A DNA stretch of 54,186 bases, the filler included, from Sphacelaria rigidula (lineage: Eukaryota), in the NCBI GenBank assembly GCA_964200075.2. It is 4 parts of 4 records of this genome, joined end to end, with 100 filler letters (N's around TTAATTAATTAA, not from the genome) between each part and the next. Parts side by side here need not be neighbours in the genome. Positions count along the whole stretch, not along the records: positions 27,145 to 40,615 come from CAXNAA020002862.1; 3 more parts are not named here. One strand, given 5' to 3'. The stretch's first letter is position 1, and every line of letters starts with the position of its first letter. Below are positions 1-54,186 of this stretch, one piece after another. The notes beneath the pieces were generated by a model, which was not told the DNA's origin, did no database searches, and saw only the letters and a program-made list of their open reading frames with translations. The position numbers and the translations under genes are program-made.

Positions 1-82
1 TTTGACCATTGACCACGCATCCCTTTCGAGACGGAGCACCCATTCCTATTCCTAATAGAGACATCCCCAACATCGAACCAGG
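1..82 (+). repeat. Partial copy of the ~67-bp dispersed mini-element (TTTGACCATTGACCACGCATCCCTTTCGAGACGG) plus 3' flank
   Basis: The core recurs at 29782-29848 (-), 30678-30745 (-) and 45264-45330 (+). The 3' flank also matches 29743-29781 in reverse. Confidence 0.85.
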
Positions 83-1885
83 GGGGAAGGGGGGTATTCT
101 CAGATCAACCGAGAAGAAAAAAAAACAACCATGTGCGTTTGGAACTATCCGTAGGAAAATTCTACGCCAGGATGGAAGCCCAGATCGAAGGGAGTGACAT
201 TTGTGATGGTGCTTATTGATCAATCTGGTCACCTTGCTCAACTACAGGATGTCTACAGGTCATACTTCTGCACAGCTGTTTCGATGTTTTGAAAAAAAGC
301 GTCGCGTTTAATTGTGCTACTGCTCTCCGACTCGGGGGGCAGCTAGGCGCTTTGCTGCCGCCGGTGTGGCGTGTGGCATGCGGGACGTGGGATGATTGTT
401 GTTTGTTTTCAAACCTTGGCAGGCTTTGTCGTGGGCTGGGAGGCCTTGCCACACCAGGGTCAATTTTGATGAGAAATGACCCCAAATGGCCCATATTTTA
501 AGCCTCCGGCGGCGCCTCCAGCCCCTCCCTCCTCGCCAGCTGGGAGGGGGCATTTTGGGCTCGCAGAGCGAGCGGACTCGACTGCGCTCGCGTTTCGGGT
601 TCTCCAAAATTCATCGTTATCGAAGAGATTGTTGTAGAGATATCCATCACCATGGGAAACATAGCGCACTGCGCAAAGATTGCTAAACTAGTTTGGAGTT
701 TTCCCAAAATAAAAACAGGATAATGCTACGCTCGCATATGAGTATGTGGTCTGTACTCCGACTCTGTCGTACGTCAGCCCTTCATCAGTGGAGGGCGACA
801 ATAGTATGAAAAATACACCGTTCCCCAGAGAACGTTCTCGGCAACAATCCTTGTTCGTTTAGGAAAAACGATACACACTATAATACATGGTATATAAAAT
901 ATCAGCCAAGGGTAGAACTCTCGTACAGTTCTCCCGAATGCATTGAAAGTTCGAAGAGGTTAGCGAGGAAAATTCTGAGCGGTGCAGAGGAGATAGCTCA
1001 CGGGATGACGGAGAAGCAAAGTGAAGCATTGCCTCAGCACCGTCTACTACTGTGGAGCTGCTACCGTACCGCACAGCTACACGGCGTGGCTGCTTCGCCC
1101 ATTTGCTGTCAAATTCTGTATATCTGTACATTTCATGAAGATGTGCTTTTCCTGTAGAGTCGAGAAATGATAAGGTTGACTGGCAACTGAACATGCAAGA
1201 AAGCTCCGACAAGACACTGTCAACTGCGAACGACAGAAGATATTGCGATATTGCCATCTTCAGAAACAAAGCAGCACTTTTATGTTAGGAGGGCTGACTG
1301 CAGGACACGGTAAATCGCCAGTGTCTGTGTTGTTTTATTCCGGACTGTAGTGGTTCCACTGCTGACTGTTGTACTGTACACTACTGTCTGTATCGTGCTG
1401 TTGTACTACTGTCCCACTTGTGTCGATCGTCTGTACAACAAGTAGTAACAAAATCCAACCGCAGCGCAGAAACAGTCCGCCCGCAGAATAATCAGAGGGC
1501 CGACATACCAACCGCAGATGTAACCGCAGGCGAGACAATGCACCTACCAAAAAGCCCACCTTGTGGAACGCGCGCTCAAGTCTTCAATGGTGCTTCTCTC
1601 AGTACAAGAATTCAACTCCTCCTGCGCTTCCTGCTGCTACCGTCCGTGTGTATTGTACTAAGCCTGCTTGGGGTTCCTGGTATAACCCGGACCAAATTGC
1701 CTTTTTTTTATTTTCAATACTCTCTTGTCGATCAAACCCGTGGTCAGGCCAATTTTAAATCACAGGCCGAGAACCGGCCGTTGTTTGAAAAACATTTTTT
1801 CAAGAATGATTAATTAATCTCCGATACGAACCCCTCTTGGGCAAAGAGAGGAATTGGACTCAAAGCTTTCGGTATCGACGTGCAG

Positions 1886-1999
1886 GTAAAGGAAGAAGGC
1901 CGTTCGAACCACGCTGGCTCCGACAACAGCATCATCGTGCTTATCGTTTCGAACGCCGTGTAGTCATTCACATGAAACGCACAGTTGTAGTGTACACCG
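1886..1999 (+). CDS. Candidate exon of the large thioesterase-like-domain gene (KGRRPFEPRWLRQQHHRAYRFERRVVIHMKRTVVVYT)
   Basis: tgcag| acceptor, G|GTAACA donor, open frame, phase 1 to 1, compatible with the exon at 2574. No recognisable motif. Confidence 0.3.
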
Positions 2000-2573
2000 G
2001 TAACACGGCCACACGTTTGACTTCCACGTCACCAGAGTCACGCATGAGCTACAAGTCATTTAAAAAAATCCAACTTGCTCCTCTTGTGTCCCTGGTGCAG
2101 TATGTGAATCTAGAAAACGAAACCAATGGATCCGTGGCCGAATAATGCCGATACTGTACTGTACTGTGCTGTCCAGATTATCGGAACGGTGGCTGTCTAT
2201 CTTCTTCTGGTTCCTGCCGTCAACCATGTGTGTATCCGATTACGCCGAATCCTAGTCATACTTTGCAACGATTCGCCCGGATCAACTAACCTCAGATCCC
2301 GCTCCGTTCGATCTCCGACTTCGCCCGGATCACCCAGGACCTGAATTCATAACATTTTTTTTTCCCTCATGTTATTGTTCACTTCATGCCCGTGCTGGTC
2401 ACTTGGAACACCAACCCGCCAGCAGCCGCGCCGACAGGAAAGGGGACGTGAGAAGGGGACTTGTTGCGTCAGCACCCGTCAAGTGTCGGCAAAAGTGTCA
2501 TACCAGGGTACACGAAAGGCACGCTTATAGACGACTCATTCTTTAGCCCAACGCTTCAAGCCGCAGCTAGCAG

Positions 2574-2690
2574 GTCGAGAGTACTGCTGCATCGCGTCTT
2601 TCATGGAGATGCGAAATGTGCCAGGCACGTCCTGGTTTCTGACCGAAGATGCGCGAGACGATGCGCCTATACGCCTCTTTTGCTTTCCGG
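2574..2690 (+). CDS. Exon encoding the N-terminal strand of a type II thioesterase-like (GrsT/TEII) alpha/beta-hydrolase domain
   Basis: Translates ...GTSWFLTEDARDDAPIRLFCFP, matching the TEII start W-F-x8-10-RLFCFP. Donor CCGG|GTAACA at 2691. The acceptor could instead be at 2531 or 2567. Confidence 0.55.
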
Positions 2691-2878
2691 GTAACAGAGG
2701 TTCGGTTCTAGGTGAGATACAATCGGGGAAGGCGGTTGCGTTGTGTCATAGTTGCCGGTTTTGCTTTGGCCCAACCGAACAAGATGACAAACATGTGTCC
2801 ATGAAGCCTGTACCCAAATCGTGCATTTTCAGATGAAAAACTGTAGCTGCACCTGCGGAGTAGAATGGCTGCATACAG

Positions 2879-5800
2879 CATGCATCATAGCACCAACAAT
2901 CAACACACTGGGTGAAGATGTGTTCCACGATGTCATCGAGATCGAGAGTCCTTACCGTAGTGAGGTACCGCCTTTTCGAGATGAACAATCTCGGCTGGAA
3001 TAGAGTTCCTAGATCCCATGTTTGTAAACGAGACGTATTCACGGTACGCAAATAACGACAGACTACAGACTAGTGTCGTTTATGACGTACACGTAATCTC
3101 CGTCGACCGTCGACACATTTCAACCGACAGTTTTTCTTGCAGTAATTTGATTGTTCTTTTGTGGGCCTGTGTAGTCGCTCTGTCGTTCTGATGCGCGCTT
3201 TGTACCCTGTGCTGTAGGGGGTGAGCCATGTTTGGCCATACTTGGCACTGGGCCCACAGATAGGGGTGAGATTTTCTAGTGGAGAGGTTTTTCGACCGAT
3301 CATAGTCTTGAAATACACCAAAATGCGGCGAGCTTTCTTCAATCAGACGAGAAAAACGAACGTGGAATATGAGTCCGAAAGCAGATTTGATTGGCCCACA
3401 CATCGCGCCGCTACGAGACAGACAGCTGCTATAATTAATCACCGAGGATACAGCCCCTCCATGCTGGCACAGTTTCCTTGCCCCAACCTGCACGCACCCG
3501 CCTTGGGTGTCTTCCCCGATCGCAGCACCCGATTATATCTTGAGGATTAAACAAGACGTAACAGACGGCTGCACAGCGGTCACGTGACGAATGACGATGA
3601 TTTCAACCTCTTCTGTTTGAACAACACTTTGATCCCACCTCAGTTCTGTGCAGACCGAAACACGGCATGCAGCGGTATAACTGTTCAGGCACTCTCCAGC
3701 GCACATCGCACCGTGATCGTCGTAGAGTGTTGAGATACACAACAGCAAAGCGTCAACTACAGCATAGAGATGATGGGTTTGGGAAGCGCCTTGTTCGTTT
3801 GACTAGAGACGAAGCAGCCTACACACCATGAAGGTTTCAACAGTGTGAAGAGTACAGAGATCACTGCGCGTGCCGACAACATGACGGGGCCAGCTGACGG
3901 TGATTTTTGAACGAAGAGTGGAGATGCCATTGTTGATTCGAAGAGTTATGCCGGATGTGATGGCATCAGATTTTTGGCCGCGTATCTTCAGATTTTGAAA
4001 TATTTCGTGTTACACCCATCTTATTATGGGTACAGATTATTCAATTTTTTGGGTGAAATAGTCCGCGGCCAAGATTCGTGGCCCGAGTCCCACAGCGAGC
4101 ACAGATTTTTGAACACGGATTTCTGCATTTTGGCCGGCAGACCGTCACAATGGGGTCACGCCGCGTTTTTCTTTCATGTGCCGGCGTGCAAGCTGCGCCT
4201 TTGTGAGTGATCCTGTCGACCACAGCCAACAACACACGAGGCAACCACACGCTGCACCCGACGCGCGATGGAGCCCGCTTCGCGCGTACGAGACAGAAAA
4301 CGACACCCCTTGCTAGTCGGTCTCCGGGCAAAAGCGTTGCAGAGACGTCGAGAGAGGAGACATGTGATGCGCACGTCGCTGTCTGGCGGGTGGTTCTGCG
4401 ATCCTCCGATGAAAGATTCAACTTTAGCAGCAACAATGAAGGCATGGTCGCTTACTCGTGTGCTCGAAAGAACCGACACTGGTGTTTGTGGGGTGGTGAT
4501 GATCTCTCTGCGGCAGTGATGCTACATCACTTCAGCACATCACAACACACGAGACACCTGCGGGACTGTGAGCTTTTGGAACACGCTACGCATAAAACTC
4601 GAGCCCTGGTGGGGGTATACAAATCAGAACAATATGGTGTAAGAAGTTGTGTGCTGCCACAAGATCGTTCCCAAACTCAATTTTTCCGCGGATTTATTCC
4701 ATCAGGATGAAAATTCTGTGGCCTTAAAATCTGTTGCCATAACATCCGGCCTTTAGGCGCTGAAATTTTGACATGACATTTTAATCATCAACCCGCGCAA
4801 CCCTACTGGGGGTGTAGAGTAAGAAAAGAAAAACAAGAAGTCGGAGCGAGTTGGAGCTTAAGCAAAAAGAGGAAAAATGTTATAAATTCCTTGAAAATGG
4901 ATGAAAACGACGACAACGCTCCAACACATACGGGCACTCGCATCAACGACATACTGGTGAAATTTCGGCCAAAATAACTCAATATGGACTTTGCGTCGCA
5001 AGTGTCGTGTGGCACGGCCGCACCCCTTGAACCCTTTTAGAACTCCCCCCTCCTGTCACTGGGCCAGACGCCTCATTATTTCAAGGTCTGCAAAGAAGAA
5101 AATATGTAAATACGAAAGACCTACGGCAACCATTTTTACTCTGAAGGACCAGAGAAGACTCCAGGATCATACGTCATGGATGCACCGAAAATGAAGCCTC
5201 GGAGCGGTCGGGTTGGGTTTGTCCAGTAATAACACGCAACGGGCGATTTATGTCCAATTGTATGCATCTACAGAACTCTCGCAGAACAGTATAAACTCAC
5301 ATATGTGGTCTTCGTCAGTGGGGAAAACGTCAATGTGAGTTCGGTCCGCGAATGTGCCACATCGCTATACTTGAACTTAGACTGGTGCACTAGTATACTT
5401 GAAATTAGACCACTGCAGCGTTTTGGTGGGCTGCATCAAGAGTTGGCGAGCATAGGAAGCCACACTATACGGCGACAATGATGAGACCGAGCAGGTGGAA
5501 ATCCCGTCACCACATGTGGAAGCGCTGAGGAGCGACCCACATGCAATTAACGTTCAGCTGGAAGAGGTGGCTGAGAAGCACGGTCAGGATGCTGCCGGAC
5601 GTGTCGCAAAAGAAGCTGCAAGAGCGGTTGGAGTAGCCCATTGCCCCCCGGCGCACACCGCCTACCACACTCGCCTATTAAACGTCAACACAGTAACCCC
5701 GGCAAGAAAAAATGCTGCGAGGCACTCAGGATTATGTAGGAGACACTAGGTGGACGTGATAGCAAGCGTCCGGACATGCGACATACTAGCAAACGGCGGA

Positions 5801-8800
5801 CAACCGACCGGGACAGCCTTTCGGAACCAGCCTAACCCAACTACAACCACAGTCAGTAAACACACTTCACTACAGTAGTCCAGCATAACTGAACAACGAT
5901 GTTACGGTCTTCCATGCAAGAATACAGAACGTGTGTAATATTATTGCATGAAACCCCAACTCTGCCCACGAGGACAGTCGGTCCGAACGCGATAGCGCCA
6001 GCCGGAGTCATCAACCTCGCGCAGCACAAAGTACGGCTGTGCAACGTTCAGGCATGATCAAACCGCAGTACAGAGGTGGCGTCGTGGAAACGTACGGCAC
6101 GAAGCGCAGGATGCTATATACCGTAAGATCACAACCTATGAAGTGACGATCTGTGTCAGATATGCCGAAGTGACGGCCCCGTTTATGGTGCACCAGGGGT
6201 ATGTATAACGGCGGGGTACATGGCATTCGCGTCGTTATGGAATAATCAAACTGCGGTATGGTATCGTATAAAAGCGCACGACTGAGTACAGTAACGTGCA
6301 TAACGTGAGTTTACTCTTAAAAGAAGCTGAACATATCATGATCACACGCAGTACAGAGGAGCAGATGAACATATCCCCACAGGGCCTGACGGTGACTGTC
6401 TCCGATTACGGACAGCAGACGGGGGCATAACTGATGTAAATGTGCCGTCGGCGTTGCCTTTGTCAACGCAACTCAGGCGCAGGCTTGTAATGATGCGGCA
6501 CAAAGCCTCAACTGCAAGGGGAGGGGCGTGCAGGTGCGGCGTGAAGATTGCTTCACGGAGGCCTGCCGCGCACCCTGTCCGGGATTAGAAAACATCGACG
6601 GGTCGAATAATTCGTCAAAACCGTCAAATAGTAACATAGGCAACCTTATTTTCTTCCACCTTTCATTCGCACGGGTCTGAAAAACACGCTTTGGGCGAAT
6701 CGTTTGCTCTAAGGCTGTAGAAACCATTTTTTGCCCGAAGAATATCTACAGTGAATCGTCAATTTTCCATCAACGGTTCCGAAAGGGTTCATCCAAGCGA
6801 TACAAGAGACTCCAGTTATGGAGGTCATTAGTTCAAGTCCCCACGGGTTCTCTTTTTTTCCGTCCGTCGTCAAGGTAATATATTATGCAGGACATTTTTT
6901 TCTCTTTTTTCTTCTTTTCATTCAGCGATGGTGCCGTGTGTTATCAGGTTGGTCTGCAGTTCATATCGATATGCTGAAGTCGCGCCGGTTTGGGAAAGTT
7001 GAGCAGTTGTGGTACGCGCTGGGCCAGCCTAAAAACATATTTGAGCTCTTGAAGCAATATCTCATCGACAAAGGCGAGATGGGCCGTGATCCGAATATCT
7101 TATTGATCGCCTTATCAAGGGGAAGGTGCCCATCTGCTAAAAAATTTGGGCCAATATTTTCTCTTCGTTAAAACCTCATGTCTAGTAATTCCTATACTGT
7201 ACGGAGATAGCGCCCACACTAAAATATATATGAAACTCCGAACGATACATTCAGCGGATGATGACGATTTTTGGTGTGGACCTTCCCTGGAGCACGGGGA
7301 GACGATAGATACCCTCACCTTCACGTAATTGATAATCCATCTCGAGATGTGGCGCACATGAGGTTCCATACTAAAATAAAAATATTACGAGCAGAGACAC
7401 TAGATGCCCTAAATCTGGATATCGCGTCTCAGTTTTGAGAGTTGTGCTATGAAATTATGTAGGAGGAACCGCTAGTGCATAATGAGATAAACAAGATAGT
7501 TTTTGTACCGTTTTTTCTTCTTTTTGTGTTTTTTTCGTGTTTCTAGTGGAGTTTTGAGGAGAAATGAACGTTGCGCTTGGGCCTTTTTCTCAAGTTTTTA
7601 GCTCAGTTTTTATAAGTGTGATTTGAAACTTTGCATGAAGAACCACGAAGGTGTGCCGAACAAAAAAAGAGCCTTCAATTTTTTTTGGGGGGGAAAGGTC
7701 AGGGCGTTCTCGTGAAGAAAAAGTCGTTACCATACTAGAACGCCCTAAACCAGCAAAAAAAAATCAACCTGACCTACTGAGTTTTGTAAATTATGCCCTA
7801 GCGAAGGCCCACACAAAGTTTCAATACACAAAAACCAAACGTGGACCGGTGAGTGGCCTGGGAAATACTGATCCGAATGTATACTGACCAGGTTTGTAAG
7901 GGCGAATGCGCCGGCAAATATTTAGAGTTGGAGCGTAAAATTTGGTACGGACAATGCATAGGGCGCAAGAAAAAAATTGCGAGTGTTTCATCTCCGCTAC
8001 AACTGCCGCAGTTGCTTTACTGTATTCGCGTTTGTATCTATGAAAATTGAGTTTTGAACGCCCTCCCATCAGCGTCGGTCTAAATCGGCTTCGATTTCAC
8101 TTGGAAGAAGTGTGCATGATCCAGATGGACTACGCTCGCGGCCAAGGGTTTAATACACAACAGAATGAAGTGGATGATAATCTTGAGCTTCGCACGGTAA
8201 CGCTCTGTCCTCGAGATGGTTGTCCACAATGTTTTGACAATGTATGATGGTCTAATCTGCACGCATTGGGGCGTCAATGGGCGATCTAACGCTATCCTAG
8301 CCGAGATAAGACTGTGCAAACCCGGGGATGCTTCAACCTTGTCCCCGGTTATGTAGATGTAATTAGTGTAAGGCCGTGTCTTATAAAAACAAATGTTGTC
8401 GGAAACCGTGTGATCGAATCGAATTCGCTCATTCCTGATACGTCCACGGCATTTATGTTCTCAAATCATCGAAAAAAATTAAAGCCGTGGGCATATCAGA
8501 TACGAGCGAATTGGATTCCACCGCACGTTTTCGACACGAATTTACTTTGATAAGACAGCATGAGTAACACCAATCCCTAACATGACCGTGTTGCACGTAA
8601 GTTTTGCGTCTATTTTGCCGTAACGACCATCACTGCTACGGACAATAAGGAGAACAGCCAGTGCTGGCTGTTCGCTCAAAACTTCCATCACGAGAAGACA
8701 CGCCATTCGCGATATTTAGTCCAAGTGTCGGTTCATAAGTGGACGCTATGGTCCACCACTGTCGTATTTGGAGATGTGTCACTCCTTCCGCCATTGACAT

Positions 8801-8966
8801 CTCAGCCCCGACGCGTAGGACATGGAATTTCAAGTACGTCGAGATTCCTACTCTTATCCTCAGCACCTCTGAGTTTTGCTCTCTTGAGACAGTGCCGCTG
8901 GCCGCAGCTTTTGCCCGAATATTTATCTATGACGCACGGCATATGTTTAGCAACGGTCTTTTCCAA
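2879..8966 (+). CDS. Chain of candidate internal exons of the same gene: 2879-2964, 5456-5582, 7255-7324, 8073-8196, 8893-8966
   Basis: Each has AG|...|GT ends and an open frame, and the phases chain 1-0-1-2-0-2 into the exon at 11381. The last exon (CRWPQLLPEYLSMTHGICL) loosely resembles the TEII W-x-x-L-L-P segment. I chose boundaries by hand, so the phase agreement may be partly coincidental. Confidence 0.35.
7600..7990 (+). repeat. Truncated copy of the foldback-type dispersed repeat family seen at 40716-41780
   Basis: Shares GGGCGTTCTCGTGAA...CGTTACCATACTA.AACGCCCT, CACAAAGTTTCAA...CCAAACGTGG and GCGAATGCGCCGG..AATATTTAGAGTTGGA...AAATTTGGTACGGACAATGCAT with 40740-40820 and 41170-41530. 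Confidence 0.75.
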
Positions 8967-11380
8967 GTAGGCAGTGTCTGTGCATCGAAAACAACTACGG
9001 CTCGGGTCCCGATAGAGTGACTCGTATTCACAGGAGGTTTTTATGCCCCTACTCAGAACATGTCGTTCTTCCCGAACGGCTGGAGTATGCCGCTATTCCT
9101 GAATAGCGGCAAGTATGCTGCTGGTCGGTATGAAAGCGCCACGTACGTGATGAGAAAAGAGTAGCTCTCTACACACAGTATTGTTGATAGCGCCGTGCCT
9201 CCCCCACGTTGCGTAGTACGCATAGTACTACTGGAGTAGCAACGCATCTGTACACGAAGCCTTTGAGCAATGCTGTAGGGTTTTGGCATGAAGTGCTCAG
9301 CGGTGCGTCCCGGCGGGGCCATTTCCCAAGTGCTGTATTGCTGATATCGCAGTGCAGCAGTACTGTACTCCACAGTATCGAGTACAGCACTTTTTGTAGT
9401 TGAAGACTCCTACAGTACTGCATCACACTACCGCAGCAATGTTGCAATGTACGGAGTTCCCACACACGTGAAATGAGTACAAAACAGAGTAGTCGGCATA
9501 CAGAAGAAATGTACACATGGAATTACGTGGAGCGACGCAAAAGAGAATCGAAACGAACGGGTGGTGGGTGCCAGCAACTAGGTATGAATATGTGTGTTTG
9601 ATTTGCGCGCGTCTGCATGAGGAGGGGGCTCCGAAAATACAGTGGCGGTCTCGATATACCGGCGAAATGCCGCTATATCGGGGTTTACTGGCGCCAAGCG
9701 ACCTTGGCGCCGCTGTTGAGGGCATTCCGCTTTTCAGGATGCCGCTATATCGAGACCTCCACTGTGTTGCGAAATCCCCGGCGAAACAGTCAGGAAAAAA
9801 TCCCTGACCTGGTGGACGACCACCCAAGTACTTGAAGTGGTCTGATCAGAAGATTGTGTTTTAACGTTTTTCTCGGGTGGTTTCGCAGACACCAATCACG
9901 GGACGTGAAAAACCACCCAAGTTTGCACATGGTGATCTCTCTGTCGCGAGAACATATCCCCTTAGGCAATTCCAGTACATGTGCAGTTAGATACCTTCAT
10001 CAACAAGGTCCTCCTGCGTGTCAGTAGAGGCTGCTATCGGCTGGGAAAAAGAGGGTACAACTAGTGGTTGTAGAACGACAAAGTGTGGAGAGCATGCTCT
10101 TGACGTAACTGGGATACCGTAACTCCAGTCCCTTATGTAACTCCCGCGAGAATCATTCCACAATTGTTACATTGTAAATCGTGAAAAATCGCGTGTTTTT
10201 TCTGTTGCTGCTATCTTCGCGTTCGGATCCGATTGAAACAGAGTTTGCAGGATGGGCCGAGTCCCTGGACGCGGAGAACGTGGAGTGTTTTTGCGTCCAA
10301 GCTCCAGGGAAGGGGACCCGCAAGTGAGACACAAATAGCACACAGGTGTAGAGGGCAACCGATCATTCCTGCGCCAGGGCCAAGATGCAACCCCTGTTAG
10401 TTTTGACTGTCAATTTGCCGTGATGTGATTTTTTTCAATCGGCAGCGCTCTCCTATAGTGATGAGTGAGCTATATCAGCCATGACGTGTCGTCACCAATC
10501 TTATCGTGCTCAAGTGGGTCTTCGGTACCAATCCGTGACAGGAAGTTTTGCAACGGGAATACGGATACTTGTTTCTCTACCCTAATGATTCTAGTTTAGA
10601 AGTGGGAAATTGGGCTACCGTTTCTGATTTCCTCCGGCTGTCGTGGAGAAGCACATCGCACACGTGGCCACGACATTTCACCTATCCGTACAAGGAAGCC
10701 TTGGGGTGCCTTGCGGTAGTGGTGAAACCACTCTGCTACAGAACGATATCATCCGTAGCCTTCTTTGTGTGAGGGGTCGATGAGCAGTTCCGGTGCTTCA
10801 CAGGTACGCGGAGGTTCGGTGTTTCCGCTGCCGCTGGCAACGACGGCGGGCCCTAAGGGCTCGACGTAAGGTACACTTTACCGCTGCACAGCACCGGTAC
10901 TGAAGTATATTGCACTGTAGTGTAGTGTACTGTACCCTTGTATTTGCTGTGGGCATGAGAGTGCCTCGTGAAGTCCCTAGCATACGCTTCGGTCTGTGAG
11001 CTTTGGAAGATACAGTATAACTCGTGTGATGTCTAGCGTAAGCTTTGAAGAACTGTTTGAAGAGGAATCTTTCCTCAAAACTTCCGTGCCTCTCAAAATA
11101 TTGTGGTTCCCCTTCATGAGGGTCCAGTGTATCTAGTTCTTGTATTCGACGTGTACTGTGTGGGTGATATTCAGCGCACGAGTGTTGAATTGCGTCACAT
11201 ATGATAACCCCATTAACGAGTACATCAAGCGTATAAAAGGGTGCTCCCTGTGCTGAGTATCGCCAGCTTCCGACCCCCCTCTCCGCCCCGCTCCCGCCTA
11301 CGTGCCGTGCTTTTGCCTCGATGACTGTGCTTTTTTCGTGTCGGGGGTGTGCGCGGCATGTGCTAACCATGGATGCGCAG

Positions 11381-11489
11381 ATACGAAGCCGCACTCGATG
11401 GCGCTGCCAACGTAGATGCGCTTGTGTCAGACCTGATCAAATGCATGGACAAGCCCTTCGCCTTCTTCGGCCGGGAAGTGGGATGCCAG
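11381..11489 (+). CDS. Thioesterase-like exon containing the nucleophile-elbow region (YEAALDGAANVDALVSDLIKCMDKPFAFFGREVGCQ)
   Basis: Branch point TGCTAAC at 11361, gcag| acceptor, CAG|GTCAGT donor. DKPFAFFG-REVG aligns with the TEII motif DrPFAFFG-HSMG. Confidence 0.7.
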
Positions 11490-11995
11490 GTCAGTCGCTT
11501 TTGCTCCCTCCTTCACTCGCTTGTTCTTCTGTTCGACACCATTCATTACTTCTTCGCGAGGCAAGGAAGATATGATGTCGCCGTCTTGTCTTGATCAACA
11601 GATACATGTTTTCAATGGGTTGACATGGTCTATGACCTAGACACGAGCTACATACCGACCCGAATTTTGAAGAGGGGTGCTCAACTTCGGACGTGAGAAG
11701 AGTCAGCGCGCCGTTCCTGGAGGCATGTTGACAACTCAACATTCCTCGTGTCTACGGTGACAGATTGCGCGTTGTGTAGAAGCGCTTTTTTGGGGGAGGG
11801 GGGTGTAGTCACGCGACGATGTACTTGTATTGCTATTGAAACTCTCCTGTTGAGGGCAGTCACGTCCAAGAATAATCTCACAGGCGGTTGACTTCGGGTT
11901 GCTGGGGTGTCTACGCAGGCGATGCACGCGTGTGTTGTAACCCCTGCTCCCTCTTCCCGATACCCTTGTCTATCTGGCACGTGCTCTCCCCTTAG

Positions 11996-12085
11996 TTGTC
12001 CTTGGCCGTGGCTCTGGAGCTGCAAGCGCGCGGTTTGCCGCTGCCTCGGAGGCTAATGGTGGAGAGCCCCCCTGTGCTCATGCAG
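11996..12085 (+). CDS. Next thioesterase-like exon (LSLAVALELQARGLPLPRRLMVESPPVLMQ)
   Basis: Pyrimidine tract then ttag|, donor CAG|GTAATC, 90 nt, phase 0 to 0, in frame with 11381-11489. Matches the TEII helix and strand after the nucleophile (LAFEVARRL..G.P.P..LFVS). Confidence 0.7.
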
Positions 12086-12637
12086 GTAATCTCTTCCTTT
12101 ATTTTTGTCGCACTCGCAACCCCCCCTCCCTCGTCCCGTTGCCTATGATGAAAGTTTTGAGCAGCGTCTCAAGGTGATCCGGAAAAGAGCAGATTCCTCA
12201 TGCTTCTGTACACAATGGACCATATGCGGGAGATGGCACCTTTGAGCGACTTCTTCTGAGAATCTAAAACAAAATAAAAATAACGTTGAGAGGGAGATAC
12301 CGAGGAAAAGGGGAAAACATGGGAAGACCCCCCCCGAGCTGGTCAGAGGTGTGGTGAAACAAACAAACCAGATTTGCCAATCAAGAAAGAATTCGAGGGA
12401 CGTCCTAAAAAGTTAAACAAGGGAGTATACCTGAGGACAAGATACGGGTGGCAAGCGAGAGTCAAAACATCACCAAGTACACACGGAGAGAAGAACAAAA
12501 TTCACCGAAGACGGCAAATGCACTAGCGAGCACACTACGTGCTGGGCCAATCGATACTATTCGGTGACCTTCGATAGACAGAGAGAGGGAAGTCTAGTCG
12601 TCACACAACATAACTTCCCTTTCATTGCGCGCGTCAG

Positions 12638-13118
12638 TCATGTTCACGCGCGTGATGGTCCAGCTTGTCATGCGAACCTTATCGACGGGGGCGGTGCAGG
12701 GGTTTTTCGTACACCGCTTAGCTGTATTTGACGAAGTACATCCAGGCATGGCGACTATGGCGGTTGACGCCGGGGGTGATATCGCCAATGCTTTTGATGG
12801 CGCCAACGAGACGGAACGGAGGTCTCAACGTGCTTATACCTTCAGCCTACCGCCTCCACCTTTACCATATCCCCCTTTATGCTTGAGTAGCGCATGTCAA
12901 AGATTGCCGTCTTCTTTTCCGCCACGACCCGACCAAAAGTAGCACAGACTTCGACGATGGTCGTCATCATTCTTGCCAGCGGGTGGGTGATGAACTGACG
13001 TGTTCCATGTGCGACCCTTTCCCACTTCCGCAGGTATAAACAAACGCAGATTTCCCCCTCTGAGTTATGCAATGAAAACTGTTTCATATTGTCATTATTT
13101 TCCCAGATTGCGTCGCAG
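12638..13118 (+). CDS. Two further candidate exons (12638-12821, 13034-13118)
   Basis: AG/GT ends and open frames, phase-compatible with each other. The second has a perfect CAG|GTGAGT donor. They are not directly in phase with 12085, so an exon is missing or lost. Confidence 0.35.
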
Positions 13119-13472
13119 GTGAGTTTGTTACGAAGAAATGGATCATCAGTCCCACAGCTCGTCCACTTTCGTCAAAGCAGGATGCTGGCCCTGGTTGTCA
13201 CCTCTTTGAACGATGAAAGTCAGGAAACAAAATCAGACTTTCGGTCGGGATTCGATGCGCATAATCGGCCCAAACTAGTTTCGAGTATCAGTTGGACCCC
13301 TGGGTTGGCAACGGTATTCCGTACGGACGGTGGATGTACTTGCGGCCGTGGCCCCGGCTTCATGCGGATGTGTATTATTATTATTTTTATTATCATTATT
13401 ATTATTTCCGCACATTAGCCCGATCTCGCGAACCCGTGGTCACAGACGTAGGCTCGCCTTCCCAATACCGTC

Positions 13473-13572
13473 NNNNNNNNNNNNNNNNNNNNNNNNNNNN
13501 NNNNNNNNNNNNNNNNTTAATTAATTAANNNNNNNNNNNNNNNNNNNNNNNNNNNNNNNNNNNNNNNNNNNN
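13473..13572. other. Assembly gap with artificial N44-TTAATTAATTAA-N44 linker
   Basis: 100-bp N block containing a six-frame-stop linker, identical at 27045 and 40616. Confidence 0.97.
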
Positions 13573-14429
13573 TGGTGCAAGTACCCTCGTTCATTCTTGC
13601 TTTATAGTATCTAGTCCCGAACCAGGCAATCGATCGAAACTGCAACTTGCCAACCGCGATGTTTACATATTGTTGGTAGTGTACACAGGCGGCAGTGGCA
13701 ACAAACATCACGGTTGCTGCTATCAGCCTGTGAAGTGCGGTACACAGACGATGATTAGAACCGCTTTTCACACGTGGGTTCCTGCGCTTGATCCGTCCGA
13801 CGTACGCTCAGGCGACTTTCATGTGTGACCTCGCCCACTGCAATGCGAGAGGTGACGGATACTTGCTGTTGTAACGCGATGTTGCTTTGCACAGCAACAC
13901 AGAGTAGCTTGTTATGGATGTACACAGGCAGTAGTGACAGCACACGTTTTCTGGTTGTCGTTGGTATACAGAGGCAACACACAAAATTTCCCCCCTGTCC
14001 AGTCTCATATTTTCCTTCCGCCAACTTGTTATTAATGCCCACAGGCAGTAGTGATCGCAAACGTTATGGCTGTCTCCGGTCTATCGAAGGCAGTGCATCG
14101 AACATGAAAACGACCGCGCTTGAGGCCCTGGCTTGTGCGCTCGACAGCGTAGAGACAACACAGCCGATTTTGATAAGAGCAAACTATATGGTTCGTGGTA
14201 CTTTATGTTGGGAGAATGAATGGCCGCTTGTATACAAGCGCATACAAGAAATCAGCACCACATTGCAGGGCAGAAGATACAAACACATACAGTTCAAAAC
14301 GAAGCTTGTCCCATGTTACGTTGTTCACATATTGTTATTTGTATTCACAGTCCGTTACGGAAAACATCATTGCTGTCTCCCGACTGTGAAAGGACCAAAA
14401 TACCGCAATAGAAATTGGGTGCACCGGCT

Positions 14430-15935
14430 TAGCTTATGCGCTGGACCCAACACTCTGACATGAAACAAAAGACGCGTCAAACGTTTCGGTGACCACGTTG
14501 AGCCTTCCGGTGGCAGCCTTGAGTTCTTTCCCAGCCTTCTTTGCGCGTTGAGGCGCCGCCTTGACCTTGCGCGCGGCTCTCAAGGTACAGGATAAGTCCT
14601 GGCCGGTTTTTCCCTTGTACTTCTGCATGCTGCGCGGGAGTTCGTTTTTTCTTGAATTTCCAAACGCAGAGTATTTGAGAATTCCGCATTTTTCACCTCG
14701 ATAAACCCTACTGTTCCTGAAGCCGCAAGTGCCGATTTCTCAACGCAGATATCTCGGCAACGAGGCAGAGGATCGGACTGCGGTTTAATGCGTGTGCTTC
14801 CCACACACCAGAACGTTTCAGTGCCGCAACGGCCTGTCGTAACGCGTGGGTGGAGCCCGCAGCACTGTGCAGCACTCTGCAAACCGCCAAAATGTACTAA
14901 AAACGCGTTCTCTTCGACGTTCGGGAGCGTTCCAGATCCGCTGTGGCAAATTGAGCAAACCCGCTGCAGCGCTGAATGAATCTAGTGTGTGCGCGGGGGC
15001 CTATCAAGTACCACAGGCCGATTTGATTCCTGTATCGAGAACTATGCGATGAAAAAATTACAGCTGTCGCATACTAAACGTAGGTAACTTGGTGTGGAGC
15101 GTGTGTTCTGTTCGGCATAGGTTCGGCACAGGTCCGACCAGTTCATGACGTCTTCAACACATCTTCAATACCCCTCCGCGTTCGTATTTAGTTTCGTTGA
15201 CCACGGAGTCTTGATCGGTCAGGCCGTCATTTACCCCCATGACAGTGTACAGACAGTCATTTTGAACATCGTAGCTCTGCGGACCTAGGCATACATGGTG
15301 CGCAGTCTAAAATCAAAATCACTCTTCGCGCCTTGGCTTCTCCGCTGGAACCGTTCACAAAGATCGGATAGTTTACATCTCATTCTAATACTATTCACAG
15401 TATATATTGGAAGAGACAGTTACCAAATACATGACCGCGGTCGCCAGCAGATGTCACGCACTTACTCAAGCTAAAGTCGCTCTCGATGCCTTGGCTTCTG
15501 CACTGGAGCCCTGACATGAAGCAGCTGCCAGCTTTGTCTTTCTTCTGTCAACTCTCCCTCTGTAGTTCGACACTTCAAAACATACTCGCCACGCGCATCA
15601 GATTCTTTTTATTTGCTGTCTTCGACCTTGAAAGACGCTACTGATCCTCAACCTAAAAGTGCCAATCGCACAACGCTTACAACTCGACACCGAAGCGGGG
15701 GAATGGACTGCGGTTTCTTGCGCGTGCTTCCCACACACCCAAGCTACGTCGTCTGGTTTGGTTTTCGCGTTTGAGCGTGATGCTGACTCGCCAATAGCCT
15801 AAATGTACTAAAATAAGGTGTTTTCCGCTTTGGGGGGGGAAATTTTCGGGCCGCTGACGCAACGCTAACAAACTATCAAACTAGGTCCTCTAGATATTGT
15901 GTATTCGCGGGGGGCTGTCAAGTTCCGTGGACCGT
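14430..15935. repeat. Diverged direct duplication (~14430-15030 vs ~15470-15935)
   Basis: Collinear shared blocks GGACTGCGGTTT..TGCG.GTGCTTCCCACACACC, AAATGTACTAAAA and CGCGGGGG.CT.TCAAGT.CC. Confidence 0.6.
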
Positions 15936-17467
15936 CTGCACGAGACGTAGCATTATCAGCAGCAGCATTATCAGCAGCATATTTATTGCCAGTTAATGTA
16001 CATGGCTGGGGGTGGATCTGACTCGACCGGCGCTGCTGCTGCTGCTGCTCTTGATCGTAGACGGTCCGCGTTTCGACCGTGCGACAACACCCACGCACCT
16101 TGCGGGTGATAGCCACCGCGCTGGACAGCTCTAACACACACACACAAATCGGTACCGGCTGATTTAGACCCACCCCCAGCCGCGTACATATACTGGCAGT
16201 AAAGATGCTGCTGATACTGCTGCTGTTGCTTCTTCTCCTCCTCGTGCGGAACGCGGTCCGCGTTTCGACCTGCGACAATATCAATACCCCCTCGCGCGCG
16301 ATTGCCGCCCTTCTTGAAGTCGCTGGTCTGTTCGCGTGCTGCTTTTACCATTCTGTATCACTTGTTTCCCACCCTACCATACTCGATTACAACGGCGCGT
16401 GATCTCTCGTGATGCTGCAGAACTGCTGTGTTGTCTTGTGTTGAGTGTAGTACTCTTTACTCCATACACCACTGCAGAGTCGTCTCATGTTGAGTGTAGT
16501 ACACTGTACTCCATATAATGTTTTCACGGTTTGAGCAGTTTTTCGAAAAGTTCTACTCGTTTTTTTTCAAGTATTCCGAAAAAACGAGAATATTTTCTGT
16601 AACAGAAATCTAATGCCGAAACTGGAATAACCTGGGATAACAACCAAATTGAAAATTGAGGAAGAAAATCATGACAACCTTCGAAAAACTGCGCACCCGG
16701 AAAAGGGGGGGAAGGGAGGGGAGGAGGGGGCTCCGTGTCCCAAAATCTTCTCCCGACAGGTCCTTGATTGCACAACTCTTCTTTCCAGCTCTCCTCCTGC
16801 TACTGTCCTGGGCTGTTGCAAGCCAACAGAGGGGAATGAGGCCTAGCCCAAGTCCGAAAAACAAATAACCGAACAGTGCAACCTTCTTGACCTCTCTGCG
16901 GCAGATGAGGTTTGAGTAGCGCACGCATATCCAGCAAAAATCCCGACAAGAATCGTGGCAAACAGCGAACAAATCGCTGATTTCAGTTCGATTATTTCAT
17001 CACAATCCGTACCCATGACCTCGGTGCCGTACTCGAATGATTACTCACTGCCTGCCTGCTCTTCGCCATCTCTAATACGCGATACAGACTCATGCGGAAA
17101 ATGACTGTCCGTATTCAAAACTATTTAAAGAATCTCCAGAGACTATAAAACGGTCCCGATGAATCTTTCGCACATACGAGCTCCCCGATTTTGACAGATT
17201 GAGATCTCCGTAGAACCGAGATTCGTCCCCAAAAAATAGTGCCACACAGCCAATTTGCACGAATATTCACGTCCGCCACCCGATTTGACGTCCGCGAATG
17301 CCGTGGACATACTCAATCATGGCAACATGAAAGCAATGTACCAGAGAGCAGCACGCCAATTACCTTTATTGGAACCGTACTTGCAAAGAATCTAGAACCA
17401 TGTCTTCATAATCAAAGTCATGAAACGCGCAGGATTACCTTCCTTTGACACGAGGGTGTTGTTGCAG

Positions 17468-17870
17468 GCTGACATCCACTTCTCGAATCCACAGCATGAA
17501 GCTGCAACTTTGCGCCTCGGATCAGGAGTTCACAGGCCCAAGAAAGCCCTCCTCATCGGTACAGGCTTCTACGGGCTGTTCCAACCGAAGGGAGAAGAAG
17601 TGCGACCCTGGCCAGGTCCTACTCACGGTGCGTAGCACCGATACAGGTATAAACAAAACGTTAAAATCGATTGAGATCGATCAAACCCTGTTGTTGCCCC
17701 AACAAGGACAAGAGAGAGCGGAGAATGGGGCAGTAGCAACGAGGGATGCTGCACGAGTGACATACCCCATTCCAACCGCGGAAATAATGTTCAAGCTGTA
17801 TCGACTCGGTGACGAATCGTTTGCAATTCTTGCCGTATATACTTGCCACCCACGCCGACAGCGTACTGTA
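17468..17870 (+). CDS. Two candidate exons (17468-17627 and 17707-~17870) of an unknown protein, probably the same large gene
   Basis: ttgcag| acceptor, G|GTGCGT donor, 79-nt intron, and an in-phase continuation GQERAENG...MFKLYRLGDESFAILAVYTCHP. Confidence 0.35.
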
Positions 17871-18409
17871 AACGCCTTGCTCTCCGATCCGCCGTGCCAC
17901 GATTACACACTTCGCTCAGCCGTCTGACACCTTTGATTCTCATGTGCACTGTCAAGTGTTCGAGGTTGGCAAGTGCACGCCTCATACGTTATCTTCCGAA
18001 CATGAGACATCCTCGACCAGCCGGTTGTTCCCTCGGTGATGCACGATTCATTCCCAGCGAAAACAGACATCGCAGTACTGCTACAGTACCCTCAGCAAAG
18101 CAGCATCTGACGCATGAACGTTCTGCAGTACGCTGTACTTGAGTCAACCAACAGGACAGACACAACAGCGTTCATGCCCGCTACAACGATAACAACACCC
18201 TTGTGCCAGCTGCTTCTTTCAAGAAGCCCTGGGTTGAACAAACAGCAGAATCCCGGCGCAGGCATCATCACAGTCACACAAGAATAGCTACACCCTGTCG
18301 CAACGGCACGCACGAAAACCGGGGCTGCGGCGGCGCATTTGAATATACCACCTAAATCTTCAGTAAGAACTGGCGCTGGGCTACTGATCGGCGTGCGACG
18401 AAGATATTA

Positions 18410-20910
18410 TTATCTCTGACTCGCAGAGGGGGGAAACGGAGCCGAAACTGCCAGCTCCATCTTCATGCCTTCCTCTTTACCATGAAACACCACTGAAGAA
18501 GCATCTACAGCAGCATCTCCTGCCCGGAGGTGTTCACGAACCATGGACAGCGTCCTGCGAATCCGCTTCTTCATTCTTTCATCACAAAAACCGCTGAAGT
18601 TATTGTCAATTCTGCTGCTCCCACTTTCATCAGAGGAGGTGGCCATGCCAACCCTCCTTCGCAAGCTCTGCATGGAACGCTGAAGGGGAGCACATTCTTC
18701 CAATTTCGCCCTCGTGTGCGGATTTGTCCCCAGAGGTCTGCCGTTGGCACCCTTGGCAGGCTGCGACGGCGCGGTACCAACACGTTCGGCACTTCCGAGC
18801 AAAACAGAACCGAAGCCAACGTCACCCCCCACCACCCCTGTGACTGGTGGAATATTTGGGTTGTCCGTCCTGGGTGGAATTTTCTTTCAAGATGTCTCCA
18901 TGTTGCCCTCGCCTGGTTAGTCGGCATACCTTACCCTGTTTGACGTCATCAACGCGATACACAAACCGATTCGAGGAGCCCTCGTTGCCGTACTTATTGC
19001 TCATTACAGTGACCATTCCCGCCCTCGCGTGATCGGCACAGAACTCCGCCTTCCGATTTCCCACTACACCGTACGATGGTTGTTTGGAGCAGCCCTCGTT
19101 GCCGCACTTCTTGCTCGCTACATTAATCATCCCCGCCCTGTCGTGATAGGCACAGAACTCCGACTTCCGGCTTCCCGCTACTCCGTACGATGGAACTTTG
19201 GAGCACCCCTCGTTGCCGCACTTCTTCTTCACTACATTCACCATCCCCGTCCTCGCGTGTTCGGCACAGAACTCCGCCTGCCGGCTTCCCGTTACTCCGT
19301 ACGATGGATGTTTGGAGCAACCCTCGTTGCCGCACTTCTTGCTCACGACATTAACCATCCCCGTCCTCGCGTGTTCGGCACAGAACTCCGCCTTCCGGCT
19401 TCCCACTACACCGTACGATGGTTGTTTGGAGCAGCCCTCGTTACCGCACTTCTTCACGACATTAACCATCCCGACCCTCGCGTGATCGGCACAGAACTCC
19501 GCCTGCCGGCTTCCCGCTACTCCGTACGATGGAACTTTGGAGCACCCCTCGTTGCCGCACTTCTTCTTCACTACATTAACCATTCCCGCCCTCGCGTGTT
19601 CGGCACAGAACTCCGCCTGCCGGCTTCCCGTTAGTCCGTACGATGGTCGTCGGGAGCAGCCCTCTTTGCAGCACTTCTTGCTCATCACATTAACCATTCT
19701 CGCCCTGGCGTGGTCGGTATAGACCCCCGCCTCCCGGCTTCCCGCTACACCGTCCGATGGTCCCATGGGTGGGGGCTTTCTGCCGCACTTCTCGCTCGCT
19801 ACATTGACCATTCCCGGTCCTGCGTGGTCGCCACAGAAGAGTCTTACCGTACTTCCCACTACACCGTACGATGGATGTTTGGAGCAACCCTCGTTGCTGC
19901 ACCTCTTGCTCAATACATTAACCATCCCTTCTCTCGCGTGATCGGGACAGAATTCCGCCTTCCGACTTCCCGCTACTCCGTGAGACCGATGTTTCGAGCA
20001 GCCCTCGTTGCCGCACTTCCTGCTCACGACATTAAGCATCCTCGCCCTGGCGTGGGTGGCACAGAACTCCGCCTTCCGGCTTCCCGCTACACCGTACGAT
20101 GGATGTTTGGAGCAGCCCTCGTTGCCGCACTTCTTCTTCACGACATCGACCATCCCCGCCCTGGCGTGGGTGGCACAGAACTCCGCCTTCCGGCTTCCCG
20201 CTACACCGTATGATGGATGTTTGGAGCAGCCCTCGTTGACGCACTTCTTTCACGACATCGACCATCCCCGCCCTGGCGTGGGTGGCACAGAACTCCACCT
20301 TCCGGCTTCCCGCTACTCCGTACGATGGAACTTTGGAGCAGCCTTCGTTGCCGCACTTCTTCACTACATTAACCATCCCGACCCTCGCATGGTCGGCACA
20401 AAACTCCATTTTCCGGCTTCCCGCAACACCGTACGATGGTTTCTTGGAGCAGCCCTTATTGCCACACTTCGTGCTCGCTACATTGACCATCCCAAGACTT
20501 GCGTGGTCAGCACAGAACTCCGCCTGGTGGCTTCCTGCTATACCGTACGATGGAACTTTGGAGCAGCCCTCGTTGCCGCACTGTTTGCTCCTTGGATTAG
20601 CCATCCCCGCCCTGGCGTGGTCGGCACAGAACTTCGCCTTGCGACTCCTTGCTACACCGTACAATAATAGTTTGGAGCAGCCCTCGTTGCCGCACCTTGA
20701 GCGCGCCCAACTGATGATCCCACCTCCGCGTGGTCGGCACAGACCACTTTTTCCAGCTTCCCGCTACACCGTACGATGGTTGTTTGGCGATGTCCTTGTT
20801 AACCGCACTATTTGTTTACTTCACTGACCATCTACACTTCGACGACGATGACGCCGGTCATGCCATGTGGTGATCATTTCAAGCAGCCATTCTGGGCGCA
20901 CTGCCAAGCT
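18410..20910 (-). pseudogene. EsV-1-7 cysteine-rich repeat protein gene, intronless, frameshifted in this assembly (about 15 repeats plus a low-complexity C-tail)
   Basis: Tandem 111-114 bp units encode C-x4-C-SK-x-PSYG-x2-G-x5-FC-x2-H-x3-GMVNV, the EsV-1-7 motif. ORFs 20032-20664 and 18822-20153 join across a +1 shift at TTT 20248-20250. A second +1 shift in the G6 run 18825-18830 joins ORF 18410-18835. Two decayed units with stops lie at ~20700-20910. Confidence 0.9.
18940..20700 (-). repeat. Coding tandem array, unit 111-114 bp, about 15-16 copies
   Basis: Recurring GGCACAGAACTCCGCC...CCGTACGATGG...TTTGGAGCA.CCCTCGTTGCCGCACTTC on the + strand. Confidence 0.95.
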
Positions 20911-22365
20911 AACGTCGCCGCTAGGTCGGCAAAGCGAGAGGCTCTAGCGCACACGATTTCGGCCGCTTCTAGCAGTCCCACTGTCAAATTGCCGAACTAG
21001 AGAGGCAGGCCGTCCCTCCCGATGCTGCCTGAGAATATTGAATGAAATCAAAGACAGGGTCAAATATTGTCAAGTGTTTGTCAACAGGGGCATACAGTAT
21101 TTCGAGGGGAAATGATAAGTACGGACGGCTCACATTTTGCGTGGGCCTCCACTATGTGATACGATCGGGTAGGCCTGTGCTTTGCCAGAAGTTCTATTTC
21201 GAATACATGAAGTACTGCTCCCGATTTCTCTGGTGGAGAGCTATGCAAAAACCTACATTTTTCCTTCACTAGGTTCTCCATTGGATTGCGCAGCCCACGC
21301 AAAAAAAACGACACACAAACACATGCCACACACTACGGCCAAAATTCAGCAGTATGCGATCTTATCGAGCGCAAAAAACACTACCAAATGTAAATATATT
21401 TTCTTCTTGAAAGTTGTGATATTCCGAGCATTCACAAGAAAATCATAGCCCACACTCTGTCGTCGTCTGTTGTGTCATGCAGAAATCTTGACAAAATTCA
21501 AATGTATGCACATCACAAATGTCTCGGCCTCAGTAAACTTCCTTCATCCAACTCGAGCCATTTGCGCGGATGAAGTGGCATGATTAAGAGGATGTTAGCG
21601 TCCTCGTCATGAGTACCGTCCGCCCACTTTCTGTATTGGTACATGCTGTCGCTGTAGCTGCGCGTATTGACATAACTGGCCGAGGACTCTAGGCCTCAAA
21701 AGGCAGGTAGGTTTCTCGGCGATTGATGGCTACCAACCTTTAGTTTCCGCAACACGCATGGACATGCATGTGACAAAGGAGTACGGAAAATTATCCAACA
21801 AGCACGTGGAACTACACCACAAAAACCGGGAATAACAACCCAAGTTGATCTTCTTATGACTGAGTCGGGAATTTTACCAAACCTGTGCGGAATCCTACTG
21901 TATTCTCGGTCAAGATCGACCCATTTTCCAAGCGATAGCTCAGAAACACGACATACTGAAGGAAAGGCAACTGGAACGACGGGTTATCACAACAGAAGCA
22001 ACAAACACGAGCATTTCTGCCGCTTCATGCGAGAACCGAGAGTCAGTGTCTTGCTGAATGCTGGACCTACTTAGCAAACTTATAGTCAACGTAACCAGGA
22101 GACATGGGATGGATGGGTCACTCATAAAATTCGAAAGATAGGGCAATAAAACTCCTCAGGTTTACTCATTAAAAAAGGGGTAGTAGGTATCGGTGTCTAC
22201 CGACTACGCAGTGTCCATTCCGTAGGGAAGTCACAAAGCCACGGTATCGCTTTTTGCGGTTAAGCCCATGCTTGAAGACATAAAGTTCGCGTTGGTTGGC
22301 CGTTATAAAAGCTCAGGTCCCGCCTCACACCGCTTCATGACAATCTCGAAGTATTCCGGAAGAGA

Positions 22366-22467
22366 CCCCATAACTAATATATGGCTACATCAATGATGCT
22401 CAACAAATACACGATCCCCCATAACTAATGCATGGCTACATCATTGATGCTCAACAAATACACGATC
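22366..22467. repeat. 51-bp tandem duplication (2 copies)
   Basis: CCCCATAACTAAT..ATGGCTACATCA.TGATGCTCAACAAATACACGATC twice, with 3 mismatches. Confidence 0.9.
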
Positions 22468-24213
22468 CTCGACGAGGCTATGATGGACTGCGCCATTTCC
22501 TTGAAGTTCCTCCATAGTATGCCTCGAGGGCTGATGCAGAGTTTGCGAATACATCTGGCTTCACATGTGCAGGTAGATACGCAATATGCACCGCTTCCCG
22601 TGTTTGTCACGACAAATCAAAACCAACTACTATGCGATTGGGACACCCTATTGTATGTGGTCGTGGTAATCTCGGATCATTTGGTATGGAGCAACCGGGG
22701 CGTCGGAGCAAAAACGCAAGAGTCAGCAGAACGGACCTCAAATGAAGCAAGTTTTGCACCAGCACATTGGACACGATAGCTGCTGAAAAATGGTGCTTCG
22801 GGTAGACGAGAATATTAACACATGGTAGCACCTTCAAGTAATAAAATCTCAGTGCACAGGGCGTGTGAACGTTACTCTGGGAGCGCATCACACCTAGCCC
22901 CCAACACGAGACCGGGGGTAATGTTTGGGAGGAATTTACTTCAGCAGGTCGACATACTTGAAATCTTGTGGCCTCGGCGTTTTGTTCATGGTCACTTTGT
23001 TCATGTCGTGGCATCTGTTACTTCATTCTTGGTGTCGTACATGAGTTCTCCGTGTTGTTTGATTATCGCACACTAGGTGATTCCCAAAAAATCGAGGCAT
23101 GGGTAAAAGGTAGACGCACTCGAGGTGAACAAAACGTCATCACTCGACACTGATGATGGAAACTTGAGCGAGGGGAAAGATTCACATAGGAATGATAAAA
23201 ATAGCCCACCCACAATCGGTTAAATACACAAGTGCTACAAACTTACCATCATCACATAGACCGCGCTTGTTCTTCCTCTTGTTCAACGCGACTTAAACCG
23301 ACTGCAATCCTGTCTAATGAGTTGCTCCCACGCCGATGACACAATGTTACATGTCTTTGTTAACAGTGATACAGTATCACGGCTTCGGTGCAATCAGTTC
23401 TTCTGATGCAATCACGCAGAAGCGCTTCTCCGCGGTTAGTTTCCCACTTGAGAGGGGGAAAAAATTCTCAGAAAAAATTAACTTCGAACAAACTTCAACA
23501 CTAACACCACCACTAACCCTAACCCAACGAAGGCACACCGAGAACCCTCGGGCGAGAGAGTGGAGAGTGTTGCCTAGGCAAAGGGTGCGTTGCCAGGCCT
23601 CAAATCGGCGCCCCAGGCACCGATATCGACAAAACCGCGTTATGTGCAAGCTAGGAGCACGCTTGGAGGATAGCCCCAATAAAGATCCGGATTTGGATGT
23701 TCACCCTAAAGTTAAGTCGAACTATCTGAGAAATATCTTACCCTCCCAAGTGGTGAACTATACTGGCTTCTCCACAGACAGCACCCTTGCAACCTCCCCT
23801 CCCCATGCCATGTTCTCCCAACTTGCCCTCGGAAGGAACGACATGGTGAGTAGGAGCCTCACTCTAGACCAGTAGGTGAGGTTTTCGATACATGTCGATA
23901 CTTTGCAGGAGACGGCACCCAATCAGGTCTTGACGTGGCTCTAATTGGGAGTATCGAGGCCATACCGTACGTTGGGTTCATGTCGGTATATGTTGGACAC
24001 AAGGCTGCCCCGTGCGCAACATGCTTAACCCGTAGACCGCGATGCGGGTAGTCCATCTCGATCACGCATATCCTTCTCGAGTGAAGTTGATGCCGATTCA
24101 TCACAGTGACCTACCGTCGCGGTCAAAGGGTTAAACATGTACTTACCCCGCCGGCTATGGAGATGTCGACGGATCGGTATATCGAGTCAGGAAAAAAGAC
24201 AGAAAATGGTGAA

Positions 24214-24613
24214 GAGTCCCACCGCGAATGATGACGGTCATTCGTACGTTTCACGACGGCATTCGAGCTCGGGTACAGCTAGATAGTGGCGGGCTATCAG
24301 CGTGGTTCCATATCTGCGAGGGGCTCAGACAAGGCTGTTGTGCAACATCTTCGGAGCAGCCTTGGGCGACGTGATGGTTGAGCGGTTCACGGCGGACCCA
24401 GTGATCGTCTTAGACTCAGTCTTTCTAGATGATGCGCCAAGAGGTGACGGTGGTGAACCCGTGGAAGAGACACCGCTGGAAAAGGTGCGACGCGCGGTGT
24501 GGGCAATACTCTTTGCGCACGACGCCGGCATAGTCTCGAGGACCTCAGACCGTGATAGTGGTGACCTGCCAGGAATTCGGCCTGACGGTCTCCGAGAGCA
24601 AGACAGAGTACAT
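24214..24613 (+). mobile_element. RTE-clade non-LTR retrotransposon reverse transcriptase remnant
   Basis: Reads [41 protein letters not shown], then NIF...VRRAVWAILFAHDAGIVSRT, then CQEFGLTVSESKTE, across frameshifts. GLRQGC and the decayed FADD (FAHD) are RT motifs. Confidence 0.88.
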
Positions 24614-24631
24614 CACGGGTGGCCGCTGGTG

Positions 24632-24898
24632 CACGTTATGGGAGGTTACATCGTTATATAACCTGGGCAATACCCATCATCTGATGTAAGGTCGGGTAAT
24701 CCACGTTAAGGGAGGTTACACAGCAACATGAACTAGATTATTTTCAGCACCTGATGCAAGGTCGCGTGATCCACGTTACAGGAGGTGATACAGCAAGCAC
24801 AACCTGGACTACTTTCAGCACCTGATGTAAGGTCGCGTAATCGACGCTCCAGGAGGTCATATGACAACATCACTTTGATCATTTTCAGCACTTCATAC
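24632..24898. repeat. Degenerate minisatellite, ~70-bp unit x ~4
   Basis: Repeated CACGTTA..GGAGGT.A.A....TTTTCAGCACCTGATGTAAGGTCGCGTAATC. Confidence 0.7.
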
Positions 24899-25331
24899 CA
24901 CGTGATTTTACAAGTTGAGGATATGTTTTTTATTGGGGATGAGAACCCGGAGAATACAAATCTTCGTATCCACACCAAATCTTCGTATCCACACCTATGG
25001 TTTCATTTCTTCACTTGCCGGTAGCTTTTGACAACTACTACAAGTCATACAGATTTGGATTCCGATCACCGAAATGTTGAGGTCCTAGGGGAAAAACCAA
25101 TGATGGGGAATTTTGGTGATCCGATCGGACCCCAAAATTGGTTTTTCACCTAGGACTCCAACATTTCGGTTGTCAAGATCCAAATTTGTATGGCGTGGAA
25201 TAGTTGCCAACAGCTACCAGAAAGTGGATAAATGGGACCATATCGCGGAGAATTGGTGTGGATACGAAGATTTTAATTCTCCGGGTCCTCTTTCGCCAAA
25301 AAAAAACATCCCAAATTTGTAAAATCACGTG
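24899..25331. mobile_element. ~430-bp foldback/MITE-like element with long imperfect inverted arms
   Basis: CACGTGATTTTACAA...ACCCGGAGAAT...ATCTTCGTATCCACACC...GTCCTAGG.GAAAAACCAAT is mirrored on the right arm. Flanks CTTCATAC / CTTCATGA resemble a decayed 8-bp TSD. Confidence 0.75.
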
Positions 25332-25656
25332 CTTCATGAAAGGTCAGAGAACCTCGGAGGGAGCGTGCCGCGAGCCGAACACGCAGCCTTCCTTACAGGG
25401 CGCCCCCTCCCCTCTTTTTTCACCGTCAGCTCAGCTCATGTATTTGAAGCAGCAGTCGATAATTTCCAGGGTGTTCTTCGGCATAACATACCGCCAACGG
25501 CTGGTATTGTATGTAACGCCGCATCAGCATTGCGGGAATAAAACAAAAAATGTTGGAAAATAAAAATAAAATTAGTGGGGGCGGGAATCGAACTCGCCTG
25601 GAAGGGTCTGGAATCCACTACTGGCCAGATGGTGGCCAATGAAAAAATAACGCACC

Positions 25657-25825
25657 TTGAAAGTCCTAGTATACCTGAACACGACTAGAAACTACGGTCT
25701 GACGTCCAGTTCAGGGGAAAGTGTGCTCTCAGTTTATTGTGATGCTGACTACGCCAAGAAAGAGACAAACCGGCGATCAGTTTCCGGGGTAGCGGTGATG
25801 TACGGAGGGGTAGCAGTATCGAGCA
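25657..25825 (+). mobile_element. Ty1/Copia RT-RNase H junction remnant
   Basis: KVLVYLNTTRNYGLT...LSVYCDADYAKKETNRRSVSGVAVMYGGVAVS matches the Copia RNase H start Y.DADY/W....DR.S.SG. Confidence 0.85.
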
Positions 25826-26159
25826 TATTAGTCGAACGCAATACTGCGTTACCCCGTCACCTGTCAACCACCATGTGGACAGCGAGGCCTGCGAGGGGCA
25901 GGAAGTCCCAGAGATCACTGAAGTGTCTTGCCGGGACGGACGGCACATCCATTTTTTCTTCAGGACGCGAACAGGCACCTTCCATAACCTTCCACCTTGT
26001 GGTTGCGAAAGGTATGCTACCTCAGACGTTACGCTGGTACGTTGCGGAACCTTCCAGGTTCCAAAATGCAGATAGACTGCGTTACGGAAGGTCGGCCGTG
26101 ACCTCTTCATGTATCGTGTACGAGTCGCTACCCGTGATGCGCCCGTGGTGCGCCCTTGG

Positions 26160-26800
26160 GCAGCGCGAATGCGAAAATGTCCATCGAAACCAACCGCTGT
26201 ATCAGCGCGGCGTGGGCACGTATCCGAAAATATAGTTCCCAAGTCTACGAGCGACCCAACGCCGAGCTGTCCTTGAAAGTTCGGCTGCTTAAAGCGGGGG
26301 GAGTGGAAGCTCTGTTGTGCGGACGCACCACATGAACGTCACGTTCTGAGAACCTCGACAGTCTGCCGACGGTCCACGACAAGCGCTTGTTGCAAATGGT
26401 TGGATTCCGCAGGAAAGATCGAAATGGCTACAAGGCTCTTCCGTACAGAGCGGTGCTCGAGATCACCAACTGCGAACGCATCAAGAGGGCTATACCCGAG
26501 AACGTCAACCATGGTTCGCGGGAGCCCTCGTCCGGCAGAAAGAAACAGGTCTTCTGAAGCGCGTCATGAACGGACACTTGACCGCACGAGGGCCCAAGGA
26601 GGCCGGTCGCTCCCCGAGCAATGAGAGGAAAACCTCCAGGAGAACCTACGTGCACTGCCGGCTGTCTCGCACAAAGAAGGACGACGGAAATGGTTCGTAT
26701 GCGGCGTAGAGGTTAACGATGCATACGATTGGGTCACTGCGGCGAAGAAGATAGGCGAATGACATATTGAAGTCGAAAAAGGAGCGTAAGAGTTTGAGGA
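26160..26800 (+). mobile_element. RTE LINE post-RT (thumb/C-terminal) remnant, probably the continuation of 24214-24613
   Basis: MSIETNRCISAAWARIRKYSSQVYERPNAELSLKVRLLKAGGVEALLCGRTT* matches the RTE EI..RI..AW / LK.RL.KA.V...LLYGC.TW region. Contains stops and frameshifts. Confidence 0.8.
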
Positions 26801-27044
26801 CACGCGGCGACGCGCGGACAAACAAGAATCAGACCGCCATCACAAGCGAGAGGCTGCCGCATCCAGGGCCGCCAATCGAGGAACCCTACCTGCTCATATT
26901 GGGTTTTGATTGTGTCCTCAGTCGGTGGCTCTACGATGCCCCCTGGTGTGTCTGTATCCACTCTGCTGCCCTCAATGGTTCACGGTTAGGACAAATCATC
27001 ACGAATCAAAATCACCAAATTCACGATTTCTTCGGCCTGATTGC

Positions 27045-27144
27045 NNNNNNNNNNNNNNNNNNNNNNNNNNNNNNNNNNNNNNNNNNNNTTAATTAATTAA
27101 NNNNNNNNNNNNNNNNNNNNNNNNNNNNNNNNNNNNNNNNNNNN
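27045..27144. other. Assembly gap with TTAATTAATTAA linker
   Basis: 100-bp N block with linker. Confidence 0.97.
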
Positions 27145-29781
27145 CTAGGCGGGGTGGGAGAAGCGGGGCGGGGGGGGGGGGGTGGGGGGGGGGGGGGGGG
27201 TAAACCCGTGCACGGGTTAACCTTTCATAGCGTGCCGGCATTGCCTAGTCAAGAGGTTGAGAGTGCACATGCTATGCAGTACCCCTTTCTCTTTCAGAAC
27301 GGACGGGGAGTCAGACCGGTTTCAAGCACGACCACGAAGCCTTGTAGTGTTCGCTGGCCACGTAAGGGTGCGTCAACTGAGGATTGTCGCGAGGCCGTCG
27401 ACATCAAACGCGCCTGAAAGAAGCATCACAAATGGTTGCGAGCAATACGGTATTGCAGTACACTCCCCCGATCTCCGCCCCCCTCAGTGTATTCTCATCG
27501 ACGGAAAATGAATCGAACACCCCCCAAAATTGACTTGAACGGCGTGGGTGCCGGACCTCTTTTCAGAACAAAAGTACTGGGTGATCTCCGACGTGTGTAT
27601 CATCGGGCGCTATAGGCGAGCCGCTGCTCTTAGTTCGAGAGCACTCCTCCGAAAAAACGCATGCATTGAAAATGACACGCGATCTTCAACCCCTTACTCA
27701 TATAACTGTCCAGCAAATGCAGCTGTTTCTTCACGTCGTTCAAGTGGACCACGTAGGGTCCAACTTGTTGGAGGGGCTCCGGCATAAGCGGGGCTGGATT
27801 CAAAATTTTGCACAAGCACGACACCGATACACGCGAAAACTTCTTGGAGGGGTAACTCGACATTTGCTGAAGGAACAACTTTCGCTGGCTTGAACGTGGT
27901 CCAGCGCGCCCAATGTAGTATACGATAAAGCTGACGACGCAAAACTTCTCAAGTGGGAAATGTACTTGCCAAAAGTTGACCTGCGATACGAGGTCAACAA
28001 CAGAGTGCGGACCGATGATCCGACGTTTGGAGCCATATCTACCGAGAACGAGGGTAAGAACAGACCACTACCAGTCTCTCACCACGTAGGTGGTCCACCC
28101 GCGGGGTGGTACAAATCGCAGCAGCTACAATTTTCACCCTTGCTCATCCCATTTCACCTCATTATGTTGTGCAATACACTGCAATCGTCATCACGAGCGG
28201 TCATCTGCGCTGAAGGATCTAACCCTGATGAAGCTGCAGCGTCCGGACCTACACTCAACCCTTGGCCATCATCTAGGAATATTTGGAGGCGTTTGACACC
28301 AGTGGATGATGGCAAAAGTTGTATCCCGCATTCGTGAGGATGCTCCGCATGTGCTGTGCATGTACAGTAGCAACAGCCCAGACAGCATCGCCCCGGCTCA
28401 GGAAGCATCCGCATGGAAGATCAAGGTGTGTTGATATGAATACAGGCAATTTCTTTCGCAGATTTCAACGGCGAAAGCGCTGTATGCAACGAGCTATGAC
28501 AGAATCCGTGCAGCTTAGGGTGAACACCACCCCTCTCTGGGAAACCTGACCTCCGGCGTTATGGGAGAGCACCGCGCTCGCGTAACACCACCGGCAGAGG
28601 CACAGGAAGATGCCACCAACTAGACAATGCAACACTTTCATTGAAAAATTATTTGCTGGGATCCATCAATGCCGCAAATGAAACGAGTCGGCTGGAGTTT
28701 AAAACGTTTGGATTTTGCTCCACACCAGCACAGTGGTGCTGTAGGGAACCAGCCCCATCTCTTTCTGTGATACAACCTGTTCACCCCAGTTCAACGCCAA
28801 CCCGTGCAGTACAGTACCATGCTCCCCAGTGCAGCACGAAAGAGCGCAACTTGGTGCAGTGAAGTGCAGTGCAGCATAGAGTAATGTACAGCCTGTGAAG
28901 CGTTAAGCTCGGGTATGAGCAGCGTCGACTGCAAGAAGAAATACAATGTACTGTACATTGGTACTACCGTACTGTACAGTAGTGCGTATATGGCGGTCAT
29001 TTCCAAGCCTCAAGACTCAGGATTCACGACGTGCGACATGCGGCCGTGGGTTATGTGCATTTGTGTTGGTTGTGTGTCCCACGACGTCAAGTACTAATCG
29101 CACCTGGTGCCCTTTTTTTGCGCAACAATCGTGAGTTGAGAACCTGCACCCGGGCTCCAACCACCCCATGCGTGGAGCAAGATCAAAGTGGTGTAGGTAA
29201 ACATAAATTTCGGGTTGTGAAGTTGGACGGTGCAACAGTACCTGTACGACGATCGCATGCGGCGACCATGATATATGATGGCGCGGTAAACAAAACTCTG
29301 TTTTCGCTGGACGGTACAGCATGAGGATCGCGCGTTTGAAGACTCTTGGGATCAAAAGCACTGACGTACATTCTGCACGTACCCACCCCTCGGTACATTC
29401 GATTTTCCTGTAGCACCTGCCCCGCATGAACGTCGGGGGCTGCCGACGGTCTCTTCTTTGTTAGAGCTTCCATCTGCGAGATCCCTGAGCGTCGGTTGGG
29501 CTACAGTAGCATATTCTTCGCTTGCTCCACGCTGCACTGGCTGGCTGCCTTCCACGCACGCTCGCGGGGAAAACTGAGCTCGCGGGGTTTTCGTGTGCAC
29601 GGAGCGGCGGGCCAGTGGCTCGGAATCAGTGTAACGATCGTTCCGCAGAGGGTAGCCAATATTGAGGGTGCCCAGGAGGAACAACTCGGTTTTCGTAACT
29701 GTTGGATGCCGTATCCTGAAATAATGAAGCAATGAGCGCCGAAATGTTGGACATGTCTCTATCAGAAGTAGGAGCGGTGCT

Positions 29782-29848
29782 CCGTCTCGAAAGGGATACG
29801 TGGTCAATGGTCAAACGACGAAGGCAATCAACAAATGAGTACACCCCC
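29782..29848 (-). repeat. ~67-bp mini-element copy
   Basis: CCGTCTCGAAAGGGATACGTGGTCAATGGTCAAACGACG...ACAAATGAGTACACCCC on +. Confidence 0.85.
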
Positions 29849-30677
29849 AACCCCCCCCCCCCCCGCCCCCCGCGCCCCCCCGCCTCCGCGACCGCCGAGC
29901 GCCGGCGCGCCNNNNNNNNNNGGCGGGCCACGAAAAAAGCCGACAGAACCACACACAGCAGGACCCCCCCCCCCCCCCCCCCCCCCCCCCGCCCGGGCAC
30001 ATTCGCTAATCGTAGATGTGGAAGATCCCCAAGATTCACAGTTGGGATGCAACATCTGGAGCACTTGTGAGACGCCAGCCGGGACAGTCCGACCGTGTGA
30101 TATGGCACCGCAATCGATCTCGAGGTAAGGGCACCACAACACCCACCCCTGGTGCCGTAATACCGCACGAGGTAGAAGTGCTGGAGATCGCCAGCACGTG
30201 ACTACTTTCCCCATGTTTAAGCTGATGGTTATTAGTTTTGAACGGAATTAGGCACGTCTACATTTGGAGATAACATATTTTCACATAAACCCCCGAATCC
30301 TACGCTCACAAAATCAAGAAGACCACACGGCTGATACGCTGTGCCCATGTATCGTTGCCCGGTCTCCTCTGGACAGGTGGTGAAGTGCCTGCACCACTCC
30401 CGCCGCTATCCCGTCCGACACATGCCACATCCACGGTTAAAAGTAGATCTCGATCGACACACTCCGAACGTCCAGCGCCGGTGGAAAATCTGAGGAAAAT
30501 CACCGGGGGTTACGCCGGCGAAGGGGGCGCAGCGCGGAAGTGACTGGGCTTCCGTTCGTACGGATAAGGCACGGTGACTGTACCGCCAGTTCTTCGGAGG
30601 CACGTGAGCCGACGCTGGGACAAGGAGCGATAGGCGAGAGACAAAGTCCCCCCGTTCGCGTCGCTCTCCCAACCAAG

Positions 30678-30745
30678 CCGTCTCGAAAGGGATGCGTGGT
30701 CAATGGTCAAACGACGGAGACAAGCAACAAATGAGTACGCCCCCC
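30678..30745 (-). repeat. ~67-bp mini-element copy
   Basis: CCGTCTCGAAAGGGATGCGTGGTCAATGGTCAAACGACGGAGACAAGCAACAAATGAGTACGCCCC on +. Confidence 0.9.
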
Positions 30746-30984
30746 TACCGAGCCCTGCCGAGCCCTGCCGAGCAGGAGTTCGTTTCAACACTACGCCATA
30801 ACGTTGTTGCGGATCTTGAGGTGGGGCGCGTTGTGAGGCTGGTGGACGTTCAATGGTGGCTGACGGAACCCAGAACCACAGCAAACGCCCGGGCTGTCCT
30901 CGACAAGCGCGCACGGGAGGAAGCGGTTGGAATTTCCGATACGGTGGCGGCGATCGGCACATGCAACGCCATTTAAACTGGCAG

Positions 30985-31366
30985 GTTGGGTACGATCTCA
31001 AATACTCTACCCCAATTCGGGTAAGCACTCTCAGCAATACCTGGGTATAGAGCATCACTTGGGCATGATCTCAAGAGTCTACCCAAAATTTGGGTAAGTT
31101 GGGTAAGATCTCGAATACTGTACATACATTTTGGGTAGACGGGGTACGATTTCAATACTGTAGCCATATGTTGGGTAAGGCCGTGTCTTAGCACATCATT
31201 CCTCGGTCGAAAAAGAAGTGCGGTGGAATTGATTTGAGCGAATTCGTTCATTTTTCGCGGTATCGGTTGGACGTTTGGATCGAAAGCAGACAGTGAAATT
31301 CTTGAACCGGTACTTTTCCGCTTGTCCACAGTACAGTACCGTCTGCGCTGTATGCATACGGTGTGC

Positions 31367-31408
<42 letters not shown>

Positions 31409-32360
31409 ATATTTCGTGCAGTAGGATATGAAAGACAAGCGGGCAACGTGCAGTACAGACGGCGCAGGACTATTGTATCTGAACTCTCTGCTTACAGTGC
31501 GATGTGGAAAGGACCTGAACAACGTGCAGCTTTGTACTGCCTGCACTGCCCATGAGTGTTTGCATGTCGGTCGTCCACCCTGTCACGCAGTTCCGTTGCC
31601 GATCCCCCACCATGAAAAAGATGCTCAAGCTTTCCCAACGAAAAATAAAGACATGATACCCTACTCCCGCAGTGTATCTGTCTCTGCGCCCAACTCGTGC
31701 TCTATGCCCAACTCGTGCTCTATGCCCAACTCGTGCTCTGTACTTCAGGGTTGCGGTGGTCGCTGAGAATGAGTTGTGTGGGGTTTGCGTGGTTATGTGA
31801 ACGGGTGGTATCTGGCGTGGTGGTCTGCAAGATAAGATTCAGGCGCCCCTTCGTACCTTTCCCCGTATATTTTCAATCGAAAAGGCCAAGAACAGGTCGG
31901 ATACGGTAGGCACCTGTGAATACTCGGGTGAAATACCCCGACATTTAGTTTGCCTAAGGTTTGAGTAGATCGGGTACGACTTCAATAACTGTCCCCAATT
32001 TTGGGGTCGATTGGGTATGATGTCAATACTGTACCCAATGTTGGGGTAGATTGGGTATGATGTTAATACTCTACCCAAATATTGCATAAGCGCGCAGTAA
32101 TACCCGGATATAGAGTATCACTTGGGTATAACCTCAATATTCAACGCATATTTTGGGTAATTTGGGTACGACCTCCAATACTCTACTCAAATGTGGGAAA
32201 ACTCTCTCGGCAATATTTGGGTAGACTATGGCTTGTCTCGGGTATGACCTCAATACTCTTACCAAATTGTGATAAACTGGGTACGATATCATGTACTCTA
32301 CCGCATTATTTGGGTACCAAGAGTATGACTTTCCAAAATACTGGGTATTGGATATACCCG
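30985..32360. repeat. Degenerate ~38-40 bp satellite-like array (TTGGGTA.....GGGTACGAT.TCAATACT.TACC), interrupted by an insertion at ~31200-31900
   Basis: The motif repeats at 30985-31180 and 31960-32350. Confidence 0.7.
31200..31890 (+). mobile_element. ~700-bp non-coding dispersed repeat with an internal (GT)n
   Basis: Collinear with 44430-45110 (+) and 50380-50770 (-): GATTTGAGCGAA, GGGCAACGTGCAGT, AACGTGCAGCTTTGTACTGCC, GCTGAGAATGAGTTG. Confidence 0.8.
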
Positions 32361-33319
32361 GCCCGATCTGCCCTTGCACAATTCAAAATACCGTGGGAAG
32401 CGCTGCCGTCCCCCTACCTTTATTTCATTTTTTTTTGTATCGTCGTTCTTCTTTTTCTCCGTTCCCTCCCCTCCCCCCTTTGTTTTTTCCCTCCCTCATT
32501 TTTACTGTTTTCTTCCCCTCTTCCATTTTTTTTATTGGCAGACATTTCCTTGTTCGTCTCTGGCCCGTGTCTAGATTCTTAGAGTATTTTTTTTATGTTT
32601 TGTCTTCCTCTGAAATGCAGCACAGACGTGTGTTTTCAGCATGCATGGCTTGATGCCTAGGGTACCCGTTGATGTGCAACAAATCTAGGTCGAATCGACG
32701 CAATACATGGTGGTGGTGATAATGATGCTGATGGTTTGTCAGAATACTTCTTGTCATTCGTGTGTGAAAAAAAATACAGTTATACACGGTGGAGGTTCTC
32801 TCAAGTTTGCGGCGAAATCTCCATGGTTGATCTTACTCTATTTGAGTGTGAACATCGATATTTGGATTGTACTTGGGTTGATAGTCCCCGAGTGCTCCTA
32901 GCATGCGCAGGACGCGTTTTTTTGTCCCGAACCGGTGCCGCGGGCGCCGAATGGAAGTCAACTAGCGCGCACTTTGCCTAGGGAACGCTTTGCAGTCTGC
33001 TCACCCGAGGGTTCTCGGTATGCCTTGGGTTGGACATGGGTTTGACGATAAGGTTATTTCGAAAATAAAAATGAACCATGTATGTTTCGACGTCGAACTG
33101 GGACAGACGCGTGTCCTTGTACACAACCCAACCACCAACCAAAAGTCCGTCATGTTTTTTTTTTCTTTATTCCGTCGTCCTTCAATGCCAACCCCTCGCC
33201 CTTCGTCGAGATGGACGGGCCCGTGGATTCTGGAAATCGAACCCGACCCCCGATCTCTCTCGAAATACTGTGCCTAGTCAAGTATCATGTTTTTTCCCCT
33301 AGACATGACTAGACAAACT

Positions 33320-35637
33320 CTCGGGCCTGAACTTGAACGCGTAACCTTAATCTCGACCTTCCTCGCTGGCTATTGTCGTGTAGTCGTGTCGGACCACCAG
33401 GTCCCGGTGACATCATATATACATATATATATACTTGAAGGGAGATATACAGTACAGTAGTTTTCATCTAAAATAGGAGGTCGTCGTTGTGTTTGTGTAT
33501 ATGAGGATATTCGAAAGTGTGTTCGAGTGCCACCGCTCATCTCAGTGACTGTTTGATTCCAAAGTTTGGGGATCGAGAGATAGCACCACCCGCTCCACAT
33601 TCCGAAATACGATCACATCTGCGCTCATTATTGAACGACTTACGGGCTGACCGGTATTCGGGGTCCTGAGACTACCCAGCCCCAGGTTCTGGCCCTTGAG
33701 TATTTTTGCTCCATTGAACCAATGTGCATCATTTTCGTGAACAAATGACGACGACTTTTTTTCTTAATTTCTACCAAATAATTGCGTTAGAGCCGGAAAA
33801 GTATGTTTTTGTGGACCAGTGACGGTCGATAACACCCCCTGATGAACAAGGTAATTACTCCGTATCACCCCGACAACACCAATTGAGGATTGTGTTCTGA
33901 GCGCGACCTGCTCATCTTCACAATATATATCGACGAGAAGACTTTTAAGCGGCAAGGACGGATACGACACGAAAAAATTCAGAAAAGTACCCGAAAACGA
34001 AAATTGCCCAACCGAGCTCTGCATAGTACAAGCGGGGGTGAACCAGTTGCGATCACTATCATAAATGATTTCACGGGCCCTCAATTTTTTGTGTTCACCT
34101 ATTCATTGAGCTAGAGCCGAGAAGGAACGTGTTTCGGATCATAAGGGTGAATGACACCCCCTGTCAATTCAGCTCGGAAGTCGTTCGATATTGAGCGTAG
34201 AGACGATTCTTGTTTCGGAATGTGGAGCGGATGCCTAGTATATCCCGACTCTCAAACGCTAGGTCGCTGGGATGAGCGGTGGCATGCCAAAAAAAAAAAT
34301 CAAGCCGCCGACTACTGCACGAAAAAATTACAAAAATATATATTTTTCAGACTTCTATACTACTTTGAATATGTATATATGTTGAAGTATGCATGGAGTA
34401 TACATGCATTACACTCTCAGGTCAGCGCTGTTTTTTGTATTATTTCCCTCGCAGGATGTTGTTTTCTCTTTCGTCAGTCACTCTTTTTTGGTTCTTCGTG
34501 CCACAAGAAAATCATCATGGTTTCCCTTTTTTTGTCCCTCCGCTCCTCTTTATCCCCTCTTTCCCCTTCATTTTTTTTCCCTTTCATGTGGTTCTCTTTC
34601 CTTCCATACTTTTTTTTCCTCTTCAGTTTCGTTTTTCTTTCACTTCGTCTGGGGCCCCTTATTTTTGCTTGCATGCCTTTGTTGTTTTTCGTTGTCTTCA
34701 CAGGTGCTCACCGTCCTGTACCAGGACTTGGTGGCTGCCTTGGGTGTAGAGCGATGTAGGGAAGGCGAAGGTGAGCGGCGGCTTGTACTGTTTGTGCTGT
34801 GTGCCGTTTTTTTTTGCCTATTGTGTTCTGTTTTTTGTTTGTAAGCTCCATGTGCTTTATTTTTTTGCTTCTATATGTTATTAGTTAGGCGATACACGGA
34901 ATCGTATTTTGAGGGTACGTTCGCTGATGTTTGTTGTGACTGATTATCTAGACGCCGGACGTCAACATGGAGATGAACAAGTCTATGTACACTTTTCTCT
35001 TCTGTTTGAATGTTTGAATTCGGTGGCTACACTAAATATATATACACACGCACATTTTGTGTCGCCCCGTAGCGTCTTGGTATCGCGGTTTGGATTATGA
35101 CTAACACTCCCGCACCGCATCAACGCTCGTCGAATGTATGTTTATCACACCTTGGACAAACAATTTTGCTGTGAAAAGTGTACTGCGCACAGTATCGACT
35201 ACTGCGTCTATTGCGTTAGAGAAAAGATGACACTGTACGCAGTACATCTTTTGACATCATAATCCATTATCCAAGGTGTCATGTATGTAAAATATGTGTG
35301 GACATCCCGGTCATTCTGGACGCCGGTCGACACCTCTCGGTATATGTGGGCGCATCAGTCGGGGCCTCACAGGAGGAAGGTCAATACAGGAAGTTTTTTC
35401 GTTTTTTATTTGTAGTACTCCACCTTCCTCCTGCGGTGGCTGCTTTTTTTTTTTTTAACGCGAGAGGGGTTCGGCGGTTCCCTTTCCTTGTCGACTGTGA
35501 AGTCGGATTTTGGGTATACTCACGACGCGGTCGCTCTCCTCTGTTGGGCATGGTGTGAGGAAAATTCCCAGATCTTGTGACGTCACCGAGATTCGAAGGT
35601 GTCGAGGTCACCAATTGAGCCACCGGGGCGACAGGCT
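33320..35637. repeat. Composite ~2.3-kb block, diverged direct copy of 38470-40435
   Basis: Collinear matches 33341-33420/38496-38586, 34700-35000/38860-39165 and 35080-35290/39838-40045. Both blocks end in the same SINE. Confidence 0.75.
35292..35637 (-). mobile_element. tRNA-derived SINE (~350 bp)
   Basis: The minus-strand head has an A box (TGGCTCAATTGG) and a partly deleted B box (TTCGAATC). The body is shared with 40050-40435 and 50835-51063. Confidence 0.8.
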
Positions 35638-37146
35638 ATATAGGGTATGGTATGTGTGTGTTTAGTGTAGATGTGTACAGTAGCAGGCGGTCTAACTATT
35701 CAGGGGTGTTTTGGGATTTTCCTCGCGTACTACTCTTTGATAGAACTCGAAACTGAGAGCGTCGGTAGATTTTGGTACAATATATAGATCATCCTCGAAG
35801 CACAGTGCTCACGTCAGTGTCAGTTGTTGTTATCAAGCAATACGAGTAAATTCCCCGTTTATCAGGAGGGTGTGATTGACCGTGACACACAGTCTTTCGA
35901 CTCTAGTGCCACGAGTAGGTAGAATTTCAAAAAAATAAAACTGTCCATTTGTTCACAAATATGATCGGGACAGGCTCGATCGACCGAAAATACCGAAGAG
36001 AAAGACTCTGGGCTGAAACGTGGCGGAACCCCCGATGAACGGTCAGCCCGTGAGCGACAAAATGAAGAGTTAGACCGCCCACTACTGTAGAGTATTCTGC
36101 TACCGACATCCTCACGTTTATCACGACGAAAATCCTGTAACAGTACTGTATTATTATTTACAAAACGTCAAATCATATGTTTGTTGTGTACAAAAATTCG
36201 CATCTGGAAGTATAGGAACCCGCAGCTTTCCGTCCTTCATTGTCAGCTGTCGGTTAGACAAGTTGGACAATACGGGGGCGCTCATGACTGTGACTGTTGT
36301 GCCAAATTGTTCTGTTCGCCGTTTTTTTTTTCTCCTCTGGCCTAGGCGTTTGTAGTTGAAAATATCACACCCTGGATAATAGACAATCAATGTTCTTCAG
36401 TAAAAGGAGTGTTGTTCGCAAGGCATCGCGTATGAAAAAATATAATGTTTTGTTTTGTTTTTGTTTTTGTTTGGTTGGTTTTCGTTTGCAACAAGGGCAA
36501 CGCGTTTTTTTATTTGCTGTTTTTTCTACGCTACGTTCTTCAATCTCGTGAGGTATATATCTAATAAGACACGGTAGTAGTTCCAAAAAGTATGGTCAGC
36601 ATCCCTTATTCTTTTCTCCACTCAGGGTGCCCCTTTCGTCAGATCCACGAAGAAATCGGAGGAACTGGGATCCAGCGATTCGTGAACCAAGAGTTGGGGA
36701 AACCGGGGAAGATCACGACTCAGGGATTGACATTCTCGGCCAAAATCAACACGCGCTTGCCATGCCCAGCGACGTGAGAAGCAGAGACCTGAACGTCGAG
36801 GACATGAGATGCACCCCATACCCAACTTTACTCATGGGAAAGGGGAAGCATCTGCTTTTTCGTTTTTTTCGCTGCCTTTTTCCTTCACCTCTAGTTTTCC
36901 TTGGCGAGTACTTTCGTGTCATCGCCCTTCAGACGGTCCATATTGTGGATCCGTGACAGATTAGCTATGATAGTGCGGAACAAGCAATCGACCAATTGAT
37001 CAATGATACTCCTCCCTCCTTCTCATTTTTCCGACTCCATACAAAAGTCCTGAGGCCACGCGAATAGGCCTTTGCGTCGTAGGCCTCGGCCCCAAAAAGG
37101 TCCTTTTTTTTCTAGCCTTCATATTTTTTCGAAAGCCCATTTCCGT

Positions 37147-37511
37147 GTCAGTCTCGAGAATGCTCACGGCCTCGATGCTGATGTCACTCTTGCCCAGTTC
37201 ATTGGCCAAGTCTGCCGCGATACTCGAGCCCTCGACGTCCAGGTCCCACGTGCATCCGGGGCAGTGCTGGAGGATTGCTGCCTCCTTGATGCCGACGCTG
37301 GTGATGTAGTCAACTTCAAGTCATCTACAAGAGGCCTGAAGCTGACGACTACGCCACCAACGTCGGCATCAAGGAGGCAGTCATCCTCCAGCACTGCCCC
37401 GGATGCACTTGGGATCTGGACGTCGAGGGCTCGAGTATCGCGGCAGACTTGGCCAGAGAGCTGGGCAAAAGTGACATAGGGGTAGAAGTCGTGAGCATTC
37501 TCGAGACTGAC
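37147..37511. repeat. Long inverted repeat 1 (arms ~175 bp, tiny loop)
   Basis: GTCAGTCTCGAGAATGCTCACG... is mirrored by ...CGTGAGCATTCTCGAGACTGAC. Confidence 0.95.
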
Positions 37512-37512
37512 A

Positions 37513-37810
37513 AATACAGCAGGAAGGTTCCCGAGTTTGGTGCTGCCATACCCTCGGGCAAGCTCAAGTCGGATAGCCAGTGGGCCGGGGCCAGCCAGGC
37601 TGGACGCCAAGCTAGGCCCCGCGGCACACTTTTTAACGATGCGATGGACGTCAGCGATTTCCGAGTGGTTGACGTCCATCTTATAGTTAAACAGTGTTCC
37701 GCGGGGCCTAGGTCGGCGTGCAGCCTGACTGCCCCTGGCCCACCGACTCTCCGACTTGACACTTCCCGGGGGCACGGTAGCACCAAACGGGGGCACCTTC
37801 CTACTGTATA
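37513..37810. repeat. Long inverted repeat 2 (arms ~140 bp), directly adjacent to repeat 1
   Basis: ATACAGCAGGAAGGT...GATGGACGTCA is mirrored by TGACGTCCATC...ACCTTCCTACTGTAT. Confidence 0.92.
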
Positions 37811-38469
37811 TGTGGCCGTGAGTGTCGATCTTGCTGTCGGTGCGGGGCGACGCATCCGGCAACGTGCCAGGGGTGGAAGAACCTTCCGCGGGGGCGGGGG
37901 AAGGCTCATCGCCCGAGTCGATTTCCGACTCGACCTCGCCCAGGGGCGACATATTCCCATCTTCCTCGGAAGGAACGACGGACACGGGGGACCAGTCGGA
38001 GTCGGAGCCAACCTCTGGGGCACATGTGTCCGTAGGCGGTGTAGTTCCAGTGCGGGACGAGGCAACGTCGTCTCCGCCAGCGGCAACACGTATCGCAGAC
38101 GTGGTGCTGGTCTTCGTGTATGTCACGGGACTGTGCGACTCGATACGGGACCGAGGGTGTAGCATGATCAGGCCGTGCTGGTCGTCATGTAATTTAGGTG
38201 CGTGTGCCACACGACGAGTGTTCATGCATCGCAGTACAGCATAACAATACGGAAGGTTGTTGTGTGTTGCGATCGGATCTGAATAAATGATCTAGTGTGG
38301 CGAAGAAAAATGTTGAGTGCCAGCTGGTGCAATATCAGCCGTACACGCGACAGGTTCGGCCGCCTGGCATGAGGCGCAGAAAATCAAAGCCTGGGGGGCC
38401 GACGTGAGACAATGAAACCTGCTACAAGTCAGGGCGGCATTACTTCGGGCTGAAGAAGCGAGAAACACT

Positions 38470-40435
38470 CTTGGGCATGGATCCGAACGTGTGAAGTAAC
38501 CTCAATCTCGACTTTCCTCACTGGCTGTTATTGTGTGGTCGCGTGGTCGTGACGGTCGGACCAGCAGGGCTTGGTGACATCATATGTACCTTAGTAGGGT
38601 TTTGTTTTATTTGTCGTCAGGCAGTCTTGTTTTTTATTCCTTTGCGACAAGAATATTGATCATGGTCTTCGTTGTCGCCGTCTCCCTGTTTTTCAATCAC
38701 CTCTTTCATTTCCTTTATCCCCTTGAGTTTTTTTTTGCGTTCCTCAAATTTGATTCATTTTCCTTTCCATTTTTTTTCTTCTTTCCCTTCGTCTGGTGCC
38801 TTTCTTGGTTGCTCGCGTTGTTGTTGTTGTTGTTGTTCGTTGTTGTTCGTTGTTTTCGCAGGTGCTCACCGCCCTGTACCAAAAGTCCGTTTGGGCTGCC
38901 TTGGGTATAGAGCGATGCAGAGAAGGCGAAGGTGCGCGGCGGCTTGTACTGTTTGTCCTGTGTGCCCTTTATTCAGCCTCTTGTGTTTTGTTCCTTGTTT
39001 GTCGGCTCCGTGTGGTTAATGCTATAAGTTGCTCGTTTGGCGCCACACATCGAATCGTATTTTTTATTTTGAAGGTCCGTTCGCCGTTGTTTGTTGTGGC
39101 TGATGTACTGTCCAGATGCCGGACGTCAACATAGAGATTAACAAGTCTATGTACACTGTTTTCTCCTTCCTCGTGTTTTTATGTCTACAGTACCCCACGT
39201 TCGGTGTGGGAAATTAGGTAATTTCTTCGTAACTGCTGATTTTTTGTTTTTTTCGCTTGCCACCGCTCATAACATTGGGGATCAGAAGACACTAGTATTC
39301 GCTCCACATTTCAAGAAAAAAAACATGTGTACCCGGTATTGAGTGACTTACGGGGTTGTCGGTCGTCGAGGGTCCTGCTATTTTTCAGCCCAGATTCTGA
39401 CTCTTCGGTATTTTCGGTCGATCGAGCCTGTCCCGATCGTATTTGTGAAGAAATGAAAAGACATGTTTTTTCAACTCCTACATACTCATTGCACTAGAGC
39501 TGAATAGCTGTGTTTCACGGCCAATAACACCCTGCTGATAAATGGGGTATCTACTCGTATCATCCGATAACATCGACCAACAAACACTAACTTGGGCACT
39601 GGGGGGGAAGACGATCTGTTTATTTTACCAAAATCCATCGACGCTAGCAAATTCGAGTTCTATCGAAGAGTATACGCGAGAAAAATCCCATCTTCGGCCG
39701 TGCTCATTTCGAATCTGGGGGAATAAAACGCTTCTGCACAGAAAAAGATTTCCTCCTTTTTTTCATTATCTGAGGATTTGATTGAAGCTTGTGGCCAAGC
39801 GATATTCACTTTTTTTGTTTCGTCCCAGTACCGTCTCGGTATCGTGGTTTGGATCATGACTAACACTCCCGCACCGCGTCAACGCTCGTCGAATGTGTAT
39901 CACACCCTAGACAAACAGTTGTATTGTGAGAAGTGTACTGTGCACAGTATGGGCTATTGAATCTATCGCAGTAGATAATAGATTCTATACTATATGCAGT
40001 ACACCTTTTGACAATGTCATCTATTGTACAGGGTGTCATGCATGTATATGTATATGTGTGTGTTGTCATCCCATTTATTCTGAACACCGACTGATCTGCA
40101 CCTTCCGGAATATGTGGACGCATCAGCCGGGGTCACGCAGGAAGAAGGCCAACACAGAAGTTCTCCCCCCGTTTTCTTGTTTTGGTACGCCACCTTCCCT
40201 CTGAGGTGGTTGTCTTATATTTTTCCGCCACAAGCGGGGCCCAGCGGTTCCTTTCCCTCCTCGACCGTGAGATCGAATTTTGTGTACCCACGACTTAGTC
40301 GCTCTCCACAGTTGGGCATGGTGTGGGAAAAAATTCCGAGATCGTGTGACGTCACCGAGATTCGAACCCACGACCCAACCGTCAGAAGGTTTCGGAGGTT
40401 TGGAGGTTACCAACTGAGCCACCGGGCGACCGGCT
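38470..40435. repeat. Composite ~2-kb block, direct copy of 33320-35637
   Basis: See 33320-35637. Confidence 0.75.
40050..40435 (-). mobile_element. tRNA-derived SINE, near full length
   Basis: On -: AGCCGGTCGCCCGGTGGCTCAGTTGG (A box) ... GGGTTCGAATCTC (B box), shared body, and a (CA/TA)n tail. Confidence 0.85.
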
Positions 40436-40543
40436 ATATAAGGTATATGTGTATTTTTAGTGGTGGGTGTATAGAGTATTTTGCTACCGAGGTCCTCATG
40501 GTTATGACGACAGAAATAATTTACTGTACTGTATTGTTGTTGA

Positions 40544-40615
40544 AGCCGGTCGCCCCGTTGGCTCAGTTGGTAACCTCGAAACCTTCTGACGGTTGGGTCG
40601 TGGGTTCGAATCTCG
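40544..40615 (+). mobile_element. SINE tRNA-like head, truncated by the gap
   Basis: AGCCGGTCGCCCCGTTGGCTCAGTTGGTAACCTCGAAACCTTCTGACGGTTGGGTCGTGGGTTCGAATCTCG. Confidence 0.85.
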
Positions 40616-40715
40616 NNNNNNNNNNNNNNNNNNNNNNNNNNNNNNNNNNNNNNNNNNNNTTAATTAATTAANNNNNNNNNNNNNNNNNNNNNNNNNNNNN
40701 NNNNNNNNNNNNNNN
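40616..40715. other. Assembly gap with TTAATTAATTAA linker
   Basis: 100-bp N block with linker. Confidence 0.97.
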
Positions 40716-41780
40716 CTGCGAAATACTATTCCAAATTTCAACCGATCCGGTTCTTAGAAGGCGAATGCGCCGGGCAATATTTAGAGTTGGACCCTGAAAT
40801 TTGGTACGGACAATGCATGAAGCATAATAAAAAATCGGGAAAAAGCACATGAAGTTTTTTTTTTCGTGAGTTAAGGACAATAATCAGTTTTCAGGTTTCA
40901 GCAAAACGCCTTTAACTCACGAAAAACAAACAAAAACCTTCATGTGCCTCTTCCCGATTTTTTATTATGCCCTGCGCATTATCCATACCGAATTTCCGGG
41001 TCTAACTCCAAATATTGGCCGGCGCATCCGCCTGCAACCTTTCATGCAGCCTCTAGGCTGGCCCAGCTCGTAGGTGCCTGAAACTTCCAGATCCGCCCCC
41101 ACGAACGCTGCCCCAGCTGGTGCTAAAGATGCACAGGGCAAACTCATCCCAACTTTCTGAGCTCTAATTTTGGAATTGTGATTTCAAACCCAACATGGAG
41201 GATCACCCAGGTATGATATAAAAATAAAAAATGGGCCTTCATTTATTTTTATTTTTTATGAGAGGTTCGGGCGTTCTCGTGAAAAAATGGTCGTTACCAT
41301 ACTAAAACGCCCTGAATCAGTGGAAAATAAAAATAAAAACCAACCTCACCCATTTTTCTTGGTTCATCATGACCTAGCGAGGTTCCGCACAAAGTTTCAA
41401 CCCATATGCACCAAACGTGGGCCTATTAACGGCCTGCAAAATACTGCTCCGAATTTACGCCGGCCCGGTTTTTCAAACGTAAATTCGCATTTTTTTTCTT
41501 GGACTTGGAAAGTGAAATTTGGTATGGACAATCAAGAGGGCATGAAGAAAGGCTGTCTGTGAGGTCCCATTTTTTTTTTTTTATGAGTTGAGGGCAATAA
41601 TCAGTTTTGAGGTTTTAGTAAAATGCCTTCAACTCATGAAATAAAAAAAAATGTTGGGATCTCACAGACAGCCTTTCTGCATGCCCTCTCGATTGTCCAT
41701 ACCATATTTCACTTTCCAACTCCAAGAAAAAAATTGCGAATTCGCCTGCAAAGTACAAATCCGCTGGTAGGCTGGCCCAG
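40716..41780. mobile_element. Two tandem copies of a non-coding element, each ending in a ~270-bp foldback (40759-41033; 41480-41744)
   Basis: Self-complementary arms surround a conserved loop CAATAATCAGTTTT.AGGTTT.AG.AAAA.GCC. Each copy is followed by AGGCTGGCCCAGC. Confidence 0.75.
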
Positions 41781-42739
41781 CCTGTACACGTGGTGACGGA
41801 AGTCCACAAGTCCAGGTCTAGTAAGGTTGGGCAGTGACATCAAGAGCAGAGAATCTCCGTGGAGTCTAGTTGGGAAAGTACACTAATCAACGGCACTGCA
41901 CAGTACTGATGGTTACAGCATGCATTCCGCTGTACATATTACCTGTACTCGTATATTTGCAGCTGACATTATTTGCAGGTATAGAGACCGTTCTTAACCC
42001 TTTTGCCGCTGGACCCCTCAGGTGGACCATAGACGGAAACCCGGAAAAATGTGGGGAACGGCAGCGTTGTCCACGTTGAAAACGCCACAATACGCGAGTC
42101 AAGGGGGTGTTTTTGGGAGTAAATTGGTCATATGGAAATACACAAAACCCAGAAAAGTCCATGTGGACAGGTCACCATCTAGTTGAGGAGGACATGCAGA
42201 CAACTCGGTGGCAACGCACGAATCGAGGAAAATATTTATTCTGTACGTCGAACCAGGTCCAATATAACATTCGCCCAGGTTGTCTTGCCCAGTTTCAGTG
42301 CAGCCGTAGATTCAAGTACACGTACTTGATGACATGCTGCGCAACTTGGATAGGAGGAAAGCAATAGCGGACCACGGTCACATTCCACATGTCATATCCC
42401 ATGACATCATGTCAACCAGCAGCGCAGCGCCCAATAACATCATGATCACCCGCTAGAGCAACAAAATCGTATCTATACGCAGTCTAGGTTATGCTGTGTG
42501 CAGTACTGGGGCTGAGCGTGCCCCAAACGACATCGAACAAGCAGCAGCAGTGCTGCTTTTCGGGGGTTCTAACTTTCCAAATTTGGTAATAAAAGCCAAC
42601 AACGCTCCGGACAAGAAGTCGTGCATGTTTCTGAAAAGAAAGGAAAAATATGGAAAACGGGCAAAAATGGAGGGGGGGAACCCTTCTCATAGTTTTACCG
42701 TTTTAGCGCCCGCGACCTGCTGCGAGACCTGACAATCCC

Positions 42740-44092
42740 ATGGAGGATAGCGATATTGTAGACGAGGAAGACCAAGCAGGACTTCCGGGTGCTCAAACAA
42801 CTTTCGCGTTTTTACTGTTGGACAAAGAGCGTTGCAGCAGCCCAACATGGTTGAAAAGGCGGGTTGGGGTTTTGTAGGCCGTGTCGGCCTCAGCATCAGC
42901 AGCAAACATCCGTGGCCGGCAGCACGGGTTTGTAGATTAGGCAAGCTCACCACTGAGGTTCCAAGCGGGTTTCTTGTGTAGTTGTCGACGTGTTTGTTTT
43001 CATTCTGCTCAATCGCCTGTTTCGGAGTGCGAGCTAACCAAATTTACTCGAAGTTCGAGCCTGATTCAAACACCACCCGACCACACCCGGACAACCCACC
43101 TGCAGCACGTACACGCCGCACCAACGGCGGCACGCTCTTCAGCTGTTCAGCAACAAGAGCACAGAGTTCGGTTATGTGTGTGTGTATTCACCACGTGCGT
43201 GCACTTTTGCTGCAGTTGTTGACGCGATCACTGCTACTGTGCTATACGGTTTGAAAACTGTTGAGATGGCAGTGCCGCTAGCTGGCCCCGACTGATATTC
43301 ACGACTAACTTCACACTGTGTACTACAAACGGTTGGAGATCAGTTGTTCGTGCGCTGACCACACGAATGTACCACTGTAGTTGCAGTTGGCGCAATCACG
43401 GCTACTTTTGTTTGTTGTCATCCCATCTGTTCTGGATGCCAGTCTACACCTTTCGATATATGTGGGCGCACCAGCCGGGGTCACACAGGGGGAAGGCCAA
43501 CACAGATTTTTTTTTTCATTTTTTTTTTTAATTCGTTCTAGTTCTCCACCTTCCTTCTGTGGTGTTTGCCCCATTTTTTTAATTGTTGTACTTTTGATGA
43601 TTGTGATATGGCAGTACGGGTGGCCCCGCCGTTCGCTTTTTGTATTTCCTCGAGGGAAGGAGGAAACCTCATCTAACACTTACCCTACGGACGGGTTCGG
43701 ATGCCGATCATCTGGAGGCTCGGCTAGACCTCCTCGTGACAGTCATGTGGAGTAGTCTCCTCGAGCGCTCGGAAAACCTTGCTCAAGGCAGTGGGGGGGT
43801 TGAACCCACTGAAACCCCCTACCAACTTGACGCAGTGCACACGCCGCCGTACTCTGATGAGCTTCGCCTTATGCACGAGCATAGCTGACCACAGACTCTA
43901 CTGTGACGCGCGCAGGTGGCAGGCAACGGCCTCTCTCTGTAGGCGTTGTTTCTCCACCGAACACAGATATCCCGAACCCCCGGCTAGAGAAAGGAAAGGA
44001 AAAAGCGGCGCACGGGATCATGGGTGCGAAGCGGGTTAAGAAGGGCTCTAAGCCAAATCAATACGTTCCGCAGATACGGCACGGTACAGTCG
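42740..44092 (+). CDS. TAF11: Candidate 5' exons of TAF11 (ATG 42740: MEDSDIVDEEDQAGLP...; a basic exon near 43967-44092)
   Basis: An acidic ATG-initiated segment and a Lys/Arg-rich exon-like segment lie upstream of the core exons. Splice boundaries and frame are unresolved. Confidence 0.4.
43410..43575 (-). mobile_element. 3' portion of the SINE
   Basis: TGTCATCCC...CTGGATGCC...ATGTGGGCGCACCAGCCGGGGTCACACAGG.GGAAGGCCAACACAG shared with the other copies. Confidence 0.75.
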
Positions 44093-44210
44093 GTATGTGT
44101 ATCTCCCAGGTGTTGCCCTTCCTGGCACCGGATCTCTATAATATTTTCCCGGGCTTGGTCTTGCTTACGTTTGCGGTCGGTTGCTGTGGCGTTGCTTCCG
44201 GTTCGCTCAG

Positions 44211-47162
44211 GAGAGGGTCGACGGCCATGATGCGGGAGTGGTGCCGGTAGATCAGTTGACACCGGAGCAGTTGAAGCGGTATCAGGCTTGGAAACGGAGC
44301 CGGTTCGAGCGGGGCGCCGTGCGCGAGGTGATAATCGGAGGTCGGGTTTGCGAATCAATAAAAAAAAGTTGTACCGTATGCACGGCACAGAATGGTCGTT
44401 TTAGCTTGCTGGTTCAACAATCGGATTATCAGGGCGTGTCTTACCACTTTTTTTTTCCCGATTGAAGTACTGGGTCGGCGGAATCGATTTGAGCGAAATT
44501 TTCTCGTTTTGATGCAGTTGGGTCCAGATGGATTTTCAAGCTTTCGATTGAAAAAAGACAGTGAAAATCGTGAAACGGTACATGGTCACTCGTGTGCAGT
44601 ACAGACAGTATTGTCTGCACTGCTTGCAAGCAGTGTCTTGAGTGCGTGTGTGTGTGTTTCGTACAGGAGGAAGAAAAGAGAAGCGGGCAACGTGCAGTGC
44701 AGACAGCCCAGGACTATCAGCTCTCTCTGCTTACGATTCGACGTGAAAATGACTCCAGCAACGTGCAGCTTTGTACTGCCCCTGCACTGTCCATGAGCGT
44801 GCACGCAACTCGGTTGCCCACCGTACGACGCAGTTCCGTCGCTGATCCCTACCATGAGAGAAGATGCGCAAGTTTTCGCCAACAAGAAATGAACAAAGCA
44901 CACCCGACTACTGCAGTGCATCCATCCCTGGTCTCAACTCGTGCTCTGTGCTGCAGGGTTGCGGTGGTGGCTGAGAATGAGTTGGATGGAGTTTGCACAG
45001 TCCTGTGAACAGGTGTTATCTAGCGTGGTGGTCTGTAAGATGGGAGTCAAGTGCCGCTTCGTGCCTTTCGACCGCATGTTTCCGATCGAAAACGATTGTT
45101 TTTTACGTTGACCTATTCTTCTCCGCGCGCCGCTACTTATAAATTTGAAGCCTTCTGGGAATATAAATGCGGTGGGTCCATCAGATTGGCAAAAAAAATC
45201 GACCGCACTTTTTCGATCGAAAAAAAAGAAGTGCCAAGACACGCCGTCAGGCGCAACCGGAAGGGGGCGTACTCATTTGTTGCTTGCCTCAGTCGTTTGG
45301 CCATTGACCACGCATCCCTTTCGAGACGGAGCAACCGGAAGAGGGGGCATCAATCCGTTCATAATTAATAGAATGACCATTTGCGTATATATGAGGAGCG
45401 CAGCCAGTCGCCGGAGTCGAGAAGCAAGCAAACAAGCGTTGTCTTTTGTTTTATCTGTACTTGTACATTCTCATGGATTTGACGCTTAGCAGGGTGGCAG
45501 CGCATTGGCTCTGGTAGTTGATGTGGGCAGAGAGAACTAGGTCAATCGCCGGCAGTACTAGATGTGCCCAGTTTCTTTGAAGACGAAAGGCATGTGGCGC
45601 AGGAGAGGAAATGTGTCAGTTGGGAACATTTCCACTTCCTATTTTTTATTATTGATACGCCTTTCGCCTGCGTTTTGACGGTTTGATTTGATTGATCGAG
45701 TAATTGTCGCATATTTAGTGATCCTCGAGGGAGTCAGCCTCAGTCATTATTCACAAGATACACGTACCCAAGATTTTCAAACCGGAAACTCTCGCTAGAG
45801 GAAACTCGAGAAAGGGAGAAGGCAATGGAAATAAATGAATAAAAGAGAAGATGAAGGGCAAACGTGAACTGAGCGAAAACGGCAGACAAATCAAACAAAA
45901 ACGATCATGGAAAGGGACGGGGAAAGGAAAGCAGAATAAGAACACGAATCGCCAGTCCCGATGAGAACAAGAACAACAATGACGAACAAGAAGAAAAGAA
46001 ATGAGAAACATATAAACAAAAAAATAGAAATGGCCAACGCGTGCAGCATGGCTTCAGATAACAAGGGTGCTAGAAGAAGGAAAAATGTAATCGTAGCTGT
46101 TTGTGGGCCACGGATCTACATAAGTAATCTAGATTCACACGAGGGGCAAAATATTGGAGGTGGAAATAAAGTTATTTCATGTTGGTATTCTGTATATGCT
46201 TTCGTTGAATCGACGACATTTGCATTTGGTGGCATTTCGGTCACCCACAATCATCCATCCACAGGTTCTCATAAGTGTTGACGCATGGTAAAGTTACGAT
46301 TAACGGCTCCCTGTCTTTCACGTTCAATCCGCTTTTCCGGGGTGCGTGACTTCACGAAAAAATATTATGCAGTAGTACCCCCCGCGGATATGGCACACGC
46401 TGGGCCGTTCCTCCGGCACGCGAAATCGTAGCAGTCTGGGGGCAACGTACAACACAGAGTACAGCGACCGGGTACTGCTATCTGTGTGTACCCTTTGTGT
46501 GGAATTTCACGTTCACCCCGTGTTTCTCCTGATCCATTCCTGTGTCGCTCGTCGTGCACGTGTTTGTTTCATCGGCAGCTGGTCACTGACCGTGCGGCGC
46601 CCACGTTGCTTCGAACACTCGAAAGGAAGCAGGGTAACGGAACGATCAAGGAAGTCACAGCCATCGCCGTCGGGGCTGTCGCCAAGATGTATGTCGGGGA
46701 TGTCATAGAAGAAGGTGAGGTGCTCCAAGTGTTGTTGACAAGCTACTGCCCTCCATCTATGAATTCTCGACCACCATTGTCTGAATCACGATGTCACGTC
46801 TTCTTGACCACGGCAAAGCGAATGGGATCCTTGATACTCTCGTGCGGGAGAAATGGGATGAAAATATACGAATACGCAATGTTCTGGGGTCGGTTGGCCC
46901 ACCGCCCGCTATGCCGTTTTTTTGTTCCTTGCTCCTTCTCGCTGAATTTTCAGCCAAGCGCGCGCAGTTACAAAAAGGAGAGCAAGGGCCGCTGCGTCCA
47001 CAAGACTTGTTAGAGGCAAGGGATCGACTAGCGCGGGACGGGAGAGGGCCGCCGCTCAGTACTGGCTCCTTGGAGCCGGCGCGAGAGCGAGGAATGACAG
47101 CGGGCGGATTCCGTTCATCTTTAGGGGGTGGGGGGCGGTTGATCAAGGGAGATGCGATATAG
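44211..47162 (+). CDS. TAF11: TFIID subunit TAF11 (TAFII28-like histone fold); exons 44211-44327, 46579-46714, 46954-47162
   Basis: Spliced in phase (0-0, 0-1, 1-stop): QLTPEQLKRYQAWKRSRFERGAVRE/LVT...TAIAVGAVAKMYVGDVIEE/AKRAQLQKGEQGPLRPQDLLEARDRL. This matches TAF11 EQl.RYE..RRS.F, G..K.FVGE.VE.A and PL.P.H.REA..RL. All GT-AG with pyrimidine tracts. Confidence 0.9.
44430..45110 (+). mobile_element. ~700-bp dispersed repeat copy inside a TAF11 intron
   Basis: Collinear with 31200-31890. Confidence 0.8.
45264..45330 (+). mobile_element. ~67-bp mini-element flanked by the direct repeat GCAACCGGAAG
   Basis: The direct repeat is at 45253-45263 and 45331-45341. The core is nearly identical to the other three copies. 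Confidence 0.8.
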
Positions 47163-48944
47163 TTCCTGTCGTAGATCCTCTGTCGAAAATATGCGACGGA
47201 AATTGGAAATGTTCTCCTGCGGGGGCTGATGTAAACATGTATCAAGGATTATTCGAGGATCTGTGCTCAAGATACCGGAAGCTATTACTCTTGACGTTAG
47301 CAGTATTTACATTATTTTGTATTGTGTCTGTGTGAATTTTTATGGGTCCTATTTTTTAAATTCATTTCTTTACACCTTATTTTGGGTAGTTAGCTTGTAA
47401 CCACGGGAGACGTCCACATCACATGCCCAGCACGGAGATAGGAAGTTTTGCGCAGATATCGGAAATGTGCAGGCTAGAACAACAACTGGACATGTATTCT
47501 GCATTTGGGTTGGATATTCGTCGGTCACAGCGTCAACCGCTCGTTCGCTTTTTGTCAACACCATGCCAGCGATCTACAGGCTCCCGCCTGATTGTGCTGG
47601 AAGATATACAGGGCAATGTTTTGCAAAACCAAACAGCTGATGGTTCCAATATATGACGCTCCGAGACTAGCTTGCGGTCCTGGGTGGTCCAATGTTCACC
47701 ACTGGCCCGTTGCTTATGCGTTGCCTCTTTTTCAACGCAGTCTAGTTGTGAATTCGGAAGGAACGGTGCTCGCATTGCAGAAAAGCGACCAGTCTGTGTC
47801 AGCCCACCTCAAGGCCATAGCTCAGGGGTGGCGCCAGCTTGCCCTTTCCCTCTGCGGGATGATGTTCGTGCTATTACCTGCCCTGAGCCTCGGCCTTGAG
47901 TTTCACATTCGAGAGCGCACTTGGGGTGCAAGTCTCTCGATTAGTTCACGTGTTGGTAGTACGAACATAATGCATGTACATATTTTCGTGATCATGCCCG
48001 AGCCTACTGTAGGGCTGCGCACGGCAGCGTACACCTTTTGTAGGTGTTGCCTGTTTTTGAAGACCTCATCACTGCTGTGGGATGACCCCTTGGCTACAAC
48101 ATGCGCTGCGTGCTATATGCATATTTGAATGCCGTCCATTTTTAGTGCCTGCACACCCTGGACAATGACAACATATTACATTGTCAAAAAGTGTGGTGCG
48201 TACAGAATCGATTACAGTATTGCATCTATTGTATAGATTTCATACTGTACGTAATACATTTTTTCGTCAATGCAACATATTTTCCAGGATGTGAGTGCCT
48301 GACGCTTTTTGTGTATTCTTGAGCGGGGGAAGGAACGTGCGATATGGGTCAGCTACGATTTTGCAAGCGTTTCGGAAACTGTCTCGAAATGAACAGCTGC
48401 CTATCCGTTGTGCTGATTTAGAGCTAGACGTGAAAGCTCGAGCGGCTTTTCGAACCATCAAACGAAGAGTTCCTTTGAGGCCCTAGGCCGAAAAGGGTTC
48501 TACTGAACCGAAATTCAAAAAGTGTCCTATCCCATCCTATCCCATCCTATCTTATCCGTCCGCTCTCACAACGAAGGCCAGAACTACGCATTTTTTTTCT
48601 CGAATGGATCCGAAGCCGCGCTGCGCGAAAAAACCACCTCATCGCTCTTCTAACATCAATCGAGATGCCGTCAAGTTTCAGCTCAATTGGTGCTCATGGC
48701 GTTGTGTTTCGCTCCTGTCTGTGAGCGGTCTCAAGAACAGCCCAGCTCGACCCCTTTTGACCAGCGCTGGTCTTGATTCAACGTCTCAGACTTGACTGTC
48801 GCAACTTCAAACGAGGCACTATTAGAGGTCGGAGGCATCACACGCAGCAACCGGCTCTCCGAATCACTTAAAACCCCCTCAAGAAGGTTCAGCTTCGTTG
48901 CTGCTTTCTTTTTTGTCTTCGCTTGTGCATGCCGACGCCGTCCG

Positions 48945-49969
48945 TGGCTGAGATGGGAGAGGGTGTTAAAGTATGTGATCTGATTGACTCGAACTACTCC
49001 CCGTGTGTCGACTGTCGACAAAAAATGGTGAGCGTACGGGCACTTCTGGTCGCAACGTCCGCGGGCGGTGGAGACGTATTTCGGCATCCACGGTGACAAA
49101 TGGAGACTGTACAGGTGCGACCTTGCACTGCTGAACTGTCTGTGCTTGCAGAGCTGCGCTTCGCACGGTGTTTGACATGCGGATGAGAAGTGTTGATGCC
49201 GTATCCTGGTGCGCCTTTATTTGTTATCGCTAGAGGTGTTCAGCAGTCCCTTTCCCTCGTCGACCGTAGAGTCGAATTTTGTGTACCCATGACATAGTCG
49301 CTCTCCACTGTAGTATGGACTTGTATCTCCTAGAGAAAAGAGGCGTCTCTGTATCCCCACTCACCACGCCAAAACGTTCATATGTGGGCGTATCAGCCGG
49401 GGTCACACAAGTGGAAGGTCAACACAGGAGTTCTCCTTTTTTTGTTTGTTTTTTGTACTTCACCTTCCTTCTGCGGCGCTTGCCTTTATTTTTTATCGCG
49501 AAAGGAGTTCAGCAGCCCCTTTCTCTCGTCGACCGTAGAGCCGAATTTTGTGTACCCACGACATGGTCGCTCTCCACTGTAGTATGGGCTTGTATCTCCT
49601 CGAGAAAAGAGGCGTCCATATGTCCCCACTCACCACGCCAAAACGTTCCATATCTATATGTGGTTCAACTGGCCAGGTTACCACCCCTTCCCGCCGCCAC
49701 CCGTCGGCTGAGATGGGAGAGGGTGTTAAAGTATGTGATCTGATTGATTCGAACTACTCTCCGTGTGTTGACTGTCGACAAACGGTGAACGTACGGGCGC
49801 TTCTGGTCGCAACGTCCGCGGGCAGTGGACCCGTATCTCGGCTTCCACGGTGACAAATGGAGACTGTACAGGTACGACCTTGCACTGCTGAACTGTCTGT
49901 GCTTGCAGAGCTGCGCTTCGCACGGGGTTTGACAAGCGGATGAGAAGTGTTGACCCGTATCCTGGTGCG
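48945..49969. repeat. Local direct duplications (~265 bp at 48945-49213 and 49705-49969; ~145 bp at 49235-49380 and 49505-49650) interleaved with SINE fragments
   Basis: GGCTGAGATGGGAGAGGGTGTTAAAGTATGTGATCTGATTGA...CCGTATCCTGGTGCG occurs twice. Confidence 0.85.
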
Positions 49970-50064
49970 ATGGTAATTTTATGCTCCACTGCAGTCTGTG
50001 TATGTTGTCGTCCCATCTATCCTGGGGGTTGGTCTCAAGGCACATATGTTCGAACTTCGTGTAG

Positions 50065-50275
50065 TGTGTGTGTCGTCGTCCCCTCTATTCTGGACGCCGG
50101 TTTACACCTTTCGGTATATATGGGCGCATCAGCCGGGGTCACACAGGAGGAGGGTCAACACAGGAGCTGTTTGTTTTTTTGTTTGTTTTTAGTACTCCAC
50201 CTGCCTTCTGCGGTGCTTGCCTTTATTTTTTTTCGCGAGAGGGGTTCATCAGTCTCTTTCCCTCGTCGACCGTGC
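50065..50275 (-). mobile_element. 3' portion of the SINE
   Basis: Shared SINE body (GGGCGCATCAGCCGGGGTCACACAGGAGG...CCTCGTCGACCGTG). Confidence 0.75.
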
Positions 50276-50379
50276 AGGCTGGGCCAGCAAAGAGTGCCGC
50301 ATTTGCATCTCCAACCATAACTCCTCAAGTGTACCAAATCAGGTCGACTTAAGCATATCGCTGTGAACTGCAGACCAAG

Positions 50380-50770
50380 TTGCGTGCACGCTCATGGACA
50401 GTGCAGCAGGCAGTACAAAGCTGCACGCTGGTGAAAGAAGTCCATTTCACGTCGTATTGTAAGCAGAGAAAATTAATACTGTAGTCCTGGGCAGTCTGCA
50501 CTGCACGTTGCCCGCTTCTCCTTTATATCCTCCTGCACTAAACACGCACACACGCACTTATGACACCCTGCTTGCAAGCAGTGCAGACAGTACAGGCTGT
50601 CTGTACTGTACACGAATGACCATGTACCGTTTCACGATTTTCATTGTCTTTCTTCGATCGAAAGCTTTAAAATCCATCCGGATTCAGCTCCATCAAAACG
50701 AGAAATTTTCGCTCGAATCAATTCCACCGCCATATTTTTTCGATCGAAAAGAAAAGTGCTGAGACAGGCT
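50380..50770 (-). mobile_element. Partial ~700-bp dispersed repeat copy
   Basis: Reverse complement of ~44430-44810. Confidence 0.8.
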
Positions 50771-50834
50771 CTGAAAATACTTTTTTCGCACAGAGGAAGG
50801 CTAACTCAGGAGTTTTTTCTCATTATTTTGTGAG

Positions 50835-51063
50835 CACCCCACCTTCCTTCTGCGGTGCTTGCCTTTTTTTTTACCGAGAGAAGGGTTCAGCGGTCCCTTC
50901 CCTCGTCGACCGTGAAGTCGAACTGTGTGTACTCACGACATAGTCGCTCTCCACTGTTGGGCATGGTATGAGAGAAAATCCCAGGTCTTCCCGAGATTTG
51001 AACCCACGTCTCAACCGTCAGAAGGTTTCGAGGTTACCATCTGAGCCACCGGGGCGACCGGCT
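50835..51063 (-). mobile_element. 5' portion of the tRNA-derived SINE
   Basis: On -: AGCCGGTCGCCCCGGTGGCTCAGATGG...GTGGGTTCAAATCTCGG, i.e. A and B boxes. Confidence 0.8.
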
Positions 51064-51599
51064 ACTGCTGTGTGTTCCTCAATGCTGTCACCCCTGTGAA
51101 GCTTTTATATCGGCACCCGGCAGTTTTGTATGTTCTGTAAGTCCATCACACCCCTGGTCGACAACGACACCCCCGTGGGTGGATCGAGTTCGACGACGCA
51201 ACATTTGAGATTTAGAACCGCTCTTCTCTCGCTTCGCAAGATACTTTTCATGAACACGTCAAATTTTTTCATATATATGGGAATTATCCCGGAAAACCGG
51301 TAACTGAGTTTGACCCTGCAGCTAATTGCTTGGAGAGCCGGTATGTATGTGCGCTGTTTTCACTGGGATCAACGGCAAGACGCAGCTTATCGTGCCATCG
51401 CTCCGCACTGAAACAAAAATTCCGGCGTGCAGCCATCAGTGCTGTCAACAAGCTGTGTGTTTTGTCGTCCGACGTATGGTTCAAACGAACCTACACCTTG
51501 TCGGCATGATATGGCAAAACAAGAAAATCGCGTCTTCGCCGGGGCGATTGGCTCCTGCTGTCTTTTGTTCAGTCCTTTCAAGCGTGTAAAACTATCAAA

Positions 51600-52650
51600 C
51601 CGGTACCCAGAAACTGTGTAAGAACTTTCTTAACTTTACTCGCCAATTTGTTATTTTCTGAAACTGTCCCATACCCCAGGTCGACGATTCTGCAGTGTCT
51701 GTAAGCCTTCCGTAATCCCAGCCCGGATTAGACATATATACCCTTGTGCGTACATGCGATGCAGGCAGAGTGCGGGTATTACCCGGGAGGGGTGAAGATT
51801 TAAACTCAATCCCTACCTTTGTTCTGAAAACTCGCACTTGTTCCCCAACCTCCATCCATCTAACACCCCTTGATATTCAACTCCGTACACCCTTCAACAT
51901 GTTTTTTCCTGTTTGGGGAACAGACGGGTTACAGGGTACGAGTTGAAAGGGAAAGCGAAACATGATAATCAACAGGTATCAGACCGACTGGGGGACCTTC
52001 ATCTGCGCCGCCATCGGTATCAATTTCCAGGGCATCGGTCTATGGTGTACAACCTTGTTTTGTATGGGGGTCGGTTTGTTGCATACACGGGGTATCTTTA
52101 CAGATATTATCCCTATACGACAGCTCGGTGACTTCTGGAAAACTTCCATCCCCGTAACCGACAGTTCTGTAGCTTCTCTTGGACTGTGGTTGGCCTACCC
52201 GATTTCTCTAGGGAATTATGTAAGGCTTTCATTGCCCAACTTGATAGCTCTATGACTTCAGTGTCACTTACACACCCCTACTCGACAGATCTTCGACTTC
52301 AGTAACGCTTTCCTAATCCCTCGACAGTTCTGTGACTGGTCGAAGACTGTCCTACCGGTCCACGACAGTTGCGTGACTATTGTGATCCACCATACCCTTC
52401 CAAGATAGTTCTGTTCTTCCTGTTAACACGGTTTTACCCTACACCCCTGTACAAATATCCGGGTGCATGTTCCATTTTCTACGCAATCCTTTTTCATCAC
52501 CAGACCACCAGTGGATTCTCTGTAAGCCTCCTATCCCTACCCGACAAGTTCCGTGGCCTCCGAGCGATTTTTTATCGGTACTCCCTACTTCAGTATGATC
52601 CACGAAAACTCTCGTACCCTACCCAATGCACCTTGACGCTACAAAAACTC
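51600..52650. repeat. Degenerate repetitive tract (CTGTAAG..TTC / CCCTACCC / GACAGTTCTGT motifs), probably an old TE subterminal region
   Basis: Short motifs recur at irregular spacing, with no credible ORF. Confidence 0.4.
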
Positions 52651-54186
52651 AAATTCATTCTCGGGGCTGTGAACAATCAGCTCTGTTCACTTCCGTCAAC
52701 ACTTGCCGCGCCAGTTGCCACTCCATCCACTTTTTCCAGCTAATCGCCCCTCCCGGCTGGTAAGGGGTCCCGCTCAGGAGCGTCGCCCAAGTCAGTAATT
52801 TTTCCCGTGTTTAACTTTTTTTTCCTGCGGTAACCGTAATTGGTTGTGAATAATGTAACCACTCACTGCGAGCTGATACGAGCCTCGTACTGCTCTGACA
52901 TGTCTTCGGTATGGAGTAGCGATTCGAACATCATTTCTCTACACCATCCAGCAGCAGACCCTCTTCTTGGGAACCTGGAGATCGGAACAAACATGACAAT
53001 ACACTCCTACATGCTAGACTTGCTTGTACAGAATGCCACACTTACGTGGAGGCCGTGGTTTCCTCAGTGCAGGTTCATCGAGAAGTATCCTGATAACCAA
53101 AGGCAACTTCTTATCCCACTTCCTCCCTGTTCAACCTACTTGACATCGTTGCTTTCAACACCCGTTCGTCGCGCATTCGCTCACAGTACAACCATCTTTC
53201 CTTTCGTACTATTTTCTCGCTGAACTTTCCGCAACCGTCGCTTCGTCCTCCTCCCAACTCGTTCGGCATTGACAGGTGCTCCACCTGCAACACCCACATC
53301 TCTGTCTCGCAGGATACAAAACCAGTCCCGAAGGGCTCCAGAAAACAGCTGTCCTTCCTCTGCTTAGCGTGTGGCGGCGAGATCGGGGTCAGCACCCCGT
53401 ACCACCGCATGTCCGATCCTAACGGCGGTAAAGACAGGGTATACGCCCACGCGGACGGCCGCGCGTGTAAAAACCCTCGTGAAAGCGGCCGAGGAGTGCA
53501 CTCATCCGTGTCACGAGTGTACAGCAGCTCTGTCCCCAAAAATACTCTATGATCTCTCGGCGGGGGATGGCGAACCAGCTTTCATAAGGTATGACCTCTG
53601 TTTCTACGACACACGTTCCACGCTCCTGTCTGATTTCCAACGGCATTTGTTGAAGGAGAAAGCGTTATATGCGTCAAGAAACGACGATTCGACATTGCGC
53701 AAAGCACCGCGGGTCAGTCATAACTCCCTGTCTCCTCCCGGAAACCAACCCGTCACTCCACCAACTGAGATTTCTCCTCCCCTCGAAAAGAAGAAAAACA
53801 GTACGACCCGACAAGGTAGCCGACCCACGGCCACCGGGAGCGGAGCTGGAAGCTAAACCGCCGCTGACGGTAAGTACCACAAGTGGCCATTCCTTGTCCC
53901 TGTTCAACTCCCTCTCAACTATGTGTAGTCTTATTTTCATCCTGCCCTCTCACACCTTCAATGATTGCTCTCGTCGGTACCAGACTTTTCTTTCTTTCTT
54001 TTTTCCAACATGCCTCAGTGCAATCTTCAGCCTGCACGCTTGTTCACGTCTCTTCGTTCCTTTACCTTCCCCTTGTCTGCCCTCTTGATACCGTGCTGCG
54101 TTCCAAAACCAGATGTCTACACTCGGGACGTGACGAACTTCGTCAGATCCGACATCATCCACGTCAGCTTCCGTCAGTCTCTGTGA

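Follow-up and report, generated by a model that had tools for sequence, protein, structure and literature searches.

A compound palindrome of two adjacent hairpins within a dead member of a lineage-restricted gene family of Sphacelaria rigidula

Introduction

In the brown alga Sphacelaria rigidula, two long inverted repeats lie back to back within a former protein-coding gene, raising the question of how one gene copy came to hold both of them and what, if anything, the resulting double hairpin does at present. An earlier note on this DNA had proposed that a functional gene with a tandem X-Y-X-Y order was broken by one 336-bp intragenic inversion, with the birth of a hairpin-RNA locus as a plausible outcome. 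This proposal is weighed here against the whole stretch of 54,186 nt that was analysed (the window, to which all coordinates refer), contigs of several sequencing runs, and homologous proteins.

Structure of the double hairpin

A repeat search of the 54-kb window recovers two adjacent inverted repeats within 1-3 nt of the coordinates first reported for them (37147-37511 and 37513-37810). The arms of hairpin 1 (37146-37311 and 37347-37512) are 166 nt long, 89% complementary and separated by a spacer of 35 nt in the ungapped and about 12 nt in the gapped alignment, while those of hairpin 2 (37510-37653 and 37670-37813) are 144 nt long, 81% complementary and separated by 16 nt. In self-blastn the two repeats match with E-values of 5e-119 and 3e-71, respectively, and are far beyond chance expectation; the same comparison finds no further copies of their arms in the whole window. 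Folded as RNA, the 701-nt stretch has a predicted energy of -556 kcal/mol against -264 +/- 6.6 for shuffled sequences (n=20), with 167 predicted pairs in hairpin 1 and 128-130 in hairpin 2, in support of the roughly 300 bp of potential double-stranded RNA anticipated earlier. In RNA form the stems would span 166-190 bp (89% paired) and 144 bp (81% paired), and the longest perfect helix is 40-47 bp in hairpin 1, whose two arms have a 40-nt exact inverted repeat in common, and 13-15 bp in hairpin 2.

The old gene is read on the minus strand. Its Ser/Pro/acidic-rich N-terminal region (37814-38165, minus strand, within the minus-strand ORF 37164-38291), for which 38163-38165 is a possible start codon, is contiguous with the sense copy of a segment X (X1; 37670-37813, minus strand). 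The 16-nt loop of hairpin 2 (37654-37669), with the self-complementary hexamer GACGTC on either side, separates segment X1 from an inverted copy of X (segment X2; 37513-37653, plus strand), which in turn adjoins an inverted, family-like copy of a second segment, Y (Y2; 37335-37512, plus strand). The two inverted copies meet in frame at a 3-nt overlap, ACA (37510-37512), in which Y ends and X begins and which belongs to both repeats. The loop of hairpin 1 consists of four codons, IYKR (37323-37334, plus strand), that occur only once and are contiguous with Y2. Beyond it lies the diverged arm of hairpin 1, the sense copy of the Cys-containing Y segment (Y1; 37146-37322, minus strand), which reads ..ILQHCPGCTWD..LGKSDI.. 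and whose arm is lengthened to about 37322 by a gapped alignment with a 3-nt indel. Y1 adjoins the basic C-terminal tail of the old gene and its stop codon (37000-37145, with the stop at 37000-37002; minus-strand ORF 37000-37320), and the alignment to the homologous protein P0001 described below continues via ..ETDT / ..TTDT into this tail.

The Y2-X2 block thus sits inverted between X1 and Y1, so that X1 is paired with X2 and Y2 with Y1, and the block is circularly permuted as well as opposite in orientation. As claimed in the earlier note, these middle 336 bp are inverted relative to the gene and the ORF is broken; the block amounts to exactly 112 codons with 3-nt inverted edges (ATC...GAT). 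Flipping 37323-37658 in silico also reproduces the reported behaviour of the junctions: the N-terminal region and X1 run in frame into Y2 (..MDVNHSE|IYKRPEADDY..) and Y2 runs in frame into X2, while between X2 and Y1 the frame is lost and 16-19 nt are lacking, the right breakpoint of the flip being free anywhere within the 16-nt loop of hairpin 2.

Contig support for the palindrome

Contig depth was compared in four runs, namely the DNA runs X1, X2 and X3 and the RNA-like run X6. The Y2|X2 joint (37510-37513) and the loop of hairpin 2 (37654-37669) are bridged by contigs of three studies. The joint, together with the rest of Y2 and all of segment X2 (37388-37683), stands at single-copy depth in runs X1, X2 and X3, whereas the first 58 nt of Y2 (37323-37380) are matched at 95% or more by a several-fold deeper contig, with one difference in run X3. 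The centre of hairpin 1 is given by the window assembly alone, as 37233-37350 has no contig in any of the four runs; this gap and the further ones in run X3 (37167-37322) and run X6 (37139-37529) are evidence neither way. The gap at the centre likely stems from the 40-nt exact inverted repeat along with the branch to a high-depth paralogue, which would break k=31 graphs. For hpRNAs of Drosophila, a loss of RNA-seq signal over arms that pair almost perfectly has been described (PMC10317233).

Could a misjoin, or a palindromic read of chimeric origin, have produced hairpin 1 or brought its arms together? Contigs are scaffolded in the window with N44-TTAATTAATTAA-N44 linkers about every 13.5 kb, and the exact repeat within the arms is a possible site of confusion. 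However, the arms are 11% diverged by substitutions with codon structure, unlike artefactual palindromes, and both occur with their expected flanks in independent contigs (chains 36638-37232 and 37351-38700; runs X1 and X2). The unbridged 118 nt include the inner portion of Y1, whose divergence no assembler could invent, and hairpin 2 and the Y2|X2 joint have their bridges in three studies. We consider an artefact very unlikely, and the compound palindrome is real.

A small gene family and its missing middle part

The arms of both hairpins derive from coding sequence, as the first reading of the locus had it and as judged from sequence comparison: tblastn of P0001 against the window matches all four of them (Y2, E-value 1e-18; Y1, 1e-14; X1, 2e-5; X2, 1e-4). 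P0001 contains X (residues 12-56), a middle part M (57-109), Y (110-172) and the C-terminal tail, once each and in this order, and a second homologue, P0004, has the order M-Y-C. When both proteins are searched against the window by tblastn, X and Y are each found twice and M at no place; for M (P0001 residues 57-109) the window offers no match at E-values up to 10 save for a 15-residue chance-level match elsewhere (E-value 4.0). About 50 codons long, M is, beside Y, the best-conserved part between P0001 and P0004, and it is gone from this copy.

P0001 and P0004 are the two credible relatives among five matches at an E-value of 0.001 or less in a set of 1.84 billion representatives, the other three being long repetitive proteins that we judge spurious. 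Each is a single-member Logan cluster without a name, and a profile built from our alignment of the family (A2) finds only these two. The 375-residue minus-strand ORF has no match among 8000 scored candidates of 206-657 residues, and none of the pattern matches in JGI metagenome contigs (0/130 and 0/485) or in IMG/VR (0/27) was confirmed as a relative. Pfam returns nothing for the three pieces of the locus that were searched except a sub-threshold Tir match (14.6 bits), and no match for P0001 or P0004; the ESM Atlas yields no usable match for the family, and an AlphaFold2 model of P0001 from a four-row alignment has a mean pLDDT of 31. The similarity between the N-terminal region and the N-terminus of P0004 is not significant (E-value 0.23).

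The deeper contig that matches 37323-37380 comes from a paralogue within the same organism. Its k-mer depth in run X3 is 183, against 16-36 in neighbouring contigs, and beyond 37323 it continues for 218 nt without resemblance to the window. Translated by eye, the final 30 nt of this extension read TLSLALDGSV (TLSLAVYGSA in P0001), the last part of M, whose frame carries on into IYKR. Runs X1, X2 and X3 all have this loose end before 37323, so that 37323 is the exact point at which the paralogue departs into M; there it is M, not X, that abuts 37323. From the two relatives and this one partial paralogue contig, we read the family order as N-X-M-Y-C, each part once. The family appears to be multi-copy in S. 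rigidula, and patches of the N-terminal region that are several-fold deeper in the contigs likewise point to paralogues. The family is small and specific to algae, and the present member of it is dead, no longer coding for a family protein.

Divergence between the arms

The earlier note had described the arm differences of hairpin 1 as mostly synonymous or conservative, a pattern that holds for the Y arms and not for the X arms. The Y arms differ at 18 of 166 nt (3, 5 and 10 at the three codon positions) and in 7 of 55 residues, with an NG86 omega of 0.28 obtained from 8.5 synonymous and 9.5 non-synonymous differences, whereas the X arms differ at 27 of 144 nt (9, 8 and 10) and in 16 of 47 residues, with an omega of 0.77. 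One antisense frame of Y has an equally low omega of 0.27; the coding frame is therefore settled by the homologues and not by omega. Transitions and transversions number 12:6 in Y and 12:15 in X, and RIP-like mutation was rejected on this ground.

The two arm pairs have similar dS (0.276 and 0.268; third-position divergence 10/55 and 10/48), which suggests that the structure is old, or else that it was copied from a diverged paralogue. At the ten residues that distinguish Y1 from Y2, the P0001 residue is present in Y2 six times, in Y1 never and in neither four times, whereas segments X1 and X2 have drifted symmetrically, with 5 and 4 sites equal to P0001, respectively. Within 37323-37380, Y1 and Y2 differ at 3 of 34 overlapping arm positions and by an indel. 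Y2 is thus family-like and Y1 has drifted, an asymmetry that the origin favoured below leaves unexplained; together with the omega of 0.28, the 6:0 count suggests that Y2 was under selection, underwent gene conversion by paralogues, or had a paralogue for its template.

Origin of the palindrome

We favour an origin in which one microhomology-mediated template-switch or fold-back accident replaced M, and give it about an even chance (roughly 0.5). The gene on the minus strand would originally have been N-X-M-Y-C, and a single replication or repair accident would have created all three new junctions and the deletion of M together, probably by serial microhomology-mediated template switching or by fold-back. 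The strand may have reversed at the self-complementary GACGTC close to where X ends, moved over to the end of Y by way of the ACA overlap and entered Y again a few codons farther downstream, with the gene itself or a paralogue as template. ACA, GACGTC and the ATC...GAT that bounds the block are the candidate microhomologies, though microhomology at the two hairpin-centre junctions is not readable exactly after 11-19% divergence.

The inverted copies end where the deletion of M has its edges, a match of boundaries that a template switch yields at no extra cost, and the equal dS of the two arm pairs supports one event. The locus also shows two features of a fold-back, namely an inverted copy beside its template with a short spacer and the loss of the intervening sequence, here M. 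Double-strand breaks are known to give rise to inverted duplications templated by fold-back and, through microhomology-mediated template switching, to pairs of inverted insertions that stem from one locus (PMC11724301). In fold-back and FoSTeS/MMBIR events (PMC11724301; related papers are PMC3907307 and PMC7467729), inverted flank copies likewise lie beside their originals (here with spacers of 12-35 and 16 nt), intervening sequence is lost, microhomology is found at a joint, for which ACA is the candidate here, and two inverted pieces derive from one locus. However, those reported events are mostly insertions of 5-34 bp (PMC11724301) or very large chromosomal duplications, against 144-190 bp here, and the present rearrangement is ancient and fixed, with a hairpin 1 loop that belongs to the copy and not to the original. 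As this loop is contiguous with the inverted copy and not with the arm that carries the native C-terminal tail, an overshooting template switch is needed, and for the same reason a plain snap-back of two broken ends was rejected. Two observations count further against the single accident. Self-templated arms, both dead since the event, should have drifted evenly and given Y an omega of about 1, unlike the 6:0 count and the 0.28 observed. The Y2|X2 joint also keeps the frame, a one-in-three coincidence, within a block of exactly 112 codons, as a functional tandem protein would need.

The frame favours the scenario of the earlier note, in which tandem duplication gave a functional N-X-Y-X-Y-C gene under selection before one 336-bp inversion (37323-37658) killed it and made both hairpins. 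The flip yields an in-frame N-X1-Y2-X2, the joint and the length of the block keep the frame, an omega of 0.28 suits divergence of Y under selection, dS is the same in both pairs, and ATC...GAT bounds the block. However, the tandem order that it presupposes is found in neither intact homologue (P0001 has X-M-Y-C once, P0004 has M-Y-C), and in all three DNA runs the paralogue contig carries the end of M, not X, directly before Y. The Y2|X2 joint has only single-copy depth. The loss of M is left unexplained and must have come first, in a protein that was still functional. Moreover, two direct repeats would have to be broken at positions that correspond to within about five codons, which no inversion mechanism predicts and for which we roughly estimate a chance of about 20 nt in 340. 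The flip still leaves the second junction short and out of frame, X looks unconstrained at an omega of 0.77, and the 6:0 asymmetry between Y2 and Y1 is not predicted. A simple intragenic inversion does resemble the locus in having a 336-bp block reversed within a gene and one frame junction mended by the flip, but here the uninverted form lacks a counterpart in the relatives and M is missing. We therefore regard this history as unlikely, though it keeps some credit, and prefer the single accident.

In a variant of this origin, the Y2-X2 block of the same three-junction rearrangement would have been copied from, or later converted by, a different and functional family member. In its favour, Y2 retains the P0001 residue at 6 of the 10 differing sites, against none in Y1, and the omega of Y is 0.28; the first 58 nt of Y2 are at least 95% like the several-fold deeper contig, and the high-depth patches of the N-terminal region are expected if members exchange sequence. 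Arm divergence would in that case be paralogue divergence, and the event could be much younger than a dS of 0.27 suggests. On the other hand, the single-copy depth of 37388-37683 in runs X1, X2 and X3 implies that no donor at least 95% alike is present now, a microhomology of 6-7 nt would find the local copy more easily than a distant paralogue, and segments X1 and X2 have drifted symmetrically (5 against 4). We regard this version as distinctly unlikely.

A reversible switch, in which site-specific or homologous recombination flips the 336-bp block, had also been mooted, and we find no basis for it. The geometry with its 3-nt inverted edges is all that recommends it. Y1 and X1, between which the block lies, have no relation to each other, so that no inverted repeats enclose it, and the repeats that do exist could by recombination invert no more than the loops of 12-35 and 16 nt. 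The contigs of four runs, which drop rare variants, hold no joints of an alternative orientation. Among 117 of the 130 window ORFs of at least 100 residues (the other 13 comprising six that overlap an EsV-1-7 gene and seven at the locus), a Pfam scan finds two matches, neither of them to a recombinase or transposase, and the flipped form would itself stay out of frame. Unlike known invertible switches, the locus thus has neither flanking inverted repeats nor a recombinase among the scanned ORFs nor an observed second orientation, and the idea has next to no probability. Flip-flop of the loop of hairpin 2 by itself was rejected by hand, since the 5-7 variant letters of runs X2 and X3 at 37641-37680 are not the reverse complement of the loop.

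The window also holds MITE-like or foldback elements (40759-41033, 41482-41742 and 24926-25305) which, like the present locus, consist of short-looped hairpin repeats of 100-190 nt; one family accounts for two of them and has a further, partial copy at 7862-7975. Those elements are AT-rich and non-coding, whereas the arms described here are unrelated to them, coding-derived and at single-copy depth. An origin as a MITE or foldback transposon was rejected on account of the coding-derived arms, the want of another copy in the window and the mostly single-copy depth. Besides the locus itself, the 54 kb contain four hairpin-forming inverted repeats whose arms measure at least about 100 nt. Twin-priming retroposition and transposon-excision hairpins were set aside, since neither is known to leave neighbouring inverted copies of one segment at lengths of 150 nt or more.

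Probable transcription across hairpin 2

Three contigs of run X6 (37530-37971, 37942-37992 and 37963-38201) overlap across hairpin 2, and a 24-nt loose end after 38201 in the same run matches 38866-38889 uniquely. The junction has a 4-nt ambiguity (GTGC), and its sole canonical intron reading is a plus-strand GT..AG, from which we infer the strand. The predicted 664-nt intron (38198-38861, plus strand) has a pyrimidine-rich 3' end with a (GTT)n run and is covered by the DNA runs; the partial exon before it (37530-38197, plus strand) contains hairpin 2 minus its first 20 nt. These contigs indicate that the locus is probably transcribed, at least on the plus strand, in spliced RNA that passes through hairpin 2 and is antisense to the old gene. 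Splicing is seen in one contig of one run, and the RNA nature of run X6, as of the four runs so classed, was assigned by an automatic guess and is otherwise suggested by that spliced contig. An allele that carries a 664-bp deletion with microhomology of 4 nt would give the same picture. A-to-I editing was rejected as the source of the A>G differences of run X6, since these are also present in the DNA runs X1 and X2.

A possible hairpin RNA and what it would mean

The most likely present role of the double hairpin is none, namely that of a transcribed relic, though dicing of the transcript into siRNAs is possible. Brown algae have Dicer and Argonaute, and their miRNAs evolved independently. An Argonaute of brown algae is named in a figure legend of PMC5381526, and several homologues of small-RNA pathway genes are tabulated for Ectocarpus in PMC4513859. 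A functional hpRNA or hp-siRNA locus whose putative siRNAs silence an expanding paralogue family would fit any of the origins above. Long intramolecular stems, one with a perfect run of 40-47 bp, speak for it, as do the homology of the arms to P0001, P0004 and the deeper paralogue contig of a family that looks multi-copy, the near identity of part of Y2 to paralogues at the nucleotide level, and transcription across hairpin 2 in one RNA-like run. There is precedent in Drosophila simulans, where hpRNA arms derive from young multi-copy genes and lie inside existing transcription units (PMC10317233). Against it stand the lack of any helix above 15 bp in hairpin 2, the sense orientation of the family-like Y2 relative to its presumed targets on a plus-strand transcript, and the Rfam matches, which are to generic miRNA hairpins and sub-threshold (42 against a gathering score of 100 bits and 41 against 71 bits at the two hairpin centres; 0/8 at the gathering score). 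None of the Ectocarpus miRNAs was found to derive from a protein-coding gene (PMC4513859). We rate such a function as distinctly unlikely.

Young plant MIRNA and hp-siRNA loci are said, by Allen et al. in 2004, to have arisen by inverted duplication of the target gene. A canonical miRNA gene is a poor description of the present locus, with its stems of 144-190 bp and no curated family membership, as pre-miRNAs are much shorter than that. Precise miRNA/miRNA* processing with a 2-nt offset is among the defining features given in PMC4513859. Like the Drosophila hpRNAs described in PMC10317233, the locus is a long inverted repeat with arms homologous to an apparently multi-copy coding family, lies inside a transcription unit and holds potential double-stranded RNA that matches the family. 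It differs from such hpRNA and hp-siRNA loci in being known from sequence and contigs and not from small RNAs, Dicer or repression; in consisting of two back-to-back hairpins from two parts of one gene; in having formed in place within the parent copy, with the middle lost, and not as an inverted duplicate elsewhere; and in having arms already 11-19% diverged.

The boldest reading, which we hold to be improbable, more so than hairpin-RNA function in general, is a brown-algal counterpart, by analogy, of the Drosophila hpRNA and plant proto-MIRNA routes, in which one rearrangement would have turned a member of a young, expanding orphan family into a transcribed double hairpin with siRNAs against its own paralogues. 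Y2, which keeps all the polarisable ancestral residues while Y1 decays, would then have been kept family-matched as a source of antisense guides on a minus-strand transcript. Pre-existing genomic hairpins were proposed as a source of miRNAs in an analysis of Ectocarpus (PMC4513859), and the frequency of 100-190-nt hairpins in the window fits this raw-material idea and lowers the surprise of one more.

Whatever its present role, the locus represents a complex small-scale rearrangement that became fixed in a eukaryotic genome and comprises two inverted copies, a deletion and three junctions, and the outgroup proteins and the paralogue contig show what it lost. If small RNAs do arise from it, the route of inverted duplication of the target would become testable in brown algae, and this group, in which no known miRNA traces to protein-coding genes (PMC4513859), would have its first small-RNA hairpin of genic origin.

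Two adjacent hairpins at a disrupted gene

A repeat search bore out the coordinates and description of two adjacent inverted repeats in the earlier note. Hairpin 1 has arms of 166 nt (37146-37311 and 37347-37512) that are 89% complementary around a spacer of 35 nt, and hairpin 2 has arms of 144 nt (37510-37653 and 37670-37813) that are 81% complementary around a spacer of 16 nt. In a gapped alignment that admits a 3-nt indel, the hairpin 1 pair grows by ~12 nt and its loop shrinks to ~12 nt (37323-37334); its arms are termed Y1 (minus strand) and Y2 (plus strand), and those of hairpin 2 X2 (plus strand) and X1 (minus strand). The two palindromes score E values of 5e-119 (hairpin 1) and 3e-71 (hairpin 2) in self-blastn, which found no further copies of either in the window. 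The RNA fold of 37130-37830 is predicted at -556 kcal/mol, against -264 +/- 6.6 in shuffles (n=20), with a longest uninterrupted helix of 40-47 bp in hairpin 1 and helices of at most 15 bp throughout hairpin 2.

Eleven sequencing runs are listed, nine of which, from three studies, hold part of the stretch; four were compared, all as Logan contigs (runs X1 and X2 belong to the same study, and X3 and X6 to one each of the two others; these names are distinct from those of the arms). The Y2-X2 joint (37510-37513) is crossed by contigs of runs X1, X2 and X3, and the centre of hairpin 2 (37654-37669) by contigs of all four, and thus both junctions exist in samples of three studies. In runs X1 and X2, the stretch from the left flank to the outer half of Y1 (36638-37232) is contiguous, as is the chain 37351-38700, and we consider it very improbable that hairpin 1 is an assembly artefact. 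Within 40 nt around the loop of hairpin 2 (37641-37680), 6 positions in run X3 and 5 in run X2 depart from the window, mostly G>A, and differences are sparse in the rest of the compared 2.2 kb; a flip of the loop does not fit this pattern. Four sites of the N-terminal region (37853, 37869, 37881 and 37897) each show an alternative letter, identical in all covering contigs of runs X1, X2 and X6, so the source of the window differs from the run samples at these sites or carries another allele.

The gene family behind the arms

A search of 1.84 billion representatives with the 112-codon plus-strand block 37323-37658 gave five matches at E<=0.001, of which three (P0002, P0003 and P0005), long and internally repetitive sequences, were judged spurious. 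The other two, P0001 (195 aa, E 1.7e-19, 51% identity) and P0004 (374 aa, E 1.1e-4), come from Logan contigs, each as an unnamed cluster with one member. Profile search added no members to these two, the 375-aa minus-strand ORF found no relatives as a query, a scan of JGI metagenome contigs and IMG/VR gave none, and neither a Pfam family nor an Atlas neighbour nor a usable structure model resulted. The arms derive from an orphan family. P0001 consists of X (residues 12-56), M (57-109, 53 residues), Y (110-172, with conserved CPxC..W, EG and GKSD) and a short basic tail, and P0004 shares the M-Y-tail part. When the two proteins are compared with the window by tblastn, Y is found twice (37323-37550, plus; 37287-37141, minus), X is found twice (37799-37668, minus; 37521-37649, plus) and M has no match anywhere. 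On the minus strand, this placing gives the N-terminal region followed by X1, then X2 and Y2 (both antisense), and lastly Y1 with the C-terminal tail and a stop at 37000-37002. The remaining 375-aa minus-strand ORF passes from the N-terminal region and X1 into antisense sequence; the family reading frame is interrupted, as the earlier note held, and the window's copy can therefore not make a family protein.

The segment 37323-37380 is also matched in runs X1, X2 and X3 by a contig whose k-mer depth is far greater (183 in run X3, where its neighbours have 16-36), and which continues for 218 nt unlike the window. The final 30 nt printed of this continuation, read by eye, encode TLSLALDGSV in frame with IYKR; just before (V/M)HK(R/T)P, P0001 has TLSLAVYGSA and P0004 has TLSVGVHGLV. 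This match to the end of M indicates that 37323 is a true breakpoint of the window's copy, and that the same organism has at least one paralogue with M directly before Y and without an intron. Several-fold depth is also seen in patches of the N-terminal region, suggesting a multi-copy family, the summed depth not being equal to the copy number.

Divergence of the arms and origin of the structure

The Y arms differ at 18 of 166 positions (12 transitions and 6 transversions; 3, 5 and 10 at codon positions 1, 2 and 3) with 7 of 55 residues changed, and the X arms at 27 of 144 (12 and 15; 9, 8 and 10) with 16 of 47 residues changed. The dS values are equal (0.276 for Y and 0.268 for X), so the two pairs are of the same age or from the same source; dN is 0.078 for Y and 0.207 for X, and omega 0.28 and 0.77, respectively. 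The low omega of Y, where 8.5 changes are synonymous and 9.5 non-synonymous and the third-position excess has a Fisher p of 0.06, is suggestive rather than strong. Among the ten differing columns of Y1 and Y2, the P0001 residue is in Y2 at six, in Y1 at none and in neither at four; between X1 and X2 it is in X2 at four, in X1 at five and in neither at nine. The 6:0 split suggests that the inverted copy Y2 has been conserved and that Y1, joined to the native tail, has drifted.

We hypothesize, with a probability of about one half, that the structure arose in one self-templated event of template switching. In serial template switching or fold-back, while DNA was being replicated or a break repaired, X would have been synthesized first, followed by a turn-back at the self-complementary GACGTC on both sides of loop 2 and antisense copying of X; at an ACA overlap, synthesis would have jumped to the end of Y, copied Y antisense as far as IYKR and re-entered Y four codons further on, M never being copied. 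Fold-back and paired inverted templated insertions at breaks, mostly of 5-34 bp, are documented (PMC11724301). Serial switching would produce the three junctions and the deletion of M at once, so the coinciding breakpoints would need no extra cause. Fold-back duplications of larger size have reportedly been described (PMC3907307, PMC7467729).

The same three-junction event may instead have used a paralogue as template, or been followed by conversion by a functional paralogue, as is suggested by the omega of Y and the 6:0 asymmetry, which weigh against pure self-templating followed by neutral decay; that 37323-37380 is nearly identical to the paralogue contig of greater depth also favours this reading, which we nevertheless consider distinctly unlikely. 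The earlier note had proposed a tandem X-Y-X-Y gene in which 37323-37658 was later inverted. Flipping this block in silico does give the right geometry, the Y2-X2 joint is in frame, the block measures exactly 112 codons, and an omega below 1 for Y agrees with this scheme. However, the sign that the earlier note itself had named as refuting it, homologues without the tandem order, is seen in P0001, P0004 and the paralogue contig, which show a single X-M-Y order; moreover, M would have had to be lost first with the protein still useful meanwhile, both breakpoints would have had to lie at nearly equivalent places, only a few codons apart, in two direct repeats, and the second junction stays out of frame after the flip, 16-19 nt short (~16 nt in the earlier note). 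We regard this scheme as unlikely. A reversible switch, previously thought possible but less likely, finds no support: the two flanks of the block share no relationship, flipping the block leaves the gene broken, the four compared runs show no other joints, and two of 117 scanned ORFs have a Pfam match, neither of them to a recombinase.

A putative transcript across the locus

Run X6 (78 million letters) covers the stretch patchily, in 14 of 30 bins at a depth of 5-25, and its contigs cover 36883-37138 and 37530-38201, the last carrying 24 extra letters that uniquely match 38866-38889. Allowing a 4-nt GTGC ambiguity, on the plus strand the skipped 664 nt open with GT and close with AG behind a pyrimidine-rich tract; they have no canonical intron reading on the minus strand, and are covered in three DNA runs (X1, X2 and X3). 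Together, these point to a spliced plus-strand RNA that would contain almost the whole of hairpin 2 and run antisense to the old gene; alternatively, X6 may be a DNA run with a deletion allele. A spliced RNA of this kind could fold into hairpins and be diced. Rfam matches at both hairpin centres are generic miRNA hairpins, all sub-threshold. A part of the putative intron (38496-38589) has 76% direct similarity over 94 nt to 33341-33422, 5 kb upstream, and may be a dispersed repeat.

Surroundings of the locus

Six-frame-stop linkers, each made up of 44 N, TTAATTAATTAA and 44 N, lie at 13473-13572, 27045-27144 and 40616-40715, and thus the window is a pseudomolecule in which ~13.5-kb contigs have been joined. 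A plain 10-N gap lies at 29912-29921, the hairpin locus being inside the piece 29922-40615. Beside one linker and this gap are mutually complementary G-rich and C-rich homopolymer-like tracts 2.6 kb apart (27147-27200 and 29844-29893), which may be assembly-end artefacts. Among 129 scanned ORFs, the only Pfam-recognisable genes are an EsV-1-7 cysteine-rich repeat gene (PF19114; 18825-20763, minus; two adjoining ORFs with 10 and 4 repeat matches, E 1e-158 and 2e-57), and TAFII28 (TAF11-like) histone-fold exons (44142-44462 and 46432-47010, plus; E 4.5e-6 and 1.8e-4), the first plus-strand gene that can be recognised downstream of the putative transcript. The EsV-1-7 family has expanded strongly in brown algae and the groups nearest to them (bioRxiv 10.1101/2024.02.19.579948), and one DNA run with the locus bears the label 'algae metagenome'; by these signs the organism would be an alga, probably a brown alga or something close to one. 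Two akin AT-rich foldback elements of ~270 bp (40759-41033 and 41482-41742; 84% over 80 nt) have arms of 100-106 nt at 84-91%, a partial copy at 7862-7975 and sub-threshold Rfam plant-MIRNA matches on both strands, and look MITE-like. Two further long hairpin-forming inverted repeats (24926-25305 and 15935-16250) are not akin to the double hairpin; one is palindromic over almost all of its ~430 bp, and the second has 96-nt arms and CAG/CTG-rich runs.

Relation to known hairpin loci

In its origin, the locus would be a product of fold-back or template switching, and by its likely working the closest known kind is the gene-derived hairpin RNA locus. Allen is said to have described in 2004 the origin of plant MIRNA genes by inverted duplication of their targets. 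In Drosophila, hpRNAs originate from young multi-copy genes within existing transcripts (PMC10317233). As in such loci, a long inverted repeat with a predicted RNA duplex is present here, and its arms are homologous to possible target genes. Such loci also have a single transcript through both arms, and here contigs of run X6, probably RNA, span most of hairpin 2 (37530-38201); small RNAs would be the decisive feature of the kind. No report of gene-derived hairpin small-RNA loci in brown algae was found in the literature searched; for Ectocarpus, a published analysis (PMC4513859) found no miRNA derived from protein-coding genes and favoured pre-existing genomic hairpins as their source. The locus is most likely a transcribed relic, and there is a small chance that it is a working source of siRNAs. 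Should small RNAs be found, its interest would rise considerably.
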